Below are positions 1-64,000 of a stretch of 64,000 nucleotides of DNA, in pieces. The notes below the pieces were generated by a model, which saw only the letters and a list, made by a program, of their open reading frames with translations, had not been told where the DNA came from and made no database searches. The DNA comes from Escherichia coli (lineage in GTDB: Bacteria > Pseudomonadota > Gammaproteobacteria > Enterobacterales > Enterobacteriaceae), in assembly GCA_029351405.1 (NCBI GenBank), contig GCA_029351405.1_4841.1; one strand, given 5' to 3'. The translations under genes were made by a program, and so were the position numbers. The number at the start of each line of letters is the position of its first letter. The first letter of the stretch is position 1.

Positions 1-1256
1 AGGACATGGTGTCTTGTGCTCAAACAGGTTTTCGTTTTCGTTGTGCGTGACTTTGCGGGTTTTTAGAAACTGACCAAGCAAATAACTGCTAATGATTCCG
101 AAGTTCTGATGGCGGCGTAACAGCCTATAAGTCAGTGAGGTCTTCCGATTCCTCATCACCAAATTCGGCGCACTAAAATAGACGGGAGGGTGTGATTAAT
201 AATCTCCCGTCGACAATGCCGTTATATCTGACTGCCCAAAGGGGATAAGCTCCTGAGTAAGCAGAGGTGGGTTGCCTAAGTCAGATGGGATGTAAGGTCA
301 GCGCTGGCCGAGCATTTGGGTTCGACTCCTAAAAACGGCTCCACATCTTTGAGGATATTCTCACGAGTATCTTGAAAGATGTGAGCGAAGTCTTGCCATC
401 AGCCCTGATCCCTGGCAGGTGAAGGGCACACAAATCGAAGTGCCTTGACAATTTATCTTAAACCCAAAGGTTGATCTACAAATTGGGCGGCCAATCCGGT
501 GGACGATAACAGCATATTGGGCCATACTGTTGAGTCAGGGCACTTCGATTTGTGAACTTGAGATAGCGCTGGGTGAAAAAGATCAGTGCCTTGTAGACTA
601 AGTGCCTATGCATTCCGGACACTGGTGGGCACCAGGAACAACTCAAAATAAGCAGGCCATCAAGGGTAGCTCCCTGGTGTGACGAACAATGAGTGACCGT
701 ACTAAGGGGAAACCCGAGACAGGTATAGTATTCTCAAGTTCACAAAATGAAGAGCATTTAAAGAGTTCGATTCTCTTTCAGGCCATTCGTGGTGTGATGT
801 GAGTCATGAATGTTCTTCATCTTTGGGTGATTCTATGTTGTCGGGCTATCAACCCATGCTTGCTGGAGCAACCAGCGGCTCTGAATCAACCAGCCAGTCT
901 CGTTTGGTCCGAGCGTTAGAGGACAAGTTGCTTCTACATGGAAGCTGCGAGTTGTAACATTTGGTTGCAACTTTGATGGCTCTGGATTTATAAACCATGT
1001 CTATGGGTGACGCGGGATCTTTAATACCAGAGCCATCAAAGTTGTGTCCAACCCGATCTTACAAGCCCGTATCCCGGTCTGGTTAAGACTTGTAAGTGGA
1101 AAGCCCTGGAAAAATAAACGCCTGTGGCGAGGCTATGGTGCAAGCCAAAGACCCACAGAAGCGCATGCCGTGAGGCAGCACAAAGAGGCCTGCATGAACT
1201 GATCATGCACAAACGGGATAAAGGGTTGACAGTCCTTGGTTGGTACACAATAATTT

Positions 1257-1333
1257 GGTCCTGTAGCTCAGTCGGTTAGAGCAGTGAACTCATAATTCAT
1301 TGGTCATTGGTTCAAACCCAATCAGGATCACCA
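1257..1333 (+). tRNA. tRNA with CAT anticodon (Met, or Ile if lysidine-modified)
   Basis: Cloverleaf folded by eye: acceptor GGTCCTG/CAGGATC, anticodon stem GTGAA/TTCAT with loop CTCATAA, T-arm ATTGG-TTCAAAC-CCAAT, encoded CCA at 1331-1333. Confidence 0.75.
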
Positions 1334-1504
1334 TATTGAGGGGCGATAGTTTAATGGATAGCTGTCCGGACAGTGAATCCTCATAGAGAACGGCTGGGTG
1401 GCCAAACCCAGCAGGTGAGGTGAAAAGCCTCAGACCCCGCCAATACAGTTTGTTGTAAAATAAATGTTTGTTCAATAAACTTTATATGGTATAGTGATTT
1501 GCAA

Positions 1505-1580
1505 GACGATGTAGTTCAGTCGGTAGAACGGCGGTCTGTTAAACCGTATGTCGCAGGTTCAAGTCCTGCCATCGTCGCCA
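1505..1580 (+). tRNA. tRNA-Asn (GTT)
   Basis: Acceptor GACGATG/CATCGTC, D-arm GTTC-AGTCGGTA-GAAC, anticodon stem GCGGT/ACCGT with loop CTGTTAA, T-arm GCAGG-TTCAAGT-CCTGC, 3' GCCA. Confidence 0.8.
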
Positions 1581-1837
1581 GACAATGGGTGTGAACGAAA
1601 GTGAATAGGCATAAAGTACGCGACCGACAAGCTCCAAGCCTCTGTCCAATAGCCGAACGGAATCCGAAGACGACGATAGTAGCACTCACCAAATTCAGAG
1701 TGTAGAGGCTACAGTAGTGCGCACCTCACGGGTTGCTACACCGGACACTCTGATACAAATCTACCGCTGCGTGGATTAGCTGAGGAAGGATGGCCGATGT
1801 CCTCGAGCGTGGCCCAGCACGCAGCGGCAGACCAAAT

Positions 1838-1921
1838 GTGAGTGTGGCAGAGCGGTCGAATGCAGGAGACTGTAAATCTCCCCGTAACAGCGCGGTGGTT
1901 CGAATCCATCCACTCACACCA
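1838..1921 (+). tRNA. tRNA-Tyr (GTA), class II with long variable arm
   Basis: Acceptor GTGAGTG/CACTCAC, anticodon stem GGAGA/TCTCC with loop CTGTAAA, ~12 nt variable region, T-arm GGTGG-TTCGAAT-CCATC, 3' ACCA. Confidence 0.7.
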
Positions 1922-2141
1922 AACACAGTAAGCGTTGCAGCCAGCTGTGTATAAAATGGGGTGACTCCACATCGGAAACGATGCCCCAACTTCCAGAAAT
2001 GGTCGGGCGCAAAGCCTGTAAAGTTCCAGGAGATCGAACCAGAAGGCACTGGTCGCCAGTTAACCAATCGGCGCTGAGAAGCGCGGGGAGTTGGGCTACG
2101 GCAGATCAAATGCTCAATCGGGTGTGAAGCCCGTCCAAATT

Positions 2142-2230
2142 GGAAGGTTGCCCGAGAGGTTTAAGGGACTCGACTGCTAATCGAGTGGGGCTTTTAGCCC
2201 CCGAAGGTTCGAATCCTTCACCTTCCGCCA
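2142..2230 (+). tRNA. tRNA-Ser (GCT), class II with long variable arm
   Basis: Acceptor GGAAGGT/ACCTTCC, anticodon stem CTCGA/TCGAG with loop CTGCTAA, variable stem-loop GGGGCTTTTAGCCCC, T-arm GAAGG-TTCGAAT-CCTTC, 3' GCCA. Confidence 0.8.
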
Positions 2231-2447
2231 AATTACGGGCGTGACTTCCTGAAGAGTTAGAAGATGTGCATGTCGGCTCTCTCGTAATCGGGGTGTTTAG
2301 GAAGTTAAGAAAATCGCGGCGAGGATAGTGAAATGCAAATAGCTTTCTCTACGTCGACGACTTCAGGTTCGACTCCTGACGCGCTCTCCCATAGGGCAGT
2401 ACCAGTGCAAGCGTGTAGTCTTTCAACCCATTCCATCGATGTGGTAT

Positions 2448-2477
2448 AGCCGGATATCCTATCCGGCTTTCTTTTTA
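2448..2477 (+). terminator. Rho-independent terminator closing the tRNA cluster
   Basis: Hairpin AGCCGGAT-(ATCCT)-ATCCGGCT followed by TTCTTTTTAT. Confidence 0.6.
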
Positions 2478-2600
2478 TCCCTGTCTTATTATCTTCTTAT
2501 CGACCCAAGCATGTCCTCCTTTATCGTAGTTTGTTCAATGATACAAAGGGGGTTTAAAATTTAACCGTTAACCCCCTATCATAGATTTGAGGATATACTA

Positions 2601-3245
2601 ATGCGTAATGTTTCTATCTGGGAATTGAACGAAGTGATTTCCCGTGACACCCCTCCAATTGTCAGACTCTTCCGATACAAGGGTGTCAAGCGTACTCTGA
2701 ATGAGTTCCTGTCGCCTGTTTACGTCTACCGTGATGGCGGGTTCTTCCGCCGCGATAAAAACATCCCGAACCTTGGTATGACGTTTGATTTGAGTATCAA
2801 AGGCCAGGTTGTATTGATGGGTTATGGTAGCCTGGAACAATCTGAGAAAGGCCAGGGCGCTCCACTTATGGTCTTCGGTTCGTTTGAACAAGCCGTGCAC
2901 TGGCTGATCAGAAACGGATATGATTTCTATGGCGAAGAAAGCGCCAATTGGCGTCGTCGCAAGGTCAAGTCTGTTGATTTCTACGCAGAGCGCAAGAAAT
3001 ATCTGGATATCGCTCATCAGTATGAGCAGTCTAAGAAATCCGTTCTAATCAAACCATGCGTTACGGTCGGTGAAGAAGTGGGTGTCGTGGATAATTCCGA
3101 TTTGAATCAGGCAATTAAATCTTTGAATCCAACTCCTCCGGCCAGTCGTGTTCTGAATGATCAGGGCGCTCCGGTAAAACAAAAGGTCAAGAAGCCGACT
3201 TTCATGGAAAACATGATGAAGTTCCTTCGTCTGTTCAAGAAATAA
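2601..3245 (+). CDS. hypothetical protein (214 aa), basic C-terminus
   Basis: ATG preceded by GAGGAT RBS; first ORF after the tRNA cluster; no motif recognised. Confidence 0.6.
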   Translation: MRNVSIWELNEVISRDTPPIVRLFRYKGVKRTLNEFLSPVYVYRDGGFFRRDKNIPNLGMTFDLSIKGQVVLMGYGSLEQSEKGQGAPLMVFGSFEQAVHWLIRNGYDFYGEESANWRRRKVKSVDFYAERKKYLDIAHQYEQSKKSVLIKPCVTVGEEVGVVDNSDLNQAIKSLNPTPPASRVLNDQGAPVKQKVKKPTFMENMMKFLRLFKK

Positions 3246-3314
3246 GCCGAGATTCTCCTTTTCTATACTCCTGTAGATACACTATGATAAGCCAATGTCT
3301 ACAGGAGAAATAGA

Positions 3315-4508
3315 ATGAACAAAACCATCTTCGATACCCTTTCCCTCGACCGCAACCTGGTCCATTGGGAAGATTATCTCTACAAGCACACCCCGTGCGA
3401 ACTTGTCGTCAACCCCGAAACCAACCAGCAGGTCTGGTTCAAGCGTGAAGATTATTTTGCGCCGCTGTCCAATTACGCGGATGGCCAACAGGGTATCAAC
3501 GGCAGCAAACTCCGCCAGGCCATCTGGCTGATGGTTGAGCACCTCAAGGCCGGAGGCTCCCCTGATATCATTCATGGTACTGTTGTTGGTAGCCCGCAGT
3601 CCCCTATGGCGACAGCAGTCTCTCGGCACTTCGGCGGCAAGACAACCACTGTGCTCGGAGCGACCAAACCCACCACCTGTATGAACCACGACATGGTGGC
3701 AATGTCAGCCTGGTTTGGTAGTGAGTTCAACTTCGTCGGCTCGGGTTACAACAGCACCATCCAGCCGCGCTGTAAGAAACTCATCGAGCAGGTGAACCCA
3801 AAGGCGTACTATCTGGAATATGGTATCACCCTCGACCATACAGTGCATTCTCCTGAGCGCATCGCTGGCTTCCATATGCTGGGTGGCGAGCAGGTTGCCA
3901 ACATTCCTGATCACATTACTGACCTGATCATCCCAGCCGGATCGTGCAACTCTTGCACAAGCATCCTGACCGGGCTGGCAATGCATCCGAAGCCTAATCT
4001 GAAGCGTGTGTATCTGATCGGCATCGGTCCTAACCGCCTTGACTTTATCGAGAGCCGTCTGCGCATCATCGGCAAACATGCCAATCTGCCGCACATTGTC
4101 GACTTCACCCGTCGCTATCACGACAACCCAGACTATGTACACGGCAAGAAGGAGCTTCAGCATGCCTCTAAGAGCGTTTCGCTGGCTGGCCTCCTAAGTG
4201 GTATCAGGCAGAAGGAAGAGCCAGAGGTCGTGCTTCCTCGCTTTGAGGTACACCATTGGGATCTTCATACCACTAATTGGGTTCGTTACAATGACCTGAT
4301 GGAATATCAGTGGGGTGATATTGAGTTGCATCCTCGCTATGAAGGCAAGGTCATGACCTGGGTTCAGCAGAACAAGCCAGAGCTGCTCAATGAGAACACT
4401 CTGTTCTGGATTGTGGGTAGCAAGCCGTACATTGAGCCAATGAAGGCAGCATGCCCTGAGCTGGCTATCCCTGAAACAGTTCCTGTAAACGATTTCACCC
4501 CTTCCTGA
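3315..4508 (+). CDS. PLP-dependent enzyme, fold-type II (ACC deaminase / D-cysteine desulfhydrase / cysteine synthase-like)
   Basis: 397 aa; KREDY...NGSKLRQAIWLM resembles the KRDD...GGNKxRKLE lysine-Schiff-base region of the ACC-deaminase/DcyD family; GGAG RBS upstream. Confidence 0.6.
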   Translation: MNKTIFDTLSLDRNLVHWEDYLYKHTPCELVVNPETNQQVWFKREDYFAPLSNYADGQQGINGSKLRQAIWLMVEHLKAGGSPDIIHGTVVGSPQSPMATAVSRHFGGKTTTVLGATKPTTCMNHDMVAMSAWFGSEFNFVGSGYNSTIQPRCKKLIEQVNPKAYYLEYGITLDHTVHSPERIAGFHMLGGEQVANIPDHITDLIIPAGSCNSCTSILTGLAMHPKPNLKRVYLIGIGPNRLDFIESRLRIIGKHANLPHIVDFTRRYHDNPDYVHGKKELQHASKSVSLAGLLSGIRQKEEPEVVLPRFEVHHWDLHTTNWVRYNDLMEYQWGDIELHPRYEGKVMTWVQQNKPELLNENTLFWIVGSKPYIEPMKAACPELAIPETVPVNDFTPS

Positions 4509-4652
4509 CCCTCCTGAATACCCCATACATTCCGTGTGGGGTATCTATGAAAACCTTCCTCCAATATTTCCGAGAGGCGTCCTGTACAAACCAGACCTCG
4601 CCAAGCGGGAAGCCTAAATACCCCATATGGCTAACCCACTGAGGAACCCAAC

Positions 4653-5111
4653 ATGCCAACATCCAAATTGTTTGAATCAGAATACACCAATGACATCCCT
4701 GTATGGACTGGTGTTCAAGACGGTATCACGATTGAGCTGTTTGATCGTGAAGAGACAGGCGCGGAAGAGATCTATGCAGGCGTTGAAGGCACTGATGTTG
4801 TCCGCGCCGCCGTAGCACTTGCCACCTTCCTGGAAGATGCACCGATTGATGGCGTGCCGTTCGAGGCGCACGTAGATCCCAAGGATCCGACCTCTATCAT
4901 CATTACAGTGAATGGAGTGCCATACACTTCGTACAGTATCGAGACGGACGAAGAGGGCAGCGGAGCGCTGTATATTGCCACCGACCTGCAGCTGGAAGAC
5001 GATGAGATGGATTATCTGATTCAGAACGGGGTACTGCCACCGTTTACCGATGAAGAACTGGACACGGAACTGGCCGCCGTCGGGGACGACGAAGACTTCT
5101 GGGAAGAATAA
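4653..5111 (+). CDS. hypothetical highly acidic protein (152 aa)
   Basis: Asp/Glu-rich throughout, ending ...AAVGDDEDFWEE; followed by a bidirectional terminator. Confidence 0.6.
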   Translation: MPTSKLFESEYTNDIPVWTGVQDGITIELFDREETGAEEIYAGVEGTDVVRAAVALATFLEDAPIDGVPFEAHVDPKDPTSIIITVNGVPYTSYSIETDEEGSGALYIATDLQLEDDEMDYLIQNGVLPPFTDEELDTELAAVGDDEDFWEE

Positions 5112-5142
5112 GAAAAGGGGCGTTAAGCCCCTTTCTTTATTT
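5111..5142. terminator. Bidirectional intrinsic terminator between convergent genes
   Basis: Hairpin AGGGGC-(GTTAA)-GCCCCT flanked by an A-run upstream and TTCTTTATTTC downstream. Confidence 0.6.
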
Positions 5143-5149
5143 CTTCACA

Positions 5150-5707
5150 TTAAAGGTGGGAATCCAGCCAGGCGTTCTTTTCGTTCTGCCACTCCCAAGC
5201 GGCCTGGCCGCCAGCCATGATCACTTCCAGGGAAGGAGTATTGTCATCCTCGCCGCCGTGAAGGTCAGGGTCGAAGCCGTCATCTTCAGGATCGTCTTCG
5301 CATTCATTCTGATAAGCGGAATATTCGATGTAATGGGCTTCAGCATCGCAATCCATGTCACCCAGAGCAGCCTCAAGAGTCATTTTACCTTCAGCGATCA
5401 GTTCGGCAGTCGCGTCGTCCAGGCCTGCGTCTTTCGCTTCAACGAACAGTTCGTGGCGTTTCTGGAAAAGGAAGAAGTTCATGGCTTCAATGCGCGAGTC
5501 GAAGTACTCTTTGCGGGGAATCATGATTTCACGACCATCGACTTTGCTTACCATCAGCAGGCATGAACCGTATTCAACCAGGTAGCGACCGCCTTTCACT
5601 GGGTTGGAACCGTCAATTGTGCCCAGAGTGGTGATTGCGCGGCCTTCTTCAGTACCGTACATTACAGTTTTGCCAGATTTGGATTGAGCGATAATTTCGA
5701 TTGCCAT
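5150..5707 (-). CDS. hypothetical protein with acidic C-terminal half (186 aa from internal Met)
   Basis: Start moved to MAIEII (CAT at 5705-5707) with AGGA RBS; the track ORF extends to 5794 through a low-complexity N-terminus. Confidence 0.55.
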   Translation of the reverse strand: MAIEIIAQSKSGKTVMYGTEEGRAITTLGTIDGSNPVKGGRYLVEYGSCLLMVSKVDGREIMIPRKEYFDSRIEAMNFFLFQKRHELFVEAKDAGLDDATAELIAEGKMTLEAALGDMDCDAEAHYIEYSAYQNECEDDPEDDGFDPDLHGGEDDNTPSLEVIMAGGQAAWEWQNEKNAWLDSHL

Positions 5708-5802
5708 GATGTATTTCCTTCTCTTCAGATTGTTGTTTGTTCGTACTACAATTAGAAGTATACGCCAGTTATTGAAGAAGTAAACTTTATTCAATAAATA
5801 TT

Positions 5803-6015
5803 TTAATAAATTTTGAACTCTGCTCCCCTGTACGTCGCCGTCCCTCGTTCTATGAGGCCGTCAGGGACAATTACCTTTGTTGGCCAACCACCATCTGGAG
5901 CCTTAATAGTCAGGCGCGTCTTATGATCACCCAGCTGTGTTTGTTCATAGATCCTTCCGCGTACTATCGTCGCCCCGCCCTGGGTGACAAGCAATCTCTT
6001 GTTTACCACATTCAT
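5803..6015 (-). CDS. hypothetical small protein (70 aa)
   Basis: ORF in the same orientation as its neighbours, bounded by terminator-like hairpins. Confidence 0.4.
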   Translation of the reverse strand: MNVVNKRLLVTQGGATIVRGRIYEQTQLGDHKTRLTIKAPDGGWPTKVIVPDGLIERGTATYRGAEFKIY

Positions 6016-6020
6016 TCCCT

Positions 6021-6052
6021 AAACACCAAAAGAAAGGGGAGTTTCCTCCCCT
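6021..6052 (-). terminator. Intrinsic terminator (minus strand)
   Basis: Hairpin AGGGGAG-(TTTC)-CTCCCCT with a T-run on the minus strand just after the 6058-6648 stop. Confidence 0.55.
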
Positions 6053-6057
6053 TGAAC

Positions 6058-6648
6058 TTATTTCTTCAGATCAGGCCACGCACCAGAGGTCGCAGTAGAC
6101 CCAGCTGGGGGAGCAGACTCAAGATCGGGAGAACCCGACTGAGTAACAACAGTGGGATCTTTCTGTACGACCCGAACCCCAAATTGCTTGAGAGCATCCA
6201 TAGCTTGGGCTTTTCGCCTGTTGCTTTTGTAGTGGTTGTAGCCTTTGATACCGAATGATGCACTAATTGCTGTCAATAACGAATAGGTATACCATTCAGG
6301 TGCGGTATCTAGTGCCTGAAGGCCACCGATTACTGCTTTGATGAAATCCCCTTTATGATACTCACCAGGGAACAGAATCAGTTCCACAACCGGAGCAGTC
6401 ATGACGAGGATGGCGGGTATGGCCAACACGATAGTCCAGAATTCGTCTTTCCAAGACCCGCCGACTTCGGTGATCTTAGACAGCTCCCAATCTGAGGAGG
6501 ACTTGATGGCCTCCAGCTTGACGTCGTGTTTGGCCTGTACAACTTCCCGCTTATATTGGATCAAATCAGTCCCGAGGTTCCAGAGTTGCTTGAGCGCCCC
6601 TGGGATCATACCAACGAGGGGGATTGCCATAATAAACTCCTTGGTCAA
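6058..6648 (-). CDS. hypothetical membrane protein (196 aa)
   Basis: Hydrophobic segments (IPLVGMIPGAL, FWTIVLAIPAILVMTAPVV); divergent from the DNA polymerase gene. Confidence 0.5.
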   Translation of the reverse strand: MTKEFIMAIPLVGMIPGALKQLWNLGTDLIQYKREVVQAKHDVKLEAIKSSSDWELSKITEVGGSWKDEFWTIVLAIPAILVMTAPVVELILFPGEYHKGDFIKAVIGGLQALDTAPEWYTYSLLTAISASFGIKGYNHYKSNRRKAQAMDALKQFGVRVVQKDPTVVTQSGSPDLESAPPAGSTATSGAWPDLKK

Positions 6649-6709
6649 TGAATGGCTCTATGGTTAAATATGCCCACGTGCTAACGGCACGGATAACCTG
6701 GAGAATTAC

Positions 6710-9709
6710 ATGACCGTTTTCTATACGAACGTTGCCCGAAGGGGCAATGACCTGTTGATTCGAATTGCAGATGACATGGGTAATCGCCGTCTGTTGAAAA
6801 AGAAATTCGAACCCACTCTCTATTTACCCACGGTTGACTATTCAAATGTTGAAAAGGTCGGCCTTCTCAATGAACCCCTGGCAGCCAAGCAGTTCCCTTC
6901 CATGCGTGACGCTGATAACTATCTTGAAGAGTACAAGGAAGTCCAGGGTGCTGCCATTTACGGGCAGACCGATTATGCATACCAGTTCATCGCCCATAGC
7001 TTTCCTGGAAAGATTGAGCCGGATTACTCCAACATCCATATTGCTAACCTCGATATCGAAGTATTCTCCGCCGGGTGGAAAGACGGAAAGATGACCAAAG
7101 GTCCATTCCCTCACCCAACTATTGAGCAGCAGACGTTCAAAGGGAATGAGGCGCGCATTCGCCGCTTCCATAAACAAGTGCTGGCCAACCATGACTTTGT
7201 CCGTGAGCACTTCCCTGGTTCTTTCATCAGCAACAACGTCACTGATCAGTTCCCTATCATTGACAGCAACGGCAAGATCACCCAAGACATGAATGCGGCG
7301 TTCCCCATTACCCTGATCCAGCTTCAGGATATGGCGACCAATAAGTTCATGGTCTGGGGTATGCCCTGTGCCAAAGATCGTAACAAATTCGCATACGACA
7401 CCGAAGACAAAGAGATCGGCGGCCTTGAGGTTGTTTATCAGGAGTTCACCACCGAACAAGATCTGCTGCGCTCGTTCCTAGACTTCTGGTCGGAGCGTCA
7501 GTTCGACGGCTGGACAGGCTGGAACATTGAAACGTTCGATAGCCCGTATCTTGTTGAGCGTATGAACCAGGTTCTGGGTGAGGCTGAAACGTCGCGCCTC
7601 AGTCCTTGGGGTATCATTAAGAAGCGTATCATTCGCGATAAGAAGGGCGATATCACGACATATCAGTTCGTGGGCTGTCCTATGCTCGATTATATGCAGA
7701 TCTACAAGAAACACACGTACACCACCCGTGAACGCTACTCTCTTGACTGGATTGCGTATTGTGAGCTGGGTGAGAAGAAGATGGACTACAGTGAGAGCAA
7801 GTCGCTCTTTGATCTGTACTTCAACGACTACTGCAAACACACCCGATATGGTATCAAAGACGTTAAGCTGGTGTGGCGACTTGAACAGAAGCTGCGCCTG
7901 CTCCAGCTGATGTTCGTCCTGGCCTACCGCACCAAGTCCAACTATGAAGACGGTCTGGGCACTGTGGCTCCGTGGCTGGCCATGTGCTACTATCGCCTGT
8001 ACGAGAAGGGGATAGTGCCTAAGATCCAGCGTGTATACGATGGTCCGACCGACTTTGAGGGTGCATACGTCATGGATGTGACACCAGGAATCTACTTCTG
8101 GGTCTTCTCGGAAGATTTGAACTCCCTGTATCCTCACATCATTCAGCAGTACAACCTCGGTCCAGAGACTATCGTTGGCGACAAACACCAGCGCCGTGAG
8201 ATCATTGAGGCTATGTGTGAAGAGCTGGCTGCTCAGATGAATAACATGGCAACGCCGATGCACAAACGTCGGTTGATGAAAGCCCTTCACGACAAGCTGT
8301 TGCGTGCGGTTGACGAACGCCTGCAGGTTGTTGATGAGTTGGTTGCCCTGGGTGAGTTCCACTTTGAAACCCTGCGCCGCTACAACGTGTCGTTCACGCC
8401 GAACGTTCAATTCTTCAGCAACGAGAAGATGTCGTTCCTGTCTGAAATCATGCGTGGTATCTACAGCGACCGTAAAGTAGAGAAAGCCAAGGGTCTGAAA
8501 TACGAGCAGTGGGCTGGTTGGTGTAAAGAGATGTCGAAGGGTGACTTCCATCTTGAGTCTGCCATGAAGTCTCGCTACTATGACCCAGAGTGGTATGAAG
8601 AGCACAAGAACATTGATCTTGATGCCCTGACTGAAGTGATGAAGAAGTGGGAAGATCTGGGTGTTGCTCAAGATACCCTTCAGCAAGGTCTGAAGATCTT
8701 GATGAATGCAGGTTATGGCGCGATCTCAAACGTCTGGTTCAAAGAGTACTTCAACCTCAACATTGCCGAAGCCATCACCACATCCGGTCAGCTGATCAAC
8801 AAGTGGAACAAGCGTTACACTGATGACTATCTGAACAAGCTGTGTGGTACAACAGGCCAGGACTTCGTCATCGCAGGGGATACCGACTCCAACTACATCT
8901 GCATTGAGCGTCTTGTCAAGCAGTTGTGGCCTGATGTTACTGACCATCATGTTATGGTTGATAATATCGACCAATGGATCAAAGACAACTACCAGCCGAA
9001 GACCAATGAGTGGGCACAGCTTCTGTGTAACACCATGAACGGATTTGAACAGCGCATGGTGTGGGAGCGTGAGGTCATTGCGTCAGCCGCTGTCTGGCGA
9101 GCCAAGAAGATGTATGCCATGGCAGTGTACGACAGTGAGGGTATCAAGTACGAGAAGCCGAAGATCAAGTTCAAAGGCCTGGAAGCCCGCAAGTCCACCA
9201 CGCCGGAATGGTGTCGTGAGCGTCTTGTCAAGTGCTATGAGAAGATCCTACTAGGCACCGAAGAGGAAGTGCAGACGCTCATCTCCCAGTACAAAGAGGA
9301 GTACATGAAACTCTCTGTAGACGATATCGCCAAGGCTTCCGGCGTGTCCGACATAGAGAAGTGTGTGGCTGCTGACGGATCGTTCATCTCTGGTGCTCAT
9401 TTTGCTGCCAAGGCTTGTGTGGGCTACAACCGTCTGGTTGAGAAGAACGAAGATCTGGGTCTACCGATGATCGAGTCGGGTGATAAGGTACAGATGGTGT
9501 TGTTGAAGCCAGGCAACCCATTCGGCCAGAATTACTTTGCATATCCTGAGTTCTTCCCTGAGGAGCTTGGTCTGGGTAAATGGGTGGATTATCAGGCGGC
9601 CTTTGAGAAGTCCTTCATTGATCCGATTCAGTCTATCCTCGACGTGGTCGGCTGGTCACACAAGCGCCGTGTGAACCTTCTTGCCATGATGCAAAAGAAG
9701 AAAGGTTGA
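6710..9709 (+). CDS. 43: DNA polymerase, family B (T4 gp43-like)
   Basis: 999 aa; N-terminus KFPSMRDADNYL...ANLDIEV parallels T4 gp43 KFPSMKDARDW...ANCDIEV; motif B KILMNAGYG and motif C GDTDSNY; GGAG RBS. Confidence 0.95.
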   Translation: MTVFYTNVARRGNDLLIRIADDMGNRRLLKKKFEPTLYLPTVDYSNVEKVGLLNEPLAAKQFPSMRDADNYLEEYKEVQGAAIYGQTDYAYQFIAHSFPGKIEPDYSNIHIANLDIEVFSAGWKDGKMTKGPFPHPTIEQQTFKGNEARIRRFHKQVLANHDFVREHFPGSFISNNVTDQFPIIDSNGKITQDMNAAFPITLIQLQDMATNKFMVWGMPCAKDRNKFAYDTEDKEIGGLEVVYQEFTTEQDLLRSFLDFWSERQFDGWTGWNIETFDSPYLVERMNQVLGEAETSRLSPWGIIKKRIIRDKKGDITTYQFVGCPMLDYMQIYKKHTYTTRERYSLDWIAYCELGEKKMDYSESKSLFDLYFNDYCKHTRYGIKDVKLVWRLEQKLRLLQLMFVLAYRTKSNYEDGLGTVAPWLAMCYYRLYEKGIVPKIQRVYDGPTDFEGAYVMDVTPGIYFWVFSEDLNSLYPHIIQQYNLGPETIVGDKHQRREIIEAMCEELAAQMNNMATPMHKRRLMKALHDKLLRAVDERLQVVDELVALGEFHFETLRRYNVSFTPNVQFFSNEKMSFLSEIMRGIYSDRKVEKAKGLKYEQWAGWCKEMSKGDFHLESAMKSRYYDPEWYEEHKNIDLDALTEVMKKWEDLGVAQDTLQQGLKILMNAGYGAISNVWFKEYFNLNIAEAITTSGQLINKWNKRYTDDYLNKLCGTTGQDFVIAGDTDSNYICIERLVKQLWPDVTDHHVMVDNIDQWIKDNYQPKTNEWAQLLCNTMNGFEQRMVWEREVIASAAVWRAKKMYAMAVYDSEGIKYEKPKIKFKGLEARKSTTPEWCRERLVKCYEKILLGTEEEVQTLISQYKEEYMKLSVDDIAKASGVSDIEKCVAADGSFISGAHFAAKACVGYNRLVEKNEDLGLPMIESGDKVQMVLLKPGNPFGQNYFAYPEFFPEELGLGKWVDYQAAFEKSFIDPIQSILDVVGWSHKRRVNLLAMMQKKKG

Positions 9710-9762
9710 TTCAATAAACCAAAGGGGGATATAATTCCCCCTGTTAACCCTTTGACAAACAG

Positions 9763-10113
9763 GTGATTGAAATGAAACTCAATAAGATTCTTCTGGTGTG
9801 CGCTCTGGCTTTCTCTACCACTGCGTGCTCCACCCTTCTGGACGTTGCGTCTACTGTAGACCTTGACGCGCCGACGTTCACCAATGAGCAGGCCGTGTCC
9901 AAGATGGAAGACACTATTAAGGCACATGCAGCACTGGACAACACTACTCCGGGTCCGCTCCAAACTGTCTGCAACTATGACGATTCCATCCAGGAAGACG
10001 AAACTTACCACTGCATCACCTACGTGAAGCAGGCCTCCGTCGTTCTGTATGCAGATTGTACCGAAGAACAGTGTGTTGCTACAGGCTACGATAAAGTTGA
10101 GGAAGACAAATGA
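9763..10113 (+). CDS. putative secreted/lipoprotein (116 aa)
   Basis: Signal-peptide-like N-terminus KILLVCALAFSTTAC with a Cys after the hydrophobic core; alternative start at 9772. Confidence 0.5.
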   Translation: MIEMKLNKILLVCALAFSTTACSTLLDVASTVDLDAPTFTNEQAVSKMEDTIKAHAALDNTTPGPLQTVCNYDDSIQEDETYHCITYVKQASVVLYADCTEEQCVATGYDKVEEDK

Positions 10114-10889
10114 ACAACCTGGTTTGTATCTATGATATGAAATCAAAGGTCGGTGGTCTGTATCGCGTCCTCGTGGATGTTGACCTGACGTTGGTCGACA
10201 GCCTCTCCCCTTGGGTGCAGTGGTTCAACGAAGAGAACATCGCCGCCGCTGCTATCGCTACGGGGGACCATAAGTCATACCAGTTCCAGCCGATTACCAA
10301 AGAGTGTTATATGTCCCATGCTGGCGACCTGGCTATTCTGATGCGTGAACGTGCGCATCCGGCGTGGCTATACCATGAAGTCCAATTGGGGATGCACAAA
10401 CAACGTGTGCCAAGCGGTAACGATCCTATGGATTGGTGGCGTCGCCCTGACTTGTACGCCAAGATGAACCCGCTCCCCGGTGCTTACGAGTTCCTGGTAA
10501 ATCTGAAGGATATCTTGCTTGAAGATTTCGACAATGTTGAATTCATCGCGGTGTCGAAGTGCGAGCCGGAACACGAGCGCAGCAAGCGTCAGTTTGTCTA
10601 TGATAAGTTCCCTGGTATCTTCAACGGGTTTGTCAGCACCGACGAAAAGCATCTGCTGGCTGGCGATGTCCTGATTGATGACAATCCGAAGTATGTTGAG
10701 CCGTGTGGTCTGAACAACATCTTTGTCATCTTTGTTCCTCAGGGCAATTATGAAAAACTGGATCTTTCGAACTCGGAAGATATGCTTTATATTAAACCAG
10801 TAGAAGGCCAGAACCACTTCGACTTCCTGAATCACAATATTATTGAAGTGGTCAATCGCCTGATTAGTCATTATCAATACGTCCGATAG
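10110..10889 (+). CDS. HAD-superfamily hydrolase, 5'(3')-deoxyribonucleotidase-like
   Basis: 259 aa; N-terminal VLVDVDLTLVD matches the HAD DxDxT phosphatase motif; ATGA overlap with the upstream stop. Confidence 0.55.
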   Translation: MNNLVCIYDMKSKVGGLYRVLVDVDLTLVDSLSPWVQWFNEENIAAAAIATGDHKSYQFQPITKECYMSHAGDLAILMRERAHPAWLYHEVQLGMHKQRVPSGNDPMDWWRRPDLYAKMNPLPGAYEFLVNLKDILLEDFDNVEFIAVSKCEPEHERSKRQFVYDKFPGIFNGFVSTDEKHLLAGDVLIDDNPKYVEPCGLNNIFVIFVPQGNYEKLDLSNSEDMLYIKPVEGQNHFDFLNHNIIEVVNRLISHYQYVR

Positions 10890-10898
10890 GAGGACATC

Positions 10899-11204
10899 GT
10901 GCAAGATCAGAATAAGTTCGGGGAAATCCCCGACAAGCGTTCCGGTGATAGCGACATGGATGGCGTGATTAACCATGTGAACAACTTCATTCGCCAGCAG
11001 GAGACTCCGACTCCTATCGGCGCAGCCAAGGCTCTTCATGATGTACTGGTGAAGATCGGCCAGCGCTCTGAAGCGGATGAAATCTTCTATAACTTCGACG
11101 ACCAGTATAAAGTTAAGTTTGAAGAAAACGGTCGTCCGCATGTTGCTGTGTTCTGGGCACCTTGGCTGGGCGGCGTGAGCTGGCGTATTGAGGATGCTGT
11201 GTAA
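10899..11204 (+). CDS. hypothetical protein (101 aa)
   Basis: GTG start preceded by TAGGAGGA RBS. Confidence 0.45.
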   Translation: MQDQNKFGEIPDKRSGDSDMDGVINHVNNFIRQQETPTPIGAAKALHDVLVKIGQRSEADEIFYNFDDQYKVKFEENGRPHVAVFWAPWLGGVSWRIEDAV

Positions 11205-12121
11205 TGGCTAAAATAATTGTAGTGAAGGGAACAAGTGGCGTGGGCAAGGGTACGAGAGTGGTCCAGTTCATCGAATGGCTCCGTACGAAGCTGGAGCCTA
11301 CCGAACTGACCTACACCGTTGGTGACAAGACTCGCCCGTTTGGCCTGAAGTTCGGAGAGCTGAAGTTAATCTTCGTTGGACAGTACACCGTGTCTAACAA
11401 ATCCGGCCTGGCTTCCTGGACTTCAATGGATGCAATCCATGCTGCTACAGGCTCAGGCGATATTGCTCGTGATCTAATCAAGTGCTGGTTGGTTCAGGGA
11501 TACACTCTGGTGTGCGAGGGTGAACCCCTCATGCTGTCGGACAAATGGCGTCCTGAATGGATGTTCAAGAACTATCCGATTGAATCATTGGCGCTGCTGT
11601 ACTTTGCGTACCCCGACCGCTATCAGTACGATGCTCGTATCCGTGGTCGCTCTGGTAAAGAAGCAGGGAACTCCGGCTGGTCGCGCAACGAATCTTACTC
11701 CAAGGAGTTTGAGAAGTCGAAGGCCGAAATGCTGGCGCTGGGCTTCACTGTGGCTGTTGATGATTACAGCGGACAGGATATCCTGTATAAATCACCGAAT
11801 GCCAACACCCAGGAGTTCCTGACCAGCCAGCAGTCAGAGTTGGCGGTACTACCGTTCGACGCCCCGCTTTGGGTGGTGGGTAACGCGATTTGCCATCAGA
11901 TACGGTCCGAACTGCGTGAAGTTAACATGGACACCAAAGACTTTTACGCCTACTGTGAAACCAATCCGATGACCCGTGAGGTCGGCGGTGATGATCCTTT
12001 GGCGCACAGAGTGCCTGAGAAGCCGCAGAAGGCATCCAAAACTAAAACCAAGGCGAGCGCCCAGCCAGAAGTAACGAAGGCAGCGTCGCGCTCTCTCCTT
12101 GACCTGATGAAGAAGGGGTGA
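11204..12121 (+). CDS. P-loop kinase-like protein (candidate nucleotide or DNA-base kinase)
   Basis: 305 aa; N-terminal IVVKGTSGVGKGT glycine-rich P-loop; distinct from the dNMP kinase at 52608-53177. Confidence 0.5.
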   Translation: MAKIIVVKGTSGVGKGTRVVQFIEWLRTKLEPTELTYTVGDKTRPFGLKFGELKLIFVGQYTVSNKSGLASWTSMDAIHAATGSGDIARDLIKCWLVQGYTLVCEGEPLMLSDKWRPEWMFKNYPIESLALLYFAYPDRYQYDARIRGRSGKEAGNSGWSRNESYSKEFEKSKAEMLALGFTVAVDDYSGQDILYKSPNANTQEFLTSQQSELAVLPFDAPLWVVGNAICHQIRSELREVNMDTKDFYAYCETNPMTREVGGDDPLAHRVPEKPQKASKTKTKASAQPEVTKAASRSLLDLMKKG

Positions 12122-12321
12122 TCATGAAACGGTTGTCTAATTATCTGTTGTTCATCGGTCTGATTATGGCAGCTATTTCAATGTGCGTTGGCCTGGCGTA
12201 TCATTTCACTTCTCTGGATTTAACGACCTCAGAGAAGTTGAATGTGACTGTGATGTACTGTATTGGCGCGGTGATGTCTATCGGCGCTGCTGGTTACAAA
12301 ATATTCAAGGAACCAAAATGA
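12118..12321 (+). CDS. small membrane protein (67 aa)
   Basis: Two hydrophobic helices; ATGA overlaps at both ends. Confidence 0.4.
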   Translation: MIMKRLSNYLLFIGLIMAAISMCVGLAYHFTSLDLTTSEKLNVTVMYCIGAVMSIGAAGYKIFKEPK

Positions 12322-12677
12322 AAATTCAAATCCCTCGCGATGCTGTAGCTGTTGCGATTGACTACACCGGAAACGCCAAGCACATTACTGCCGTGCGCCT
12401 GATTCCTGAAAAGAACTGCGTCATCCCTCAGTTCCAGCTGAATGCCAATCCGTCGTCCAAAGACTTCGGCAAGTGGTTACAGGCTGCTCCGTTCCGTACC
12501 CAGACGAATGCTCAGATGTTCATCTCGGGTAAGACCCACACTGCAGCCCGTCTGTGGTTCGTGACCGCTGACCGTCGCTTTGTTGATATGTGGGAACGTC
12601 CGATGGGGTTCGTGAAGCCGGAAGATATTCAGCTGGCTCCTGAAGAGGAAGCGAAAGATGAAAATCAAGTCGGTTGA
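12318..12677 (+). CDS. hypothetical protein (119 aa)
   Basis: Start set at MKIQIP (ATG 12318) overlapping the upstream TGA; the track ORF starts earlier at 12183 inside the upstream gene. Confidence 0.45.
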   Translation: MKIQIPRDAVAVAIDYTGNAKHITAVRLIPEKNCVIPQFQLNANPSSKDFGKWLQAAPFRTQTNAQMFISGKTHTAARLWFVTADRRFVDMWERPMGFVKPEDIQLAPEEEAKDENQVG

Positions 12678-12843
12678 TTTTATCTTCATGATGCTGATGT
12701 TCGTTATCTTCACGGTATCGCTCGTCGGCGCCATGGTCACAGAAGGGGTTCCACAACGTCCCTTCCTGGTGATTTGTCCTGTATCGATCGCCACTTTCTT
12801 CTATCTGGCGTTCCGTGTTGAATTGGGGAACAAACTCGAATGA
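12658..12843 (+). CDS. small membrane protein (61 aa)
   Basis: Hydrophobic FIFMMLMFVIFTVSLVGAMV; translationally coupled to its neighbours. Confidence 0.4.
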   Translation: MKIKSVDFIFMMLMFVIFTVSLVGAMVTEGVPQRPFLVICPVSIATFFYLAFRVELGNKLE

Positions 12844-14075
12844 CACATCTATCTAAAATGCCGACGGGCTATACGCCCCCGGCTGAATGGAAGTACCCGA
12901 TTGACCTATCTGTTGACTACCGTAAACCTGAGAATCGCATGTACCTGCTCAAGGCTTGGGTGGAGGCGCTGTCCTACACAGAAGAGCACAACCAGCAGAT
13001 GCGTCTGATGGACTATGCGATTGAAGTCACTGAAGGCATCAGCCTCGAACAGAAAGTCGAGCGCAAGATCTGGATGGCATTCCTGTGGGGTTGTTGCTAT
13101 AACGCTGTCGGACCGTGGACGATCTACAGTGAGTTCCCTATGCCACCCCAGTCCAAAGAAGAGATGCAGCGCTTCTCTGATTGGTATAATCTGAACTTTG
13201 AACGCATGCGATTCGATACCGACTGTCGCTACCGCAAGTCCAAGATGATTCCGTGTGTTCAGTCCTATATTGACTGGCTGGCTGGCCGTACTCAATATGA
13301 CGCTTTCCGTGGGATGTTGGTGTGCATCGATAAGACAGAACAATTCACCCAGCTGTGGGACACGGCGATGTCCTGGAAATACTTCGGTCGCCTGAGCGCC
13401 TGGAACTTCCTGGAAGCCCTGAACATGGTCTTCGGGAACGAATACACCATTGACGTCCCTGGCTTCATGCTGCGTGATCGTGATGGAAGCGAGTCCAACC
13501 GTAATGGCGCGGCGTTCTTGTCCAACCGTGACGATTGGGTGACTAAACACGGGAAGAAAAAGATCAACGGTTGCCCTATCACGGATGAAGAGTGTGACAT
13601 CCTTGAGGCCGACCTTGAGCAGGCGTTCCAGGATTGTGTGGCTGAGTTCGGACACCTGACGTTCATCAACCGTCTGAACTTTGAAACCTCCGGTGCTTGT
13701 TGGCTGAAGAAATTCTTCCGACTGAAGAATACCCGTTATATCGGGTGGGACGCAGAGCGTACCTGGGATGAGATAGACTACATGGAACGCGTCTGGCCTG
13801 AATACTCCTGCGCAGCGCTCTGGGAAGCCCGTTCTCTCTGGCTACCAGATACCCTGTTGTGCGAAAAGGCTCCTGCAGGGCACGTTCCAGGCGTCCAGAA
13901 GTGGAAGATGCCTGTGTTCTTTGAGACTGGTGTTCCTCTGCATATCTGGCACCTGCAAAAGGGTACGCGCTGGGAACCATCCGAGGTCTGTACGAACCTG
14001 AAGATGCCTGTGCGCAAGGTTGAGGACAAGTCGAAGTCCAGCAGCGTCAACCTCATGGCACTCTTGAAACGCTGA
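12840..14075 (+). CDS. hypothetical protein (411 aa), candidate DNA-modification enzyme
   Basis: Long ORF overlapping the upstream stop; no catalytic motif recognised by eye; sits downstream of the P-loop kinase. Confidence 0.55.
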   Translation: MTHLSKMPTGYTPPAEWKYPIDLSVDYRKPENRMYLLKAWVEALSYTEEHNQQMRLMDYAIEVTEGISLEQKVERKIWMAFLWGCCYNAVGPWTIYSEFPMPPQSKEEMQRFSDWYNLNFERMRFDTDCRYRKSKMIPCVQSYIDWLAGRTQYDAFRGMLVCIDKTEQFTQLWDTAMSWKYFGRLSAWNFLEALNMVFGNEYTIDVPGFMLRDRDGSESNRNGAAFLSNRDDWVTKHGKKKINGCPITDEECDILEADLEQAFQDCVAEFGHLTFINRLNFETSGACWLKKFFRLKNTRYIGWDAERTWDEIDYMERVWPEYSCAALWEARSLWLPDTLLCEKAPAGHVPGVQKWKMPVFFETGVPLHIWHLQKGTRWEPSEVCTNLKMPVRKVEDKSKSSSVNLMALLKR

Positions 14076-14111
14076 TATAAATATCCTCGCCTATAAAGCG
14101 AGGATATTATC

Positions 14112-14279
14112 ATGTTACAAGATCTGCTGGTTTATGCGCTTCCTGGCGCGGTTGTCGGCTTCATCGCTGGCGCTCTGGTCTTCCGTAAACACGCGCAAGA
14201 CGGTGAGGTGATTGTTCAGAAGGGTAAAGATATCCTAGAACAAATCGAAGCCAAACTGGACGAGCTGAAGAAAAAGTAA
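14112..14279 (+). CDS. small membrane protein (55 aa, below the ORF-track cutoff)
   Basis: ATG at 14112 with GAGGAT RBS; hydrophobic LLVYALPGAVVGFIAGALVF; followed by a terminator. Confidence 0.35.
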   Translation: MLQDLLVYALPGAVVGFIAGALVFRKHAQDGEVIVQKGKDILEQIEAKLDELKKK

Positions 14280-14306
14280 TCTGACTGGGGTTGCTTCCTT
14301 CAATAA

Positions 14307-14346
14307 AGGGGAATGGGTTATTATTAGCCCGTTCCCCTTTCTTTTT
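14307..14346 (+). terminator. Rho-independent terminator
   Basis: Hairpin GGGGAA(T)GGG-(TTATTATTAG)-CCC(G)TTCCCC followed by TTTCTTTTT; TTCAATAAA motif immediately upstream. Confidence 0.6.
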
Positions 14347-14361
14347 GCAAGGATATACATC

Positions 14362-14559
14362 ATGGAAACCCAAGATTATAAGATCTTAGTGACAACCGTT
14401 GGTTTCGACGGGAAGAATCAATCTATTGCAGTAGACACTTCCGTTCTGGAGTTCAAGGACAAGAGTTCGGCAGAAACGGCGTTTGCTCATTTGGTGGAAT
14501 CACAAAGATATATGAGCACTTTTATGCGTGTCAAACAAACATACACCAAACTCTATTAA
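14362..14559 (+). CDS. hypothetical protein (65 aa)
   Basis: ORF after the terminator in the plus-strand early-type block. Confidence 0.45.
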   Translation: METQDYKILVTTVGFDGKNQSIAVDTSVLEFKDKSSAETAFAHLVESQRYMSTFMRVKQTYTKLY

Positions 14560-14571
14560 GAGGATTTCACT

Positions 14572-14796
14572 ATGGCAATGCAACGAATTGAAGATATGGA
14601 CTCCCTGGATATCGAATCTATGGTGTCTGTAATGCTCGAAGAAGATCGCAAGACCCCTGTGGTACAGTATCAGATGCCGGAATTGGGCGACGCTGATGGG
14701 CTGTGGAAAATGCTGAACGACAACAAATCCTCCGGTAAGAATGGGTTTGTCCGTGGCGAACTGAATATCATTTGTGTCGGAGGGTGTACAAGATGA
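14572..14796 (+). CDS. hypothetical protein (74 aa)
   Basis: Acidic N-terminus; stop overlaps the next start. Confidence 0.45.
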   Translation: MAMQRIEDMDSLDIESMVSVMLEEDRKTPVVQYQMPELGDADGLWKMLNDNKSSGKNGFVRGELNIICVGGCTR

Positions 14797-15011
14797 TCAA
14801 GAATACTCGAACAATGAAGCGCGCAATCGCTCACTGTGTCCATTCAGTGGCAACTATTATGTTCCGCCACCACATCACATTTGATGAAGCACTGGACCCA
14901 CAGTACCATGAAGAGCGTTGGGATTTGTTGTTAAAGAACGGTGCCAATCCTGAGCATAAAGATCAACTCCTTGGGATGACCAAGGCGCAGCTCGTCGGTG
15001 AATCCAAATGA
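14793..15011 (+). CDS. hypothetical protein (72 aa)
   Basis: Start set at ATG 14793 in an ATGA overlap; the track ORF begins at 14772. Confidence 0.45.
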   Translation: MIKNTRTMKRAIAHCVHSVATIMFRHHITFDEALDPQYHEERWDLLLKNGANPEHKDQLLGMTKAQLVGESK

Positions 15012-16123
15012 TCTACCTCCTGTTTGGTGTGCCATTGGTACTGGCTATCCTGTTTGTGACCTACCACCGCAAGACCCATGAGCCGAAAGAGACTCTGATA
15101 GCGACCGCGATTGTAGTGGTGCTATCCTGTCTGATTCAGGCGGGGACTTATGCTGCGTTCTCCCTTGGTAGTTCAGGGGATGTTGAGATCCTGAACGGGT
15201 ACGTCACTGCAAAGGAGCGGAATAAGGTGAGTTGTGAGCATTCATATGAATGCAACTGCTACTACACCACATCATGTTCCGGTTCCGGTAGCAGCAAGTC
15301 ATGTACCCGCACCCGCCATTGCAGCACATGCTATGAGCACTCTTATGACGTTGATTGGGATGTATTAACAACCGTCGGTGATCTGAGCATTGACCGTATT
15401 GATCGTCAGGGTACTACAGAGCCCCCGCGCTGGTCACAAGTTAAAATCGGGGAACCTGCGGCGCGTGAACATTCATATATGAATTATGTGCTGGGCAACA
15501 AAGACTCTCTGTTCTCCCGCTCAGACCAGCAGTTTGCTGAGCGTTTCAAAGACAAGATTCCCAAGTACCCTGAGGTCTATGACTACTATCGCGTCACTCG
15601 TGTGCTGAACGTGTCCGGCCTGGCGTTACCGACCACATACTGGAACGACTATCTGAACGATGTCCTGAAGAAGCTGGGTGCAGCCAAGCAGGTGAACATC
15701 GTATGGGTTGTGACTTCCGGTCAGCCAGTTGAATACTTCCAGGGCTTGGTCTATGCTTGGGATGGTGGTAAAAAGAACGACGTTATCGTCGTGACCGACA
15801 TCAACAAAGATCTGAAGATCAACTGGGGCAAGAGCACTTCGTTCGCTGATGGTATGCACAACCGTGAACTCCATTCTCGCAATGGCATGGCTCTCACAGG
15901 CCACGACATGGGCGTCGGTGTCATGGCTGATGTTGTCGCTAACATCACCAAAGGCTACAACCGCGTTGAGATGAAGGAAATGGAGTACCTGAAGTGGCGG
16001 GAACTCAAGACCTGGGAAGTTGTGATTGTTGTTCTGCTAGGCTGTCTGCCGTTCACCGCAATTTTCATATTACAGCGAATGGAGTACAATGGTGGCCGTC
16101 GTCGTTATCCGTTTAATTTTTAA
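15008..16123 (+). CDS. membrane protein with Cys-rich region (371 aa), LemA partner
   Basis: N-terminal and C-terminal transmembrane helices; cluster CEHSYECNCYY...CSGSGSSKSC...HCSTC; immediately upstream of the LemA-like gene. Confidence 0.55.
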   Translation: MIYLLFGVPLVLAILFVTYHRKTHEPKETLIATAIVVVLSCLIQAGTYAAFSLGSSGDVEILNGYVTAKERNKVSCEHSYECNCYYTTSCSGSGSSKSCTRTRHCSTCYEHSYDVDWDVLTTVGDLSIDRIDRQGTTEPPRWSQVKIGEPAAREHSYMNYVLGNKDSLFSRSDQQFAERFKDKIPKYPEVYDYYRVTRVLNVSGLALPTTYWNDYLNDVLKKLGAAKQVNIVWVVTSGQPVEYFQGLVYAWDGGKKNDVIVVTDINKDLKINWGKSTSFADGMHNRELHSRNGMALTGHDMGVGVMADVVANITKGYNRVEMKEMEYLKWRELKTWEVVIVVLLGCLPFTAIFILQRMEYNGGRRRYPFNF

Positions 16124-16141
16124 TCAAAAGAGGAAGTAAGA

Positions 16142-16711
16142 ATGTCTCAATCTAAGGGTATCGCAACAGGTTGGATAGTTGGTTTGGCTTTGCTGGGTGT
16201 AGTGATTCTCGGCATCGGTACAGTCATCAGCTACTTCAACGACTTCAACCGCACTGAGCAGCAGGTCAAGAAGTTCAACAAAGACTCCGAGAACTACCTG
16301 AGCAACTACACACTCAAAGTTCAAGAGACGGCGCAGATTCCTGACATGTATAAAGACGGCCTGAAGGAAGTGATCAAAGGCACGTTCGAAGGGCGTTATG
16401 GTGCTGATGGTTCCAAGGCCGTCATGCAGTGGATCCAGGAGCAGAATATTCAGTTCGATTCCAGCCTGTACAAAGAGATCCAGGTGGTGATCAGTTCTGG
16501 GCGTGATGAATTCCGCATCAGCCAGACCAAGAAGCTGGATATCTGCACAATATACGAAACCAAGCTGGCTCAGTTCCCTGGTTCGTTGATTGCTGGCATG
16601 TTCGGCTACCCGCGTATCGACCTTGACAAGACCTGCCAGGTGGTGAGCGATACCCGTACCCAGGCCGCGTTCGACGCTGGTATTCAGAAACCGATTAACT
16701 TCAAAGGCTGA
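16142..16711 (+). CDS. LemA-family protein
   Basis: 189 aa; N-terminal TM helix; C-terminal FPGSLIAGMFGYPRIDLD resembles the LemA FPxxxxAGMxGF motif; AAGAGGAAG RBS. Confidence 0.6.
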   Translation: MSQSKGIATGWIVGLALLGVVILGIGTVISYFNDFNRTEQQVKKFNKDSENYLSNYTLKVQETAQIPDMYKDGLKEVIKGTFEGRYGADGSKAVMQWIQEQNIQFDSSLYKEIQVVISSGRDEFRISQTKKLDICTIYETKLAQFPGSLIAGMFGYPRIDLDKTCQVVSDTRTQAAFDAGIQKPINFKG

Positions 16712-16715
16712 TGTC

Positions 16716-17129
16716 ATGAGCGTGAAACTCACTGAATCCCTGACACTGGACCAACAGCAGGCTCTGTTGGATGAGGTGGTGATCTCTGCTATCAAGCAAG
16801 GGATTATCAAAGACGACATGTTGATTGACCGCCCCGAGATGATCCATCATCTGGTGGTGTGCCTGGGTGAGGCCAGCAACCCTCGCAAGAAGATCGTGCT
16901 GTTTACTGATGGTGTGATCCTTCCGAGCGGGAAATGTGCGTTCTTGGATGTGGTTGAACATCCGAACACGAAAGGCAAAGAGGTCAAGACTTCTGTTCCG
17001 GTGACCCCATACACCGAGGGTGTTGACCAGCTGTCTTGGTTTGAAACAATCAACACCATTTATGTGATGGCACCGGACGGTAAACCAGTTCGGGATCTAC
17101 GAGGCGGGAAAGTAGAATCTGAAGTCTAA
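16716..17129 (+). CDS. hypothetical protein (137 aa)
   Basis: ORF closely following the LemA-like gene; followed by a terminator. Confidence 0.5.
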   Translation: MSVKLTESLTLDQQQALLDEVVISAIKQGIIKDDMLIDRPEMIHHLVVCLGEASNPRKKIVLFTDGVILPSGKCAFLDVVEHPNTKGKEVKTSVPVTPYTEGVDQLSWFETINTIYVMAPDGKPVRDLRGGKVESEV

Positions 17130-17144
17130 TCGTTCTTCAATAAA

Positions 17145-17178
17145 AGGGGATAGGGTATCATTGCTCTATCCCCTTTTT
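17145..17178 (+). terminator. Rho-independent terminator
   Basis: Hairpin GGGGATAG-(12 nt)-CTATCCCC followed by TTTTT; TTCAATAAA motif immediately upstream. Confidence 0.65.
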
Positions 17179-17241
17179 CGTGGACAGGAACATGACAGAC
17201 AAGCCAAGAAAGATGAAGAACAAACGCCGGAGCAAACGCTG

Positions 17242-17697
17242 ATGACTACCAAACCAACTTATGAAGAACTGGCGCAGACCGTTCTGACCTTCGACAGCAC
17301 CCTGAAGAATCTTTACAAGGTGCTAGGAAATAACCCGACTTCAGAGTCAGGAGAAACAGTTAATCTTCTGTTACTGATGAACCCTCTGTGGGATATTGAT
17401 GCCATTGTTACTGCCCTGAAAGATCCTGGGGCAAAGGAGCCGGAGCCAACCCCTGTATCCACTGGGATTCAGAATTATCTGGAGAACTTTGATGAGTACT
17501 CCTTCACCAATCTGCTCCTGCGTGATATGATCAACACAGAACGCCGTCGCCAGGGAAAGAACTACCCTGTGGTCCAGTCTGATGAAGAAATCGAGCAGAG
17601 TGTTCGAGAAGATCTGAACAGCACCTACTCGCCGATCGATCTGGCTGTGATGATTGTTCAGGCACTGTCCTACGCCGCCAAAGGAGAAACGAAATGA
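17242..17697 (+). CDS. hypothetical protein (151 aa)
   Basis: Start set at MTTKPT (ATG 17242, GGAG RBS); the track ORF start at 17161 lies inside the terminator hairpin. Confidence 0.45.
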   Translation: MTTKPTYEELAQTVLTFDSTLKNLYKVLGNNPTSESGETVNLLLLMNPLWDIDAIVTALKDPGAKEPEPTPVSTGIQNYLENFDEYSFTNLLLRDMINTERRRQGKNYPVVQSDEEIEQSVREDLNSTYSPIDLAVMIVQALSYAAKGETK

Positions 17698-17897
17698 AGC
17701 CCAAGATGTCCTCAGTAGCGCTGGCCGCAGCTTTGGCTCTATCGGAAAGTGTTGCTCTTTCATCACACCGTGGCGAGTTTTGGACAGAACGCTATACCAA
17801 CTATGAAGGTCCAGGCATGCCAGGGCATGGTCGCCCATCTGTAACCCGCAAGAAGAAGGCGAAGACCCATGGAAAGAACAAGCGCAAACGTAAGTGA
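17694..17897 (+). CDS. small protein with hydrophobic N-terminus and Lys/Arg-rich tail (67 aa)
   Basis: ATGA overlap with the upstream gene; ends KKKAKTHGKNKRKRK. Confidence 0.4.
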   Translation: MKPKMSSVALAAALALSESVALSSHRGEFWTERYTNYEGPGMPGHGRPSVTRKKKAKTHGKNKRKRK

Positions 17898-18038
17898 GGA
17901 GCGCCTGAAGGATCTTTCTGCAGGCACTCCAAAGTTGGCCAGATCATGGGTGATGTTTGATGACCGACGAGATAATCTTCCTTCGAGCAGAGGTCGCTCG
18001 ATTAAGTAAAACCGAACCCAAAAAGTAGAGGATATGTT

Positions 18039-18386
18039 ATGAGTTCTATTGAACAGCTGATCACCCCACAGTATGTGTACTCCAACATTGTTGAGCACCT
18101 GCGCTCACAGTTGAACGTGGGAACCCTGAACAGCACTGACCTGAAAGATCTACAAATCGTTAAAGTCGAAGTGGCGGCCTTTGGTTCTCGATATCACTTC
18201 AATGTGGAATACACGCGTGTAGAAGAGCAGCAGTCCTCTATCATCGCGCTGGCTACTCCAGTCAACCCACGCAAAGAGCCTGTGTCGGTCACCCGCACCA
18301 TCATCGGCTATCTGGAAGAGAAGTTGGAACCTGGTGCCCAACGCCCAACATTCGACTTCCAGGCGCGATTTGCCACCGAAGATTGA
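18039..18386 (+). CDS. hypothetical protein (115 aa)
   Basis: ORF followed by a strong terminator. Confidence 0.45.
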   Translation: MSSIEQLITPQYVYSNIVEHLRSQLNVGTLNSTDLKDLQIVKVEVAAFGSRYHFNVEYTRVEEQQSSIIALATPVNPRKEPVSVTRTIIGYLEEKLEPGAQRPTFDFQARFATED

Positions 18387-18394
18387 TCTGAACA

Positions 18395-18418
18395 AAGCCC
18401 TCAGCCGAGGGCTTTTTC
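18395..18418 (+). terminator. Rho-independent terminator
   Basis: Hairpin AGCCCTC-(AGCC)-GAGGGCT followed by TTTTT. Confidence 0.7.
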
Positions 18419-18492
18419 AATTGAAGACACCCACCGTATTATACCCACTCAACCAATATGTTCCCCTTTGACATTGATAGGATTTCTATACT

Positions 18493-21249
18493 ATGAAAAT
18501 GCGCAAGTCCGAGCACTTTATCCGCTCGTCGTCTTCCATTCAGGGACAGGCGTTCAACGTGAAGATGAACGATAAGATGTTTGAGACTCTGTTCTCATCA
18601 TTGTATCGTTACAAAGAGGCTGCAGCCCTGCGCGAAACCGTCTGTAACGCCATCGACTCCCATGGCATGCGTGATCGTATGCACCGTGTGATGGCATCCC
18701 ACTACGCGCCTCTCACTCCGCCTCCTGCCCGCCATAGCAAATACCTTGCACCGAAGGGTAAGCAGGTTGTTGTGCATCTACCTGATGACTTTGAACCATG
18801 GCTGGAAATCCGTGATTACGGTATCGGCCTGCCACTTGAGAAGATCATTGGCGAGCCTATCCCAGCGCAGGAAGATGAGGTGCTGCTGGAAGGCAACATG
18901 GTGGTCAAGGAAGATGAGATCCCTGACTCAGCTGAGGTCATCGGCGTGCCTGCGTTCTATAATGGTGGTCTAGTGTTCCGTCGCGAAGATGGTGAAATCA
19001 TTCGTACGCCTGGGTTGTATACCACTCTCTTCCACAGTACGAAGGAAGAAGATGATGATCAGATTGGGGCATTCGGTCTTGGCTCCAAATCACCATTTGC
19101 GGTATCGGATTCGTTCACAGTGGAAAGCCGCATGGACGGTAAACTCCATCGCTTCCTGATGTACCTGAATGCCAAGCGTATCCCGACTGTTGATCTGATC
19201 ACCAAAGATCTTGAAACCCGTGATCCTAAGCCGGAAGACACCGATGAGTTCAACGGCATGACGGTGAAGATCCCGGTGAAGAACGCTCGTTTCTCTGCAT
19301 TCTCCGATGAACTGGTCCGTCTTGGTCGTGTTATGCGCCCTGAACAACGTCCAATTGTTGAGAACGCTTCATACCGCTTCAGCTGGGAAGATATCAGTTA
19401 TGATTTCAAGGTCAACAACACGTACATCCAGCCGAAAGGCCAGGGGAACACCCACTACGCTGTGATGGGCGGCGTGTCATACCCGATTGACCTGGACCAG
19501 CTGGACCCGGACACTGCTTCCATCATGAGCAAGTTTCCATCGTCCTATACGTTCTTCGAACTCGGCTCGCTGAACGTACCACCGTCGCGTGAAGACCTTT
19601 CATATGACGAATTCACGCGTGAGACGCTCTCTGAGGAGTTTAAGGGCACCGCCAATGCAATCTTGACAGAAAAGATGCGTGACCTAGAGCTGGCGTGTAA
19701 GCGCGGTCCTCTTGCCCTGTATATGGAGAAGGCAAAACTGAGCGAAATGTTCGGTAGTGGATTCCGCAAGATGGTTGAAAAGGAATACCCGGCTGACAAG
19801 CGCTTCCACGATTCATATTACCGTTATCCGCTGCCTGTTGAGATTGATCGCGATTATGACCATACCGCGCCGTTCAATGAGCTGTCATCGCCGTTCTCTA
19901 TGGAGATCTTCTATGACTGGGGTGAGTCCAGTACCCTGACCATTTCAGAAATCCAGAAGTGGATTGATCGCGGTCAGCATGTTACTGTGGTGATCGAAGA
20001 TAGTGTTCGTGCTCGTAACCTGAAGATCAAGCAACTGAAAGATACAGGGACGATAGTCATCGTGGCCAAGCCGAACACATCCTATGTCACCAAGCGCAAC
20101 CAATCTAAGGACAACCCTGCGTTCAAGAATTCTCAGGCTCTCTATGATTTCTTTGAAACTTGGATTGGTAAAGAAGAAACGACGGTTGATTATCTGTGCT
20201 TCGCTGACAAGTTCGTCGATTGGCTGAGTGCGGTGCTGGAGCCTGCTGAAGTTAAGTTCATGAACGAACTGACGTATGTCACGCCCCCGGTCACCAAAGA
20301 CCCTGGCATGTTTCCGTTCACGCGCAGCAACTTCGACATATACCAGTATGAAGAACTGACGGGCGACCAGATCTCAGATATCATCAACAAGGGCGAGCGC
20401 ATCGTCTATATTGAGGTGTCTGGCCATGCGTGTATCCATCAGGTGATGGACAGAACGTTGACGACTGCGGCGGCGCGGGGTATTCGTAAATCTCTGTATG
20501 AGCACGCAGTCAGTGTCGACGATGAAGGCAAGCCAGTGTACATCAGCGACATGCTGAACGTTCACAACCGAATCTTCCTGGCTCGTCGTAAATCCGTGCC
20601 AATGATGAAGAAGTTCCCAGAGGTCTTCATACCGATCGATGAAATCCTGAAGATCATGTTGGAAAACGTGAAGCCTATGATGGAGCGCGATAGCGCCAGG
20701 CGCATACTGGAATCATACCGCCGCATGCGCCTTGGGGCGGATCGATTAAAATACGGGAGTCGTCTGGTTCACCAGGCGTTTGGTGATGTTGAAGACGATC
20801 GTTATGGCAAATTAGTCAGCCGTTACAACAAGTTAATGAAAGTCGTGGACGATATCTTGGATGAGCAGACTGTACGTCATTACCAAAGCCTGGCGAAAGC
20901 CCCGGTTTCAATCAATGACAAGCGTCGCTTTAGCCATTTCCAGGACACAATACATTCTCTTAACGTGAATTTGTACGCCAACGATCGTGACGAAAAGATC
21001 TTCCGTTCAGAACATCAGATGTTACAGATCTTTGAATGCGCTTCGGATGTGTTGCGGTCTCATGGATTTACACCGTTTGATATATCGAGGACTCCGTCAT
21101 TGAAAGCAAGGCGGGAAAACCGATTGACCATCGAGCGTCATCGTGTTGTCCGGTTCTTGAAAGAGAATTACAAACCAAGCGCCCTGAACCCGATTGAAAA
21201 TTCTTCGGATTACTTGGACGTTATTTCAAATTCCATTATCAGGGCATAA
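18493..21249 (+). CDS. rIIA: rIIA-like protein
   Basis: 918 aa; CNAIDSH and [21 protein letters not shown] parallel T4 rIIA TNMIDAH and [21 protein letters not shown]; directly upstream of the rIIB homolog. Confidence 0.85.
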   Translation: [918 protein letters not shown]

Positions 21250-21280
21250 TAGTCCTGTTAACCAACGTGGGAACTACAAG

Positions 21281-22846
21281 ATGAACAAGATTGAAGAAAA
21301 TATCCTGAAGCATTTGAAGGAAGGCAAAAGTCAGAGCGCAATTGCTACTCTGTTGGGCATACCCCGCTCGACTGTACAACGCGTTTCCGACACGGAACTC
21401 GGTGTTGACCCTACTTCGCTGAAATCTCTGACAACAGATCAGATCGCCAATATCCAAAGGGATTCGGCGGCAGGTAATGTCAGCAATGCATTCTTGGCCA
21501 AGGTGTACGGTGTGTCCGCCAAGACGATCGCCCGTGCCCTGTTGGTCCGCATTACCGAGGAGAAAAACAAGGTAACTGTGATCTCTCCTATCAAGCCGGA
21601 AGAGCAGGAAGTATTCGAGGTCCAACCGGGCGGCACGGCCAAAGACAAAGATGGCACAGAATGGTATGTTGGGGCATATCTACCGAACCACAACAAGTAT
21701 CTGTGTCTCACTAACGACGGCAATTTCAAAGGGGCTTTCTTTGAAAAGTCTGAATTGACTCCTGTGGAAGGTGATAGTCGCGCTTTCGATGTTGAAGCTA
21801 TCGGCGAGATGGCAGAAATTTCTGTGGCACTGTCAGAAGGTGCGGACAAAGTTCCGAGCAACGTTGAAATCAGCGTTGTGGTTGACGGGGAAACCTATCC
21901 TATCCGTGGATCCTTGGATGCCCGTCGCCGTGTTGGTTACTTTGATGGCATCCTCGGTCGCACCCTGCGTCTGGCTCTGTCTTCTGTAGAATTCACCGTC
22001 GCTGTCAAAGACGTTGAAGAAGTGGCTGATGACAAGAAGACCAAGCAGGACTTCGGTGCGAAAGACCTGGACGTGTTCCTGAACGAACACCAGATCCTGA
22101 TTCTGCCTGACAGCGTTGTTATCGCGATTGACGGTAAGCCGGAAACGATCACCACTTCACACCCGGCCTACGACCGCATCGTACAGGCGATCAAAGACAA
22201 AGACGTGAAGCTGGCCTACTCGCTGATGCGACCTCGTGAAGCCATCGCGAAGTACGCTGCTGGTCTGGTAGACGTGTCTGACAACCGTGTCCGCTGGTCC
22301 GGTCATGACATCACAGGCACATCCATCGCCAAGCGTGTACTGGCGCTGATGCTGAAGGGTGACTTCCACAATCTGGACCGCATGGCGAAGTTTATGGACA
22401 AAATGTTCCAGAACCCGTCAGCTTCTCTGGTTCAGTCCGGGCGCATCTATGAGTTCATGGCTTACTCTGACATCGAAATTGACGACGATGGTGACATCAT
22501 CCTCTACAAATCGGTGCGCGGCAACTACATGGACAAGCACAGCAACACGATCAGCAACGCCCCAGGCACTATCGTGCGGATGGCTCGCTCATTCGTGAAC
22601 GACAACAACTCTGAACTGTGTTCATACGGTTTGCACGTTTGCTCCCTGGCCTACCTGAAGGAGTGTTTCGGTTCTGTGGGACAGCGTGTCGTTCGCTGTA
22701 AGCTGAACCCGCGTGACATCGTGTCGGTCACCGATGATTTTGGTTCAAGCAAAATCCGCTGCTGTGAATACCTGGTGTTGGATGACTACACTGCTGAGTA
22801 CAACCGCCAGCACAAGTCTATTGACGTGACAGGTCTTTACAAGTAA
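21281..22846 (+). CDS. rIIB: rIIB-like protein
   Basis: C-terminus CSYGLHVCS...RVVRCKLNPRDIVSV...CCEYLV parallels T4 rIIB CSRGLHVCS...RVVKVKVHPRDVVSI...CQYEV; N-terminal HTH-like SQSAIATLLGIPRSTVQRV; start set at MNKIEEN. Confidence 0.8.
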   Translation: MNKIEENILKHLKEGKSQSAIATLLGIPRSTVQRVSDTELGVDPTSLKSLTTDQIANIQRDSAAGNVSNAFLAKVYGVSAKTIARALLVRITEEKNKVTVISPIKPEEQEVFEVQPGGTAKDKDGTEWYVGAYLPNHNKYLCLTNDGNFKGAFFEKSELTPVEGDSRAFDVEAIGEMAEISVALSEGADKVPSNVEISVVVDGETYPIRGSLDARRRVGYFDGILGRTLRLALSSVEFTVAVKDVEEVADDKKTKQDFGAKDLDVFLNEHQILILPDSVVIAIDGKPETITTSHPAYDRIVQAIKDKDVKLAYSLMRPREAIAKYAAGLVDVSDNRVRWSGHDITGTSIAKRVLALMLKGDFHNLDRMAKFMDKMFQNPSASLVQSGRIYEFMAYSDIEIDDDGDIILYKSVRGNYMDKHSNTISNAPGTIVRMARSFVNDNNSELCSYGLHVCSLAYLKECFGSVGQRVVRCKLNPRDIVSVTDDFGSSKIRCCEYLVLDDYTAEYNRQHKSIDVTGLYK

Positions 22847-22863
22847 CCAAACCCCATCCACCA

Positions 22864-22887
22864 AGGAGGCTCCGGCCTCCTTTCAGT
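22864..22887 (+). terminator. Terminator-like hairpin after rIIB
   Basis: AGGAGGC-(TCCG)-GCCTCCT followed by TTCAGTT (weak T-run); same stem-loop core as the hairpin at 24975. Confidence 0.45.
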
Positions 22888-23070
22888 TCGAAGGCGAGAC
22901 CAGAGAATACTCCCACAAGAACTTTCCTCCCCGTGAAGTTCATGACCAACAGTTCGTGAAATTGTTCTGTCGCTGTGGTGGTTGCGACTTCACAGATGAT
23001 GGTTACGCAATGCACGTATACTGCTGCAATTGCTGTGGTAAATACGTAACAGTCTATAGGAGAACCAAAC

Positions 23071-23496
23071 ATGGCGAAGAAACCTGAAGTCAAGAAAGTT
23101 GAAATTAAAACCGAAGCCCCAGTCGATGACATCCAGGCGAAGGAGGAAGGTGTGTTGCCTACCTACCTACAACGCGCCATCGATAATATCCCTCCAGGGG
23201 GAGACGGAGGCGTCGTCTACGCTGGCGGGTACGGTTGGGTGTGCGAATACCAAGACGGCACGAAGGAACTCCTCCAGGAGCTTCCAGGGCTGGCTGCGAC
23301 CCTCAAGCGTTATGGTCGCGACAAGTTCGGCAAGCCGTTTGAAACCGGGGCTGTGATTGAAACCAACATCACAGCCGAGACTCTGAACCTGTTGGGGGTT
23401 GACGATCTCAAGTTGTTGGCTGCGCCGCTGGGTATCACAGAAGAAGATCGCATTCAGCTGATTGCGAAGCTGATCGAAAAATTGCAGATTAAATAA
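23071..23496 (+). CDS. hypothetical protein (141 aa)
   Basis: GGAGAA RBS; Lys/Glu-rich N-terminus. Confidence 0.5.
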   Translation: MAKKPEVKKVEIKTEAPVDDIQAKEEGVLPTYLQRAIDNIPPGGDGGVVYAGGYGWVCEYQDGTKELLQELPGLAATLKRYGRDKFGKPFETGAVIETNITAETLNLLGVDDLKLLAAPLGITEEDRIQLIAKLIEKLQIK

Positions 23497-23526
23497 GCCG
23501 ACGTACAACAGCTGAACTTATTCAAT

Positions 23527-23919
23527 ATGCCTATCGTTGACGAAAGCAACTTGATGGATTATGCACTGAGGCATTATATTGTAGATTCTGTCTCGTGGGA
23601 TGAACTGCTGGTAGACATTCAGCGGATTTCGCTAATTAATCAATCATTGAAGAGATTTGTCCCTGGTAAGAGTCCTCGGTTGATTCTCAATCAATTGATT
23701 ACTGTCTTCAATACGTTCGAAACAGAGGCCGCTTGCCGCATGCTCGTTTTGAAGGTGGATAAGCCCCAGTTGCCACGCCTCAAGGCTGCTTTGTTGACAT
23801 TAGGCGTATGGCGCGATGATTTATGTTCCGGTTCATACGAACCAGATAATGAGCTGATGATGGCTCTGAACAACGATTTGGATGAGTGGAGGAAACCATG
23901 CCAACGATCACTGTATTAG
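23527..23919 (+). CDS. hypothetical protein (130 aa)
   Basis: ORF in the operon; no motif recognised. Confidence 0.45.
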   Translation: MPIVDESNLMDYALRHYIVDSVSWDELLVDIQRISLINQSLKRFVPGKSPRLILNQLITVFNTFETEAACRMLVLKVDKPQLPRLKAALLTLGVWRDDLCSGSYEPDNELMMALNNDLDEWRKPCQRSLY

Positions 23920-24707
23920 TAGCACCGGAAGTTGTTCGCAACAAACCGGAAACTGAGCGTCTTCACACTGTAACAGGTACTGCTCGTGGTTGGGAAAAGA
24001 CCAGTCTTAACCAAGACCCAGACGAGATCCTGACTGAGTGTAAAGGTCTGGATGCACTGCTGACCAAGAGCAATTTGCAGGCCGATGGCGTCACCAAAGT
24101 GGATCCAACCAAGCCCGTTGGCTTCCAGCTGTCTTATGAAATCCACGACCCAAGCGCTGTGCTGACCACTGGCCTGACCATCACCCCTGAAACTGCTAAT
24201 GGTGAAGTCGGTCAGGTTGTTGAACTGAAGGCGGCCGTCGCTCCGGAGAACGCGACCTACCAGGGTGTCAACTGGTACTCTGGCGATCTGACCAAAGCTG
24301 TGCACATCGGTGGTGGTAAATTCAAGCTGCTGGCGCCGGGTTCAGTGACTGTTTACGGTGTAACCATCGAAGGTGACCACACTGACTCTACCGTCATCAC
24401 AGTGGCTGGTGCTCTGTCTCTGTCTACCGATCTGGCCGCTTCTCAGGATGTAACAACAGGTGAATCCGCAACCTTCACCATCGCTGCTACAGGCGGCACT
24501 ACCCCATACACACATACTTGGTACTTCTCTGATGTCCCTGGTGGTGAAGGTGAGGTGATCGATGCTGGCACTAACCCCACTGCTGCAACTGCGAGCCTGG
24601 TTATCACTGCAGTTGCTGCCGAAAACGAGGGTGAGTACTGGTGTGTTGTTGAAGACGCTGACGGCCACTCTGTGACCTCTACTCGTTGCGAAATGGCTGC
24701 GGTCTAA
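23898..24707 (+). CDS. Ig-like domain-containing protein (BIG2-like plus I-set-like)
   Basis: Start set at MPTITV (ATG 23898, GGAGGA RBS); segments ATYQGVNWYSGDL...GSVTVYGVT and TFTIAATGG...GEYWCVVEDADGHSVTS resemble Ig-like domains. Confidence 0.55.
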   Translation: MPTITVLVAPEVVRNKPETERLHTVTGTARGWEKTSLNQDPDEILTECKGLDALLTKSNLQADGVTKVDPTKPVGFQLSYEIHDPSAVLTTGLTITPETANGEVGQVVELKAAVAPENATYQGVNWYSGDLTKAVHIGGGKFKLLAPGSVTVYGVTIEGDHTDSTVITVAGALSLSTDLAASQDVTTGESATFTIAATGGTTPYTHTWYFSDVPGGEGEVIDAGTNPTAATASLVITAVAAENEGEYWCVVEDADGHSVTSTRCEMAAV

Positions 24708-24709
24708 TC

Positions 24710-24943
24710 ATGAAAGGCTTCCAGGACTTCCTTGAAGACTCGGCAGCCCCTGGAACCACGACCGCCGATGTGGGGAAACCCGAAGGCGGTATGGTGAAAG
24801 AGCCTGTCAAGAAGCCCAAGGATCTTGAGGAAGAACAAGAGCAGACCTCCTTCCAAAAGATCTTTGGAAACATCTTCAAAGACCTCGACCTGAAGAATGC
24901 GCGAAAGTGGAACTTCAGGACAGGCAAATATGAAGAGGAATGA
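24710..24943 (+). CDS. hypothetical small protein (77 aa)
   Basis: Start set at MKGFQDF (ATG 24710) just after the upstream stop. Confidence 0.4.
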   Translation: MKGFQDFLEDSAAPGTTTADVGKPEGGMVKEPVKKPKDLEEEQEQTSFQKIFGNIFKDLDLKNARKWNFRTGKYEEE

Positions 24944-24974
24944 GCCATGAACGCGATGATCATGGGTTAACAAA

Positions 24975-24995
24975 AGAGGCTCCGGCCTCTTTTTC
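24975..24995 (+). terminator. Rho-independent terminator
   Basis: Hairpin AGAGGC-(TCCG)-GCCTCT followed by TTTT. Confidence 0.7.
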
Positions 24996-25018
24996 ATTTC
25001 CGGTATTCGGTGTATAAT
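24991..25018 (+). promoter_or_regulatory. candidate sigma70-type promoter
   Basis: TATAAT at 25013-25018 with TTTTCA 16 nt upstream; about 45 nt before the ATG at 25062. Confidence 0.35.
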
Positions 25019-25061
25019 GGACTCGTTCCCCATGAGCGGAACCTAACTGAGGATACACCAA

Positions 25062-25562
25062 ATGAAATCCATGGTCAAACGTAAAGTCGAAATCTCCCTG
25101 ACTGCCCATATTGAAATGGTCCAACAACTTATCCTGGATGCGTATGAAATCCAGAAAGATCGCCAATCGAGGGGAGGTGTGACGGACCCCACCTGTCCTG
25201 GAAACATACTGTACTATCGCATGCTGCGCCAGACTGGGCACACCGCCGCGCTGAAGAAGATTCTGTCCTATGATTTCCAGACAGAGAACAACCTCAACAT
25301 CATGGGTGTCTTCCATAGCGTTAGTGAACGCGATTCTTTCTTCCGCTCCCGAGCAGGTGCGGATGTATCATTGCCCGATGTAGACAAGAAACAGCACACG
25401 ACAACCATCTCCCATTACATGGGCACGGGCATCGATAAAGCAAACATCATCGTGTTCTCTGATACGTTGCATGACCCCAAGCGCCTTGCATCTGCGCATG
25501 AAATGCTGCGGGAAGGTCGCAGCGCCCTCACTAATTTGACTTTAGTAGTGTTTCTGGGCTAG
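25062..25562 (+). CDS. hypothetical protein (166 aa)
   Basis: GAGGAT RBS; first gene after the terminator/promoter pair. Confidence 0.5.
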   Translation: MKSMVKRKVEISLTAHIEMVQQLILDAYEIQKDRQSRGGVTDPTCPGNILYYRMLRQTGHTAALKKILSYDFQTENNLNIMGVFHSVSERDSFFRSRAGADVSLPDVDKKQHTTTISHYMGTGIDKANIIVFSDTLHDPKRLASAHEMLREGRSALTNLTLVVFLG

Positions 25563-25611
25563 ATAGTTACAGGGGAGTTTCCTCCCCTATTTCCCTAACA
25601 GGAGGTGCGCA

Positions 25612-25809
25612 ATGTACAAGTTCAGAATTAACAGAGAACGTAATTCGTTCAAATTCGGTGTAATCGCTGGGGTGTGTTTGTTCCTGGCGCTCGAAAGCGT
25701 TATCGGCCTGCTTACAACACCACAAATGCAGGTAACTCGTTACCTTCTTGCCATTATATTTTCTGTTGTCGGTTTACTCTGCTCCTATTTGGGGTGTGTG
25801 AAGAAATAA
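25612..25809 (+). CDS. small membrane protein (65 aa)
   Basis: Two hydrophobic helices; AGGAGG RBS. Confidence 0.4.
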   Translation: MYKFRINRERNSFKFGVIAGVCLFLALESVIGLLTTPQMQVTRYLLAIIFSVVGLLCSYLGCVKK

Positions 25810-25836
25810 ACTGGCTGCACACAGCAATACTTTGAT

Positions 25837-26340
25837 TTGAGAAACTATATCATGATGCTGTTAATGAACGTTCCACAGAACAAGATGACCCCTGCAACAG
25901 AGGGTAAGAATCACTTCAACATCTACAGCCGGAGCCGGACGGAACTCGGGCGCTTCCTCTCGCATTTTACCCATCATCCAATGACTACCCATGAACATGG
26001 TGTGTTTAACTCCATGGAGGGGTACTGGTATTGGCTGAAGTATAGGGATGACAACCTGCGCCTGCTCGACGGTTATGAGGCCAAGCAATATGGACAGGGA
26101 TTGGCGGCTTCCCGCGTCATTGTCCTGGACCCGTCTACCGAAGAATTCAAGCGCGATATCCTATTTGCAACTAGCATGAAACTCCAGACAATGCCTGAAC
26201 GTCTGAAGATCAGATTGGCTTACAGTCGCCTACCCCTGATCCATGCATATGTTCAGAACGGGAAATACAGTTTTCAAAACTCTATGGACTATATCATTGC
26301 CCACATTAATCGTCTCCGCATACAAGGAACTTTGAAATGA
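25837..26340 (+). CDS. hypothetical protein (167 aa)
   Basis: ORF with several candidate starts (25837 or 25852). Confidence 0.45.
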   Translation: MRNYIMMLLMNVPQNKMTPATEGKNHFNIYSRSRTELGRFLSHFTHHPMTTHEHGVFNSMEGYWYWLKYRDDNLRLLDGYEAKQYGQGLAASRVIVLDPSTEEFKRDILFATSMKLQTMPERLKIRLAYSRLPLIHAYVQNGKYSFQNSMDYIIAHINRLRIQGTLK

Positions 26341-26918
26341 AATTTCTACACACTATCGTCGACACTTCTTATGACTGCACTGCTCATACCCCAGACCGTT
26401 CGCCTGTGTTTGTTCTGAACAAACTAGGTGAAGAGATCTGTGAACTGTCTGATGTGTTTCATGGTATAGTATCTTCCGAGCCGTTGAATGGCGAAGTTGC
26501 TGATGTCATTATCTCTGCTATTGACCTTCTGTACGTCATGGATTATGACGACGTCCAAATGCGCGGCTCTCTGAACAAGGCCGAAATGATCGACTCTGTC
26601 ATCAACCACATGGCGACAGTGAACGATATTTCTTCTAATCTGTTGGAAGAAGACTGGTTCCGTCTGATTGATCGTGATCCTCAAAAGCATCTGAATCTTA
26701 TCCATCATTATCATGGCCGGATTATCCGATTGTGCAACCAGCCTTATCGCAGTCAAGACAGATTGGATCAACTCGTCAATGACCTAATCAAGCATGTTGC
26801 GCGCATGGGGTGTGGGGAAGGGGCGATCCGTGGATCCTCTTTGATGGCCACTCGCATTAAAGTGGAGCACGCTATTGAACACAAGGTTGAAAAGTGGCGT
26901 AGCAAATTTGGTCTATAA
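26337..26918 (+). CDS. MazG-like nucleotide pyrophosphohydrolase domain protein (putative)
   Basis: 193 aa; KLGEEICELSD...GEVADVIISAIDLLYVM fits the all-alpha NTP-PPase pattern of spaced Glu/Asp. Confidence 0.45.
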   Translation: MKFLHTIVDTSYDCTAHTPDRSPVFVLNKLGEEICELSDVFHGIVSSEPLNGEVADVIISAIDLLYVMDYDDVQMRGSLNKAEMIDSVINHMATVNDISSNLLEEDWFRLIDRDPQKHLNLIHHYHGRIIRLCNQPYRSQDRLDQLVNDLIKHVARMGCGEGAIRGSSLMATRIKVEHAIEHKVEKWRSKFGL

Positions 26919-26967
26919 GCCGACCCCATACATAATCTTGTGTGTTTACCATTGACGGGATAGGCCG

Positions 26968-28878
26968 ATGTCCAACAAAATTGATATTGAACGCAAGTAC
27001 AAGAAGCTCACTCACGTTGAGCATATCCTACTCCGCCCAGAGCGTCATCTGGGCAGTATTCGTTCGTCTGTGGGGACGGTGTGGGTGTATGACCCAACTA
27101 AGGACAAAGTCATCTTCCGTGACAACTTTGAGTACTCCCCCGCGCTGATCAAACAGTTTGATGAAATCATCACCAACTGTGTTGACCACAGCAAGACCCC
27201 TGAGGGCAAATCCCTGACGGAAATCACCGTCACAGTTTCCCCGATGAACGGTCAAATCATCGTTGCCGACAACGGGGGTATCCCTGTGGTCAAGCATGGC
27301 GTCACCAACGAGTGGCTTCCTGAAATGTTGTTCGGCTCTCTATATGCGGGATCGAACTTCAACGACGAAGACGAAGAGTACAACAACCAGAAGTCCGGTG
27401 GTCAGAATGGCGAAGGGGCGTCCCTCGTCAACGTGTTCTCCAAATGGTTCCGCGTCACGACTAATGACGGCAAGAAGTCTTATACTCAGACGTTTGAAGA
27501 CAACATGAGCAAGAAATCTAACCCAGTCATCAGCAACGTGAACAGTCCTGGCACATCCATCGCCTGGATCCCTGACTATGCTCGTCTGGGCGTCAAAGGA
27601 CTTGATCAGAACAACCTGCTGATGATCTATCGCCGCGCGTTTGAAGTGGCTGCGTGTAACCCGCGCCTGAAGATTGTTCTCAACGGGAAGCAAATCCGGA
27701 TTGACCGCTTTGGTCACTTCGTTGATTACTTCCATGCTGGTTCGGCTGTTGACGAAACCGGGGATTGGTCTGTTGCTGTAGCTCCTTCATCCGGTACGTT
27801 CATGCACGCATCATACGTGAACTCTATTGCCACCCACATCGGTGGTCCTCACGTTGATTATGTTGCCGACCAGATCGTGGCAGCGATTCGTCCCCAGCTG
27901 GTGAAGAAGTTCAAGACCGAACTGAAGCCAGCAATGATCAAGAACCACATGTCCTTGTTCATCGCTGCCGACATCAACAACCCGCGCTTTGACAGCCAGA
28001 CCAAGGAGCGCATGACCACTCCTGTCAGCCAGTTCGGTACGTCGTACAAGCCCAGCGATAAACTGATCCGCAAGGCGCTTGAGTTCGTTACGGCTGGTCT
28101 GAGCAAAGAACTGGCTTCCCTGCGCAATGAGCAGGATGATGCTGAGTTTGAAAAGGCCAAGAAGGATATCAGTAAACGGGATTATCGTGAGATTGAGAAG
28201 TATTACCCGGCGACCGCCCGTGGTGACCGCAGCGGATGCTCCCTGTTGCTGACAGAGGGTGATAGTGCCTCCAATCCTATCCTGAACGCCCGCGACACCA
28301 AGAAGATCGGGTTGTTCCCGCTTCGTGGTAAGTTCATCAACTGCCTGAACGCCCCGCGCTCAAAGGTGATGAACAATGAAGAGTTCAAGAACCTGTGTAC
28401 GATCCACGGCGGTGCAGTACCAGGCCAGCCCCTTGACATCACCCGTTACCCACAGACTGTTGTGGCTACCGATGCGGACGATGACGGCATCCACATCCGT
28501 GGGTTGTTGATCACCCTGTATTGCACCTACTGGCCGGAGTACGTCCGTCAGGGCAGGCTGAAGCTCCTGCGCACCCCTTACATGCGTGTGTGGTGTGGTA
28601 AGGTGATGCATGAGTTCATGAACAACGCAGAGTATGAGGAGTTCCTGAAGACGCCTGATGCCAAGAAGATCACGAAGAAGAAATATCTGAAAGGTCTTGG
28701 CGGTAACAGCACTGAAGACTTCAAACGTATTCTAAACAACCTGGATGCGTATACTACGACGGTCACGCTGGACGATGGCTATCAACAGTCACTGAAGAAT
28801 GGCTTCGGTGACGAGGCCGCCGATTACCGCAAAACCTGGTTTAGCGATGTTTGCCTATTTGAAACTGAGGATGAATAA
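26968..28878 (+). CDS. 39: DNA topoisomerase II large subunit (GyrB-like, T4 gp39-like)
   Basis: 636 aa; N-terminal ATPase region and PRFDSQTKERM matching T4 gp39 MRFDSQTKERL. Confidence 0.9.
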   Translation: MSNKIDIERKYKKLTHVEHILLRPERHLGSIRSSVGTVWVYDPTKDKVIFRDNFEYSPALIKQFDEIITNCVDHSKTPEGKSLTEITVTVSPMNGQIIVADNGGIPVVKHGVTNEWLPEMLFGSLYAGSNFNDEDEEYNNQKSGGQNGEGASLVNVFSKWFRVTTNDGKKSYTQTFEDNMSKKSNPVISNVNSPGTSIAWIPDYARLGVKGLDQNNLLMIYRRAFEVAACNPRLKIVLNGKQIRIDRFGHFVDYFHAGSAVDETGDWSVAVAPSSGTFMHASYVNSIATHIGGPHVDYVADQIVAAIRPQLVKKFKTELKPAMIKNHMSLFIAADINNPRFDSQTKERMTTPVSQFGTSYKPSDKLIRKALEFVTAGLSKELASLRNEQDDAEFEKAKKDISKRDYREIEKYYPATARGDRSGCSLLLTEGDSASNPILNARDTKKIGLFPLRGKFINCLNAPRSKVMNNEEFKNLCTIHGGAVPGQPLDITRYPQTVVATDADDDGIHIRGLLITLYCTYWPEYVRQGRLKLLRTPYMRVWCGKVMHEFMNNAEYEEFLKTPDAKKITKKKYLKGLGGNSTEDFKRILNNLDAYTTTVTLDDGYQQSLKNGFGDEAADYRKTWFSDVCLFETEDE

Positions 28879-28879
28879 G

Positions 28880-30211
28880 ATGGTTGCCAAGAGCATTACT
28901 GTAACGGACTTTGTCAACACTGACCATAAGCAGTTTTCTGTGGTCAACAGCATCCGTCAAATCCCTCAGCTGATTGACAGCCTCAAGCCAAGCCAGCGCA
29001 AGATCCTTTTCGCTGCTCTTGAGTACAACAAGGAGGAGATTGTTGACCGCCTTGGTATGTTCGCCGCCGCTCGCACCAACTACAAGTCTGGTGGTGAGAA
29101 CATGAGCGGCACTATCGTGAACATGGCTCAGGGGTTCCCAGGCACGAACAACATCCCGTACTTTGACCGCGATGGCCAGTTTGGTTCTATCATGGGGCGT
29201 GATGCTTCATCTGCCCGATACATATCCGTCGCTGTATCTGACGTTATCCGCAAGATCTTCCGCAAGGAGGATGAGGGTATCTTGGAATACAACTACCTTG
29301 GTGAAGAAAGGCTGGAGCCGAAGTTCTTTCTGCCCATCCTACCCATGTTCCTGGTGAATGGGATCAATGGTATCGGCACCGGATATTCCACCGACACCCC
29401 GTGTCATTGCGTTAAGTCCGTGCTGAATGCCCTGAGAGCGCTTCTCCGTGGCGAAGACCCGAAAGACTTAAAACCGTACTGGAACGGCTTCAAAGGAGAG
29501 ACAGGCTATACTGAGGAAGGAAGAGCATACAGTCGTGGTATCTTCCGTCGCGTCAATGCCACGACCCTGCATATCACCGAAGTCCCAGTGGGCTGGTTTG
29601 CCAAAACCTATGAGACCAAGGTGTTGCTGCCTCTGTACAAGGCAGGTATCCTCACCGAGTACGCCAACGACACGACGGAAGATGGCTGGGATATCACGGT
29701 TGTGTTTAAGCGCGGCGAACTCTCTAAGCTGAGTGACGAGCAGGTTGAGCAGATGTTCAAGTTGTATTCAGCCACCAAGCCTGTTTGGACAGCATGGGAT
29801 GAAGACGGTGTTATTCATCGTTATTCTGGTTGGCGGGATATGTTGCTGCCGTTCTTCAATTATCGCCTGTCACGGTACGAAGACCGTCGCCAGTATCTGT
29901 TGAAGGACATGGCAGACAGGATCCGCAAGCTGGGTGACCGGGCGGTGTTCATTGAATGGGCGACGCGTGTTGATCTCCGCCAAAAGATTGACGTGCTGAA
30001 GTCTCTGTTCATGCAGGACTACCCGGACTTTGGTGGTGATCTTGACGAGTTGTTCAAGATGCCTCTGTCGTCTATTACTCTGGACGCCCGTGAGCGCCTA
30101 CTCAAGCAGATTGAGAACCTTGAAGTACAACATAAGGAATTAAGTAAGAAAGAGGACATCGATCTTTACACTGAAGACCTTGATGACCTTGAAAAGGCTC
30201 TTGGCCTTTAA
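28880..30211 (+). CDS. 52: DNA topoisomerase II medium subunit (GyrA-like, T4 gp52-like)
   Basis: 443 aa from ATG 28880 just after the gp39-like stop; N-terminus LKPSQRKILFAALE...GENMSGTIVNM typical of the breakage-reunion subunit. Confidence 0.85.
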   Translation: MVAKSITVTDFVNTDHKQFSVVNSIRQIPQLIDSLKPSQRKILFAALEYNKEEIVDRLGMFAAARTNYKSGGENMSGTIVNMAQGFPGTNNIPYFDRDGQFGSIMGRDASSARYISVAVSDVIRKIFRKEDEGILEYNYLGEERLEPKFFLPILPMFLVNGINGIGTGYSTDTPCHCVKSVLNALRALLRGEDPKDLKPYWNGFKGETGYTEEGRAYSRGIFRRVNATTLHITEVPVGWFAKTYETKVLLPLYKAGILTEYANDTTEDGWDITVVFKRGELSKLSDEQVEQMFKLYSATKPVWTAWDEDGVIHRYSGWRDMLLPFFNYRLSRYEDRRQYLLKDMADRIRKLGDRAVFIEWATRVDLRQKIDVLKSLFMQDYPDFGGDLDELFKMPLSSITLDARERLLKQIENLEVQHKELSKKEDIDLYTEDLDDLEKALGL

Positions 30212-30250
30212 CATAGGAGGGTTCGCCCTCCTCACCTGGAGGGTTGTGCT

Positions 30251-30538
30251 ATGTTCTATCTCCGTTCTGCGGCACCTGTGGTATTCATCATTTTCCTATT
30301 TGATTTCCTGGTTCCTCGCTTTATCAAAGAAGAGGTGGCGTTTGGTCTCTATGGTGAGACGGAAGACCCAGAGGTCGATGAATATTACCCAATGTGCGCC
30401 CTGAAAGATATCGAGGAAGGGGAAGATGTTGCAATGGTAGGCACTATGCGTTCTTTCAACCTGTTCGGGATTGCACTCTTTCCGAAACTGGTTGGTGAAC
30501 TGCGCCCCTACGATCCCGATGCTACTGTAGAGGGTTGA
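30251..30538 (+). CDS. hypothetical small membrane-associated protein (95 aa)
   Basis: Hydrophobic N-terminus; GGAGGG RBS after a hairpin at 30215-30240. Confidence 0.4.
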   Translation: MFYLRSAAPVVFIIFLFDFLVPRFIKEEVAFGLYGETEDPEVDEYYPMCALKDIEEGEDVAMVGTMRSFNLFGIALFPKLVGELRPYDPDATVEG

Positions 30539-30856
30539 TCATAACATAGCTTCTGAGTCCTAAACTTCTGTCTATGGATGATTCCTTGTATTTTCATTGT
30601 CCTGGGTGTGGTATACTTCATCTATATCGCATTAAGGGCGAAACCCAAGGTCCGATGTGGTCGTGGAAAAACAATGTTATTGAGCCTACGTTCACACCGA
30701 GCCCCTGCTGGTGAATGCAACTGATCCAGCATCATTTGCCATCTGTTCCTGACCGACGGCAAAATACAATTCCTCGGCGACTGTTTCCATGATCTGAAGA
30801 ACCAGACAGTGGATATGGTCGACATATCTGAACCTGAAATTTGGATTGAATAGATT

Positions 30857-31267
30857 ATGAAATTACTGGGATATTTTCGTGAACTCCCAACGGGAACTGA
30901 AGGCAAGTTGTTCTCACAGGTGAAGGGGGATGACATCGGTGATACGATGATTCCCCTGTACACTCGTGAACTTCCTGCCGAAGGTGCCTGGGAGCGCCGT
31001 GTGGTCGCTGCCGCCAACAAATATGGTGATGTAATCGTCGTTGCCGACCGTCACCACAGCCGATTCATGAACAGCCAGCTCAAGATCCTGAAAGAAGCAG
31101 GCGTCATTAAATCCATCCATACCCGCGAACAGGGATTCATCGACAACCAGGGCAACTTCCTCACTCGTGAAGAGGCATGCATCGTAGCCCGTGAAGCTGG
31201 ACAGATCAATCAGGTGCGCCTGAAGACAACCCCTTTCCGCGAACTCTTTTCCGAAGACCTCTATTGA
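30857..31267 (+). CDS. hypothetical protein (136 aa)
   Basis: ORF heading the operon that contains the macro-domain and DexA genes. Confidence 0.5.
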   Translation: MKLLGYFRELPTGTEGKLFSQVKGDDIGDTMIPLYTRELPAEGAWERRVVAAANKYGDVIVVADRHHSRFMNSQLKILKEAGVIKSIHTREQGFIDNQGNFLTREEACIVAREAGQINQVRLKTTPFRELFSEDLY

Positions 31268-31317
31268 AGAAAAAGGCGGTATTATTACCGCCTCGACCTC
31301 TTGTTTGGTAACATCAA

Positions 31318-31560
31318 ATGAACCCAGAATTTGAAAATCTGTTCGAGCGATGCTTCGAACCAGGTTCTGTGTCCGGTTACATGGACCGTCTTTGCACTGC
31401 CATTGTAATACGCCTTGCTGCCAAGGGTATCGTTGTCAACACCATTATCCGCAATGGGAACAACTTTATCATGCAGATGACTGATTATCACCGCCGCACA
31501 GGCATCATCCAGGTGTCATGTGTTGACAACAGCATTATTGAATGGAGACAGTACGCATGA
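31318..31560 (+). CDS. hypothetical protein (80 aa)
   Basis: Stop overlaps the macro-domain gene start. Confidence 0.45.
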   Translation: MNPEFENLFERCFEPGSVSGYMDRLCTAIVIRLAAKGIVVNTIIRNGNNFIMQMTDYHRRTGIIQVSCVDNSIIEWRQYA

Positions 31561-32156
31561 CCACATATGTAATCAACGGTGGTGATTTACTGAAAGCCGC
31601 CTGTAGCTTCAATCTGATCGACATCTTTGCCCACGGTGCCAACTGTTGGTCTACCATGGGCGCGGGTATTGCCCTGCACATCGGCAACAACTTCCCATCC
31701 CTACGCGAAGTCGATGCGAACGACCCTCGTGGTCCAGAGCAACGCCTGGGTGGCATGTCTTATGCATTCGACCACAGCAAAGGCGTTTGGGGCGCGAACC
31801 TCTACACTCAGTTTTATCCAGGCCCGAACGCTCGCATGCCGTCTGTCATCAGTTCTGTTCAGACCCTGTTCGAGCAGGTGCATGAAATTGTGGAAGCAAC
31901 TAAAGACGAAACTGTCTATGTCGGCCTGCCTGCTATCGGCTGTGGTATTGGTGGCCTGAACCTCTACAGTGTAGTGCGCCATATCAATCGAATCTCTGAA
32001 AGCGTGTATGAAGAGACCCGCCGTCGTGTCGTCCCAGTCTTCTATATCAGGGAAGGAGACGGATTCGATGATGATATGATGGAACTTTCTCATCTGGACA
32101 CAGAAGGTATCATGATTGTCGAAGATGAGCAAGAAATCATCGACGAGGAGGCGTAA
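31557..32156 (+). CDS. macro domain protein (ADP-ribose binding / ADP-ribosyl hydrolase-like)
   Basis: Start set at ATG 31557; VINGGDLL...FAHGANCWSTMGAGIALHIG resembles the macro-domain glycine-rich diphosphate-binding loop. Confidence 0.6.
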   Translation: MTTYVINGGDLLKAACSFNLIDIFAHGANCWSTMGAGIALHIGNNFPSLREVDANDPRGPEQRLGGMSYAFDHSKGVWGANLYTQFYPGPNARMPSVISSVQTLFEQVHEIVEATKDETVYVGLPAIGCGIGGLNLYSVVRHINRISESVYEETRRRVVPVFYIREGDGFDDDMMELSHLDTEGIMIVEDEQEIIDEEA

Positions 32157-32789
32157 ATGTACAAGTCTAATTTCCTTGCAGTTGCCGACAGCGAAACCCT
32201 GGGTCGCTGGGATGATGCAGTCATGTTGTCCTGGGCGCACACCATCGCCGACCTGACCAAGCGTTATACTCTTCAGCAGCTGGTTGAGGAGCGCACGACG
32301 TTCATTAAGCTGAATGTCAAAGAGCAACTCGAACTTGGTCGCGTGAAGGACGCTGGGACAGTTGAATGGTGGCTGGGCACGGGCAAGCGCAACCCGTGTG
32401 ATGCGGCTCGCGCCGTCAGTCTGTACCCGACTGAGCAGGACATCTCTATCTTCCAGCTGGCCGATGAAATCCGCAAGGGATGTCATCGTCTTGGGGTAGA
32501 CCCGCGCTCGGTTGACTGGTGTGACCGTAACTTGTTCGATCTACGCAAGGCTCAACACATCATTGAGGTGACGTGTAAGCAGGACTCCAACGAGCCATGG
32601 GATTACCACCACACCTTCGACATCGTGAGCTGGCTGAAGGGTGTTGGGCAACAGGATCGCTACGCTGGCATCAAGGCGTGGGAACTGGAAGGTATGGTCT
32701 ATCATGATCCTCGTTATGACGCCGCGCTTGATTGGCTTCGTATTCAGAAGACCATGGAAGATCTGATGGGACTGGAGGTTGTGGGATGA
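32157..32789 (+). CDS. dexA: DexA-like 3'-5' exonuclease (DEDD family)
   Basis: 210 aa; FLAVADSETLG parallels T4 DexA FIIDFETMG (Exo I DxE); TVEWW and a C-terminal HxxxD-like motif. Confidence 0.7.
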   Translation: MYKSNFLAVADSETLGRWDDAVMLSWAHTIADLTKRYTLQQLVEERTTFIKLNVKEQLELGRVKDAGTVEWWLGTGKRNPCDAARAVSLYPTEQDISIFQLADEIRKGCHRLGVDPRSVDWCDRNLFDLRKAQHIIEVTCKQDSNEPWDYHHTFDIVSWLKGVGQQDRYAGIKAWELEGMVYHDPRYDAALDWLRIQKTMEDLMGLEVVG

Positions 32790-33088
32790 TTGTATTCACT
32801 GTCATCGGTGTGATCGTAACAGCTGGGGTGTTCACAGCCATATTGGGCTACCTGTACTTCATGTTCCTTCATCCGTTATTTCAGGCGTTCAGTCTCACGA
32901 ATTGGTACTTGGCCTGCCTAAAGGCCGACGGCGGCGTGAACACGGCCTCTCTTCCTTACTGGCGGCTGGTGGCGCATTACTACTCGGTCGGTGGCTGGCC
33001 TGGGGAAAGGACATGGAACTCTATCGGTGAGTGGTATGGAATAGGTCGATGGCGTATATTCCCTGATGAAGATGATCAAGCCCCGTGA
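32786..33088 (+). CDS. hypothetical membrane protein (100 aa)
   Basis: Start set at ATG 32786 in an ATGA overlap with the dexA stop; hydrophobic N-terminus. Confidence 0.45.
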   Translation: MIVFTVIGVIVTAGVFTAILGYLYFMFLHPLFQAFSLTNWYLACLKADGGVNTASLPYWRLVAHYYSVGGWPGERTWNSIGEWYGIGRWRIFPDEDDQAP

Positions 33089-33100
33089 GGGGCTTTTCTA
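33079..33100 (+). terminator. Rho-independent terminator
   Basis: Hairpin AGCCCC-(GTGA)-GGGGCT followed by TTTT, overlapping the stop at 33088. Confidence 0.65.
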
Positions 33101-33151
33101 TATCCGGGATAGAGTATCATTGGTTCACCAACGAATCCTCTGGAAACTGTT

Positions 33152-33364
33152 ATGACTACAGCAAGAAGTTACAGAAAGAACTTCAACATCGAAGGGATTG
33201 AGTTCTACCACCATTACGCCCAGGACACACATGGCACTGTATGCAACACATACATGCTTGACGGTCACCCTGTAGGTTCCGATGAGTTCTATCGTGTTCT
33301 GCGCGAGTGTACAGAAGAATCCCTTCCGTACATCATCAACGCCAACGGATTGATTAAACCATGA
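33152..33364 (+). CDS. hypothetical protein (70 aa)
   Basis: Stop overlaps the QueC-like gene start. Confidence 0.45.
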   Translation: MTTARSYRKNFNIEGIEFYHHYAQDTHGTVCNTYMLDGHPVGSDEFYRVLRECTEESLPYIINANGLIKP

Positions 33365-34050
33365 TCAACGTATCAATAAACGACCGTGATTTCGTTCGCG
33401 ATGTTATGACAAACAACAAAGACCCTCTTGCGTACAACGGGGAGAAGGTTACTCTGTTCTGGTCAGGCGGTGTGGACAGCACGTACATGCTATTCTGGTT
33501 GTTGGCTCACGGGTACGAAGTTCACACGATCTACTGCGAACTGGAGAACAACTCCTTCAAGGTGAAACGTGAGAACTGGGCGCGCAAGAAGATCAGGGAA
33601 TGGGTGATCACCAATTCGCCAAGGTTGAACGCTCATTGGCATCACAGGGAAACCCCGATCAGCAAAATGAGCATCCAGTCTGGTGGGTTCCGGCCTTGTC
33701 TGGCTCAAGCCCCTGTGTGGTTAGTGAACACCCAATTCGTGGGCGGCCATTTTGATCGAGGACTGCCAAGAACTTATGTGATGGCATACGTCAACGGAGA
33801 CGACGCTCTCCACTGGATTCCAGCCTTCAACAAGATCGTGGAGGGTTATAACATGTTGGCCAAAGACGGGCATGAGATCACCGTTCTCTTCCCTCTCGCC
33901 AGCATGAAGAAGACATGGTTCTACGAAGCCCTGAAACCGATCTATGGCCTGATGACCTGGTGTGAATATCCCGTTCTGAAAAAGAACTGTGATTGCCCCG
34001 CTTGTGTCCGCCACCGTCATGAACTTTCCGTGTTTGAGGGGAAACAATGA
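33361..34050 (+). CDS. QueC-like PP-loop ATPase (7-cyano-7-deazaguanine synthase family)
   Basis: 229 aa; LFWSGGVDSTYML matches the QueC SGGxDS PP-loop; GYEVHTIYCE parallels E. coli QueC YDEVHCVTFD; C-terminal Cys cluster NCDCPAC. Confidence 0.6.
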   Translation: MINVSINDRDFVRDVMTNNKDPLAYNGEKVTLFWSGGVDSTYMLFWLLAHGYEVHTIYCELENNSFKVKRENWARKKIREWVITNSPRLNAHWHHRETPISKMSIQSGGFRPCLAQAPVWLVNTQFVGGHFDRGLPRTYVMAYVNGDDALHWIPAFNKIVEGYNMLAKDGHEITVLFPLASMKKTWFYEALKPIYGLMTWCEYPVLKKNCDCPACVRHRHELSVFEGKQ

Positions 34051-34388
34051 AACCGTCTGTTGTGGTGAACGACATCACGAGATTGATAAACCTTGTCAAA
34101 GATGTGTTTCCACAACAGGTGGATGTCGAGTACGTGGGGAAGAACGGGAAGTGTTACCAGGTTGCTCTGTTGTTGAAGCACGTGTACCCTCAAGCAGAGA
34201 TCCATTACAGTCAGACCGAAGGTCATGTGTATACTCTGATTGATGGGCATTACTACGACATCGACGGCATCCACTTCAGTGTCCCACCGGACACGTGTTT
34301 GCTCGAACACAACAGAGGCCATAAACCCCATCGCTGGCATAAAGGGTTTGTGAACGTACCGATTTTAGAATGGTTGAGGAAACCATAA
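34047..34388 (+). CDS. hypothetical protein (113 aa), His-rich
   Basis: Coupled between the QueC-like and phosphoesterase genes. Confidence 0.45.
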
Positions 34389-34948
34389 TGGCAGGAATTG
34401 TAAAGTATCTGGGCGACACCCACCTTGGGCACAAGAAGATCTTCAATCCCCGTGGGTTCGATACCCAAGAGGCACATGATGCTGCAGTTATCGACAGTAT
34501 CTTTCAGGGGTTGAAGTCCCGAGACGTCCTTGAACTGGCTGGGGACATCTGCTTCATCGGGGCTGAGGGGTTCATTCGCCTGATGCGCGAGGGTGCCAAG
34601 AGGAATATTGATGAGTTCAAGCGCCGCCCAGTTCCCGATGACTGGCGTCCGAACTTTATCATCAGGGTGGCGCAAGGCAACCATGACAGCTTCAAGATGT
34701 TGATGCAGCTGTATCAAGAGGGATGGATTAGCTCCTTTGGTGCGATGTATGAGCGTGATACTCCGGTTGGTCGTGTGTTGACCACTCACGTTCCTTATCA
34801 ATTAGACCGCTGGGCGTATAATATCCATGGTCATCTTCACGAAAATATTCGCGAAGAGCGCGAATACCTGAACTGTAGTTGGGAACAATTCAAGCGCCCT
34901 GTAACCCTGTCTGAGTTGTTATACACCAATCTGGGGATTGAAATATGA
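34388..34948 (+). CDS. calcineurin-like metallophosphoesterase
   Basis: Start at ATG 34388 (TAATG overlap); motifs GDTHLGH, AGDI, QGNHD and HGHLH match the phosphoesterase signature. Confidence 0.6.
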
Positions 34949-35262
34949 AAATTTATTTTCCTGGCCAAAAGGTGCCTTCTGAAGTGCAGAAGGTCACAAT
35001 CACAGGCTACCGGAAAGGGGATCCATATCTGCGCTTCTCCTCTCCATGTATCGTGAAGCAAACTAAAACGGGTTATTATATCAGGCCGATTGTGTTGATG
35101 GGCTGTGTAATGACGTTCAGAGCTTCCTGTGAACACGTTCTTATACAAGGAAGTCCAAACATCGAAGGTGGAGAAACCCACATGAACTGCAAGCCGATTA
35201 TCCCGACATGGTTGATTATTGGTGTGCTTTCCGTTTTAGCTCTGAAAGGAGTATTGTCATGA
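34945..35262 (+). CDS. hypothetical protein (105 aa)
   Basis: ATGA overlap upstream; hydrophobic C-terminus. Confidence 0.4.
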
Positions 35263-35588
35263 AAAAGCCACGCATCACAGGACATCAACTCTGCGTCCTT
35301 TTAGGAATGTTGAACTTTGAGAAAGGTCATTGCCGTTATGGTGAATGGTACTTTCATCCCAAATCCTGGACCAATGACAAGGGCAACACCGTCTGGACGT
35401 TCCGGGTATGCCCGAACGCTGGTGGTTTCACCTCCGTCAAAGGCAACCCCCGCACAGGGGCTTCCCTGCTCGCCAAGGGGTTGATCGAACCAGCTGGCTC
35501 AATGGTTCATGACGGTTCTTACGTGAACTGGCCGAACACTGAGGTGACGTTCTATCGCCTGACCGAACTCGGTAAATCTTATCTCTGA
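35259..35588 (+). CDS. hypothetical protein (109 aa)
   Basis: Start set at MKKPRITGH (ATG 35259) in an ATGA overlap. Confidence 0.45.
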   Translation: MKKPRITGHQLCVLLGMLNFEKGHCRYGEWYFHPKSWTNDKGNTVWTFRVCPNAGGFTSVKGNPRTGASLLAKGLIEPAGSMVHDGSYVNWPNTEVTFYRLTELGKSYL

Positions 35589-35658
35589 ATAAAGATTCAG
35601 CGGTTATTGAAGAAGGGGGAGTATATACTTCCCCTTAGTTTATTAAGAGGAACCGGAA

Positions 35659-35973
35659 ATGACCCCATTAAAAGAAATGTATGAGCGCCTGTCTGAACTA
35701 CAGGCGAAGGAAAAGCGCTTCTCAGAAGAAGAGACAGAGCTGTCCGAGCTGAACAACCTGATCGCCACTCGTGAGAAGTACCTGCAGCGCTACATTAATC
35801 ACCCGCCGCGCATGGTAGACCGCGTCAGCACTATCATGGACCTGGATGAAGTTACTCCTGGCAAAGAAATCATTGTCAGGGAAGTCCACCAGATGGTCGC
35901 CATGGGTCAGATCTTTGGTCGTGCAGACCAAGACGACATGATCTTCCTCCTTGAAAAGAAACTGGTGATGTGA
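35659..35973 (+). CDS. hypothetical protein (104 aa)
   Basis: GAGGAA RBS; stop overlaps the cd start. Confidence 0.45.
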   Translation: MTPLKEMYERLSELQAKEKRFSEEETELSELNNLIATREKYLQRYINHPPRMVDRVSTIMDLDEVTPGKEIIVREVHQMVAMGQIFGRADQDDMIFLLEKKLVM

Positions 35974-36479
35974 TGGCTATCAAACCCCGTATGTTGTTTG
36001 CGCATATGCGCTCGGCTCATGCATACGCTCTGTCCAGCTATGCACAGCGCCTGAAGGTCGGCTGTGTTATCGTTGACCCGCGTGTTGACCAGCCCCTGTC
36101 TATCGGTTGGAACGGGACTGCTCCTGGCGCTCCTAATGTCTGTGAGAAGGAAGTAGACGGTCAACTGGTATCGGTGGGTGTTATCCACGCCGAGGAGAAT
36201 GCTCTGAGCAAACTCCCCCAGCACACTGAAGACTGTTGTGGCCTGGTGATGTTTGTCACTCATAGCCCATGCCCAGAGTGCACCCGTCGTATTATCGACA
36301 GTGGCAAGATCGCTAAAGTGTTCTATGACCGACCATATCGTATCATAGACGGTATTATTGAAATGCTGGCTGCTGGAATTGAAGTATATCGCATGGTCGA
36401 TCAGTTTGTTGTAGTCCAGCATTCTGTGAAGAACGGCGAACTGGTATCCACCCCTGTTTTAGTGAACCCTGACAAATAA
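35970..36479 (+). CDS. cd: deoxycytidylate (dCMP) deaminase
   Basis: 169 aa; zinc-binding motifs HAEENA and PCPEC of the cytidine/deoxycytidylate deaminase family. Confidence 0.8.
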   Translation: MMAIKPRMLFAHMRSAHAYALSSYAQRLKVGCVIVDPRVDQPLSIGWNGTAPGAPNVCEKEVDGQLVSVGVIHAEENALSKLPQHTEDCCGLVMFVTHSPCPECTRRIIDSGKIAKVFYDRPYRIIDGIIEMLAAGIEVYRMVDQFVVVQHSVKNGELVSTPVLVNPDK

Positions 36480-36489
36480 GGAATTTATC

Positions 36490-36897
36490 ATGCGTTATGT
36501 AGATCGTATGCTCGGCAAAGACGAGCACGTTATTGCCTTCACCCGCCCGACTTGGTGGAGCGGTTTTTGGATTTACGTTCTGGTTATTTTAACGTTTATC
36601 CCAACATTTGGATTCAGCTTGTTATTTCTGATACCAACAATTTTAAATGTATTGACAACTGAATTCGCTGTGACTAACAAGCGCGTCATCGTCAAACGTG
36701 GTTTCATCCGTCGTGATGCTGATGAGTTGCGCATTGGTAAGGTGGAGACAGTGAAGGTTGATCAGTCCATCACAGGCCGCATCTTGGGCTTCTCAACAAT
36801 CAGCGTGATCGGTACGGGTGGCACCCGCCTGCTGGCCAAGGGTTGTGCTGGTGGTAATGCTTTCCGTCAGAAGATCTACGATCACCTAGAAGACTGA
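36490..36897 (+). CDS. membrane protein with bacterial PH-like domain (bPH_2/DUF304-like)
   Basis: 135 aa; two N-terminal TM helices followed by TNKRVIVKRGFIRR...VETVKVDQSITGRILGF. Confidence 0.5.
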   Translation: MRYVDRMLGKDEHVIAFTRPTWWSGFWIYVLVILTFIPTFGFSLLFLIPTILNVLTTEFAVTNKRVIVKRGFIRRDADELRIGKVETVKVDQSITGRILGFSTISVIGTGGTRLLAKGCAGGNAFRQKIYDHLED

Positions 36898-36899
36898 TC

Positions 36900-37112
36900 A
36901 TGATCATTTCAGGTTACACTATCGATCTTTATTGTGAATGCTCAGATTGCAAGGCATGCAGTTGGGCTTGGGAAGAGCATCACCCCAAGTGCGGGTTCAA
37001 ACAATACACTGGTGAGACTTGGGGTGAGTGTGTCAAACAGGCGCGAGCAGACGGCTGGCAAATTGGGCGCGACAGGCATACCTGTTACGCCCCTGGCCAC
37101 AAGAGAAGTTAA
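36900..37112 (+). CDS. small Cys-rich protein (70 aa)
   Basis: Seven Cys and several His in 70 residues (CECSDCKAC...HPKCG...CYAPGH). Confidence 0.4.
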   Translation: MIISGYTIDLYCECSDCKACSWAWEEHHPKCGFKQYTGETWGECVKQARADGWQIGRDRHTCYAPGHKRS

Positions 37113-37723
37113 GGTAAGAGTAGTCCATCATCCCGCTCCGTTGGGGCGGGTTTAATCTCCTTCCGCATCTGTTCCTTCAGCACCCTGACACGTTCGGCAT
37201 GTCGGCGATCTTGCATCTCCATATCCCGTTTCTTTTTCGACTTCAATTCGAACTGTTTACGAACATCCGGATCTTCACCTGGAACAAGATGCTCTTCAGT
37301 CCAGATAATGAACTTCCAGTTCTTCTTGGCACACAGTTCGCGGGTGGCCTCCCACTTGGCAGAATTGACCAACCAGGTTCGCATCGCATTGTTGAATGTC
37401 GACTCCTTCATGTTCGGAGTCTTCTTCGGCTGCTTGATCTGGTCTTTGGGCTTGATCTCAATGAGGGTGACCTGTAGTTCATCTTGCCCTTCACGGCGCG
37501 TCCAGACCTTGAGGTCCATGAAGTAACGATGGGTGCGCCCGTCGACTGGGGAAATGTAAGGGATTACGGTCTCCTCACTAGACCACTTCACTATCGCGGA
37601 GTTCATATCACAGAACTTGAAAGCCACCAACTCCAGCGAAGAGCGGAAGATGATGTTATTCACATTCCCCTGATACTTCTTGGGATTAACTGGGGTGTAC
37701 TTCCCCTGAAGATAGTTGCTCAT
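37109..37723 (-). CDS. putative head completion protein (T4 gp4-like)
   Basis: 204 aa; KYTPVNPKKYQGNVNNIIFRSS...KWSSEETVIPYISPVDGRTHRYFMD recalled as gp4-family-like; divergent from the downstream baseplate genes as in T4. Confidence 0.4.
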   Translation of the reverse strand: MSNYLQGKYTPVNPKKYQGNVNNIIFRSSLELVAFKFCDMNSAIVKWSSEETVIPYISPVDGRTHRYFMDLKVWTRREGQDELQVTLIEIKPKDQIKQPKKTPNMKESTFNNAMRTWLVNSAKWEATRELCAKKNWKFIIWTEEHLVPGEDPDVRKQFELKSKKKRDMEMQDRRHAERVRVLKEQMRKEIKPAPTERDDGLLLP

Positions 37724-37773
37724 AATCTAGTCCTAAATAGCCATAACACTCTATCTATTTAAGGGCTGAGACC

Positions 37774-38742
37774 ATGGCCGACTTCAAGAAGACAATCGAT
37801 AAGATCAAGGTTCTGAACACGAAGGGATTGTCCCAGGCTCAGAAGCAATTGTCTTATCCCCTGGACGTTACTGGGGGTAAAACCTTGGGACACTATGTCC
37901 TATTCAACATCAACCGCATCTCCGGTTCATCTTATGGCAACACGGCTACTCAGACTATCGAGAACCCAATACAGAACCCTCTGGGGAATACTCCTGTGGT
38001 CTATGGGTCCAAGTCTGGTTCCATCACCAAATATGCATGGGCGCGTCACGTTCGTTCAAACGAATCTATTGTTCTGTGTATGCCGGAGTCCATTACAACC
38101 AACTATGGCGTTGGCTGGAACGGTAGCGAGCTGGGGCTGGCTGGTATGGGGGCACAGTTCCTTTCCCGCGCCGCCCAAGACATGACTCAGTTTAAACTGG
38201 GTGATGCGCTCAACGTCGGGAAGGAGATGGGGAGATTCGCTGCCACCAAGGCTATCCAATCTGCGTCGGAGGCTATTCCATTCCTGCCGAGCATTAACGC
38301 CCATGACACCCTTGAGTTGTTCACAGGCACCATGACCAACCCATATGTGGAGATGATCTTCCAGGGTGTACGCAACCGTGAGATTCCATTTACATTCAAA
38401 TTCACGCCGCGATCTCAGAAGGAAGCCAAGATGGTCCGTGAGATCATCCGCATGTTCAAGATGCACATGTACCCAGAGTACAAGTACAACAAGAACTCCA
38501 GTGCCTTCTATCTGCATCCATCGACCTTTGATATCACGTTCATGGTCAATGGTGAGCGTAACCAATGGCTCCACCGCATCTCCACCTGCGTGCTGTCCAA
38601 CATGTTCGTCAACGAAACGCCGGACAGTTCATATGCAGTACACAAGGATGATGGGATCGTATCTACACAGGTTGACATGACCTTCATCGAACTGGAGCCT
38701 CTGCATAAAGGGCGCTTTGAAACCGAAGGCGATAGCTTCTAA
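37774..38742 (+). CDS. baseplate tail-tube junction protein (gp48/gp54-like)
   Basis: 322 aa; size and beta-rich composition fit the gp48/gp54 tube-like family; position next to hub genes. Confidence 0.4.
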   Translation: MADFKKTIDKIKVLNTKGLSQAQKQLSYPLDVTGGKTLGHYVLFNINRISGSSYGNTATQTIENPIQNPLGNTPVVYGSKSGSITKYAWARHVRSNESIVLCMPESITTNYGVGWNGSELGLAGMGAQFLSRAAQDMTQFKLGDALNVGKEMGRFAATKAIQSASEAIPFLPSINAHDTLELFTGTMTNPYVEMIFQGVRNREIPFTFKFTPRSQKEAKMVREIIRMFKMHMYPEYKYNKNSSAFYLHPSTFDITFMVNGERNQWLHRISTCVLSNMFVNETPDSSYAVHKDDGIVSTQVDMTFIELEPLHKGRFETEGDSF

Positions 38743-38753
38743 GAGAGGATGCC

Positions 38754-39308
38754 ATGAAATATTTTGAGAAGTTTCCACTTGTTTGGCATCAATTGCAAGA
38801 TGTCCAAGAGAATGATCAGGTGCTGTTACAGAACTTAACGCGCCGGGTGATGATCTTACAGAAAATTAAGGACATCGAAGGGCTTCTCCTGCCGTATACG
38901 ATCCAAGAGGGGGAAACCCCAAGGTCTTTCGCGGAACGCGTTTACGGATCCTTCGAGTTGTTTTGGATACCTTGTCTGATAAATGGCATCATGGACATCA
39001 ATAAGGACTGGCCGAAACCGGAACGCCGTATTATTGAAGAACTGACTGCAGATTATGGCATCGATGGTATGTGGGATACAGCCTATTATGTCGACCAGTT
39101 CAACAATGTGACCGACGCCCGTGCTATCAAATTTGCATATAACCTAGACCTGGATGAGCCGTCCATAATTGCTAACTATGGCCTGACGGCAGTTTCATAC
39201 CATGATGATGCAATCAGTAAGAATGAAGCCAAACGGAACATCCAAGTACTCGACCCAGATTATGTGTCTTCGTTTGTCAATCAGCTGGAGCAGGAGTTGG
39301 CGAAATGA
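38754..39308 (+). CDS. LysM-like domain baseplate protein (gp53-like)
   Basis: 184 aa; PYTIQEGETPRSFAERVYGSFELFWIPCLINGI resembles a LysM fold motif. Confidence 0.4.
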   Translation: MKYFEKFPLVWHQLQDVQENDQVLLQNLTRRVMILQKIKDIEGLLLPYTIQEGETPRSFAERVYGSFELFWIPCLINGIMDINKDWPKPERRIIEELTADYGIDGMWDTAYYVDQFNNVTDARAIKFAYNLDLDEPSIIANYGLTAVSYHDDAISKNEAKRNIQVLDPDYVSSFVNQLEQELAK

Positions 39309-40693
39309 TCGAAAACAGAGAGACCCAAGACGGTATTGTAACACCGTCAACAACATTTGACCTGAAGTATATGGCGATCCTCCCTCATACACCCCAGGGT
39401 GGATCACCAACGCCATATGACCTGACGGCGTTGTTTGAGGAGTTCAACGTCTTCCAGGATCTGGGTCTTGAAGGGAAGTCATCTCCATCACTTACAGCCA
39501 ATGTCTTGATAAAAGAGGGGTGGGACATTCTTGACACAATGCCTATCTTGGGTGGTGAAGAAGTTGTGGTGTCATTCAAGAGTCCGGCGGCCTCGGAATA
39601 CACCACTCTCTCCCTGCGCGTAGCGCGTGTTGGGCGCGTAGCTGATGAGTCCAACAGCTCGTCCAAGAAAGCATTCTGGTTGCACATGGTGACCACCGAT
39701 GCCTATAAGGACAGCATGATCCGCTGCTCCCTCGGTCTTGACGGTTCGTATTCTGACATGGCAAAGGTAATCTTCAATCAGCTGGAGTCGCGCACCAAGT
39801 TCGAAGACATCGACCCGTCGTATGGTATTCAAGAGCGGTTCGCCACCCCGCTCTGGCCTGTGCTGCGATCTATTGATTATATGGCGAGCCGTTCTTATGA
39901 CGAATTGTTCATGCCATTCGTGTTCTATGAAGACTTCAATGGCTATCACTTCAAGAGCCTGACGACGTTGTTCAACCAGGGCAGCCAGTCATTGACAGCA
40001 GAAGAGAAGCAGGAACTAGCTCAGCAGAACAAGTTGTTCCGTGATCCTCAGGACGCGCCGCTCATGCAGGATAACAACTTCAACTCTGAGCGCTTTATGC
40101 GCACGATCATCAAGGCAGAGAAGAAGCTGGCGCGTGACCAGTTCATGGCAAATTACCGTGACGTCCTGGCGGTGAACGAGCGTGTCTACGACTTTGAGAC
40201 CAAGACAGTCACCCCAACACAGCGCATCTATACTGAGTGGTTTGCAGAGACGGCTCACCTTGATCCGTTCCCGATGTTCTCAGATGAATTCAATCGTCAG
40301 AACGTCCGTTACATTGAAGCCCAGCCGGATGGAGCGGAGCAGATTGATTATGCTCGTCGTGTTATCAACTTCAGTCTTGCCAGCACTGTGATGCGCGTGT
40401 TGCTCGTTGGTGATAACCGCCTGAACGTCGGTCAGGTGTTCTACGTCGAAGACCAGTCCAACCGTCCTAAGAAGAACGAAAACCTGGCAGAGTTAAGTAA
40501 GCTATCGACAGGCCACTATATCGTGACCAAAGTGCGTCACAAAATTTCCCGCCTGACCAAAGATTATCAGTGCATCGCTGAGATTGCCAAGGACAGTTTG
40601 CTGGAGCAGGTGCTTCCACCTCAGACCAATCAGACAACTGCTTCCACCACTACTCCTCAGGCGATTGAGAAAGGCCAAGCACAGAAGGTTTAA
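39305..40693 (+). CDS. baseplate hub protein (gp27 / gpD-like)
   Basis: 462 aa; C-terminal GHYIVTKVRHKISRLTKDYQCIAEIA resembles the conserved gpD/VgrG-core motif. Confidence 0.45.
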   Translation: MIENRETQDGIVTPSTTFDLKYMAILPHTPQGGSPTPYDLTALFEEFNVFQDLGLEGKSSPSLTANVLIKEGWDILDTMPILGGEEVVVSFKSPAASEYTTLSLRVARVGRVADESNSSSKKAFWLHMVTTDAYKDSMIRCSLGLDGSYSDMAKVIFNQLESRTKFEDIDPSYGIQERFATPLWPVLRSIDYMASRSYDELFMPFVFYEDFNGYHFKSLTTLFNQGSQSLTAEEKQELAQQNKLFRDPQDAPLMQDNNFNSERFMRTIIKAEKKLARDQFMANYRDVLAVNERVYDFETKTVTPTQRIYTEWFAETAHLDPFPMFSDEFNRQNVRYIEAQPDGAEQIDYARRVINFSLASTVMRVLLVGDNRLNVGQVFYVEDQSNRPKKNENLAELSKLSTGHYIVTKVRHKISRLTKDYQCIAEIAKDSLLEQVLPPQTNQTTASTTTPQAIEKGQAQKV

Positions 40694-40704
40694 CGAGGTG
40701 ACCC

Positions 40705-42651
40705 ATGGCACAGGAAGCAACGAACAATGATGTTGTCAAAGTTCTAGACAAGATCAAGGCGGAGATGATGCAGCGCAAACAACTCCGCGCTCAGAATGAA
40801 ACCAACAGACAGCTTGATCGGATGAACAAGAATCTGGCCAAGCTGGAATCTGCCACTAAACAGGACACCAAGGCCGAGTCCAAGCCATTTGAAATCCGTA
40901 TCCCGACAGTCAATGAGATCGTCATGGGATTCGCTCGCATGTCTCCGATCTTCACCCGCGACTTCAGCGTATGGATGAAGGATACTGTCGATGTGGGTAA
41001 CGAAGGCAATCGGGAACTGGAGAATATCACAGGCAAGATTGACCGCCTCGGTGAGATCACCCGCATGCCAACAGATGACACGTCCCTGGAGTATCTTAAC
41101 CTGATCTCAGACCAGCTGAAGTCTGCCAATGATGACACCCTCAAGCGCATGGACGAGCAGAGTGTGTCTCTGGTCCGCGTGGGATCATTCTTGAACATGA
41201 TCGACGGAGTGATGATCGAGGTTCGTGACGATGTTGCTGAACTGAAAAGGAACTCCGATGACACCCTTACTCGCTTGTCTAGCATTGAAAACAAGATTGG
41301 GCGCACGGGCGGTCATATCGTTGGAGTTCTGACACGCATCTTTGATGAAGACCAGAAGTGGCGTGAGAAGGACGAGATGCGCCGTGGGGAAACCGACAAA
41401 GAAACGGGTGGTCATCCTCAGGCGGGTTCTGTTATACCCAAAGACGATGACCAGAAAGACGATTCCTCCGGTATCGGGGCGGCGGTGGCGGCCATGCTTG
41501 GCCTGAATGCACTGAAGGGCTTCTTGCTCAAGCCGTTCAAGATCATCGGTGGTGTTGTCGGGACTTTCCTCGGCATGTTCTCCAAGCTGGGAGAAGGTAT
41601 CACCAAACTTCTGGGTCCATTTGGGAAGGTGTTCAAGTTCCTGAAAGTCGGCCCACTGGCTCTCCTGTCTATGATCTGGGACTTCGGTAAAGGCTTCATT
41701 GATGCGAAGGAGATCCTGGGTAAAGGTGCTGTCACGATAGTTGACCGAGTACGGGCGGGGATATCAGAACTGGTTGGTGGATTTGGTGATCTATTTGACT
41801 GGGTGTCCAAGATCTTTGGCTTTGATACCAAAGCGGGTGAAACCCTGCGCAAATACACCCTCATGATCACTGAGGCTCCCGCTCGTTGGCTGAATGGTAT
41901 TATCGACTGGATTAGCAACGACTTGTTTGCAGGGATCGGGAGAGACACGTCTCTTACGGATATCCCTGGCAAGTTAGCAGACAACCTACAGTCCGAGTTG
42001 ATGAAGCTGGTAGACTGGATCACAGGGGGTATCAGTAGTGTGATCGACGAGGGCATGGGTGTGGCCAACAAGGTTATTGACGAAATCAAGAAGGGATTTG
42101 CCGAAAATGTGAAGAAACCTTTCTTCAACATGCTGAACACAATCACTAATGCGATGTTCGATATCGTTGACAAGTTCGTCAGCATCATCCCTGACGCTCT
42201 GGGTGGACAGGCTGCGAAGCAGAAGATGGATGAGGCTCGCCAGTCTATGCTGATTGACACTGATGGGAATCCGTCTCCTAATGTGACAGAGACCCAGCAG
42301 CCACAGACGCCAGCACAACCGAACATTGATACACAAACGCTGACTCCAATACCTTCTGGTGTGTCTTCAGATTACAAGAATATGACTAATGACCGCACCT
42401 CTCAGCTGAAAGCTGCGTATGGTTCTATCGGGGGTGGTACTCTGGGCGGGGCCATGCCATCACAAGGGAGGGCGCTGTCTAATATCGAGCAAGTACAAGG
42501 CGGCTATTCACCGCCTCCAGCCAGCGTCGTGATGCCAGTACAGCAGAATGTGGATGCTTCTAAGAGGATCAACACGACCAATAACTTCAACAGCTCATCT
42601 CTTGAGCCTGAGAACAAAACAGATAATTCCCGCATCCTGTGGGAATGGTAA
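40705..42651 (+). CDS. tail tube length tape-measure-like protein (gp29-like)
   Basis: 648 aa; N-terminal coiled-coil, central Gly-rich hydrophobic segments (GGVVGTFLGMFSKLGEG...) and polar C-terminus. Confidence 0.45.
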   Translation: MAQEATNNDVVKVLDKIKAEMMQRKQLRAQNETNRQLDRMNKNLAKLESATKQDTKAESKPFEIRIPTVNEIVMGFARMSPIFTRDFSVWMKDTVDVGNEGNRELENITGKIDRLGEITRMPTDDTSLEYLNLISDQLKSANDDTLKRMDEQSVSLVRVGSFLNMIDGVMIEVRDDVAELKRNSDDTLTRLSSIENKIGRTGGHIVGVLTRIFDEDQKWREKDEMRRGETDKETGGHPQAGSVIPKDDDQKDDSSGIGAAVAAMLGLNALKGFLLKPFKIIGGVVGTFLGMFSKLGEGITKLLGPFGKVFKFLKVGPLALLSMIWDFGKGFIDAKEILGKGAVTIVDRVRAGISELVGGFGDLFDWVSKIFGFDTKAGETLRKYTLMITEAPARWLNGIIDWISNDLFAGIGRDTSLTDIPGKLADNLQSELMKLVDWITGGISSVIDEGMGVANKVIDEIKKGFAENVKKPFFNMLNTITNAMFDIVDKFVSIIPDALGGQAAKQKMDEARQSMLIDTDGNPSPNVTETQQPQTPAQPNIDTQTLTPIPSGVSSDYKNMTNDRTSQLKAAYGSIGGGTLGGAMPSQGRALSNIEQVQGGYSPPPASVVMPVQQNVDASKRINTTNNFNSSSLEPENKTDNSRILWEW

Positions 42652-43311
42652 TCAGATTCCGTGGGCTTGTATTAGCTCACGGAGTCTCTGTTTTGAATAT
42701 GTGGTATCCTCATCCGGAACCACAGCATTCGTCTTCCTGAGCAAGAACGCCTCTGAGTTCCAGTAGATGTCATCACGCAGAATCGTATCGTATAGATGAA
42801 TGAAACCAACGATCTTGTTCAGACCGACAAGGAACCAAATCGGGAACTTCTTGATGATGATGTCTGTCAGCAACGGTGGATGGCCTGTACCCGTCCCCTT
42901 GATGTACTCAATGAAGGTGCAGTTGCGCTCCCTTATGGCAGGAATCATCTCCCGCTCGAACTCCTCAAGGAAGTTATATGTGAAGTTCTCGTACAGCTTA
43001 CGGTATTCATCATAATTGGCCTGAGCCTGGCGTGTAAGCAATGTCGTCACCCAGGTCTTGGGTGATTTGATGAAGTTGGCAATGATGTAGTTCTCTACCA
43101 CTTCACCCTGTGTTGACTCGAACCGACGGGCAAGGCGAGCAAACTGTTTGCACACGGCCTCCTTCGCCAAGAACGTCTCGAACTTGTAATTCATCGGTCC
43201 ATACAAGCTGTAATCGAAGTCCTTAGTGGTGAAGTGCAGCTTGATCGCCATGAAGACACAGTAAACGTTGAACGCTCGCTCGAACTCCATCTTCTGCCAC
43301 TCTGTTAGCAT
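42652..43311 (-). CDS. 59: helicase loading protein (T4 gp59-like)
   Basis: 219 aa; N-terminal VYCVFMAIKLHFTTKDFDY follows the gp59 pattern VYKLYLMIKQHMNGKYD; stop abuts the convergent plus-strand gene. Confidence 0.6.
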   Translation of the reverse strand: MLTEWQKMEFERAFNVYCVFMAIKLHFTTKDFDYSLYGPMNYKFETFLAKEAVCKQFARLARRFESTQGEVVENYIIANFIKSPKTWVTTLLTRQAQANYDEYRKLYENFTYNFLEEFEREMIPAIRERNCTFIEYIKGTGTGHPPLLTDIIIKKFPIWFLVGLNKIVGFIHLYDTILRDDIYWNSEAFLLRKTNAVVPDEDTTYSKQRLRELIQAHGI

Positions 43312-43559
43312 TTGCGTTCCTCTTCTTTAATAAATTGCAATAACTCTTCCATCAGCCCTTTCTTCTTGATGAACTGTAACACCAGGATGAAGCGACGGAA
43401 GGAGCGGGGGACAACACGATAACCCTTCGCCCAGTAGTTCACAACATTAGAACAATCCAATAAACGAGCCAGCCCAGATTGTGACACCCCGAGGCTCAGC
43501 AGAACCTTGTACATGTACTTCTTGTCATTTACCGGAAGCTCTTTCATTCTTAAACTCAT
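43305..43559 (-). CDS. HTH (XRE/Cro-like) DNA-binding protein
   Basis: 84 aa; LSLGVSQSGLARLLDCSNVVNYWAKG helix-turn-helix. Confidence 0.5.
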   Translation of the reverse strand: MSLRMKELPVNDKKYMYKVLLSLGVSQSGLARLLDCSNVVNYWAKGYRVVPRSFRRFILVLQFIKKKGLMEELLQFIKEEERKC

Positions 43560-43782
43560 GATACTTGTCCGCTAATGTCTTATAATATTTGTTAGGATTA
43601 TACTCCTGTTTGGAATAGTGAAGAGTAAGGGAAGCACTCAGACCTAGGATAATCACGACAACGAGCGCCTTGTGGTTATTGATCTCGGGAATAGCTATCC
43701 ACACCAGCAACAACACAAGCGAGCTGATAATCAAGGACAGCAAGAACGTTAATGTAATCACCAATGCGAATAGCTCGTCCAT
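43525..43782 (-). CDS. small membrane protein (85 aa)
   Basis: Two long hydrophobic helices; overlaps the downstream gene by ~35 nt. Confidence 0.35.
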   Translation of the reverse strand: MDELFALVITLTFLLSLIISSLVLLLVWIAIPEINNHKALVVVIILGLSASLTLHYSKQEYNPNKYYKTLADKYHEFKNERASGK

Positions 43783-43786
43783 CAGA

Positions 43787-44020
43787 TCACACCTCTTTGT
43801 GATTCTTCATCTTGCGAACAGTGCCTACAAACCCAAGATCCTTCCCGCAATGGGTGCAGATAGCGTGGCAAGCATGGTTCTCACGATAGGTGCTGTGTTT
43901 GCAGCGCCATTGCTTGAACGCCGAACGGGCAACTAGGATCACGGCGATCAAGAAGACGATACCGGATATCTGAAGTTCAACCAAGAACTTCGCCCACCAG
44001 AAACTCATATACTCACCCAT
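43787..44020 (-). CDS. small membrane protein with C-terminal CxxC zinc-ribbon-like motif
   Basis: Start set at MGEY (CAT 44018-44020); TM helix then CKHSTYRENHACHAICTHCGK. Confidence 0.4.
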   Translation of the reverse strand: MGEYMSFWWAKFLVELQISGIVFLIAVILVARSAFKQWRCKHSTYRENHACHAICTHCGKDLGFVGTVRKMKNHKEV

Positions 44021-45443
44021 TATCCTTCTCCAACAGGAATGCGATGTTTTCAATGTACGCTTTCTGTATCGCATAGACTTCATCCAGTGTGTTGGCCACT
44101 TTCTTGTCAATGCGGACTTCTACAAGGCGAGGTAGGAACAAAGACTTCATCGCATCATCTGTCTTGTCCTGTACGCCATTGGAGAGCACTGCGGCGATCT
44201 TGCCAATGTAGTCGCCCTGGTTCTCCCACATATGGCGTCTCAGCTCATCTGAGATCCCTGAGACGCCAACAACAAGCAGGCCGTCGGAAGTTTTACAAAT
44301 CAGTGAGCCAAAAGTCTTGGCGTGTTTGCCTTTCTTGTCGGCCTCGTTGAAGCCCACGATTTCAAGGTCACACTCAACCTCCATCTTCAGCTTCAGACCT
44401 TCAGAAGAAGTACCATCTTCCCACGGCATGTCTGCGGCCTTACATATCGTGCCTTCTTCTTTGCGAGCCAGCGCGTCTTTGAAGTGGTCTACGGCTTCGG
44501 CAAATGAGTGAACAACACGAGTTTCCTGAACCTGAACCAGACCGTCGTCTTCATCAAACAGTTGCTGGATGATATCGAAGCGGCGCTCATACGGGGTGTC
44601 CACGCGCTGGGCGTTGAACCAGTTGTCGTACGGGATAACATCCCACACCCGGTAGATCACCCGATAACGATCTTCTAGGGGTTCTCCTGTCTGAATCACG
44701 CTGTTGAGTTTACCGTTACCGACAGCACGAGGCAGGATGGTATTCGACTTGAGGTCAACCACGAGAAGTTCACCATGGAACACACTCTCACCAATCCCCG
44801 CATCGTAGATCAGGTCTTTGAACACCAGTGAAAGGTTATCAACCGAACCACCTGCGATAAGGGAACCGGAGCGAGAGCGAATCTCAGGCTCTTTATTGTA
44901 CCGACATATGATATTGGCGAACATACCGTCTGACTTCAGCTGGCTGTAGACGCCACGCTTGAAGTCCATCTTCTTCAGCAGGTCAATCGTCATGTTGTCA
45001 TAACGATGATACGGAAGAATGTTGATCAGGCGTCCAGTGCCTCCAGCGGCGTTGAATGCAGCGTTGATGCCCTTCTCAGCGATACCCGCCTTGATATCAC
45101 GGTCTAGGATCATCTGAATGAGTTCGTGGTATTGGGGATCCATCTTCAGGGCGACAGAGGCCAACAGGGCGTCAGCCTTTTGGCCACTGACAAGACGCTG
45201 CGCCATCTGGTCGAGGACGTCATAGACTTCGCTGATGTCATCAGTCTTCTCACGGACGAGCATGCGAGGATACGCGCTGAGCTTCAACTCAGTCCGATAG
45301 AACGACGTCATTGGGTCATAGACATACTGCAAGAAGTCTGCCAAGTCTGGGTTGTTCTTGAATGCTTCGGTCAGCACAGCTTTCTTCGCATTGCTGCCTT
45401 TGGTTTCGCGAAGTCGGTGGACTGTTTCAAGGATAGGGATCAT
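44013..45443 (-). CDS. 30: ATP-dependent DNA ligase (T4 gp30-like)
   Basis: 476 aa; adenylation motif LKSDGMFANI (KxDG); C-terminus ENQGDYIGKI...SLFLPRLVEVRIDKKVANTLDEV parallels T4 ligase ENQNYYIGKI...KLFLPIAIRLREDKTKANTFEDV. Confidence 0.85.
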   Translation of the reverse strand: MIPILETVHRLRETKGSNAKKAVLTEAFKNNPDLADFLQYVYDPMTSFYRTELKLSAYPRMLVREKTDDISEVYDVLDQMAQRLVSGQKADALLASVALKMDPQYHELIQMILDRDIKAGIAEKGINAAFNAAGGTGRLINILPYHRYDNMTIDLLKKMDFKRGVYSQLKSDGMFANIICRYNKEPEIRSRSGSLIAGGSVDNLSLVFKDLIYDAGIGESVFHGELLVVDLKSNTILPRAVGNGKLNSVIQTGEPLEDRYRVIYRVWDVIPYDNWFNAQRVDTPYERRFDIIQQLFDEDDGLVQVQETRVVHSFAEAVDHFKDALARKEEGTICKAADMPWEDGTSSEGLKLKMEVECDLEIVGFNEADKKGKHAKTFGSLICKTSDGLLVVGVSGISDELRRHMWENQGDYIGKIAAVLSNGVQDKTDDAMKSLFLPRLVEVRIDKKVANTLDEVYAIQKAYIENIAFLLEKDNG

Positions 45444-45556
45444 GTGGTGTCTCCAGGGTTATATGTGCTGCTATTATAACCCTGGGGACTTCAATAGATT
45501 ATTGGCGGGTGTGGGATTTTGCCTGGCCGATAATGAGGTTAGTGTGTAATCTTCAG

Positions 45557-45898
45557 TTATTTCTTCGGGGGTTCAATTGAGGTGAAAGAATCCTTCCAAC
45601 TCTTGAATTTTTCAACCAGGGCTTCTTTACCCAGCTCGTCATTTGACACGCTGTGAATATAGGCGAATGCTCCATAGCCGGATCCTGGCATAGCCTTGCA
45701 GATGCGCAGACTAACCAAAGAATCTCCTACGGAAACAAGATAGTGGTCACGACGATTGTTCAGGGCATAATGGTTGTCGTGAAACTTGTCAACAATAACA
45801 CAGTTCTGAGGTTCGACGTCGATCGGTAGCCCGTTAGCTTCGGATCCACCGCGCCCAAGCACGCAGCCTGGGAATAATGTTTCTACGAGTGTGGTCAT
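45557..45898 (-). CDS. hypothetical protein (113 aa)
   Basis: ORF co-oriented with the minus-strand block; TTCAATAAA motif ~45 nt upstream on the minus strand. Confidence 0.45.
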   Translation of the reverse strand: MTTLVETLFPGCVLGRGGSEANGLPIDVEPQNCVIVDKFHDNHYALNNRRDHYLVSVGDSLVSLRICKAMPGSGYGAFAYIHSVSNDELGKEALVEKFKSWKDSFTSIEPPKK

Positions 45899-46130
45899 GG
45901 TCTGTTCCTTCTGTAAGTTCCCATGTATTATATGGGTGAATAGTTTATTGAATTATTTGTTGTGGAAACCCAGAGCCTTGTGGACTTCTTCGCGATTTAA
46001 TTTCGGCCTGAGACTCTGTGCGATTAATCCGGCGCTCGCCATTCCATTTCAACATCGATCGCATCTATCAGACAACGGATCTCAGCGCATCAGGGGCTTA
46101 CCCAACAGCCAGTTGAAATACTCGCGCATG

Positions 46131-46343
46131 TCACTTCCTCATCAGTGAGAGTAGGTTGACCGTAGCCGGGCGCGCATCAGGGGCGTAGAAGACGTCCTGA
46201 GAGTGCCTCTTACAGCACGGGCAATCCTTCGTGGCGATTACACAGGGAGCCTTGTCCACGGCAAATCCAGCGGCTTCGGCTTCCTTCACAGTGGTGAATG
46301 GCAGGTAAGCACTTGTGCCCTGCCCTCCGCATGAACATTCCAT
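46131..46343 (-). CDS. small Cys-rich protein (70 aa)
   Basis: CSCGG...CVIATKDCPCC cysteine cluster. Confidence 0.4.
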   Translation of the reverse strand: MECSCGGQGTSAYLPFTTVKEAEAAGFAVDKAPCVIATKDCPCCKRHSQDVFYAPDARPATVNLLSLMRK

Positions 46344-46543
46344 CAGAAATCCTCCAACGTGATACCATTGACTTCCGACATTAACCCAAGGCGCTTAACC
46401 CGACGAGCGTGGCGGTGCTCCTTCTTGATGCTTTTAGAGCGTTGTGCTTTGGAACGTCGATTCTTGTAAGTGTCAGACGGATACTTGTCATGTCCTGGAC
46501 AACAAGACCCTGGCTCGTACACATCCATGATTTCACGTTTCAT
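46343..46543 (-). CDS. small basic protein (66 aa)
   Basis: SCCPGH motif and Lys/Arg-rich core; one-nt overlap with the downstream gene. Confidence 0.4.
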   Translation of the reverse strand: MKREIMDVYEPGSCCPGHDKYPSDTYKNRRSKAQRSKSIKKEHRHARRVKRLGLMSEVNGITLEDF

Positions 46544-46655
46544 CTCTATTTCCTCTTAAAGGGGATGACCAGGGCTATGATGAGAAGCATAGCTGTAATC
46601 ATCCCGCATGCTATCAGACCAAAGGCGAACGACTTCAGAACAAACTCAATCAAAT

Positions 46656-47882
46656 TCATAATTTCCTCAATTTGGCTCTGGTGACCTGAGTTTGTTTAAC
46701 GCCGTTGTACTCAGTCAGTTCTTTGACACGACCACGGATGATCATATCGCCCTGCAAGAACTCTGTATCCATATAAGAGGTCTTCCAGGTAATTGTATTG
46801 CCTTCTGCTGTTTTGAAAGTAAACAGGTAACTATCACCATATTCATTGGAGAAGAGGAAGGTGCGCTTGTCGAACCTGACTTGCACTTCCAGCATTTCAC
46901 CGACTTCTCCCACCCATTTGTTCTCCACCTTGCGTTCAGTACGAGGACGATGGATGTAATCGTAATACTTCTTGGCACCCCAGCGGACTGTGTTGTTATC
47001 CTTGATGAGGTGATAGCCGGGTTCACACATGCGTTTCAGGCGAACATTGAACTCATTAGATTCGGACAGCGCACTGATGAAAAGCTTCATATGGTACATT
47101 TCCGACTCTGCATCTTCACGGTATTCGTGTGCCTTGTTTACGAAATACTCTTCATCGGAACCTGCTTTTGGTTTCTGGTGAGACCGGACATAGCCCAGTA
47201 CTTTGTCAAACAGTTCAGACTTGATATCCACGCCTGCCAGCATCACTTGGAAGCATGCGCGCAGGTAACTGTGGGTGTCGGTGAAGCGCTCATTTTGGAC
47301 GCGATATATACCCTCTGGGTCGTCCTCGTCTGGCATGAAGAACTCTTGGATTTCCAGATAGTAAGACATAATCGCGTCAAGCGATTTCTGATGAGGTACA
47401 TAATGATGCATACAGGTGCTACCAATCAGCATCTGGGTATGCGTTTCCTCATTTTCAATCACATACGTGTTCTTGCGACGGATGGCTAGATTGCAATGCT
47501 GACACCAAGAGACGTTCTCTGTCTCGAAGCGACGGATGAAGTCAGGATTGATGTTGTCGGACAGGCGGTTAAGAATAACTTTTGGATATTCGTGATTGAA
47601 CTGACCGATGATCTTCCAGCCACCATAAGAGACGGGGCGGTCAATGCCTTCGCCTTCGAGAGTAACAGGTTTCCACCAGTGAGTAAGGATCTCACCAGTG
47701 AAGTCGCGGGTGTGGGTTTTGAAGGGTTCACCATAAGTCACAGTCGGAAACGGAACACCCAACCTTTCGGCAGTGCGCTCGAGCTTCTTCAGTCGCTCAA
47801 CTACCAACCCTTCATTGTCGATCGGAATATTGAATGTTTTGACGTTCATTTCCAGCCTCATGATGTAGTTGTAACTCTTCAA
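46656..47882 (-). CDS. hypothetical protein (408 aa) with Cys/His cluster
   Basis: Long ORF; WCQHCNLAIRRKN...GSTCMHHY cluster; preceded on the minus strand by a terminator. Confidence 0.55.
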   Translation of the reverse strand: MKSYNYIMRLEMNVKTFNIPIDNEGLVVERLKKLERTAERLGVPFPTVTYGEPFKTHTRDFTGEILTHWWKPVTLEGEGIDRPVSYGGWKIIGQFNHEYPKVILNRLSDNINPDFIRRFETENVSWCQHCNLAIRRKNTYVIENEETHTQMLIGSTCMHHYVPHQKSLDAIMSYYLEIQEFFMPDEDDPEGIYRVQNERFTDTHSYLRACFQVMLAGVDIKSELFDKVLGYVRSHQKPKAGSDEEYFVNKAHEYREDAESEMYHMKLFISALSESNEFNVRLKRMCEPGYHLIKDNNTVRWGAKKYYDYIHRPRTERKVENKWVGEVGEMLEVQVRFDKRTFLFSNEYGDSYLFTFKTAEGNTITWKTSYMDTEFLQGDMIIRGRVKELTEYNGVKQTQVTRAKLRKL

Positions 47883-47930
47883 TACAGATTAAATATTAGG
47901 CGATTATTTCTTGAAAGTAAAGTTATTGAA

Positions 47931-47958
47931 GTTAAAAAGCCCAGTACTTGACTGGGCT
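47931..47958 (-). terminator. Intrinsic terminator (minus strand)
   Basis: Hairpin AGCCCAGT-(ACTTG)-ACTGGGCT with a T-run on the minus strand; GTTATTGAAG motif adjacent. Confidence 0.65.
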
Positions 47959-47976
47959 TCTTGGTGTTCTATTGAC

Positions 47977-48291
47977 TTATTCGCCACTGGCATTCGGATC
48001 TCGATCGGGCTTGGCGTTCGGGAATAGAGACTCGTATAAGTCTTGATATTTCTCGCTCGTTTCGATCGTCTTATGGTAAGTTCCATTGGCGCGGTCGGAT
48101 ACAACCTTGCGCAAGTCGCTGGCCTTGATACCCGTGTCTTTCGCCAGCTCGGCCAGAGTCTCAGTAATGAAAGTCTGTTCTGACTTGATGCGGACCTGGG
48201 CGGCACGACAGTTTTCAATTGCACCTATCAGCTTGCGACGGGATTCAGGATCAGATGGTAGTACATAAAAGCCGATTTGTTCTACAGACAT
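47977..48291 (-). CDS. hypothetical protein (104 aa)
   Basis: ORF co-oriented with the minus-strand block. Confidence 0.45.
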   Translation of the reverse strand: MSVEQIGFYVLPSDPESRRKLIGAIENCRAAQVRIKSEQTFITETLAELAKDTGIKASDLRKVVSDRANGTYHKTIETSEKYQDLYESLFPNAKPDRDPNASGE

Positions 48292-48306
48292 TTGGTGTTC
48301 CTCTTG

Positions 48307-48642
48307 TTAAGATCTCATACCTTGTGGGATCAGATTAGTCCCACAACGGCGTAAAAAGAAGTTTACGATTGAGTGATACTGGAACTTCGGGATGATCTCT
48401 ACACCATCTTCCGTCGTATACCATTCCACTGTGTTGGTGCGCACTGGAAGGGGAAATGACGGCAGATCCAGCTGTACGAGTTCACCCTCTTGGCATATCA
48501 TACCAATTCCATATTCCTCCCAGATTTTACGATTGTTGAAGAACTCCAGAGTCTGCTCCGGACTCAGCTCAATCGCTTGTTTGGTGTGGCACACCTGTTT
48601 GGCGGCCTGCACCAGGCCAGCCATAAAATCATTGTGTGACAT
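48307..48642 (-). CDS. hypothetical protein (111 aa)
   Basis: TTCAATAAA motif ~55 nt upstream on the minus strand. Confidence 0.45.
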   Translation of the reverse strand: MSHNDFMAGLVQAAKQVCHTKQAIELSPEQTLEFFNNRKIWEEYGIGMICQEGELVQLDLPSFPLPVRTNTVEWYTTEDGVEIIPKFQYHSIVNFFLRRCGTNLIPQGMRS

Positions 48643-48706
48643 GATGTGCTCCTGGTTTACATTCAGATCATAGAATTATACCCTATGACCCGCTTTATTG
48701 AATTGC

Positions 48707-50131
48707 CTAGAATTTCCAATTATTGACCGTTTGGGCTTTCTGCTCATCGCTGGCAGCAGCCCCGGACTTGTTGAGGTCATGTTTGATGTGTACGTTTTCG
48801 ACATATTTGGCCTCAGCCTCAGTCAGGTCCTTCTTAACTTCGTTCCAGTCCAGGTCAAACAGGATCTGTTTGTCTTGGTCCATACCAAACAGGAATGATT
48901 TCAGCTTCTGCTTGTTGGCATAACGGTTCTTGAGTATTGAGGCTCGGGCTTTCTTGACCGCCGCCAGTTCGTCAGGAGCATAGAATGCCATGATGAAGTC
49001 GGCCACCTTCGGAATACCGATAGCATCTGCCAAATCACTGATTCCGCCATCAGTGCTATTCTGATTCTCACGATTGAACTGCATACCAGTCCATACAGGG
49101 ACATCAAACTCAAATCCCAGCGCACGAAACTCACGAGCCACAGACGTGTAATAGACGTTCGTGTTCTGCATCAGGTGGGCAGGCAGGCGCGAGGAAGCAG
49201 CTTCGCCAAGATAGTCAATAACGATAACATCGGGAGCACGACCAGTTGCCTGGATGTACTCAAGGATATCGCGGCGGAATAAACCTGTGTGTCCAGCACC
49301 GGAAGGATATTCCTTGATGACGATATCACCCTTGGGTGCACCATCTTGGCGACTGCGGAGCTTCTCTATCGTTGCAATATACTCGTGCCTTGTGAGTTTC
49401 TCTAAAGACTCAAAGTCACGACGCATGATACGGGCATCAAGACGGTGTCGCCAGACGTTCTCGGCCACTTCAAGGGTGAAGACAAAGACGTTCAGCCCCT
49501 GCTCCGAGTACCCTGCGGTCAGGTCAATCAGCGTTGTGGTCTTACCTGCGTTGATCGCACCTGTTACGATGTTCAGTGTCTTCTTACCAACGCCACCACG
49601 TGTCGCCTTATTGAAGATCTCAACTGCGAACGGGATCTTGGCCTCGTTGGAGTTCATGTGGTCATACTGCTCTGCCGCCATCTCCCAATAGATGTGACCG
49701 AGGTATGAATCAAACCGGATCGCCAGGGCTTCCTGCAACATGGTCGGGATGTTGTTCATCTCGTCCTTGCGCTTCTCGTCACCGTAGATGTTGACGGCGG
49801 TCTTGATTGCGTTGTGTACGGCCTTTTGCCGCGCCCAAGCCTCGGTTTCCTTCGCCAGCCACTCTTCATTGAAGGTGTTGTCGTTGATGTTCTCCAGGGC
49901 AGATACCGCCTGGTCAAACACATATTCGTTCAGCTTTGTCCGTTCAAGAATTATAGATAGTGCTTCGACAGACGGGCGGGCATTGTACTCTGAGGTATAA
50001 CTGTCAATCAGACCAAAGATGACCTTTTCGCCTTCGTTGTCAAAATAATCGGCTTTCAGGTACGGCAGGATCTTTCTTTGGTAATCTTCATTGTAAATCA
50101 ACTGTGAAAGCACGACAGATTCGAGTAACAT
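48707..50131 (-). CDS. 41: replicative DNA helicase (DnaB-like, T4 gp41-like)
   Basis: 474 aa; Walker A GAINAGKTT and overall DnaB-family layout; near-identical in size to T4 gp41. Confidence 0.9.
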   Translation of the reverse strand: MLLESVVLSQLIYNEDYQRKILPYLKADYFDNEGEKVIFGLIDSYTSEYNARPSVEALSIILERTKLNEYVFDQAVSALENINDNTFNEEWLAKETEAWARQKAVHNAIKTAVNIYGDEKRKDEMNNIPTMLQEALAIRFDSYLGHIYWEMAAEQYDHMNSNEAKIPFAVEIFNKATRGGVGKKTLNIVTGAINAGKTTTLIDLTAGYSEQGLNVFVFTLEVAENVWRHRLDARIMRRDFESLEKLTRHEYIATIEKLRSRQDGAPKGDIVIKEYPSGAGHTGLFRRDILEYIQATGRAPDVIVIDYLGEAASSRLPAHLMQNTNVYYTSVAREFRALGFEFDVPVWTGMQFNRENQNSTDGGISDLADAIGIPKVADFIMAFYAPDELAAVKKARASILKNRYANKQKLKSFLFGMDQDKQILFDLDWNEVKKDLTEAEAKYVENVHIKHDLNKSGAAASDEQKAQTVNNWKF

Positions 50132-50137
50132 TGGCCA

Positions 50138-50467
50138 CTACCCCACCAAAAATTTATTATATTCCTGAGCATTACGCTGCATGAGGTCTACAAGGATATC
50201 CCCTGACACCTCAGTGAACAAGTCATTTTCTTTCAAATTCACAAACATCAGACGCAATGGTTTCTTCAATATATCAGTCACGAAAGACAGGCGGGGTTCG
50301 CCGTCCACTTCGTTGATGGCCACCTTGCCGAACCGGAATTGAACACCACGGAATTTGCCAGAAGTGATCTTGATGATCGCCAGCTGATCAGCACCAGGGT
50401 CGATGATTGTGTAGTTATTGGGGGAGTCTCCTCCCCCTCCACTGTTATTCGCTTGTGTTAATAACAT
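50138..50467 (-). CDS. hypothetical protein (109 aa from internal Met)
   Basis: Lies between the helicase and UvsX; start uncertain (50467 or 50518), so it overlaps the uvsX 3' end. Confidence 0.4.
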   Translation of the reverse strand: MLLTQANNSGGGGDSPNNYTIIDPGADQLAIIKITSGKFRGVQFRFGKVAINEVDGEPRLSFVTDILKKPLRLMFVNLKENDLFTEVSGDILVDLMQRNAQEYNKFLVG

Positions 50468-51530
50468 GGTCCATTTGCTCCAGCATGTTAGCAGGCATAA
50501 CAGTACCGTTAGAAACACCGAACATTTTCTTCACGTCATCGGCGAAGTTGACATTCTCCAGCAGCGGATACCAGAAATCATCACCCATCTGACGCTTCTG
50601 ATATTTCTTTTCCTTCTCAGGATCGAAACCACCCTTGGCTGTACGCACATACCAGCCGGAAGACGGCATATCAACATAACCCAGAGCACGAGCGATCTCA
50701 AGCAGGCCGCTCCAGCGATCAATACCACCGTTGTACAGTACCGTCACAGGGAGCTTGGCTTTCTCTTTGACATGGCGACCTTTCATGATGCTTATGTTGA
50801 AGTTCCAGCCCAGCAGATCTTTGTCTTCCTTCACCTGAGAACGGGTGATAAACCAGATCAAGTTGGATGATAAGAAGCCCTGCTTGCCGCCTTTGATGTT
50901 AGGCTCGGCATACTGGTTGCCGATCTCATCGTAATAGGAGTTGATCCAAACACACACGAGATTTTTGCTGTTGATTTCAGGAGTCATGACACGCCAGAAG
51001 CTGTTGAGGGCACGGGCGCGGGTCATGTCTTGAGTGTCGTTCCCTTTGATCGCATCTTCAACTTCCTTGGTGGAGGGAAGTTGGCTGATAGAGTCGATGA
51101 AGATTATAACATGGTCGCCTTTCTTGACTTCCTGTAGGATCTGCAGCAAGCGGATCTTGGTCTGTTCAACGTTGTCGATCGGTACGTACAGGACGCGGTC
51201 CATGTCAATGCCCATAGAGGTCCAGTAATCAGCGTTGGCACCCTTTTCCGAGTCAGCAAATACACAGATAGCATCAGGGAACTTGTCCATATAAGCCTTG
51301 ACGTCCACCAGACCGAACATCGTTTTGAAGGTACGGGAATCACCCACCATCATCTTGATACCGGAGATCAGGCCGCCGTCAATACGCCCAGACCATGCGA
51401 TGTCGATCAGGGGAATACCAGTAGAACATATGATAGACGGTTCCAGAGCGTCTGATTGGGACAGTACTGAAGCCTGGTCGTCATGTTTCTTGGCAACCTT
51501 CAGCATGCGGTCCATTAATGAACTGGCCAT
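50445..51530 (-). CDS. uvsX: UvsX recombinase (RecA-like)
   Basis: 361 aa; IPLIDIAWSGRIDGG...MVGDSRTFKTMFGL...PDAICVFADSE parallels T4 UvsX IPMMNIALSGEITGG...LAGPSKSFKSNFGL...PDAVCLFYDSE. Confidence 0.9.
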   Translation of the reverse strand: MASSLMDRMLKVAKKHDDQASVLSQSDALEPSIICSTGIPLIDIAWSGRIDGGLISGIKMMVGDSRTFKTMFGLVDVKAYMDKFPDAICVFADSEKGANADYWTSMGIDMDRVLYVPIDNVEQTKIRLLQILQEVKKGDHVIIFIDSISQLPSTKEVEDAIKGNDTQDMTRARALNSFWRVMTPEINSKNLVCVWINSYYDEIGNQYAEPNIKGGKQGFLSSNLIWFITRSQVKEDKDLLGWNFNISIMKGRHVKEKAKLPVTVLYNGGIDRWSGLLEIARALGYVDMPSSGWYVRTAKGGFDPEKEKKYQKRQMGDDFWYPLLENVNFADDVKKMFGVSNGTVMPANMLEQMDHVINTSE

Positions 51531-52057
51531 TTCACTTCCTCTTTGTTGTTAATCGTCGTTAGTAAGTCTACACCCATAACCTTCTGGGACAAAATGTTAA
51601 CCGCCTCTTGGATGCTCTTCAGGGACATTGTCTCAACAAGCGACGATGCGTCATTATGCCGGTCGGTTAGGTACATATTGCGCAGATTGTTGTAGTTCGT
51701 GCGGTTGATGCACGCAGTGTTCAGTGCTATATTCAGGATATACATTATCTGTTCAATGGTTACATCCTTTGGCATAGCGTGGATGTAATAGATCGAGCCT
51801 TCAAAATAGACGTCTACCAGTTCATCTGGTATCTTGATGCCACCACTGGCATACTCTTCGATCATTCTGAACAGAGACTCTGGTTGCTCGCTGGCGATCT
51901 TATGCGTAACAGTCGCCGAAAGACCGTCGCCCGGTTTAACAGGCCTGTTGTATTCAGTAAGGAATACATTATGGCCGCCGCCGATGATGTGCTCGGCGAA
52001 TTTGGAGGATGCCTGAGCAGCGTTCTCCGCATGGTATGAAACGACGACTGTAAACAT
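51515..52057 (-). CDS. hypothetical protein (180 aa)
   Basis: Occupies the slot between uvsX and the nucleotide-metabolism genes where T4 has beta-glucosyltransferase; no glycosyltransferase motif seen. Confidence 0.5.
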   Translation of the reverse strand: MFTVVVSYHAENAAQASSKFAEHIIGGGHNVFLTEYNRPVKPGDGLSATVTHKIASEQPESLFRMIEEYASGGIKIPDELVDVYFEGSIYYIHAMPKDVTIEQIMYILNIALNTACINRTNYNNLRNMYLTDRHNDASSLVETMSLKSIQEAVNILSQKVMGVDLLTTINNKEEVKWPVH

Positions 52058-52611
52058 TAGAACTCCAGGGTCAGAGGGGTTTCTGCGGACTTGTCGTAAT
52101 CCGCGCCACCAGAAGCACGCAGACGATTGCGATCGTTCTTGCGCTTGTGCGCCAGTATGTAAGTCTCAATGTCGATCTCCATATAAGAACACGCAGACGA
52201 CAGGAAGAACATGAGAGTCTCAACGCAAGGATCGTTCATGAATTGCCCAAGGCGGTACGTAACATTGCGATGCCTTGCAACACCCAAAGCAGGTGGGGTG
52301 AATTCGCGATTACTGAGGACTTCAAATTCTTCTTCGATCTCGCCTTTGGTGCGGTCCACAAGGATGAAGCACAACATGAAGTGTACCACGTCCACCAGTT
52401 CATAAACTGCGTTCGTATGGTCAAACCCGATGTCGTTGCCATAGACCTTCCAGTCACGGGTGGTTTCATCAAGGAACTCTGCCCACTCACGATAGATAGA
52501 GTTGATGACTGCGTTCTGACTCCATACATTCTTCCACTCTTCCCCAAAGTAGGCCACGTTAGTGGCCTTTTGGAGTTCGAGCAGGCTTTTGATATGCCCT
52601 GCTGTGATCAT
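52057..52611 (-). CDS. dCTP/dUTP pyrophosphatase-like protein (T4 gp56-like)
   Basis: 184 aa; AVYELVDVVHFMLCFIL parallels T4 gp56 IKFELVDIFHFVLNMLV. Confidence 0.55.
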   Translation of the reverse strand: MITAGHIKSLLELQKATNVAYFGEEWKNVWSQNAVINSIYREWAEFLDETTRDWKVYGNDIGFDHTNAVYELVDVVHFMLCFILVDRTKGEIEEEFEVLSNREFTPPALGVARHRNVTYRLGQFMNDPCVETLMFFLSSACSYMEIDIETYILAHKRKNDRNRLRASGGADYDKSAETPLTLEF

Positions 52612-53177
52612 TTACGTTCTCCGTAGAATTTAACGAACGGTTCCCAACCATCAAATGGATTGAGGAATTCGTAGTCCACTTTCATTTGGTCAATGAAAGC
52701 CTCTATATCGTCCTCTATGATACCAGCACGATCAGCCTTTGAAATACGGGTGATAGGGCATTTCGTACTCAGCGCCCATTCATATTCCTGAGGGGTACGC
52801 AGATCGCTCACGATATAATGGACGTGGGGGTTCTGCTCTACCAGAGGAAGCTGGAAGCGCTTGAAGAATGCCAGGAACAGATCGGGTTGTACGTAACGCA
52901 AGCCCGTATCGCTGCCTAGATGAAGCCAGATCTGCCGGGGAGTTAAGCCCTTGGGGTTATCAGGGTGCACGTAAGGAACGTCCTTCACGGCATCCTCTAC
53001 CTCCGCTGGTAGCCATGGATAGATGAAGTTGGCAACCCGGCGCAGTTCATCTGAGAACGAAAGGCGCTGGATATCCATATCACCCTGTAGATGGTGATAG
53101 CTGATGAGGGACTCCAAACAGAAGTCCTTACCGGAGCGCTTGCGCCCCGTAAAGAATTCAAGATTTGGGTACATCAT
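52608..53177 (-). CDS. 1: deoxynucleoside monophosphate kinase (T4 gp1-like)
   Basis: 189 aa; P-loop FTGRKRSGKDF parallels T4 gp1 LSGVKRSGKDT. Confidence 0.7.
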   Translation of the reverse strand: MMYPNLEFFTGRKRSGKDFCLESLISYHHLQGDMDIQRLSFSDELRRVANFIYPWLPAEVEDAVKDVPYVHPDNPKGLTPRQIWLHLGSDTGLRYVQPDLFLAFFKRFQLPLVEQNPHVHYIVSDLRTPQEYEWALSTKCPITRISKADRAGIIEDDIEAFIDQMKVDYEFLNPFDGWEPFVKFYGERK

Positions 53178-54220
53178 ACTACACCTTCCAGGAACTTAGG
53201 ATCAACGATCTTGCGGTCAACCGGGGAATGGGTGAGCGCGGCGTTCAATCCATGATCCTGAATCAGGTCCAGGTTAATGAGCTTGTTATTCAATTTGCAG
53301 TGCAGGCAGTATGCCATCTGCACAATCAGACCGCGATCCGCATCATACTCCTTCAGGAAGGCAACAACAGTTTCCCAAGGACTACCGAAGTCACAATGAA
53401 CAAGCACGCCAGTGAACAGATCGCGGATATGGTTCTGGTTGGTCACGTTCGTGAAGTGGATCATGGAGTTGATGAACCCAGCTTCTACTTTGGTGTCCTT
53501 CGTGATCTTGCCCAGCTGCTTCTGGCTGACTTCATTGTTGTAGTAATGAAGATTGTTGGAGAAGAGCTTGTACTGGCCGACGTCAACATCCAACACCCGA
53601 GCAATCACTTCCTGAAGAATAGAGAACTCAATGAAGTTGATTGAACTCATACCCCACAGAACATCCTGTGAGCGATTGATAACCGTCAGGTTCAGGCGAC
53701 CTTCAACGATGGCGAACAACAGAGCCAGGTTACACACCATGTCCTTGGTCTTTGCTTCGCCACTCTCACTGAACTTCGCCAGACCAGCATCTGAATCCAG
53801 AGCCGGATCATAGATGGTGAGGTACGCCTGGCGAGTGTTTGGATTCTTGCGCAGGCGGTTGATGACGCTATCCAGCTGGCCATGGGCGTACAGACGCGGA
53901 CCATAAGCGGCTCGCCATGTGTGGCCGTTGTCGGAAAAGTTGGCGGCGCGGGGCAACACGCGGGACAGGAAGCGAACGTCATCGCGCCCGGACAGAACCC
54001 AGAAGGTCTCGCCGATGGCGGCGATAGCCGATGAGTTACGACCTTCAACGGATAGCCAGCGGTCACGGATGTCGGCGACGGTTATGGTCACGCCATCAAG
54101 GAAGCGGGTGCTATCAGTATTGATTTCAGCATTACCAGGATCAGATTCGATCCCGAATTCACGGATAGCCAAGACAGCCTGTTTCAGCATGTCATTGTTG
54201 TTTATTGCTTTGATTTCCAT
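53174..54220 (-). CDS. thymidylate synthase-family pyrimidine hydroxymethylase (dCMP or dUMP hydroxymethylase)
   Basis: 348 aa; RQAYLTIYDP and KDMVCNLALLF...INRSQDVLWG align with the TS/gp42 phosphate-binding Arg and catalytic Cys...RSxD region; about 100 aa longer than T4 gp42. Confidence 0.7.
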   Translation of the reverse strand: MEIKAINNNDMLKQAVLAIREFGIESDPGNAEINTDSTRFLDGVTITVADIRDRWLSVEGRNSSAIAAIGETFWVLSGRDDVRFLSRVLPRAANFSDNGHTWRAAYGPRLYAHGQLDSVINRLRKNPNTRQAYLTIYDPALDSDAGLAKFSESGEAKTKDMVCNLALLFAIVEGRLNLTVINRSQDVLWGMSSINFIEFSILQEVIARVLDVDVGQYKLFSNNLHYYNNEVSQKQLGKITKDTKVEAGFINSMIHFTNVTNQNHIRDLFTGVLVHCDFGSPWETVVAFLKEYDADRGLIVQMAYCLHCKLNNKLINLDLIQDHGLNAALTHSPVDRKIVDPKFLEGVV

Positions 54221-54891
54221 CAGATACTCCCAAAATCACGACAGAGGAATGCCATCACAGCCTGGTCTACTGTTAGGCCGTGAGACTTCATCATACCCGC
54301 AGCCACCGTAGGGAACAAGTCTTTATGTCGTTGACGATGGTCATGAACTCTCTCCCACTTCTCGACCACCAGACTTTCATTGAAATCCACACCGCCGTTG
54401 CGTGATTTAACGCGGGTGATACACGTTTCAAGAGGAGTGTCCATAAAGAGCACAACCAATTCACGTGGTGGGCGTGTCAGGCGGGGGATCCAAGAACTCA
54501 ATAATGTGGATGGAATGATACCTTCGAAAATCACATCATATTTCAAGTATTCTGGTTGGTCAGCAATAGACAACGCGAACAACATCTGCTCAGTGTCCTT
54601 CAGGGAATCAACCCCCTTGGACTTCGACTTGTCATATTTACCGATACAGACCACGTTGAACGAAGGACAGACAGTCAGCATGACCTTGCCGTTATGGGTC
54701 ACGACATACGCCTGAGGATCCCTCTCCGCCAGCTGAGACGGCACAGTGGATTTACCGCTACCATTGGAGCCTTTGACGTAGTAGATTTGCCCTCGTGCTG
54801 GGTATATCCCCTTCACAACAGGTGGTTTAAAGAATGTGTGGACGGGGCGCTTCATCAGCCCCTTCAGGGAGTAGGACATAGACTGCTCCAA
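54220..54891 (-). CDS. P-loop NTPase, kinase-like (223 aa)
   Basis: Walker A GSNGSGKST; kinase-sized; directly upstream of the hydroxymethylase in the same operon. Confidence 0.5.
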   Translation of the reverse strand: MEQSMSYSLKGLMKRPVHTFFKPPVVKGIYPARGQIYYVKGSNGSGKSTVPSQLAERDPQAYVVTHNGKVMLTVCPSFNVVCIGKYDKSKSKGVDSLKDTEQMLFALSIADQPEYLKYDVIFEGIIPSTLLSSWIPRLTRPPRELVVLFMDTPLETCITRVKSRNGGVDFNESLVVEKWERVHDHRQRHKDLFPTVAAGMMKSHGLTVDQAVMAFLCRDFGSI

Positions 54892-54920
54892 TAAACAAAA
54901 GGAGCTGCTATTATAGCAGC
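54890..54920 (-). terminator. Intrinsic terminator (minus strand)
   Basis: Hairpin GCTGCTA-(TTA)-TAGCAGC with T-run TTTTGTTTATT on the minus strand after the 54955-55776 stop. Confidence 0.55.
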
Positions 54921-54954
54921 CCCTTCATCTATTGAACAGTTTCTGAACTTAAAT

Positions 54955-55776
54955 TTACACAGCTTTCGCTTCAGCCAGAGCCTGTGGAAGCCATTCATTG
55001 ATCGCCTTAACCAGAGACTCAGCATCAGACTCTTTGATCTTCTGACGTTTGGTGAAGGACTTGCCGTTTACGTACAGACTGAAGCCCCAGCCACCGGAAA
55101 CGATAGGCGCAACGTCGACATACGTATTGGTGCGGGCGTGAAGGTTTTCAGGGTTAGCCAGTTCGGTGACCGGGAACTGGAACCAACGCATGTCTGGGTT
55201 CACGTAGCTCAGGAACACGCCGGGGACAACACCAGCTTCAATCGCCGCCAAGACCGGACCGTGATTAGAAGCGCGAGCCAAGTCAACCATTTCCTCACGT
55301 TTGGTGTGACGGCGTTTACGCTCTACCAGCGCTGCCTGCGGGGTCAGGGTCTTACCCTTCGATGCTTCTTTCAACATAGAAGACGCCAAGGAGCCGATTT
55401 TCGCGTCGGACGGCTGATTGCCTTCTTCCAGCGCCGCGTTGACTGCATCTTGAACCGCGTCTACTGGGGCTTCACAAGCATCGGCAGAGATCGGTGCTTC
55501 AGCATCAACGGTTTCAGCGACTTTCAGGGATACTTCAGCTTGGGCTTGCTCTTGGGCTTGCGCCAGAGCCTGCTGAGTTTCTTCCTTCTCTTCGGCGCTC
55601 AGACCTTCAATCAGTTCGAAGCCGTTGGCAGCCTGAAGAACACCTTCAACCATACGGCGCAGGGTAACGTTTCCGATGATCAGACCTGCTTCTTTGATTT
55701 CAGCCTGAATAGCAGCAACGTCTTTGCCTTCAATTTCAATTTTGGTTCCAGAATCCACATGAAGAATATATGACAT
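54955..55776 (-). CDS. hypothetical protein (273 aa) with Ala/Glu/Gln-rich central linker
   Basis: Long ORF; low-complexity AEEKEETQQALAQAQEQAQAE linker between two globular-looking halves. Confidence 0.5.
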   Translation of the reverse strand: MSYILHVDSGTKIEIEGKDVAAIQAEIKEAGLIIGNVTLRRMVEGVLQAANGFELIEGLSAEEKEETQQALAQAQEQAQAEVSLKVAETVDAEAPISADACEAPVDAVQDAVNAALEEGNQPSDAKIGSLASSMLKEASKGKTLTPQAALVERKRRHTKREEMVDLARASNHGPVLAAIEAGVVPGVFLSYVNPDMRWFQFPVTELANPENLHARTNTYVDVAPIVSGGWGFSLYVNGKSFTKRQKIKESDAESLVKAINEWLPQALAEAKAV

Positions 55777-55965
55777 AATAAAAACCCTTTCGTTATTAAG
55801 ACCGTATCCGCGGCATATTGTTGTTCTGACTGTGTAGTGAGAACATAATATACTGCATTTTCATAGATGTAAACTACTTTTTATTGAAAAGAAAGTTAAC
55901 ACCTTAGTGTTATAAGGTGCGCGACCAAGCGGAGCGCGAACTTGCGTGAATATTAACTTTCTACG

Positions 55966-56247
55966 TCAATATAGAAAAACCATTTCCGGTGGCCAACAAT
56001 TTGTTAGCTCGACTTTTGCGAACCGTGGTTGGCAGTACGCATCAACCGACTCATCAAACAGACAGTGTTCTACATTTGCAATCATCAGATCATCATCCAC
56101 CACTTCAACAGAATGGACAATGATCTTGTGGTCATACGTCAGGCAACCGTCTAAATGCATGTTGTCAGCGCGGAGGTGTTGCATGATGAAATACTCTATG
56201 ATCGACTCAAGGACAGTCGTCAGCTTCAGATAACGTTTCATACACAC
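55966..56247 (-). CDS. hypothetical protein (93 aa)
   Basis: ORF co-oriented with its neighbours. Confidence 0.4.
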   Translation of the reverse strand: MCMKRYLKLTTVLESIIEYFIMQHLRADNMHLDGCLTYDHKIIVHSVEVVDDDLMIANVEHCLFDESVDAYCQPRFAKVELTNCWPPEMVFLY

Positions 56248-56261
56248 CTCTCACATTGGAG

Positions 56262-57011
56262 TTATTTGGACAGATAGAAGTTTGGAACTTCAGGGAAATG
56301 CTCTGGTAGATATCCCACCAGAACATCCTGTTTCACCTTCCCTTCGATATCTTCGCGGATACGACGAATCACATCTTCCTGTTGTTCTGCTGCCATCACT
56401 TCTTCCATGGCTGAGTACAAGTTTTCTAGAATGACACCTACGTAGTTGTGGATGGCACGACAGGAGTTCTGATCATACTCCATATCCGGATGAATCGCCA
56501 GGTCGACCTGATCACGCCCTACCAGCAGATGCCCAGACACCAGATTTATCGGGTATTTGAATACTTCACCAGATTTGACAGCAACTCCGTCGGCTTGCTT
56601 CAGCAGGAATTCGGTTTCAGAGAAGCGTTCAAGTAGTTCCGATGGGAATACCATATCGAGATTCTGATGTTTACGACCAAAGAAGTACAGACAATGCGCC
56701 AGTTTCAGGCATGCATCGGTGGCCATCTTCATGTGTGCTTTAGCGTGTTCATAACCAGCGATCACATCACGGACATAATCGTACAGGTCGGAATGACCAA
56801 AACGGATGTCCTCTTCGAAGCGGATTGCTGTTTCACTGTCCGGTTTCACACCCAGAACATCGAAAATATTTTGTTCACGAACGGATCTGCCGTTTCGATC
56901 GAAACCCAGAACGCAACCGACTTCGAATCCACTCTTTTCAAAATTTGGGAGTTTCATATCAAGGCGAGCTGGGGTAAACTCTAACCCGAACATACGATAA
57001 ATTTGTGACAT
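56262..57011 (-). CDS. hypothetical protein (249 aa)
   Basis: Long ORF; no motif recognised. Confidence 0.5.
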   Translation of the reverse strand: MSQIYRMFGLEFTPARLDMKLPNFEKSGFEVGCVLGFDRNGRSVREQNIFDVLGVKPDSETAIRFEEDIRFGHSDLYDYVRDVIAGYEHAKAHMKMATDACLKLAHCLYFFGRKHQNLDMVFPSELLERFSETEFLLKQADGVAVKSGEVFKYPINLVSGHLLVGRDQVDLAIHPDMEYDQNSCRAIHNYVGVILENLYSAMEEVMAAEQQEDVIRRIREDIEGKVKQDVLVGYLPEHFPEVPNFYLSK

Positions 57012-57073
57012 GTTATAGCCTCATCATTTAGGATTACCTGTTCACGAATTATCCCTCGGAACGGGTTATAGAA

Positions 57074-57778
57074 CTATTTCTTCTTATGCATACGACGTGC
57101 ATCTTTCCACACAGACATCTGGCTCTGTTTCTGGAAGCGGGCAGTGCGCATGAAGAGAACGATCTCCCAGTACTGTGGCTCAATCTCGTAAAGCTGTGAA
57201 CGGAACTGATCGGCGCGGTACAGCTTCACACAGTGATTGTACAGCGGATGGTTGGCGAAGCGCTTCAGGGCTTCCCAGGTGAGCTTCAGACGCGTCTTCG
57301 AGCGGTATGCCCGTTCGTTACGCAACTTGATCAGATCCTCAAACACCAACAGCCTGAGCTTCGGTGGCAGGTAGTGCATGTTGAGTCCCCAGAGGTATGT
57401 CACACCCTTCTCTCCAAAGGTGATACCATCACCCTTGACAAAGTTGAAGAAGAACACCAGAGGGTACATATCCCAGTAGGGTAGTTCATTCTTCGTCAGA
57501 GCATCATATTTGAAATAGAACATACGCCCGACTATATACCGCACACCTTGTACCGGACGTTTATGATCAGCGAATGCCTGTTTCATATGGTTGGGACTCA
57601 GGTTGGCGTCCTTAGACACACGCTCCATGAACCACAAATGCGAACGGCGGATGTTACGCTTCGCCTCTGGGCCGAAGTGTTGACGGTACTTGCGGATGTA
57701 ACGCTTGACCAGCTCGGGGGCGTCCATCTCGGCCGGAAACAGCAACGGATCTTCTTCGCCAGCTGCATTCTTTGCCAT
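57074..57778 (-). CDS. hypothetical protein (234 aa), basic
   Basis: Long ORF; basic termini; no motif recognised. Confidence 0.5.
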   Translation of the reverse strand: MAKNAAGEEDPLLFPAEMDAPELVKRYIRKYRQHFGPEAKRNIRRSHLWFMERVSKDANLSPNHMKQAFADHKRPVQGVRYIVGRMFYFKYDALTKNELPYWDMYPLVFFFNFVKGDGITFGEKGVTYLWGLNMHYLPPKLRLLVFEDLIKLRNERAYRSKTRLKLTWEALKRFANHPLYNHCVKLYRADQFRSQLYEIEPQYWEIVLFMRTARFQKQSQMSVWKDARRMHKKK

Positions 57779-57789
57779 TTGTCAACTCC

Positions 57790-57797
57790 TATAAATA
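57790..57797 (+). promoter_or_regulatory. T4-type late promoter (TATAAATA)
   Basis: Exact TATAAATA 35 nt upstream of the GTG start at 57832 of a structural-like gene. Confidence 0.5.
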
Positions 57798-57831
57798 ATA
57801 ACAGTTATTTTATTTAAGTGGAGTCCTCATC

Positions 57832-58776
57832 GTGGAAGACTATCGCAATTTTATCACACAGATGTTACAGCGGGGCTTGTCGCGCAAGAACCGCTTCAGA
57901 GTGACCATCCCTCTACCACCAGGGATCTTTGATTCCAATGCCACTCTGGCTAATGACGGAAAGGCGTACAGAACCAATTCATCTTTCGGCGACTTGTTTA
58001 AGCAGTCAGCCCGTATTGTAAACGCTTTCTTTGGAGGGACAAACCAGACGTCCCGTTCCCTTCAGATGATGTGTATGGTTGCCTCATTGCCAGGGGTTGG
58101 TATCGACACCACTCCAATGACAAGCAACGGTAATCACATCAAGATGCCGAACAACAAGTCCAACGTCGACCTCGACTTGTCATTCTTATTAGCCAATGAC
58201 TATTATGAGAAGTCTGTGATGGACAAGTGGAAGAGTCTGATCTTTGATCCACACACCACCAAAATGGGATATTACGAAGACTTCGTGACTGACATATGCA
58301 TTGAACAGCTTGACACCGAAGATCAAGTGGTCCACCGCGTCTACATCGTCGAGGCTCACCCAATAAATTTCAGTTCTATTGAGCTGGATAAAGGTGCCAC
58401 AGACCAGTTCAACCAGTACAACATTTCTTTCTCTTACAACAAAGTGCTTTCGGAGACAGAATATGAAACACGCAGCCTTTCCAGCGATTTTCTTCCTCTC
58501 GGCATTGCTGACGCTCTTACCAGTGGTGACTGGGAAACTGCGGCCTCAAAAGCCGGACAACTTTATCGCAAGGTGAAAGAAGGGAACTTCACAGGAGAGG
58601 CTCTCCTGGCTTACAAACAGCTTGACCAACTTGTAAACAACCTGGCTGGGATAAGCATACAGGACTTCGAGCGCATCTCGGTAGGTATCTCTCGTGACAT
58701 CATGGGTAACGATAACCTGACGGCGGCGGAGAAGACAAGCCTGTTGGGGTTATTGAAAGACGTGATGGGAAAATAA
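57832..58776 (+). CDS. tail-tube/baseplate junction-like structural protein (gp48/gp54-like paralog)
   Basis: 314 aa; GTG start; N-terminal RKNRFRVTIPLPPG and overall composition resemble the gp54/gp48 family; plus-strand gene inside the minus-strand block. Confidence 0.4.
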   Translation: MEDYRNFITQMLQRGLSRKNRFRVTIPLPPGIFDSNATLANDGKAYRTNSSFGDLFKQSARIVNAFFGGTNQTSRSLQMMCMVASLPGVGIDTTPMTSNGNHIKMPNNKSNVDLDLSFLLANDYYEKSVMDKWKSLIFDPHTTKMGYYEDFVTDICIEQLDTEDQVVHRVYIVEAHPINFSSIELDKGATDQFNQYNISFSYNKVLSETEYETRSLSSDFLPLGIADALTSGDWETAASKAGQLYRKVKEGNFTGEALLAYKQLDQLVNNLAGISIQDFERISVGISRDIMGNDNLTAAEKTSLLGLLKDVMGK

Positions 58777-58802
58777 AAAGCCATCCGAAGATGGCTTGTT
58801 GA

Positions 58803-59813
58803 TCAGTTAGACTTGAGATACTGCTCGAATTCGTCAATGGAAGCCGTGTTTCTGGCATTCGGTTGAGCCTGAGCCTGAGACGGCGCGGCCTGTTGCTGTT
58901 TCAGGCTATCTTGAGCAGTTGGCTGATGCGTAGTCTGGGTGCTAGGAGCATGAGCCATCGTGGCTGCACCACCTTCAACCAGAGGCTGGTCATCAGGGAT
59001 TGCCAGAACTTTGCGCAGGCGCTTTTCCAGGGAGTCGTAGTCTTTGAAGTTAGCCGGATTGAAGAATTCAAACAGGCTGTGCTCGCGAGACCAGACGTCT
59101 TCCATATACGCTTCGTCATCACTCAGCGGGGCAGGGTTCTCCCACACCACCTTACTGAAGTTTGCCACCAGACCTTCCCAGTTCCCAAACTTCTTCTGCT
59201 CGCCAAAGAGCTTCAGGTTCAGGTTGGCACCTTCCCACAGATCGAACGGATCGAATTTAGGGTCGGTTGGGAACTTAGGATTCTGCGCCTGATCCAGGAT
59301 TTTCTTGATGGCGTTACCAAATTCCAGCAGGAAGACCTTGCCGTTGTTTTCCGGTACGTTGACATCTTTGATCACCAGAATGTTAGCGTAGTATTTGGTG
59401 TCGGGTAGACGTTTCTTCAGGATGTCCTTCAGCTTTTCGTCGTTCGTTTCTTTCTGCTGCGCCCACAGCGGACGGTCATGGTCGCGCACCGGATCGTCGT
59501 TACCGAACGTCTGAGGTGAGTTCTCAATATACCAACCACCAGGTCCCTGGAACTGATGCTTCATGATCATGGCACAAGGGGTAAGGATCTGATCTTTATC
59601 GATCGTTCCTTCTTCCTGTGCCTTGAGGTCTACCAGCGGGACTGGCAGGAAGCGGATGATGTTCTCAGAGATACCATCTTTGTTCCAAGTCCATTTCCAG
59701 ATGCGAGGATCCTTCTGGAAACCGGACTTCTGACCTTGCTGTGCAAGACGCGCCTGCATAGCTTCAGTTTGCTGGCCACGGGATGCTTTCAGACGATCGA
59801 ATAAATTACCCAT
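58803..59813 (-). CDS. 32: single-stranded DNA-binding protein (T4 gp32-like)
   Basis: 336 aa; NIIRFLPVP, KYYANILVIKDVNVPENNGKVF and FDLWEGANLNLK parallel T4 gp32 [30 protein letters not shown] and CPWEGANFVLK; acidic/Gln-rich C-terminus. Confidence 0.85.
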   Translation of the reverse strand: MGNLFDRLKASRGQQTEAMQARLAQQGQKSGFQKDPRIWKWTWNKDGISENIIRFLPVPLVDLKAQEEGTIDKDQILTPCAMIMKHQFQGPGGWYIENSPQTFGNDDPVRDHDRPLWAQQKETNDEKLKDILKKRLPDTKYYANILVIKDVNVPENNGKVFLLEFGNAIKKILDQAQNPKFPTDPKFDPFDLWEGANLNLKLFGEQKKFGNWEGLVANFSKVVWENPAPLSDDEAYMEDVWSREHSLFEFFNPANFKDYDSLEKRLRKVLAIPDDQPLVEGGAATMAHAPSTQTTHQPTAQDSLKQQQAAPSQAQAQPNARNTASIDEFEQYLKSN

Positions 59814-59912
59814 TTCTTAATTTCCTCTGTTTCCGCCCCTCAGGGCTATTCTGTTACATGTATTTTCAGTTTGCTACAAAGCGGGGTAATTATACCCCGA
59901 TCTTACATTGAA

Positions 59913-60152
59913 TTAACCTTTAAGCACTTGATTTGCTGGGTCAATTTCAATAATGTCGAACACGTCCGAAAACGTCTTCTTGCCTTCGTCGTGCGTGTGA
60001 TACTCAACGACATATGAGCGACCATCAGGGGTAACGTAACGAATACGATCCGTCTGGTCGGCATTCTCGTTCAGACTACCCACACGCCAGCGCATTGCGC
60101 CAGGAAGAAACTCGGCAGCTTTCATTGCGCTGTAAATTGATTCTTTGCTCAT
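59913..60152 (-). CDS. hypothetical protein (79 aa)
   Basis: ORF upstream of gp32 in the minus-strand operon. Confidence 0.45.
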   Translation of the reverse strand: MSKESIYSAMKAAEFLPGAMRWRVGSLNENADQTDRIRYVTPDGRSYVVEYHTHDEGKKTFSDVFDIIEIDPANQVLKG

Positions 60153-60159
60153 AATAGAC

Positions 60160-60405
60160 CTACACTAATTTCTTAGACTTTAGCGCGTCTTTGATCAGGC
60201 GCGCATCGGAGCACTCAGCTGTCAGTCGTGACAACAATGGTGCTGTAATCATCTTTTTGACTTTGGTCTCGTCTATGTCGTTCTCTTCACAGACAGCTGC
60301 CAGAGTCTCAAGGATAGTATCCTTGGTTTGGGCGGCGCGTAGTAGGACGATTTCAGAAAATAATTCTGGTGTCATCACAAGCGCTGGCTGTTTTTCGTCA
60401 GACAT
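60160..60405 (-). CDS. hypothetical protein (81 aa)
   Basis: ORF co-oriented with its neighbours. Confidence 0.45.
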   Translation of the reverse strand: MSDEKQPALVMTPELFSEIVLLRAAQTKDTILETLAAVCEENDIDETKVKKMITAPLLSRLTAECSDARLIKDALKSKKLV

Positions 60406-60643
60406 CGATTGTGTTCCCCTTACCCGAACCCTTCTTTATCGTACGCAAGACGTCCTTGAAGCCGTCTGGAGCTGATTGTGGTCCCTTCACCCCAGAGACA
60501 ATCTTGGGAGCACCCACGATCATACTAATCTCCCCTCCGCACTCAGTGCAGGGGTTGGATTCAGGCTCATGGCGATCTGCAATAGATTTACGCAGTGTCA
60601 TCGCGTTACCACAGCCCTTGCATTGATAATCATACAGCGGCAT
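60398..60643 (-). CDS. zinc-ribbon protein (FmdB-like)
   Basis: 81 aa; MPLYDYQCKGCGN...NPCTECGG paired CxxC. Confidence 0.5.
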   Translation of the reverse strand: MPLYDYQCKGCGNAMTLRKSIADRHEPESNPCTECGGEISMIVGAPKIVSGVKGPQSAPDGFKDVLRTIKKGSGKGNTIDV

Positions 60644-60944
60644 GGAACACCCCCAAGGTTGTCAGCACGAAACGAACCATAATGATAACCAGCAACATCA
60701 CTGTAGAAAACACTACACGCTTGATCATTTTATCGCGCATGTGGATGAACTGATATGAGAGGATAGCCTCGGCCTGTTGATCGGCACGAACGTTCGTGTC
60801 ACGATGTGGGGACAGTGTGTAGAAGTTGATCTGGTACACATACGCATGAACCAGAGTGAAGAACGACTTCACCCAGACCAAGACAACCACTAACAACAAG
60901 GCGAACGTCAGGAAGTTCGCCAACAACCAATAATCGACCATCAT
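60630..60944 (-). CDS. membrane protein (104 aa)
   Basis: Three hydrophobic helices. Confidence 0.4.
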   Translation of the reverse strand: MMVDYWLLANFLTFALLLVVVLVWVKSFFTLVHAYVYQINFYTLSPHRDTNVRADQQAEAILSYQFIHMRDKMIKRVVFSTVMLLVIIMVRFVLTTLGVFHAAV

Positions 60945-61531
60945 ACACCTCTGTTGAAGTCTGGATTATTCTCAATGAAGTAAGAGCCACAAGCCATTAT
61001 CGCAAACGAATCCACGAGGTCATCGATTGGCTTGGGATCCTTAACTTCCAACATATCCATTATACCGCGCATGCTAACATTGAACAGTGACTCGAAGTGA
61101 GCGATCATGGCATGTTTATCCGCGTTGCCCTTGTCGGTGAACATCTTCTTCACGTGTGATGGCGTGACGATCTGGAAGTCGAAATTGTTACGGCGCAGGG
61201 CTTGCTTCAACAGTGAGGTATTCTCTGCGGTCTGGCATATGTTGTTGGAGTTCTTAGAGTTGCCCATAGCATACCCTTCAAGAGTGATCGCATCCGGCTT
61301 CTCAGTCAACAGGACAGCCTCAGCCCATTTACAGATGTTATAGAAGCGTTCTTCTGGGGTCTCCCACTTCGGTTGCTTCATGATAAGGATATTCTGACGA
61401 ATCTGAGTGCAGTACTTCTCCACAGTATAATATGCGTAGAAGCGCAGATGATCAAAATCAAGAGGGTCTTTATCATCCCAGAAGCACAGGGATGGACAGC
61501 CATAGGAGTAGTCGATTCCGCAATATTTCAT
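60941..61531 (-). CDS. RuvC-like (RNase H-fold) nuclease, putative junction resolvase
   Basis: 196 aa; N-terminal YCGIDYSYG, central AITLEGYA and C-terminal IDDLVDSFAIMACG resemble RuvC-family carboxylate motifs. Confidence 0.45.
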   Translation of the reverse strand: MKYCGIDYSYGCPSLCFWDDKDPLDFDHLRFYAYYTVEKYCTQIRQNILIMKQPKWETPEERFYNICKWAEAVLLTEKPDAITLEGYAMGNSKNSNNICQTAENTSLLKQALRRNNFDFQIVTPSHVKKMFTDKGNADKHAMIAHFESLFNVSMRGIMDMLEVKDPKPIDDLVDSFAIMACGSYFIENNPDFNRGV

Positions 61532-61582
61532 GTAAATAGCCCATAACGAAGTTTCATTGGTGTATGGGCTATTTACGCCGGG

Positions 61583-62092
61583 TTAACGGGTGATGATTTT
61601 GCTATCAGGCAGGACCAGACCAGGGTGGTCCAGGTTCTTCTGCATCTGTTGGATACTCTGCAGGATCACGGTAGTGTCAATGTGGCGTTTCACTTTGCGC
61701 GCTTCATCACCGTAGGAGATCTGCCCCTGAGGATCGATGTAGTGGGCTGACACAACCTGCAGATCATAACCACACTTGATCAGGTACTTAGCAATGTTGC
61801 TAACTTCGAGAGACAGGGACTCACCGTCCACACCGATGTTGGCTGAGTAGACGATTACGCCATTTTCTACCGCTTTTGGTTCAAACAAAACCATACCAGC
61901 GATCGTCTGGATCAAAGGAACTCCCTCGGTATCGAAAGCCACCTGATCGAACGCGCCGATGAACTCATCCGGCACTTTACCTTCGGCATCAGAAACTGTG
62001 TGTTTCATAAGGTCCAGGACGTGTTGTTGTACTTCCTCAATCGGAGCACGTTCAACGGGTTTTTCGTTTTGCATTACTTTTCTCCAGTTCAT
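61583..62092 (-). CDS. hypothetical protein (169 aa from internal Met)
   Basis: Start set at MNWRKV (CAT 62090-62092, GGAG RBS); the track ORF extends to 62185 inside the upstream gene. Confidence 0.45.
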   Translation of the reverse strand: MNWRKVMQNEKPVERAPIEEVQQHVLDLMKHTVSDAEGKVPDEFIGAFDQVAFDTEGVPLIQTIAGMVLFEPKAVENGVIVYSANIGVDGESLSLEVSNIAKYLIKCGYDLQVVSAHYIDPQGQISYGDEARKVKRHIDTTVILQSIQQMQKNLDHPGLVLPDSKIITR

Positions 62093-62582
62093 AATCGCGC
62101 TCCACAACGTATTGGTAGACACGCATCTTAATATAGTCAGCACTGCCTGCTGAAGACAGCACCATCCATCCACTACTAAGGGCATTCATCTTATATTGAC
62201 CAACACCCTCTTGAAAATAACTTTTAATCTGTTCCAGCTTTCGCCCACGATGATAATACGAGATGAGTTCACCGATGACAATACAATCTGGATAATGCTT
62301 TTCCAATGTATTGATGTTGCGGTGAACATATACGGGTAGAACTTCTTCATCGTCGATAGGGCTGTAGTATGGGTCTACGATGACCACTTGTAGACCATAA
62401 CGCAGCAGGTCTTTGACACCCAGCCGACAGAACTTATAATCTTCGTGTTTCATTGCCACATGGAGGATATTCTCTTTCTTGGCATAATCGGTCAGGAAGA
62501 TAAAGAAGTCTGTGTTGGGATCGGGATATTGTATAGACAGTTCTTTGCCTATTTCACTAAAACAAAATCCGCGCATTTTCAT
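62052..62582 (-). CDS. hypothetical protein (176 aa)
   Basis: First gene of the minus-strand block, divergent from the plus-strand gene at 62626. Confidence 0.45.
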   Translation of the reverse strand: MKMRGFCFSEIGKELSIQYPDPNTDFFIFLTDYAKKENILHVAMKHEDYKFCRLGVKDLLRYGLQVVIVDPYYSPIDDEEVLPVYVHRNINTLEKHYPDCIVIGELISYYHRGRKLEQIKSYFQEGVGQYKMNALSSGWMVLSSAGSADYIKMRVYQYVVERDYELEKSNAKRKTR

Positions 62583-62625
62583 TCCTCGTTATAATTACTC
62601 TTACAATATACCGTGGAGATACATT

Positions 62626-63432
62626 ATGAATTTACCATCATTGCCCAGAACAGAAAAGACATATAAAAGCGACTTTTGGCCTACTGTGATCAAATATCGC
62701 GCCTTTACTGCGGGGCAACAAACTTTGTTACTTCAGGTGTCAGATCCGCAAACGCCGATTGAAGAACGCGCAGCCATGATGGAGAGTCTCTTTAGCGAGT
62801 GTGTAAATGCAGGCGCACCTTTCAGCAAACTGCCAATCGGCGTTGTTGAAGAAGTGTTCATCCGCATGCGCATGATCTCCATCGGTGAATTGATGAAGAT
62901 TCGTTATAAGTGCAATAATCAGATTGAAGAAACGATCGATCTGGGAGATGGTCAAGAAAAGCACCAGATGGTTCCCTGTGAGCAGGAACTGACTTTACCT
63001 ATCCCGTTGAACAATGTCAAATGCATTGCTCAGGACGGCTTCCGGGAGACGTTTGACCTGCCAGGTGGATATCACCTCAAAATGCGCCAACCTTCCTTCT
63101 CGGACGCTACGGCACTGTCTGATGCTGCAAGCGTTGAGATGATGCTGGCCACCTTTATCGACTGTCTGTATGATGATGACGGTCAGGTGTGGAAGGTTGA
63201 GAATCCTGAAGAAATCGGAATCACTCCGGAAGAGGCTACTGAGCGCCGCCGTGTGAAAGAAGCGTTTGTTGGGTGGGTGAAGGATAACATCGAATCAGAT
63301 GTTATTGACAGCATTACGAAGAACTTCTTCCATAAAATACCGCGCATCCACTACAAGAGTTCGATCAAGTGTCCGAAATGTGGTAAGGAGCACAAAATCG
63401 AATTCAATAGTATTAATGAAATTTTCATTTAA
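62626..63432 (+). CDS. hypothetical protein with C-terminal zinc ribbon (268 aa)
   Basis: Start set at MNLPSLP (ATG 62626, GGAGA RBS); late-promoter-like TATAATTA at 62591-62598; C-terminal KCPKCGKEH. Confidence 0.5.
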   Translation: MNLPSLPRTEKTYKSDFWPTVIKYRAFTAGQQTLLLQVSDPQTPIEERAAMMESLFSECVNAGAPFSKLPIGVVEEVFIRMRMISIGELMKIRYKCNNQIEETIDLGDGQEKHQMVPCEQELTLPIPLNNVKCIAQDGFRETFDLPGGYHLKMRQPSFSDATALSDAASVEMMLATFIDCLYDDDGQVWKVENPEEIGITPEEATERRRVKEAFVGWVKDNIESDVIDSITKNFFHKIPRIHYKSSIKCPKCGKEHKIEFNSINEIFI

Positions 63433-63581
63433 TGTTTGAAACTGATTTATTATCCTACTTCGTGATGTGTGATGAATTGAAGTTACACGGCTATAGCATA
63501 TTTGAAATCAACGAGTCGATGCCATGGCATCTTGACTTGTTAACCGAAGCCCTCAAGGTCAGGTTGTCTAAGAAACAGTAA
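63432..63581 (+). CDS. hypothetical small protein (49 aa)
   Basis: ATG in a TAATG overlap with the upstream stop; ends just before a strong terminator. Confidence 0.3.
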   Translation: MFETDLLSYFVMCDELKLHGYSIFEINESMPWHLDLLTEALKVRLSKKQ

Positions 63582-63606
63582 TCCCGCTTCGGCGGGATTT
63601 TTATTG
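63581..63606 (+). terminator. Rho-independent terminator
   Basis: Hairpin ATCCCGC-(TTCG)-GCGGGAT followed by TTTTTATT. Confidence 0.75.
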
Positions 63607-64000
63607 GCTTAACTGTAAAATCGGTTAACACGCACTCTCTTTACCTGAAATTGCTATAATGGGCTTGTTCCCCGAATCATTTGTTGGTGTTTGTCTGTTT
63701 TGAATCAGATTGTCAGTAAAATACCATTTTTCAAGGAGTGTTCTGGGGTGTACAGTTATTGCCTCGCCCTTATGCCTCCATGGCATTGGAATGGTGCTGC
63801 CCGCATAGGGCGGTTTGATGAGCGAAGCGAATAGGATCGAATAAAACAAATAAAATGAACGGAAGCAGAGCTTCCTATAGTATATAAGGCAAAATCAGCT
63901 GCGCATAAATACCTTCAAATCCTTGTTTGACAACCGGAACTCAATATGTTAGACAATATGAGATGGTTTTACGGCACCGTTGAAGATGTCAACGATCCAG

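What the first reader, a model, noticed from the sequence alone, without database searches (positions are those of the whole stretch)
3315..4508. PLP-dependent fold-type II enzyme at the head of the early region
The KREDY...NGSKLRQ region matches the Schiff-base lysine neighbourhood of the ACC deaminase / D-cysteine desulfhydrase / cysteine synthase family. Such enzymes do amino-acid beta-elimination or beta-replacement chemistry, which is unusual for a T4-like phage. It could supply or tailor an amino-acid-derived moiety for DNA base hypermodification, or act as an auxiliary metabolic gene.
Basis: partly seen in the sequence, partly recalled or inferred. Interest (0 to 1): 0.55.

Follow-up and report, generated by a model that had tools for sequence, protein, structure and literature searches.

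The report
Known phage DNA-modifying PLP decarboxylase
This gene is the close counterpart (91% identical) of Salmonella phage ViI gp226, an enzyme already shown to remove CO2 from serine attached to thymine in phage DNA, so it is a correct but already explained finding.

Summary

The window comes from an Agtrevirus-type Ackermannviridae (ViI-like) phage. The protein is 91% identical to ViI gp226. Lee et al. (PNAS 2018; NAR 2021) purified gp226 and showed it to be a PLP-dependent decarboxylase. It converts 5-O-serinylthymidine in DNA into 5-(2-aminoethoxy)methyl-dU (5-NeOmdU). Their predicted aldimine lysine, K92, is this Lys65.

Orthologs of the other pathway enzymes are in the window: both 5-hmdU DNA kinases, the serine:DNA transferase, and a thymidylate-synthase-like putative dUMP hydroxymethylase.

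The chemistry is alpha-decarboxylation on DNA, not beta-elimination, and the gene is a conserved gene of this phage family rather than an oddity.

Verdict: already known, low interest. Two points remain open. No structure is solved, and this is a fold-type II decarboxylase, a fold that reviews do not list for decarboxylases.

The parts
3315..4508 (+). PLP-dependent decarboxylase of the 5-NeOmdU pathway (ortholog of Salmonella phage ViI gp226 / Vi01_182 / YP_004327553), 397 aa
   Evidence: ORF. 91% identity over 394 aa to ViI gp226. PHROG 3650 at E=5e-239. Fold-type II model. Function of ViI gp226 shown in PMC8989533.
3441..3455 (+). KREDY motif (K43-Y47). K43, R44 and D46 are invariant in the family. 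It aligns with KRED(C/D) of ACC deaminase and DcyD.
3498..3518 (+). NGSKLRQ motif. Lys65 (codon 3507-3509) is the predicted internal-aldimine (Schiff-base) lysine. It equals K92 of ViI gp226, K51 of ACCD and DcyD, and K36 of M6 gp52.
   Evidence: K92 and K36 are named in PMC8989533
3591..3599 (+). S93-P94-Q95 loop, aligned with S78-N79-Q80 of ACC deaminase and S78-N79-H80 of DcyD. S93 and Q95 are invariant. The Asn is replaced by Pro.
3939..3953 (+). G209-S210-C211-N212-S213, the predicted PLP phosphate-binding loop. It aligns with VTGST of yeast ACCD and GSAGT of DcyD.
4329..4349 (+). HPRYEGK motif (H339-K345). Y342 aligns with ACCD Tyr294 and DcyD Tyr287. E343 aligns with ACCD Glu295 (Thr288 in DcyD). 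H339, P340, Y342, E343 and K345 are invariant.
3268..3307 (+). Inverted repeat (hairpin) just upstream of the start codon. Its 3' arm contains the Shine-Dalgarno AGGAG. It is a possible translational control element; its role was not tested.
   Evidence: -20.8 kcal/mol, z -4.9; unique in window; sequence-conserved in pSal-SNUABM-02 and ViI
11204..12121 (+). 5-hmdU DNA kinase 2 (ortholog of ViI gp243)
   Evidence: 85% identity; Pfam HMUD2 PF18747 E=3.5e-157
12840..14075 (+). Amino acid:DNA transferase (ortholog of ViI gp247, the serine:DNA transferase). It makes the O-serinyl-thymidine substrate of the decarboxylase.
   Evidence: 90% identity; Pfam ADDT PF18724 E=1e-59; function in PMC8989533
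54220..54891 (-). 5-hmdU DNA kinase (ortholog of ViI gp67). The alignment starts at residue 5 of the listed ORF, so the true start is probably the ATG at 54879.
   Evidence: 88% identity; ViI gp67 kinase activity in PMC8989533
53174..54220 (-). Thymidylate-synthase homolog (ortholog of ViI thyA-like Vi01_060c). It is the presumed dUMP hydroxymethylase that supplies 5-hmdUMP.
   Evidence: Pfam Thymidylat_synt E=1.5e-15; 74% identity to Vi01_060c; the hydroxymethylase role is inferred (stated for an Ackermannviridae phage in the bioRxiv preprint read)

Best explanation
The gene encodes the last enzyme of the 5-NeOmdU thymidine-hypermodification pathway of ViI-like (Ackermannviridae) phages.

Pathway, as shown for ViI and inferred here by orthology:
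1. A thymidylate-synthase-like enzyme makes 5-hmdUMP.
2. The phage polymerase incorporates it into DNA as 5-hmdU.
3. A 5-hmdU DNA kinase phosphorylates the hydroxymethyl group in DNA.
4. The amino-acid:DNA transferase replaces the phosphate with the side-chain oxygen of free L-serine, giving 5-O-serinylthymidine.
5. This PLP enzyme takes the free alpha-amine of the DNA-tethered serine into an external aldimine, displacing Lys65. It removes the alpha-carboxylate as CO2 and releases 5-(2-aminoethoxy)methyl-2'-deoxyuridine.

The modified base replaces a fraction of T (about 40% in ViI) and blocks many restriction endonucleases.

Inferred, not shown: the scaffold is an ACC-deaminase/D-cysteine-desulfhydrase-like fold-type II enzyme. 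The invariant Glu343 sits at the position of ACCD Glu295, which contacts the pyridine nitrogen. There it would keep the cofactor protonated as a strong electron sink, as the acidic residue does in fold-type I and III decarboxylases.
For: Orthology: 91% identity over 394 aa to ViI gp226, with K65 aligned on the published K92. Gene order is the same as in ViI (Vi01_181 - gp226 - Vi01_184 ... DNA polymerase ... gp243 ... gp247).

Function of ViI gp226 (PMC8989533 and PMC5889632): the purified protein is yellow with a 410-425 nm absorbance. It converts O-SerT DNA to the 301-u nucleoside with loss of one labelled carbon. Leaving it out of lysate mixtures gives a product 44 u heavier.

Pathway completeness in the window: gp243 ortholog 85%, gp247 ortholog 90%, gp67 ortholog 88%, thyA-like 74%, with Pfam HMUD2 and ADDT hits.

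Fold and active site.

Linkage in distant homologs: P0071 is adjacent to an ADDT gene, and P0120 sits with Tet_JBP and ADDT.

Agtrevirus relatives SKML-39 and AG3, whose orthologs are 95% identical, are listed among ViI-like phages predicted to carry 5-NeOmdU. A Vibrio ViI-like phage, 1.255.O, was measured to carry the 301-Da nucleoside, and another Ackermannviridae phage was measured to carry 5-NeOmdU.
Against: Nothing found here contradicts it. Three caveats remain. No experiment exists on this particular phage or protein, so the function is transferred by orthology. The Pfam PALP hit is below the gathering threshold, and NCBIfam has no model for the family. The roles assigned to Glu343, Tyr342, Ser93 and the G209-S213 loop rest on sequence and profile alignment to ACCD and DcyD plus a predicted model without cofactor, not on a solved structure. 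The gp160 (aGPT-Pplase1) ortholog is not in this window; it lies elsewhere in ViI, and its necessity is unknown.
Confidence: 0.93

Rival explanations
1. It is an auxiliary metabolic enzyme acting on free amino acids. Candidates are the threonine or serine dehydratase (ammonia-lyase) named in many GenBank annotations, or an ACC deaminase/D-cysteine desulfhydrase doing beta- or gamma-elimination.
For: GenBank and UniRef names such as 'threonine dehydratase' and 'threonine ammonia lyase'. The nearest solved structures are ACCD and DCyD. The Tyr-Glu pair of true ACC deaminases is conserved.
Confidence: 0.03
2. It belongs to the same pathway class but gives a different end product in this Agtrevirus-type phage. 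The transferase might load another amino acid, so the decarboxylase would produce a different amine.
For: Only ViI, CBA6, CBA120, a Vibrio phage and one further Ackermannviridae phage have measured nucleosides. Pplase2 (AADT) ligand choice varies among phage clusters.
Against: The transferase is 90% identical and the decarboxylase 91% identical to the ViI enzymes. A ViI-like Vibrio phage, a group whose orthologs are only about 50% identical in this protein, still carries the same 301-Da nucleoside.
Confidence: 0.03
3. It is a non-catalytic PLP-fold protein (a pseudoenzyme) with a structural or regulatory role.
For: The Pfam score is sub-threshold. There is a variable, low-confidence loop at residues 282-303.
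Against: The lysine, the phosphate-loop glycine and serine, and the Tyr-Glu pair are invariant. The ViI ortholog binds PLP and is catalytically active.
Confidence: 0.01

Closest known systems
Salmonella phage ViI gp226 (Vi01_182, YP_004327553), PLP-dependent O-serinylthymidine decarboxylase (Lee et al., NAR 2021, PMC8989533)
   Same: 91% identical over 394 aa. Same gene neighbourhood. Same predicted Schiff-base lysine (K92 = K65). The same partner genes are present (gp67, gp243, gp247, thyA-like).
   Different: The window protein lacks a 27-residue N-terminal segment that follows Met-Asn in ViI. This is a real indel, not an annotation difference. The host phage belongs to the Agtrevirus group (Aglimvirinae) rather than Kuttervirus. 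The neighbouring Vi01_183 ortholog is absent.
Pseudomonas phage M6 gp52 (YP_001294560), PLP-dependent C-alpha-glycinylthymidine decarboxylase
   Same: Same role: decarboxylation of an amino acid attached to thymine in DNA. Shares the KRED...APL...SK(L/I)R motif, with K36 aligned on K65.
   Different: Only a remote relative (hhalign probability 55%, 22% identity over 177 columns; 278 aa against 397 aa). Its substrate is C-linked glycine made by a radical-SAM isomerase, and its product is 5-NedU.
ACC deaminase (1rqx, 1f2d), D-cysteine desulfhydrase (4d8t, E. coli DcyD) and the ACCD homologue PH0054 (1j0a): the ACCD/DCyD branch of fold-type II PLP enzymes
   Different: Identity is 13-19%. There are about 120 extra residues, comprising an N-terminal segment and insertions around 256-310 that include a variable low-confidence loop at 282-303. 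Asn79 is replaced by Pro94. The reaction is alpha-decarboxylation rather than ring opening or beta-elimination. The substrate is a DNA-tethered amino acid rather than a free one.
Classical PLP-dependent amino-acid decarboxylases (fold type I groups I-III; fold type III group IV)
   Same: Same net chemistry: PLP external aldimine, loss of CO2, reprotonation (PMC11350588). An acidic residue is predicted at the pyridine nitrogen, as with the Glu of ornithine decarboxylase (PMC6411801).
   Different: The fold is unrelated. Reviews list decarboxylases only in fold types I and III, and this family is fold type II. No decarboxylase appears among the structural neighbours.

Membership tests
ViI gp226-type thymidine-hypermodification PLP decarboxylase (PHROG 3650) | Close full-length sequence similarity to the biochemically characterised ViI gp226 | tested here: met
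   91% identity and 96% positives over 394 aa with no gaps; PHROG 3650 at E=5e-239, full length
ViI gp226-type thymidine-hypermodification PLP decarboxylase (PHROG 3650) | Predicted internal-aldimine lysine (ViI K92) conserved | tested here: met
   K65 aligns with K92 and is invariant in 54 homologs
ViI gp226-type thymidine-hypermodification PLP decarboxylase (PHROG 3650) | Same genome carries a 5-hmdU DNA kinase and an amino acid:DNA transferase (clade 2 aGPT-Pplase) that make the substrate | tested here: met
   gp243, gp247 and gp67 orthologs are in the window. ADDT is adjacent or nearby in distant homologs.
ViI gp226-type thymidine-hypermodification PLP decarboxylase (PHROG 3650) | Decarboxylates O-serinylthymidine in DNA to 5-NeOmdU; binds PLP | not testable with these tools
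   Shown for ViI gp226 only (PMC8989533). Needs biochemistry or nucleoside LC-MS for this phage.
Fold-type II (tryptophan-synthase-beta-like) PLP-dependent enzymes, Pfam PALP PF00291 | Two-domain alpha/beta fold of the TrpB/OASS/ACCD type | tested here: met
Fold-type II (tryptophan-synthase-beta-like) PLP-dependent enzymes, Pfam PALP PF00291 | Score above the Pfam gathering threshold | tested here: not met
   30.1 bits against a cut-off of 35, E=3.9e-7, covering only profile positions 8-202 of 295. Several homologs do carry a precomputed PF00291 hit. The family is a divergent member.
Fold-type II (tryptophan-synthase-beta-like) PLP-dependent enzymes, Pfam PALP PF00291 | N-terminal-domain Schiff-base lysine and a phosphate-binding loop after a central beta-strand | tested here: met
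   K65 aligns with K51. G209-S213 aligns with VTGST (ACCD) and GSAGT (DcyD). G209 is invariant, and S210, N212 and S213 are at least 90% conserved. The loop is not glycine-rich as in OASS or TrpB.
ACC deaminase / D-cysteine desulfhydrase family (functional membership) | Ser78-Asn79-Gln/His80 loop, Tyr294, and Glu295 (ACCD) or Thr/Ser (DCyD) | tested here: inconclusive
   The Ser, Gln, Tyr and Glu equivalents are present and invariant, but Asn79 is replaced by Pro94. It is structurally the closest branch, at only 13-19% identity.
ACC deaminase / D-cysteine desulfhydrase family (functional membership) | Catalyses ACC ring opening or D-cysteine beta-elimination on free amino acids | not testable with these tools
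   The ortholog's demonstrated reaction is decarboxylation of a DNA-bound amino acid. I do not file it as a functional member.

The most novel reading that the evidence does not exclude
The gp226 family is a genuine fold-type II PLP alpha-decarboxylase, a reaction class that current classifications confine to fold types I and III. On this reading it arose by re-tooling an ACC-deaminase-like active site. The pyridine-N glutamate (Glu343) and the stacking tyrosine (Tyr342) were kept. The Ser-Asn-Gln substrate loop was altered to Ser-Pro-Gln, so that the carboxylate rather than a side-chain bond lies perpendicular to the cofactor. Added N-terminal and 256-310 segments would let it reach a modified base in double-stranded DNA, presumably by flipping it out. 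A minor extra: the sequence-invariant hairpin that buries the ribosome-binding site (3268-3307) might time the enzyme's translation.
Probability: 0.45. Interest if true: 0.4.

Novelty: already known. Interest (0 to 1): 0.15.

Why it matters
The gene makes the phage's DNA resistant to many restriction enzymes by completing the 5-NeOmdU modification, so it matters for phage-host arms races and for phage therapy candidates in the Ackermannviridae. That role was established in 2018-2021 for the ViI ortholog, so finding the gene here adds only one more ortholog. The scientific value left is enzymological. No structure of this family is solved; the closest PDB entries are at or below 19% identity. 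It is also unexplained how an ACC-deaminase-like fold-type II scaffold performs decarboxylation on a base within DNA. For the scan itself, it shows that the first-stage reader can pick a true hypermodification enzyme from raw sequence.

Tried and rejected
- A single-sequence phmmer search against PDB gave only spurious HIV integrase hits (E 0.3-1.6). I discarded these and used a profile search instead.
- NCBIfam has no model for this protein.
- The afdb50 fold library was unavailable. BFVD returned only a split ortholog from Serratia phage IME250 and distant giant-virus PLP enzymes.
- I first assumed that the longer ViI (424 aa) and pSal-SNUABM-02 (410 aa) annotations were over-extended starts. 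Aligning the DNA showed that all three use the same ATG and that the difference is a real in-frame indel after Met-Asn, so I dropped that idea.
- I looked for further copies of the upstream hairpin, as a possible phage regulatory motif, and found none in the window. Its stems are identical in ViI and pSal-SNUABM-02, so covariation could not be assessed. It has no T-run, and the terminator scan did not call it.
- I considered the 'threonine dehydratase/ammonia lyase' annotation and rejected it. Those enzymes are more distant structural neighbours than ACCD and DCyD, and the ortholog's activity is known.
- I considered that the 256-310 insertion might be a conserved DNA-binding element. Residues 282-303 are low-confidence and absent or variable in many homologs, so no such claim is made.

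Full report
**Observation**

The ORF is exactly as described: 3315..4508 on the + strand, 397 aa, ATG start. An AGGAG Shine-Dalgarno sequence lies 7 nt upstream. KREDY is residues 43-47 (nt 3441-3455). NGSKLRQ is residues 62-68 (nt 3498-3518), with the Lys65 codon at 3507-3509.

Pfam PALP (PF00291) matches residues 26-249 at E=3.9e-7. The score is 30.1 bits, below the 35-bit gathering cut-off. PHROGs places the protein full-length in phrog_3650, 'unknown function', at E=5e-239. NCBIfam has nothing.

**What the window is**

A tblastn search against phage genomes finds the protein in 348 records. Almost all are Ackermannviridae phages (Salmonella, Klebsiella, Escherichia, Dickeya, Serratia, Shigella) or ViI-like Vibrio phages. 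At the DNA level, nt 2500-15000 is 97.4% identical to Escherichia phage AV101 and about 92% to SKML-39 and AG3. That puts the window in the Agtrevirus group (taxonomy line).

The window carries T4-like replication genes:
- DNA polymerase at 6710-9709
- topoisomerase II subunits, ligase, DnaB-like helicase, UvsX and gp32

It is nevertheless a ViI-like phage, not a T4-like phage.

**Identity with a characterised enzyme**

Two papers from the Weigele laboratory cover this gene family.

Lee et al. 2018 (PMC5889632) found that ViI and relatives replace about 40% of thymidine with 5-(2-aminoethoxy)methyl-2'-deoxyuridine (5-NeOmdU). Lysates expressing ViI gp67, gp160, gp226, gp243 and gp247 rebuilt the modification on 5-hmdU DNA.

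Lee et al. 2021 (PMC8989533) purified the enzymes and showed:
- gp67 and gp243 are 5-hmdU DNA kinases.
- gp247 transfers free L-serine onto the phosphorylated base, giving 5-O-serinylthymidine.
- gp226 is a yellow, PLP-containing protein that decarboxylates this DNA-bound serine to 5-NeOmdU.
- K92 is the predicted aldimine lysine, from Phyre2 modelling on 1j0a.

ViI gp226 is Vi01_182. The window protein is 91% identical to it over 394 residues without gaps, and Lys65 aligns on K92.

The 27-residue offset is a real indel. The window, pSal-SNUABM-02 and ViI all start at the same AGAAATAGA-ATG-AAC context. ViI has 27 extra codons after Met-Asn and pSal-SNUABM-02 has 13.

**Genomic linkage**

Gene order matches ViI. 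The other pathway genes are in the window:

| Coordinates | Strand | ViI ortholog | Identity | Other evidence |
|---|---|---|---|---|
| 11204-12121 | + | gp243, 5-hmdU DNA kinase 2 | 85% | Pfam HMUD2 E=3.5e-157 |
| 12840-14075 | + | gp247, serine:DNA transferase | 90% | Pfam ADDT E=1e-59 |
| 54220-54891 | − | gp67, 5-hmdU DNA kinase | 88% | |
| 53174-54220 | − | thyA-like Vi01_060c, presumed dUMP hydroxymethylase | 74% | Pfam Thymidylat_synt |

The enzyme is far better conserved than its immediate neighbours, which are only 63-64% identical to their ViI orthologs.

The linkage also holds for remote homologs taken from metagenomes:
- P0071 (44% identity) overlaps an ADDT gene.
- P0120 (38%) lies with Tet_JBP and ADDT genes.
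- P0101 (39%) directly follows a radical-SAM-like gene, as M6 gp52 follows gp53.

**Fold and active site**

I aligned 54 homologs, the most distant 42% identical to the window protein. The invariant residues are K43, R44, D46, N62, G63, K65, R67, S93, Q95, H105, Q150, Y169, G170, Q193, G209, G220, G236, P239, R248, Y325, H339, P340, Y342, E343, K345, W365 and G368.

The profile finds ACC deaminases 1rqx and 1f2d (E about 1e-6), D-cysteine desulfhydrase 4d8t, and 1j0a in the PDB. It aligns to E. coli DcyD over 281 columns at 86% probability. These alignments give this residue map:

| Window residue | ACCD / DcyD equivalent |
|---|---|
| K65 | Lys51 |
| S93-P94-Q95 | Ser78-Asn79-Gln80 (ACCD); Ser78-Asn79-His80 (DcyD) |
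| G209-S213 | phosphate-binding loop |
| Y342 | Tyr294 (ACCD); Tyr287 (DcyD) |
| E343 | Glu295 (ACCD); Thr288 (DcyD) |

The AlphaFold2 model is confident (pLDDT 91.1, pTM 0.90), apart from a variable loop at residues 282-303.

M6 gp52, the other characterised DNA-amino-acid decarboxylase, is only a remote relative. Its published K36 still aligns on K65.

**Mechanism**

Shown for the ViI ortholog: the enzyme binds PLP and removes CO2 from serine that is ether-linked through its side chain to the 5-methyl of thymine in DNA. The free alpha-amine is what allows Schiff-base formation.

Inferred here by orthology: the same reaction occurs in this phage, with Lys65 as the internal-aldimine lysine.

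Inferred from alignment and from established knowledge of ACC deaminase (my own knowledge, not a tool result):
- Glu295 hydrogen-bonds the pyridine nitrogen.
- Tyr294 packs on the cofactor.
- The Glu295/Thr difference separates ACCD from DCyD.

On that basis, Glu343 would keep the pyridine nitrogen protonated and favour the quinonoid intermediate needed for decarboxylation. This parallels the Glu of ornithine decarboxylase (PMC6411801). The Asn-to-Pro change in the Ser-Asn-Gln loop may help re-orient the substrate carboxylate. These two points are hypotheses.

**Comparison with the known, and novelty**

The protein is a member of the gp226 family, and the defining features that can be tested in silico are met. 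It is not a functional ACC deaminase, D-cysteine desulfhydrase or threonine dehydratase, although GenBank records often name it so.

The finding is already known. The 2018 paper even lists SKML-39, AG3 and LIMEstone among ViI-like phages predicted to carry 5-NeOmdU. A 2026 preprint re-confirms the gene set and the modified nucleoside in another Ackermannviridae phage.

One aspect is under-discussed. A 2024 review classifies PLP-dependent decarboxylases as fold type I or III only (PMC11350588), whereas this family is fold type II. No structure of it, or of any relative above 19% identity, is in the PDB.

**Verdict**

Novelty is 'already known' and interest is low (0.15). The most novel reading still open concerns how an ACC-deaminase-like scaffold became a DNA-directed decarboxylase.

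Noticed in passing
window 3268-3307: A perfect inverted repeat, CTCCTGTAGA / TCTACAGGAG, extends to an 18-bp interrupted stem. Its 3' arm contains the Shine-Dalgarno sequence of the decarboxylase gene. The RNA fold is -20.8 kcal/mol with z=-4.9. It is unique in the window. It is sequence-identical, apart from one loop base, in ViI and pSal-SNUABM-02, although the flanking proteins are only 63-64% identical. There is no T-run, so it is not an intrinsic terminator. It may be a translational control or RNA-processing element.
   Followed up: partly
window 3315-3325 (compare L002:15539-15625 and L001:7959-8000): There is an in-frame indel directly after the Met-Asn start. ViI carries 27 extra codons and pSal-SNUABM-02 carries 13 relative to the window. 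More distant homologs have still longer N-terminal extensions. The N-terminus seems freely variable.
   Followed up: partly
window 4509-4652: ViI and pSal-SNUABM-02 have two small genes after the decarboxylase (Vi01_183 and Vi01_184). The window has only the Vi01_184 ortholog (4653-5111, 64% identity). Nothing resembles Vi01_183 in the 144-nt gap.
   Followed up: partly
window 10110-10889 (+): An NT5C-type 5'(3')-deoxyribonucleotidase gene sits between the DNA polymerase and the 5-hmdU DNA kinase 2 gene (Pfam NT5C E=1e-8). It might shape the dTMP/5-hmdUMP pools in a phage that only partly replaces thymidine. Not examined.
   Followed up: no
window 33361-34050 (+): A QueC-like ORF (Pfam QueC E=2e-6, N-terminal part only), corresponding to the ViI 'QueC-like queuosine biosynthesis' gene Vi01_023. 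Its role in a thymidine-modifying phage is unclear.
   Followed up: no
window 1257-2230 (+): A cluster of four tRNA genes (Met-CAT, Asn-GTT, Tyr-GTA, Ser-GCT) lies upstream of the region.
   Followed up: no
window 54220-54891 (-): The listed ORF of the gp67-type kinase begins at a TTG. The alignment to ViI gp67 starts at its fifth residue, a Met, so the true start is probably the ATG at 54879. RefSeq annotates ViI gp67 and M6 gp54 as 'terminase small subunit', although both were shown to be 5-hmdU DNA kinases.
   Followed up: partly
L006:8995-11041, L007:3264-5310, L008:3408-8344, L005:10001-12233: Remote homologs of the decarboxylase (38-44% identity) occur in other gene sets. One sits directly after a radical-SAM-like gene and between two ParB_N genes (L006, L007). 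One sits with Tet_JBP, ParB_N and ADDT genes (L008). One overlaps an ADDT gene and lies near a glycosyltransferase (L005). These may make other, uncharacterised thymidine modifications.
   Followed up: partly
BFVD entries A0A1J0MFX9 and A0A1J0MGP1 (Serratia phage vB_Sru_IME250): In this phage the ortholog is annotated as two separate proteins of 241 and 170 aa, one of them named 'DNA repair protein'. This is probably a frameshift or sequencing error.
   Followed up: no

What the first reader, a model, noticed from the sequence alone, without database searches (positions are those of the whole stretch)
5766..5798. Recurrent intergenic 8-mer TTCAATAA/TTATTGAA beside terminator hairpins
TTCAATAA(A) occurs on the plus strand near 1481, 5790, 9710, 14299 and 17137 within the plus-strand block. 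Its complement TTATTGAA occurs near 45945, 47923, 48695 and 55879 in the minus-strand block, so it is mostly co-oriented with transcription. It usually lies right next to a GGGG...CCCC hairpin and 40-110 nt upstream of the next start codon. At 5769-5797 two copies form an inverted pair (TTATTGAA-N13-TTCAATAA). GTTATTGAAG recurs at 5768, 35603 and 47922. This conservation is more than an A-tract for bidirectional termination needs; it may be a phage promoter or UP element, a protein-binding site or an RNA processing site.
Basis: seen in the sequence. Interest (0 to 1): 0.45.

Follow-up and report, generated by a model that had tools for sequence, protein, structure and literature searches.

The report
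Conserved promoter box in ViI-like phages
The recurring 8-base motif TTCAATAA is most likely the upstream half of a promoter signal shared by a whole family of T4-related phages (Ackermannviridae). It usually sits 12 bases before a TATAAT-like -10 that lies in the loop of a terminator-like hairpin, which offers a candidate for the early/middle promoters that earlier genome papers said they could not find.

Summary
TTCAATAA occurs 18 times in the window against about 2 expected. Eleven copies lie in the 10.6% of the window that is intergenic, against 0.48 expected after correcting for intergenic composition. The window is an Agtrevirus (Ackermannviridae), about 97% identical to Escherichia phage AV101.

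The motif is not part of the terminators. It has a partner: a (T/G)ATAAT-like -10 hexamer at a fixed distance (N12, range 11-14), about 45-59 nt before the next start codon. That -10 usually sits in the loop of a GC-rich hairpin whose stem changes between phage genera while staying paired. The box, spacing, -10 and hairpin are conserved in phages of Escherichia, Salmonella, Klebsiella, Dickeya, Serratia and Erwinia. In three other promoters the box lies inside or just upstream of T4-early-type promoters (TTTACW-N16/17-TAYWAT), including the inverted pair at 5769-5797.

Best reading: composite promoter/terminator cassettes, analogous to the PeSL/PmSL elements of T4-type phages. They carry a family-specific -30 box in the position T4 uses for its MotA box, yet no MotA or AsiA homologue is detectable. 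No transcript mapping exists, so promoter activity and the box-binding factor are inferred. I rate it a new variant of a known kind, of moderate interest.

The parts
5769..5776 (-). Box TTCAATAA inside the spacer of a T4-early-type promoter: -35 TTTACT 5779-5784, -10 TATACT 5757-5762, for gene 5150-5707
   Evidence: (TTTACT-16-TATACT). The whole ~110-nt region is nearly invariant across three genera, and the elements are kept in the most distant locus L026.
5786..5798 (-). Palindrome TTTATTGAATAAA holding the second, inverted box copy (TTCAATAA on + at 5790-5797), at about -47..-40 of the same promoter in an AT-rich UP-like tract
   Evidence: The same inverted pair with the same 13-nt gap occurs at AV101 72752/72773 and is conserved in L026.
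1471..1495 (+). Box 1471-1478, N11, -10 TATAGT 1490-1495 (TGG just upstream), 10 nt before tRNA-Asn (1505)
2534..2577 (+). Box variant TTCAATGA 2534-2541, N13, TAAAAT 2555-2560 in the loop of hairpin 2547-2577, upstream of gene 2601
   Evidence: (loop conserved across genera)
9710..9742 (+). Box 9710-9717 (starts right after the DNA polymerase stop), N12, -10 TATAAT 9730-9735 as the loop of hairpin 9723-9742, upstream of gene 9772
   Evidence: (z = -2.85). AG3 'Porf237'.
14299..14340 (+). Box 14299-14306, N12, -10 TATTAT 14319-14324 at the apex of terminator-like hairpin 14305-14340 followed by a T-run, upstream of gene 14362
   Evidence: top-scoring terminator; z = -5.6
17136..17177 (+). Box 17136-17143, N12, -10 TATCAT 17156-17161 at the apex of hairpin 17142-17177 followed by a T-run
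   Evidence: (z = -5.0)
18416..18442 (+). Degenerate box TTCAATTG 18416-18423, N13, TATTAT 18437-18442, after a terminator and upstream of rIIA (18493)
   Evidence: 2 mismatches; weaker call
33096..33120 (+). Degenerate box TTCTATAT 33096-33103, N11, TATCAT 33115-33120
   Evidence: (orthologue L056 TTCTATAA-N11-TATCAT)
31261..31292 (+). Inverted box CTATTGAA 31261-31268, N11, TATTAT 31280-31285 in the loop of hairpin 31275-31292, upstream of gene 31318
35604..35634 (+). Inverted box TTATTGAA 35604-35611, N12, TATACT 35624-35629 in the loop of hairpin 35615-35634, 29 nt before ATG 35659
   Evidence: (kept as TATTGAA-N11-TATACT with a different stem in relatives at 52-55% identity)
45456..45497 (-). 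Inverted box CTATTGAA 45490-45497, N11, TATAAT 45473-45478 within hairpin 45456-45482, upstream of DNA ligase (start 45443)
45920..45952 (-). Box 45945-45952 (right after a TAA stop), N12, -10 TATAAT 45927-45932 in the loop of weak hairpin 45920-45936, upstream of gene 45557-45898
   Evidence: (z = -1.4)
47893..47930 (-). Box 47923-47930 one base upstream of -35 TTTACT 47916-47921; second box-like TTCAAGAA 47908-47915 in the spacer; -10 TAATAT 47893-47898. A terminator lies just upstream (47937-47959).
   Evidence: (Kuttervirus: CTTTAC-TTCAATAA-N10-TATCAT; Serratia phages: box-N12-TATTAT)
48665..48702 (-). Box 48695-48702, N14, -10 TATAAT 48675-48680 in hairpin 48665-48691, upstream of gene 48307-48642
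   Evidence: 96.9% paired, 3 compensatory pairs; z = -4.7
54898..54936 (-). Box variant TTCAATAG 54929-54936, N13, TGC-TATAAT 54910-54915 at the apex of terminator-like hairpin 54898-54926, upstream of gene 54220-54879 (thymidylate synthase operon)
   Evidence: AG3 'Porf067'; Serratia phages: TTCTATAA-N12-TATAAT with stem GGCCGC/GCGGCC; z = -4.5
55845..55888 (-). Box 55881-55888, 7 nt upstream of -35 TTTACA 55868-55873; N17; -10 TATTAT 55845-55850
   Evidence: AG3 'Porf069'.
57037..57073 (-). Box variant TTCTATAA 57066-57073, N12, GATAAT 57048-57053 in the loop of hairpin 57037-57065, upstream of gene 56262-57011
   Evidence: (98.4% paired, C-G to G-C swap)
59882..59912 (-). Degenerate box TTCAATGT 59905-59912, N10, TATAAT 59889-59894 in the loop of CGGGG/CCCCG hairpin 59882-59899, upstream of the ssDNA-binding protein gene (start 59813)
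   Evidence: 2 mismatches; weaker call

Best explanation
TTCAATAA is the upstream (about -32 to -25) recognition box of a promoter class specific to Ackermannviridae. The class reads box, N12 (range 11-14), (T/G)ATAAT, then about 25-35 nt with a Shine-Dalgarno site, then ATG. It is presumably transcribed by host RNA polymerase with sigma-70, before the gp55-dependent late phase. In most copies the GC-rich spacer and the bases after the -10 form a hairpin with the -10 in its loop. One ~50-60 nt intergenic cassette can therefore do two jobs. It can stop or attenuate transcripts arriving from the upstream gene, because the full hairpin is in that RNA, often followed by a U-run. It can also start new transcripts inside or after the 3' arm, so the new RNA lacks the hairpin and is not terminated. 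These sites have no sigma-70 -35 hexamer at 17 bp, and the box sits where T4 places its MotA box. I therefore infer that the box replaces the -35 element and is read by an accessory factor, most likely a phage protein unrelated in sequence to MotA. The same box inside or beside T4-early-type promoters, including the inverted pair around the -35 at 5769-5797, would let that factor modulate those promoters too. What is shown: enrichment, spacing, orientation, distance to starts, cross-genus conservation and hairpin covariation. What is inferred: promoter activity, terminator activity, timing class, and the existence and nature of the factor.
For: Enrichment that survives composition correction. 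A sharp spacing peak: in AV101, 18 of 58 intergenic boxes (<=1 mismatch) have a good -10 at N11-14 (11 at N12), against about 1.6 expected, and 196 coding copies show no peak. The composite pattern gives 9 hits in the window against 0.89 expected. About 23 intergenic sites in AV101 have box-to-ATG distances clustered at 45-59 nt, and no intergenic site lies in the structural module at 119-153 kb. 18 of 22 copies are co-oriented with the downstream gene. Footprint-like conservation: in orthologue alignments the box, GG+TATAAT and the SD are invariant while the spacer varies. The unit is kept downstream of the DNA polymerase stop in Agtrevirus, Limestonevirus, Kuttervirus, Taipeivirus (phage May), Serratia phages 3M/phiMAM1 and Erwinia phage Bue1. 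Spacing stays 11-14 although the stems differ: GGGGGA/TCCCCC, GGGGGC/GCCCCC, GTGGGG/CCCCAC, GTGAGGC/GCCTCAC. Hairpins are supported by compensatory changes and by stability (z from -2.9 to -5.6 for most). A cross-genus profile of 55 sites shows no conserved -35 at N17 and G enrichment at -16..-13. A generic sigma-70 scan is not clearly above its shuffles and misses most of these sites. The AG3 authors independently listed three box-containing sites as putative early promoters. Experimental precedent: PeSL cassettes of RB49/phi1, with the same anatomy, act as promoters and terminators in lacZ fusions (PMC2839356). PmSLs of nt-1 combine a Mot box, a -10 and a stem-loop (PMC4122927).
Against: I found no transcript 5'-end data or reporter assay for any Ackermannviridae phage, so promoter activity is inferred. 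Box position is not unique: N6, N9-10, about N24 and about N30 occur in promoters that have their own TTTAC(W) -35, and a few sites carry the box inverted at the same distance (4 of 58 against about 0.8 expected). That is odd for an element read directionally like a -35 or a MotA box. No MotA or AsiA homologue is detectable and no candidate box-binding protein was found. Several hairpins lack a U-run (9710, 45945, 48695, 57066), so terminator function is uncertain there. A flank-shuffle control for 'the hairpin encloses the -10' was only modestly exceeded (44 of 55 against 35.3). Covariation rests on few independent lineages.
Confidence: 0.78

Rival explanations
1. The modules are promoters, but the box is read by host sigma-70 holoenzyme alone, as an unconventional upstream or spacer element that helps -10-dominated promoters. 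No phage factor is involved, and these are simply early promoters.
For: The box is identical in phages of six host genera whose RNA polymerases are highly conserved. G is frequent at -14 (32 of 55), and two window sites have a true TGn extended -10 (1471, 54929). The box also occurs within sigma-70/T4-early-like promoters. No MotA/AsiA or other activator was found. RB49 PeSLs work with host polymerase alone.
Against: No -35-like hexamer lies at 16-18 bp, and TTCAAT would be 14 bp from the -10, outside the range sigma-70 normally uses (established knowledge of sigma-70 promoters). Most sites lack TGn. An 8-bp element this strongly conserved at -30 has no known sigma-70 or alpha contact.
Confidence: 0.25
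2. The box is mainly an operator for a phage or host DNA-binding regulator, for example a repressor that shuts off early promoters, rather than a recognition element needed for initiation.
For: Box position relative to the -10 varies (N6 to about N30) but always lies within the polymerase footprint. There is a conserved inverted pair 21 bp apart, centre to centre, bracketing the -35 at 5769-5797 and again at AV101 72752/72773, plus a palindromic version TTATT(G/C)AATAA. Inverted boxes occur at the same distance from the -10. The phage encodes HU-like and histone-family DNA-binding proteins.
Against: The sharp N12 peak and the absence of any alternative -35 at those sites suggest the box is needed for initiation there, not merely overlaid on a complete promoter. 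No regulator is identified.
Confidence: 0.15
3. The box belongs to the terminator or acts in RNA: an A-rich 5' flank for bidirectional termination, an RNase processing site, or a 3'-end stability signal next to the hairpin.
For: The 3' AAA(A) of the box pairs with the U-run in the hairpins at 14305-14340 and 17142-17177. At 54887/54929 box-like sequences flank the hairpin symmetrically. The box often follows the upstream stop codon directly.
Against: Boxes occur without any adjacent hairpin (1471, 5769, 55881) and downstream of complete terminators, where little RNA would contain them (47923, 18416). The TTC part is not explained by an A-tract. Spacing to the -10 stays constant while stem position and loop size vary from 4 to 15 nt. 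Terminators in the late structural module have no intergenic boxes.
Confidence: 0.05
4. The cassettes are kept mainly as recombination linkers for modular gene shuffling, as proposed for PeSLs, and the box is the conserved homology patch.
For: The anatomy matches PeSLs, for which recombination between cassettes was shown. At site 2534, homology between genera begins within about 10 nt upstream of the box while the upstream gene differs.
Against: The eight window-versus-AV101 breakpoints do not coincide with the modules. They look like discrete gene insertions (SegD-like gene, 33144-34047, 46345-46549). An 8-bp patch is too short to explain the fixed spacing to a -10.
Confidence: 0.05

Closest known systems
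PeSL (promoter-early stem-loop) cassettes of T4-type phages RB49/phi1 (Arbiol et al. 2010, PMC2839356)
   Same: Intergenic cassette made of an upstream stop codon in AT-rich DNA, a promoter, a stem-loop often built on GGGG...CCCC and commonly overlapping the -10 or lying between -35 and -10, then SD and ATG. Present in many copies beside small genes of unknown function. Proposed to act as both terminator and promoter, and shown to do so for PeSLs.
   Different: RB49 PeSLs carry a near-perfect sigma-70 -35 (TTGACA) at N17. Here the upstream element is TTCAATAA at N12 with no -35. The phage family is different (Ackermannviridae, not Straboviridae). Recombination at the cassettes is not shown here.
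PmSL (promoter-middle stem-loop) elements of Vibrio phage nt-1 and T4 MotA-dependent middle promoters (Comeau et al. 2014, PMC4122927)
   Same: An upstream box replaces the -35 and sits about 12 bp from a TATTAT/TATAAT-type -10 (box centred near -30), combined with a stem-loop. The N11-14 spacing found here matches the 12 +/- 1 bp reported for T4 Mot boxes (from my own knowledge of the T4 literature).
   Different: The box sequence is TTCAATAA, not TGCTT. No MotA or AsiA homologue is found in this phage family. The box also occurs at other positions and occasionally inverted.
T4/PST-type early promoters, TTTACW-N17-TAYWAT (PMC4122927)
   Same: Three window promoters fit this consensus: TTTACT-N16-TATACT (5757-5784), TTTACT-N17-TAATAT (47893-47921) and TTTACA-N17-TATTAT (55845-55873). 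All have AT-rich upstream tracts.
   Different: They additionally carry the TTCAATAA box in the spacer or just upstream. T4 early promoters are not described as having it.
Hairpin promoters of coliphage N4 virion RNA polymerase (from my own knowledge)
   Same: A promoter signal embedded in a short DNA inverted repeat.
   Different: N4 promoters are read by a phage single-subunit polymerase on an extruded hairpin with a 3-nt loop. Nothing here suggests such an enzyme. The loop here holds a sigma-70-type -10, and an upstream box is needed to describe the sites. This is a resemblance only and was not tested.

Membership tests
PeSL/PmSL composite promoter-terminator cassettes | Intergenic position between an upstream stop codon and the downstream SD/ATG, in many copies per genome | tested here: met
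   About 15 sites in the window and about 23 in AV101. The box often abuts the stop codon, and box-to-ATG distance is 45-59 nt.
PeSL/PmSL composite promoter-terminator cassettes | A stable stem-loop, typically poly-G/poly-C, overlapping the promoter (between -35 and -10, or over the -10) | tested here: met
   The -10 lies in the hairpin loop at 2534, 9710, 14299, 17136, 31261, 35604, 45945, 48695, 54929, 57066 and 59905. Supported by z-scores and compensatory pairs.
PeSL/PmSL composite promoter-terminator cassettes | A sigma-70-like -35/-10 pair (PeSL) or a TGCTT Mot box plus -10 (PmSL) | tested here: not met
   The -10 is present, but there is no -35 at N17 and no TGCTT. The upstream element is TTCAATAA.
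PeSL/PmSL composite promoter-terminator cassettes | Demonstrated promoter and terminator activity | not testable with these tools
   No experimental data were found for Ackermannviridae.
PeSL/PmSL composite promoter-terminator cassettes | Association with insertion, deletion or replacement junctions (modular shuffling) | tested here: inconclusive
   Window-versus-AV101 breakpoints are not at the modules. One cross-genus junction lies next to the box at 2534.
T4 MotA/AsiA-dependent middle promoters | Mot box (a/t)(a/t)(a/t)TGCTT(t/c)A centred at -30 | tested here: not met
   The box at that position is TTCAATAA.
T4 MotA/AsiA-dependent middle promoters | A sigma-70 -10 element 11-13 bp downstream of the box, with no -35 | tested here: met
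   Spacing peak at N12.
T4 MotA/AsiA-dependent middle promoters | The phage encodes MotA and AsiA | tested here: not met
   tblastn and phmmer with T4 MotA and AsiA find no significant hit in AV101 or the window. Collection-wide hits appear restricted to T4-like phages: only 30 Salmonella records, against 166 Salmonella records that matched the window's DNA. Kutter et al. 2011 say the same. Structural analogues are not excluded.
Canonical sigma-70 promoter (TTGACA-N16-18-TATAAT) | Both hexamers at 16-18 bp spacing | tested here: not met
   This holds for the N12 class: a generic scan detects only 9706 (TTGATT-18-TATAAT) among them. It is met for the three TTTACW promoters at 5784, 47921 and 55873.
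Intrinsic (rho-independent) terminator | GC-rich hairpin followed by a T-run | tested here: inconclusive
   Met at 14305-14340, 17142-17177 and 54898-54926. The T-run is absent or weak at 9723-9742, 45920-45936, 48665-48691 and 57037-57065.

The most novel reading that the evidence does not exclude
Ackermannviridae use a sigma-appropriation-like system that evolved independently of T4 MotA/AsiA. An unrecognised phage protein binds TTCAATAA at -30 to recruit host polymerase to promoters that lack a -35. The same protein represses or tunes the TTTACW early promoters that carry the box in or beside their spacer, for example through the inverted pair bracketing the -35 at 5769-5797. This would produce the early-to-middle switch that the 2011 genome papers could not explain. 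A further twist is that placing the -10 in the loop of an inverted repeat may assist promoter opening on supercoiled, thymidine-hypermodified DNA.
Probability: 0.3. Interest if true: 0.75.

Novelty: new variant of a known kind. Interest (0 to 1): 0.55.

Why it matters
The genome papers for ViI-like phages stated that their early and middle promoters could not be identified by informatics, and that these phages have no MotA, AsiA or other obvious way to time prereplicative transcription (PMC3184105). AG3 was assigned only eight or so sigma-70-like promoters (PMC3121705). A single, strongly conserved box-N12-(-10) signal would supply a concrete, testable promoter map of about 20-25 sites per genome. 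Many of these sites lie in front of replication and nucleotide-metabolism genes and tRNAs. The map points to a specific DNA sequence with which an unknown transcription factor could be fished out. It would also extend the composite promoter/terminator cassette design (PeSL/PmSL) from Straboviridae to a second family. Ackermannviridae are widely used as therapeutic and biocontrol phages (Salmonella, E. coli O157, Klebsiella, Dickeya, Erwinia), so a defined promoter/terminator module is also useful for engineering.

Tried and rejected
1. Literature. Ten full-text searches found no description of TTCAATAA as a motif and no transcriptomic or TSS study of Ackermannviridae. The 'Viunalikevirus' genus paper is not held, and the library lacks most subscription journals, so prior description cannot be excluded.
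2. Rfam found only the four tRNAs.
It says nothing about taxonomic spread.
4. Search for a cognate factor. T4 MotA and AsiA give no hits. Pfam on 125 AV101 proteins shows no MotA or AsiA family among the 25 of 69 families displayed, so weak hits could be hidden. Pfam and PHROGs on ten window proteins, including those behind the three strong early-type promoters, give only unknown-function families, a histone-family DNA-binding PHROG (25062-25562) and an FmdB-like zinc ribbon (60398-60643).
5. The hairpin-enclosure control that shuffles flanks separately was weak (44 of 55 against 35.3), because it keeps the G-left/C-right composition that makes the hairpin. I rely instead on covariation and whole-sequence shuffles.
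6. Alignment A3 (site 9710 across genera) could not be used for pair counting because the distant sequences are shifted by one register. The stems were read directly and folded individually.
7. The PeSL-style test for breakpoints at the cassettes was negative for window versus AV101.
8. By eye I considered host-factor sites (IHF, FNR, ArgR, H-NS-like TCGATAAATT). None fits convincingly and none was tested.
Full report
WHAT THE WINDOW IS. A 15-kb query matches Ackermannviridae phages, best Escherichia phage AV101 at about 97% identity (Aglimvirinae; its nearest relatives AG3, SKML-39, MK-13 and EspM4VN are Agtrevirus). The window holds four tRNA genes, DNA polymerase, rIIA/B, topoisomerase, ligase, primase-helicase, UvsX, thymidylate synthase, ssDNA-binding protein, gp33 and some baseplate genes. 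I transferred the AV101 annotation onto the window by BLASTP of ORFs. Intergenic DNA makes up 10.6% of the window.

CHECK OF THE OBSERVATION. TTCAATAA/TTATTGAA occurs 18 times, against 1.96 expected. The inverted pair at 5769-5797 and the three GTTATTGAAG copies are real. Eleven copies are intergenic. TTCAATAA and TCAATAAA are the top intergenic-enriched 8-mers. With shuffles confined to intergenic sequence, so that its lower GC is accounted for, 0.48 copies are expected in the window and 11 are seen; in complete AV101, 1.09 are expected and 22 seen. Coding copies (7 in the window, 10 in AV101) are close to background. Of the 22 intergenic copies in AV101, 18 point toward the downstream gene. 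None lies in the intergenic DNA of the late structural module at 119-153 kb.

THE MOTIF HAS A PARTNER. Reading the flanks shows TTCAATAA followed about 12 nt later by TATAAT, TATTAT or TATCAT. I measured the spacing from every intergenic box (<=1 mismatch) in AV101 to any good -10-like hexamer ((T/G)AnnnT, <=1 mismatch to TATAAT). Eighteen of 58 boxes have one at N11-14, eleven of them at exactly N12. The background rate is about 0.7% per position, which gives about 1.6 expected. The 196 coding copies show no peak. In the window the composite pattern with one mismatch allowed gives 9 hits against 0.89 expected. Listing the sites shows a second regularity: the distance from the box to the start codon is 45-59 nt at most sites. 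That leaves about 25-35 nt after the -10, enough for a short leader with a Shine-Dalgarno sequence. A non-redundant set of 55 such sites from six phage lineages has two conserved blocks (box and -10), G enrichment at -16..-13, and nothing conserved where a sigma-70 -35 would lie. Spacing is N12 in 31, N11 in 10, N13 in 6 and N14 in 8. A generic sigma-70 scan is not clearly above its shuffles (26 against 19.4 +/- 4.3, and 32 against 24.2 +/- 6.0) and misses most of these sites.

THE HAIRPINS. At 2534, 9710, 14299, 17136, 45945, 48695, 54929, 57066 and 59905 the -10 hexamer is the loop or apex of the hairpin, and the GC-rich arms occupy the spacer and the bases just after the -10. The same holds at the inverted-box sites 31261 and 35604. 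At 45490 the -10 overlaps the 5' arm of the hairpin. Two of the hairpins are the best-scoring terminators in their regions (14305-14340 and 54898-54926). Most are far more stable than shuffles (z from -2.9 to -5.6); 45945, 57066 and 2534 are weaker. Some have a clear T-run (14299, 17136, 54929) and others do not (9710, 45945, 48695, 57066).

CONSERVATION. I fetched 56 related loci from IMG/VR around DNA polymerase, primase-helicase and dCMP deaminase. BLAST of representative loci identifies Klebsiella phage May, Serratia phages 3M/phiMAM1 and Erwinia phage Bue1/phiEa2809. One contig has the exact length of Dickeya phage LIMEstone1 (152,427 bp). Downstream of the DNA polymerase stop codon almost every lineage has a box, 11-14 nt, and a -10-like hexamer in a hairpin loop; in L009 an inserted gene separates the polymerase from the module. 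The stems differ: GGGGGA/TCCCCC in most, GGGGGC/GCCCCC in the Serratia phages, GTGGGG/CCCCAC in the Erwinia phage, and GTGAGGC/GCCTCAC in a metagenomic relative. At 54929 the Serratia phages have TTCTATAA-N12-TATAAT with a GGCCGC/GCGGCC stem. Formal pair counts give 96.9% pairing with three compensatory pairs for site 48695, and 98.4% pairing with one C-G to G-C swap for 57066. Slid registers drop to 19-51% paired. In the alignments the invariant columns are the box, GG+TATAAT(T), part of the 3' arm and the SD, while the spacer varies. The box-to-(-10) distance holds even though the stem starts from 0 to 6 nt after the box and loops range from 4 to 15 nt. That points to a constraint at the DNA level (a promoter) rather than on an RNA structure.

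OTHER GEOMETRIES, INCLUDING THE FINDING'S OWN COORDINATES. At 5708-5802 both flanking genes are on the minus strand. In that orientation the region reads as follows: an AT-rich tract containing the palindrome TTTATTGAATAAA (5786-5798, which is the plus-strand box), then GTTTACT (-35, 5779-5784), TC, TTCAATAA (5769-5776), 6 nt, TATACT (-10, 5757-5762), and about 50 nt later the ATG. This fits the T4/PST early-promoter consensus TTTACW-N17-TAYWAT. One box lies in the spacer and an inverted copy lies 21 bp upstream, so the two bracket the -35. The ~110-nt region is almost invariant across three genera, and its elements survive in the most distant locus. An equivalent pair occurs at AV101 72752/72773. 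At 47923 and 55881 the box lies 1 and 7 nt upstream of TTTACT/TTTACA -35 hexamers. In Kuttervirus the 47923 orthologue reads CTTTAC-TTCAATAA-N10-TATCAT, and in the Serratia phages box-N12-TATTAT. A minor class carries the box inverted at the same distance from a loop-embedded -10 (31261, 35604, 45490). In AV101 this is 4 of 58 against about 0.8 expected, and the 35604 case is partly conserved with a different stem.

WHAT IT MOST LIKELY IS. The simplest account of all this is a promoter class, box-N12-(-10), built into terminator-like hairpins. Transcripts arriving from upstream contain the full hairpin. Transcripts that start about 7 nt after the -10 begin in or beyond the 3' arm and so escape it. 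This anatomy is that of the PeSL cassettes of RB49/phi1: upstream stop codon in AT-rich DNA, promoter, GGGG...CCCC stem-loop often overlapping the -10, then SD and ATG. For PeSLs, promoter and terminator activity were shown with lacZ fusions (PMC2839356). It also resembles the PmSLs of nt-1, which combine a Mot box, a -10 and a stem-loop (PMC4122927). Neither paper covers ViI-like phages. The differences from those elements are the box sequence, the lack of a -35, and the absence of MotA and AsiA. T4 MotA and AsiA find nothing significant in AV101 or the window. Collection-wide they hit about 1,150 phage records each that appear to be T4-like only, with 30 Salmonella records against 166 Salmonella records that matched the window's DNA. 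[quoted passage not shown] The AG3 paper listed nine putative sigma-70 'early promoters'. Three of them contain the box (Porf237 is the orthologue of 9710 and Porf067 of 54929; the third is Porf138), but the shared motif was not noted. The AG3 GenBank record has no regulatory feature at the orthologue of 9710.

MECHANISM AND ITS LIMITS. Sigma-70 normally needs a -35 at 16-18 bp or a TGn extended -10. Most of these sites have neither, so I infer that the box substitutes for the -35 through an accessory factor, as the Mot box does in T4. The genes served fit a prereplicative programme: a tRNA, genes following DNA polymerase and primase-helicase, the thymidylate synthase operon, ligase, the ssDNA-binding protein gene and rIIA. 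These steps remain inferences. The variable box position in the TTTACW promoters, the palindromic or inverted copies, and the 21-bp pair around a -35 fit a DNA-binding regulator at least as well as a strictly positioned activator. I could not name a candidate protein. Sigma-70 acting alone remains possible. I put about 0.78 on 'promoter element in a composite promoter/terminator cassette'. Within that, I put roughly 0.45 on a phage-encoded box-binding activator, 0.25 on host holoenzyme alone and 0.15 on a mainly regulatory operator.

NOVELTY. Within the searchable literature the motif and its architecture are undescribed for this family, but the kind of element is known (PeSL/PmSL, -30-box promoters). 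I therefore class it as a new variant of a known kind. It is moderately interesting because it turns an explicitly stated gap into a directly testable promoter map and gives a bait sequence for the missing factor.

Noticed in passing
window 57790-57797 (+); about 4620, 37731, 57030, 61540: A T4-type late promoter TATAAATA lies upstream of the baseplate hub gene (57832). A recurrent CTAAATA(G/C)CCC-like motif lies in intergenic DNA next to late or structural genes. The k-mers TAAATA (13 intergenic, 3 coding) and CCTAAA (7, 3) are strongly enriched. This is probably the gp55-type late promoter of the family, which the 2011 papers said was not yet defined.
   Followed up: no
window 9743-9750, 2566-2573, 24965-24972, 55905-55912 and others: GGTTAAC/GTTAACC-type words (containing the HpaI palindrome GTTAAC) are enriched in intergenic DNA: GGGTTAA 5 intergenic against 1 coding, GTTAAC 7 against 4. 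They often lie just after or within the hairpins. The function is unknown.
   Followed up: no
window 1581-1837, 1922-2141, 2231-2600: Long, rather GC-rich spacers between and after the tRNA genes have no annotated gene and no Rfam hit. The CBA120 paper mentions a 'degenerate tRNA' in the equivalent cluster. They could be decayed tRNAs or other small RNAs.
   Followed up: no
window 33144-34047; 46345-46549; 12643-12846; AV101 3568-3959, 10588-11264, 28779-29220, 32500-32746: These are the indels that distinguish the window from AV101. The window has an extra ~900-nt segment with ORF 33361-34050 and a 204-nt insert. AV101 has a SegD-like gene and three other small genes that the window lacks. 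They look like homing-endonuclease-type insertions and do not coincide with the box/hairpin cassettes.
   Followed up: partly
window 5708-5815: The promoter region upstream of gene 5150-5707 (185 aa, PHROG of unknown function) is nearly invariant across Agtrevirus, Kuttervirus and Taipeivirus, although the protein it drives is only 80-87% identical over the N-terminal 70 aa compared. This suggests an unusually constrained, probably very strong or tightly regulated, early promoter.
   Followed up: partly
window 54887-54936: The cassette here is almost symmetric. TTCAATAG on the minus strand and TCCAATAA on the plus strand flank the palindromic hairpin, and each has a TATAAT/TATTAT at N13-14. 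Only the minus-strand side faces a gene. It may be a bidirectional terminator whose symmetry creates a mirror-image pseudo-promoter.
   Followed up: no
window 62413-62440 (+): A perfect sigma-70 consensus (TTGACA-N16-TATAAT, 12 of 12) lies inside the minus-strand gene 62052-62576 and points toward the plus-strand baseplate hub gene at 62626.
   Followed up: no
window 17199-17246: Between the 17136 cassette and gene 17242 there is a 15-codon ORF (MTDKPRKMKNKRRSKR) whose stop overlaps the next ATG. In several related phages the same residues form the C-terminus of a longer protein, so the cassette appears to have replaced the front of that gene in this lineage.
   Followed up: partly

What the first reader, a model, noticed from the sequence alone, without database searches (positions are those of the whole stretch)
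11204..14075. Second kinase-like protein and a 411-aa unknown enzyme: candidate post-replicative base-modification pair
A 305-aa protein with a glycine-rich P-loop (GTSGVGKGT) is followed by small membrane ORFs and a large 411-aa protein with no recognisable motif. Phages with hypermodified hydroxymethyl-pyrimidines are known to pair a DNA-base kinase with a pyrophosphorylase-type transferase. I cannot confirm membership of that transferase family from sequence alone, but the arrangement and the presence of a separate dNMP kinase elsewhere suggest this pair is not ordinary nucleotide salvage.
Basis: inference. Interest (0 to 1): 0.6.

Follow-up and report, generated by a model that had tools for sequence, protein, structure and literature searches.

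The report
Known phage thymidine-hypermodification kinase–transferase pair

Summary
ORFs of 305 aa (11204-12121) and 411 aa (12840-14075) exist, and the P-loop GTSGVGKGT sits at residues 9-17.

The window is an Agtrevirus-like Ackermannviridae phage. The 305-aa protein matches Pfam PF18747 (5-hmdU DNA kinase 2, E 3.5e-157) and is 85% identical to ViI gp243. The 411-aa protein matches PF18724 (amino acid:DNA transferase, formerly aGPT-Pplase clade 2, E 1e-59) and is 90% identical to ViI gp247, the characterised serine:DNA transferase. Its essential Glu/Cys pair is conserved (E282, C287).

The window also encodes most of the remaining known pathway: PLP decarboxylase, dUMP hydroxymethylase-like ThyA, dNMP kinase, dUTPase-like enzyme and the first 5-hmdU DNA kinase. 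A homologue of ViI gp160 was not found in the window. The predicted product is 5-(2-aminoethoxy)methyl-dU.

One extra finding: the kinase, the transferase, the gp160-like protein and a small Cys-rich protein carry the same C-terminal motif as the DNA polymerase (xNLLxMMxKK). In Vibrio relatives all five switch together to K(K/R)LW. This suggests a shared docking site, probably the sliding clamp. That reading is inferred, not shown.

The parts
11204..12121 (+). 5-hmdU DNA kinase, clade 2 (HMUD2; orthologue of ViI gp243 / Vi01_196)
   Evidence: Pfam PF18747, E 3.5e-157, 522.6 bits, full length. 85% identity to ViI gp243 over 304 aa. The orthologue phosphorylates 5-hmdU in DNA (PMC8989533).
11228..11254 (+). 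Walker A P-loop GTSGVGKGT (residues 9-17)
   Evidence: Position confirmed. G9, G12, G14, K15 and T17 are invariant in a 5-sequence alignment that includes Vibrio and Mycobacterium phage kinases.
12086..12118 (+). Kinase C-terminal tail SRSLLDLMKKG, after a Lys/Pro/Ala/Thr-rich linker
   Evidence: Same motif type as the C-terminus of the DNA polymerase and of the transferase. Conserved in five genera and replaced by KTKKLW in Vibrio relatives.
12118..12321 (+). Small membrane ORF (67 aa from GTG; probably 65 aa from ATG 12124); ViI gp244 equivalent
   Evidence: phrog_4514, E 2.9e-33. Hydrophobic segment at residues 9-27. Only 34% identical to ViI gp244.
12318..12677 (+).
   Evidence: phrog_4163, E 1.2e-64. 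56% identical to ViI gp245. No hydrophobic segment. No Pfam hit.
12658..12843 (+). 61-aa ORF with two hydrophobic segments, an insertion relative to ViI and AV101
   Evidence: phrog_7943, E 1.5e-41. Two hydrophobic segments. The alignment shows an insertion of about 165 nt that takes over the transferase's original start context and re-creates its ATG in an ATGA overlap.
12840..14075 (+). Amino acid:DNA transferase (AADT, ex aGPT-Pplase clade 2); orthologue of ViI gp247, the serine:DNA transferase
   Evidence: Pfam PF18724, E 9.8e-60, residues 49-292. 90% identity to ViI gp247 over 411 aa. Orthologue activity and mechanism in PMC8989533.
13683..13700 (+). Catalytic motif E282-T-S-G-A-C287
   Evidence: E282 and C287 are invariant in alignment A1. 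They align with Glu243 and Cys247 of the PaMx11 gp46 crystal structure. Mutating the Cys or the Glu abolishes activity in ViI gp247 and M6 gp51.
14040..14072 (+). Transferase C-terminal tail SSVNLMALLKR
   Evidence: Matches the strict tail pattern 2 residues from the C-terminus. Conserved in five genera and replaced by KTRKLW in Vibrio relatives.
6710..9709 (+). Family B DNA polymerase (T4 gp43-like); its C-terminus RRVNLLAMMQKKKG (9665-9706) carries the tail motif
   Evidence: ORF, annotated as DNA polymerase in relatives. Tail.
10110..10889 (+). NT5C-like 5'(3')-deoxyribonucleotidase, always upstream of the kinase (context; role in the pathway inferred only)
   Evidence: Pfam PF06941, E 9.9e-9. 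76% identical to Vi01_194. A HAD/NT5C-like gene holds the same position in Vibrio relatives.
14305..14340 (+). Terminator-like hairpin (16-bp stem plus T-run), the strongest one on the + strand between the polymerase gene and position 15200 (a weaker pattern match lies inside the NT5C-like gene)
   Evidence: Together with the promoter-like site at 9706-9735 it suggests one transcription unit (inference).
3315..4508 (+). PLP-dependent decarboxylase (orthologue of ViI gp226); last step of the pathway
   Evidence: 91% identity to ViI gp226 over 394 aa, including the Lys aligned with gp226 K92 (window K65). Pfam PALP at 30.1 bits, below its cut-off of 35. Orthologue activity.
54220..54891 (-). 5-hmdU DNA kinase, clade 1 (HMUDK_HMUD1; orthologue of ViI gp67)
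   Evidence: Pfam PF18748, E 1.7e-108. 88% identical to ViI gp67. Only 24% identical to the clade 2 kinase.
53174..54220 (-). Thymidylate-synthase-family enzyme, presumed dUMP hydroxymethyltransferase
   Evidence: Pfam PF00303, E 1.5e-15. phrog_3676. 74% identical to Vi01_060c. Role as described for ViI-like phages in PMC5889632.
52608..53177 (-). dNMP kinase (the 'separate dNMP kinase')
   Evidence: phrog_139, E 1.8e-47. 91.5% identical to Vi01_059c 'dnk'.
52057..52611 (-). dUTPase_2 / NTP pyrophosphohydrolase
   Evidence: Pfam PF08761, E 6.3e-9. phrog_173.
46131..46343 (-). 70-aa Cys-rich protein ending in TVNLLSLMRK (same tail motif)
   Evidence: phrog_4789, E 1e-44. Tail. The Vibrio homologue VPHK388_0079 ends in KTKKLW.
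60160..60405 (-). gp33-like late-transcription coactivator, ends in KSKKLV
   Evidence: phrog_254, E 3.5e-20. Tail. Used as a reference for a known clamp-binding C-terminus (PMC2988020).

Best explanation
The two genes are the clade 2 5-hmdU DNA kinase and the amino acid:DNA transferase of the Ackermannviridae thymidine-hypermodification pathway.

The pathway, as established for phage ViI, runs as follows. A ThyA-like enzyme makes 5-hydroxymethyl-dUMP. This is phosphorylated to the triphosphate and built into DNA by the phage polymerase. The kinase then transfers one phosphate from ATP onto the 5-hydroxymethyl group of 5-hmdU within the DNA polymer, giving 5-PmdU.

The transferase attacks C6 of the base with its cysteine, expels the phosphate to leave an exocyclic methylene, and lets the side-chain hydroxyl of free L-serine add to it, giving O-serinyl-thymidine. 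The PLP enzyme encoded at 3315-4508 decarboxylates this to 5-(2-aminoethoxy)methyl-dU (5-NeOmdU), which protects the DNA from host nucleases.

Shown here: family membership, orthology, conservation of the catalytic residues, and the presence of most other pathway genes in the window. Taken from the literature on the orthologues: the chemistry. Inferred: that this phage makes the same end product.
For: Pfam gives PF18747 HMUD2 at E 3.5e-157 and PF18724 ADDT at E 9.8e-60, both far above the curated cut-offs.

The proteins are 85% and 90% identical over their full length to ViI gp243 and gp247, in the same gene order downstream of the polymerase.

ViI gp243 produced the same 5-PmdU nucleotide as the purified M6 kinase in reactions on 5-hmdU DNA. 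Purified gp247 transfers serine to 5-PmdU DNA. Its Cys and Glu are essential. E282 and C287 in the window protein align with Glu243 and Cys247 of the PaMx11 gp46 crystal structure.

The PLP decarboxylase orthologue is 91% identical to its ViI counterpart. The clade 1 kinase, ThyA-like enzyme, dNMP kinase and dUTPase-like enzyme are also in the window.

Kinase, transferase and gp160-like genes were each found in several hundred phage records (350-417). The per-genus record counts for the enterobacterial and Vibrio Ackermannviridae are nearly identical across the three searches.

A review states that the modification genes are conserved across the family (PMC11721090). The same assignments were published for the relative SW16-7 (PMC10458263).
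Against: There are no chemical data for this phage, and I found none for any Agtrevirus. The end product is extrapolated from ViI and CBA120.

Two kinases in the genome make the same intermediate in vitro, so which one feeds the transferase in vivo is unknown.

Neither window protein has a detectable sequence match to any solved structure at E up to 1. The fold was not checked here.

PHROGs and RefSeq label the kinase 'guanylate kinase'. No guanylate-kinase Pfam model matched at E up to 0.1.
Confidence: 0.93

Rival explanations
1. The 305-aa protein is an ordinary nucleotide (guanylate or thymidylate) kinase acting on free nucleotides. The 411-aa protein is a DNA glycosylase or a structural or accessory protein. 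The two are neighbours by accident.
Against: The family-specific models score 522 and 203 bits. No nucleotide-kinase or glycosylase model matched at E up to 0.1. The orthologues at 85-90% identity have demonstrated DNA-kinase and serine-transfer activities. The pair is conserved next to each other in lineages as distant as Vibrio phages. An analogous hydroxylase, transferase and kinase trio exists in mycobacteriophages.
Confidence: 0.02
2. The families are right but the chemistry differs. The transferase of this Agtrevirus-like phage accepts a nucleophile other than serine, or downstream steps differ, so the final base is not 5-NeOmdU.
For: Members of this family use different donors: glycine (M6, PaMx11), serine (ViI) and putrescine (PhiW-14). 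42 of 411 residues differ from ViI gp247, with a divergent patch around residues 160-175. No Agtrevirus DNA chemistry was found in the literature I searched.
Against: The catalytic motif NFETSGACWLKKF and the segment aligned with the glycine-binding Trp146/Lys150 of PaMx11 gp46 (GRLSAWNFLEALN) are identical to those of ViI gp247. The PLP decarboxylase that must accept the product is 91% identical to its ViI counterpart. A review holds that the pathway is conserved family-wide.
Confidence: 0.07
3. The two genes are not a dedicated pair. The clade 1 kinase (54220-54891) supplies most of the 5-PmdU, and the adjacent clade 2 kinase is redundant or serves another branch, for example the gp160-like protein of unknown role.
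For: ViI gp67 and gp243 both phosphorylate 5-hmdU DNA in vitro. Lee et al. 2018 noted the apparent redundancy of the paralogue pairs. Some relatives carry a strongly divergent kinase body (48% identity) fused to a homing endonuclease, while the transferase stays above 90% identical.
Against: Kinase 2 and the transferase are adjacent, or separated only by tiny ORFs, in every lineage examined. They directly abut in Vibrio phages and Serratia phiMAM1. Both share the C-terminal tail, which the clade 1 kinase lacks.
Confidence: 0.25

Closest known systems
Salmonella phage ViI (Vi01) gp243 (YP_004327565) and gp247 (YP_004327568), with gp226, gp67 and gp160: the 5-NeOmdU pathway (Lee et al. 2018 PMC5889632; Lee et al. 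2021 PMC8989533)
   Same: Orthologues: 85%, 90%, 91% and 88% identity for gp243, gp247, gp226 and gp67. Same gene order (polymerase, DUF7292, NT5C-like, DUF7254, kinase, small ORFs, transferase). Same catalytic motifs and the same C-terminal tails.
   Different: Different genus (Agtrevirus-like rather than Kuttervirus). An extra 61-aa membrane ORF lies in front of the transferase. The small ORFs between the genes are only 34% and 56% identical. A gp160 homologue was not found in this window.
Pseudomonas phage PaMx11 gp46 (PUGT, 5-PmdU glycinyltransferase; crystal structures, Wen et al. 2024 PMC11472151) and M6 gp51
   Same: Same Pfam family. The Glu/Cys catalytic pair aligns (E243/C247 with E282/C287).
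   Different: About 21-23% identity. These proteins are about 290 aa against 411 aa here. The glycine-binding Trp146/Lys150 are not conserved in the window protein (Leu/Asn at the aligned positions). They have no C-terminal linker and tail. The donor is glycine through its alpha-amine rather than serine through its hydroxyl.
Delftia phage PhiW-14 gp37/gp109 and Bacillus phage SP10 gp186: the classical putrescinyl- and glutamyl-thymine systems from which the kinase and 'aGPT-Pplase' families were predicted
   Same: Same logic: 5-hmdU in DNA, phosphorylation of the base, then displacement by an amine or hydroxyl donor.
   Different: Different donors and products. Not compared at the sequence level here.
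Phage T4 alpha-glucosyltransferase bound to the gp45 sliding clamp, and the shared clamp-binding C-termini of T4 gp43, gp55 and gp33
   Same: A phage DNA-modification enzyme that binds the replication clamp (PMC13216743). Several proteins carry the polymerase's C-terminal epitope behind a variable linker (PMC2988020). That is the architecture seen here.
   Different: The T4 epitopes are hydrophobic and acidic, whereas these tails are hydrophobic and basic. Binding to the clamp is not shown for any Ackermannviridae protein. The enzyme families are unrelated.

Membership tests
5-hmdU DNA kinase clade 2 (Pfam PF18747 HMUD2; ViI gp243 type) | Full-length match to the family profile above the curated threshold | tested here: met
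   522.6 bits against a cut-off of 25, residues 1-304 on profile positions 1-298 of 298.
5-hmdU DNA kinase clade 2 (Pfam PF18747 HMUD2; ViI gp243 type) | P-loop NTPase Walker A motif | tested here: met
   GTSGVGKGT at residues 9-17. G9, G12, G14, K15 and T17 are invariant across five homologues.
5-hmdU DNA kinase clade 2 (Pfam PF18747 HMUD2; ViI gp243 type) | Orthology and synteny with the characterised enzyme | tested here: met
   85% identity to ViI gp243, with the same neighbours.
5-hmdU DNA kinase clade 2 (Pfam PF18747 HMUD2; ViI gp243 type) | Genome also encodes a source of 5-hmdU (dUMP hydroxymethylase) and a downstream transferase | tested here: met
   ThyA-like gene at 53174-54220 and transferase at 12840-14075.
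5-hmdU DNA kinase clade 2 (Pfam PF18747 HMUD2; ViI gp243 type) | ATP-dependent phosphorylation of 5-hmdU within DNA | not testable with these tools
   Shown only for the orthologue ViI gp243 (PMC8989533).
Amino acid:DNA transferase (Pfam PF18724 ADDT, ex aGPT-Pplase clade 2) | Match to the family profile above the curated threshold | tested here: met
   202.6 bits against a cut-off of 26.2, residues 49-292.
Amino acid:DNA transferase (Pfam PF18724 ADDT, ex aGPT-Pplase clade 2) | Essential cysteine with a neighbouring glutamate | tested here: met
   E282 and C287 are invariant in A1 and aligned with PaMx11 gp46 Glu243 and Cys247. They are essential in ViI gp247 and M6 gp51.
Amino acid:DNA transferase (Pfam PF18724 ADDT, ex aGPT-Pplase clade 2) | All-helical two-bundle fold of PaMx11 gp46 | not tested
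   No structure prediction was run. phmmer of the single sequence against PDB sequences found nothing at E up to 1.
Amino acid:DNA transferase (Pfam PF18724 ADDT, ex aGPT-Pplase clade 2) | Serine as donor, linked through its side-chain oxygen | not testable with these tools
   Inferred from 90% identity to ViI gp247 and identical active-site segments.
aGPT-Pplase clade 3 (PF18746) and clade 1 / HMUDK_hel (PF18723) | Match above the curated threshold | tested here: not met
   PF18746 scores 14.3 bits, below its cut-off of 25. PF18723 gives no hit. ViI gp160 (a PF18723-type protein) has no tblastn match anywhere in the window.
T4-type sliding-clamp-binding C-terminal epitope | Short conserved motif at the extreme C-terminus behind a variable linker, shared with the cognate DNA polymerase | tested here: met
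   Polymerase, kinase 2 and transferase in five genera. gp160-like protein in four of those genera (Taipeivirus not examined). Small Cys-rich protein in the window and in ViI. Eight of 9 strict-pattern hits in about 153,000 six-frame residues lie within 6 residues of a C-terminus. All five proteins switch together to K(K/R)LW in Vibrio phage K388.
T4-type sliding-clamp-binding C-terminal epitope | Same epitope on gp33 and gp55 | tested here: inconclusive
   Vibrio gp33-like ends in KTRKLF, close to the KTRKLW of the transferase. Enterobacterial gp33 ends in KSKKLI or KSKKLV, and gp55 does not show the NLLxMM motif.
T4-type sliding-clamp-binding C-terminal epitope | Hydrophobic and acidic composition | tested here: not met
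   The tails are hydrophobic and basic.
T4-type sliding-clamp-binding C-terminal epitope | Physical binding to the clamp | not testable with these tools
   The clamp gene is outside the window. No complex prediction tool was available.

The most novel reading that the evidence does not exclude
The DNA-acting hypermodification enzymes of Ackermannviridae (clade 2 kinase, serine:DNA transferase and gp160-like protein, but not the clade 1 kinase or the PLP decarboxylase) are tethered to the phage sliding clamp. The tether would be a C-terminal peptide they share with the DNA polymerase, so that 'post-replicative' thymidine hypermodification would be physically coupled to the replisome. The paired kinases would then parallel T4's clamp-bound alpha-glucosyltransferase and free beta-glucosyltransferase. 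I found no mention of this in the papers I searched.
Probability: 0.5. Interest if true: 0.6.

Novelty: already known. Interest (0 to 1): 0.27.

Why it matters
The finding itself adds nothing beyond one more Agtrevirus-like genome carrying the ViI-type 5-NeOmdU pathway. It is useful for annotation: most relatives still label these genes 'guanylate kinase' or 'hypothetical protein'. It is also useful for predicting that this phage's DNA will resist many restriction enzymes.

The shared C-terminal tail would matter if it is a clamp-docking peptide. It would give a concrete, testable mechanism for how base hypermodification is coupled to replication. It could also explain why the family keeps two kinases and two transferase-like proteins.

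Tried and rejected
- NCBIfam gave no hit for the kinase, the transferase or the nucleotidase.
- phmmer of either protein against PDB sequences found nothing at E up to 1. The link to the PaMx11 gp46 structure therefore rests on a multiple alignment.
- I looked for a ViI gp160 homologue in the window. There is none at E up to 1e-3. In ViI it lies at 87 kb, outside the region syntenic with the window.
- I suspected the AV101 PLP gene was split. The alignment showed instead that my coordinate offset was wrong and that AV101 carries an extra ORF downstream. I dropped this.
- I guessed that the fourth Vibrio protein ending in KRLW was the PLP decarboxylase or the 371-aa window protein. BLASTP showed no similarity to either. 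Pfam identified it as PF18723, the gp160 type.
- I tested whether the clade 1 kinase, PLP enzyme, ThyA, dNMP kinase, dUTPase, RNase H, ligase, helicases, UvsX, SSB or the clamp loaders carry the tail. They do not.
- I did not run the search for homologous proteins, structure prediction or fold search. Orthology at 85-90% to characterised enzymes already settles the question, and the cost was not justified.

Full report
**Observation.** The two ORFs exist exactly as described: 11204-12121 (+, 305 aa) and 12840-14075 (+, 411 aa). GTSGVGKGT occupies residues 9-17 of the first. Three ORFs, not two, lie between them:
- a 67-aa ORF (12118-12321, probably starting at ATG 12124) with a strong hydrophobic segment;
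- a 61-aa ORF with two hydrophobic segments (12658-12843).

All genes from 9763 to 14279 are on the + strand, mostly with overlapping stop and start codons. A promoter-like site follows the polymerase stop (9706-9735). The strongest terminator-like hairpin on the + strand lies at 14305-14340; a weaker pattern match lies inside the NT5C-like gene. A single transcription unit is therefore likely, but that is an inference.

**Source.** The window is an Ackermannviridae genome of the Aglimvirinae/Agtrevirus type. The first 25 kb are 96.8% identical to Escherichia phage AV101 over 94% of their length, and about 91-92% identical to Shigella phage MK-13 and Salmonella phage SKML-39; the finding region itself is 91.9% identical to Shigella phage Ag3. 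GC content is about 50%. No record in the collection is identical.

**Family assignment.** The 305-aa protein matches Pfam PF18747, '5-hmdU DNA kinase 2', end to end (E 3.5e-157, 522.6 bits against a cut-off of 25). The 411-aa protein matches PF18724, 'amino acid:DNA transferase', over residues 49-292 (E 9.8e-60, 202.6 bits against 26.2). The aGPT-Pplase clade 3 model reaches only 14.3 bits, below its threshold. PF18724 is the model that relatives' annotations still call 'alpha-glutamyl/putrescinyl thymine pyrophosphorylase clade 2'. PHROGs labels the kinase family 'guanylate kinase' and leaves the transferase family unnamed. No nucleotide-kinase Pfam model matched at E up to 0.1.

**Orthology to characterised enzymes.** In Salmonella phage ViI the same gene order is found downstream of the polymerase. 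Vi01_196 (gp243 in the nomenclature of Lee et al.) and Vi01_199 (gp247) are separated by two small ORFs. The window proteins are 85% (257 of 304) and 90% (369 of 411) identical to them.

Lee et al. reported the following.
- In reactions on 5-hmdU DNA, ViI gp243, like gp67 and the purified M6 gp54, yields the singly phosphorylated base, 5-PmdU (PMC8989533).
- Purified gp247 transfers L-serine onto 5-PmdU DNA through the serine hydroxyl, giving O-serinyl-thymidine.
- A conserved cysteine and a nearby glutamate are essential. Trapping experiments support a covalent Cys-C6 adduct with an exocyclic methylene intermediate.
- The PLP enzyme gp226 decarboxylates the product to 5-NeOmdU.

Earlier, five ViI lysates (gp67, gp160, gp226, gp243, gp247) reconstituted 5-NeOmdU on 5-hmdU DNA (PMC5889632).

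**Active site.** I aligned the window protein with ViI gp247, a Vibrio phage homologue, a mycobacteriophage homologue, PaMx11 gp46 and M6 gp51. E282 and C287 are invariant. They align with Glu243 and Cys247 of the PaMx11 gp46 crystal structure, whose numbering I verified. The residues that hold glycine in gp46 (Trp146, Lys150) are not conserved here. The corresponding segment is identical to that of ViI gp247, which fits a serine rather than a glycine donor. Walker A residues of the kinase are invariant across homologues.

**Rest of the pathway.** The window also encodes:
- the gp226 orthologue (3315-4508, 91% identity, Lys65 aligned with the proposed PLP lysine K92);
- the clade 1 kinase (54220-54891, minus strand; PF18748, E 1.7e-108; 88% to gp67);
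- a ThyA-family enzyme (53174-54220, minus strand; 74% to Vi01_060c), presumed to be the dUMP hydroxymethyltransferase;
- a dNMP kinase (52608-53177, minus strand; 91.5%);
- a dUTPase_2-type pyrophosphohydrolase (52057-52611, minus strand).

No gp160 homologue was found in the window. An NT5C-like nucleotidase (10110-10889) sits upstream of the kinase here, in ViI and, as a HAD/NT5C-like gene, in Vibrio relatives. Its role in the pathway is only a guess.

**Co-occurrence.** tblastn finds the kinase in 350 phage records, the transferase in 379 and the gp160-like protein in 417. The per-genus counts are nearly identical across the three searches: Salmonella 162-164, Vibrio 62-65, Klebsiella 45, Escherichia 29-31, Dickeya 19-21, Serratia 10 and Shigella 6.

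In Vibrio phages and Serratia phiMAM1 the kinase and transferase directly abut. Mycobacteriophages carry an analogous trio of thymidine hydroxylase, transferase-like protein and P-loop kinase. A review states that the modification genes are conserved across the family (PMC11721090). The same assignments have been published for the relative SW16-7 (PMC10458263).

**Verdict on the finding.** The system is already known, down to mechanism, in an orthologue at 85-90% identity. The main residual uncertainty is chemical: nobody, as far as I could find, has measured the modified base in an Agtrevirus.

**An extra observation: a shared C-terminal tail.** The kinase ends in ...KAASRSLLDLMKKG, the transferase in ...SSSVNLMALLKR, and the DNA polymerase of the same window in ...KRRVNLLAMMQKKKG.

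A strict pattern, [SVN][NS][LVI][LM][ASDG][LM][LMF], occurs three times in the 50,417 residues of all six-frame ORFs of 60 aa or more in the window. All three hits lie 2-5 residues from a C-terminus: polymerase, transferase and a 70-aa Cys-rich protein at 46131-46343. In 102,689 residues of ViI it occurs six times, five of them within 6 residues of a C-terminus.

The motif follows a Lys/Pro/Ala/Thr-rich linker that varies between genera. It is present on polymerase, kinase 2 and transferase in Agtrevirus, Kuttervirus, Taipeivirus, Miltonvirus and Nezavisimistyvirus. It is also present on the gp160-like protein of ViI, Ag3, Serratia 2050H1 and Erwinia phiEa2809.

In Vibrio phage K388 the motif [KR][KR]LW occurs seven times in all six-frame ORFs across 150 kb. 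Five of these are at the extreme C-terminus, and they are the orthologues of the same five proteins: polymerase, kinase 2, transferase, the PF18723 gp160-like protein, and the small Cys-rich protein of phrog_4789. A second Vibrio phage shows the same for the four of these proteins examined there.

Five orthologous proteins that swap tails together between lineages point to one common binding partner. The clade 1 kinase, PLP decarboxylase, ThyA, dNMP kinase, dUTPase, RNase H, ligase, helicases, UvsX, SSB and the clamp loaders lack the tail. The transferases of M6 and PaMx11 end without any linker or tail.

[quoted passage not shown] It is shared, behind a variable unstructured linker, with gp55 and gp33 and is interchangeable among them (PMC2988020). 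T4 alpha-glucosyltransferase, another DNA-modifying enzyme, binds the gp45 clamp, whereas beta-glucosyltransferase does not (PMC13216743).

The Vibrio gp33-like protein ends in KTRKLF, almost the transferase's KTRKLW. This supports the clamp reading. The enterobacterial gp33 ends in KSKKLI or KSKKLV, and gp55 shows no clear NLLxMM motif. The tails here are basic rather than acidic. The assignment is therefore an inference, which I put at about 0.5 for the clamp specifically and higher for 'some shared replisome partner'.

I found no mention of a clamp or replisome link in Lee et al. 2021 or in full-text searches. That is a statement about the library searched, not about all literature.

**Variation at the locus.**
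- The 61-aa membrane ORF is an insertion of about 165 nt. It is shared with Ag3 and SKML-39 and absent from ViI and AV101. It takes over the transferase's start context and regenerates the ATG in an ATGA overlap.
- AV101 and RPN242 carry a GIY-YIG (SegD-like) homing endonuclease immediately upstream of the kinase, which the window lacks.
- In fGh-Ecl02 that endonuclease is fused in frame to a kinase whose body is only about 48% identical to the window's. Its P-loop and C-terminal tail are retained, and the transferase downstream stays highly similar: the DNA from the 3' end of the kinase gene through the transferase is 97.4% identical to the window.
- The small ORFs between the enzymes evolve far faster (34% and 56% identity to ViI) than the enzymes themselves.

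Noticed in passing
window 9665-9706, 12086-12118, 14040-14072, 46131-46343 (-); ViI L009:27432-28655; Vibrio K388 L007, L016, L017: A C-terminal motif (xNLLxMMxKK) is shared by the DNA polymerase, kinase 2, the transferase, the gp160-like protein and a 70-aa Cys-rich protein. All five switch together to K(K/R)LW in Vibrio relatives. The pattern suggests a common docking partner, possibly the sliding clamp.
   Followed up: yes
window 12658-12843: The 61-aa ORF with two hydrophobic segments is an insertion of about 165 nt relative to ViI and AV101 and is present in Ag3 and SKML-39. It takes over the transferase's start context and re-creates the ATG in an ATGA overlap.
   Followed up: partly
window 11204 (junction upstream of the kinase); L002:10586-11272; L010:1739-3337: Relatives carry a GIY-YIG SegD-like homing endonuclease just upstream of the kinase (AV101, RPN242). 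In fGh-Ecl02 it is fused in frame to a divergent kinase body (about 48% identity) that keeps the P-loop and the tail. The window lacks the endonuclease.
   Followed up: partly
window 12118-12677: The small ORFs between the kinase and the transferase are only 34% and 56% identical to their ViI counterparts, against 85-91% for the enzymes. They are absent from Vibrio and Serratia relatives, where the two enzymes abut.
   Followed up: partly
window 4607-4624; L002 about 3500-4030: AV101 has an extra ORF of about 400 bp downstream of the PLP gene that the window lacks. The sequence GGGAAGCCTAAATACCCC...CCCACTG lies at the downstream end of AV101's extra segment and occurs once in the window, at the deletion point.
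   Followed up: partly
window 10110-10889: An NT5C-like 5'(3')-deoxyribonucleotidase is conserved just upstream of the kinase in the enterobacterial Ackermannviridae examined, and a HAD/NT5C-like gene occupies that position in Vibrio relatives. It may belong to the nucleotide-pool side of the pathway.
   Followed up: no
window 54220-54891 (-): The clade 1 kinase has its own conserved C-terminus (AVMAFLCRDFGSI here; similar in ViI and Vibrio). It does not switch between lineages, so it is not the shared tail.
   Followed up: partly
window 1257-2230: Four tRNA genes (Met, Asn, Tyr, Ser) lie in a row, as annotated in AV101.
   Followed up: no
L008:785-3465 (Mycobacterium phage Prince): A three-gene module of thymidine hydroxylase, transferase-like 'DNA glycosylase' (26% identity to the window protein) and P-loop kinase. 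It is an analogous hypermodification cassette that starts from thymine oxidation in DNA.
   Followed up: no
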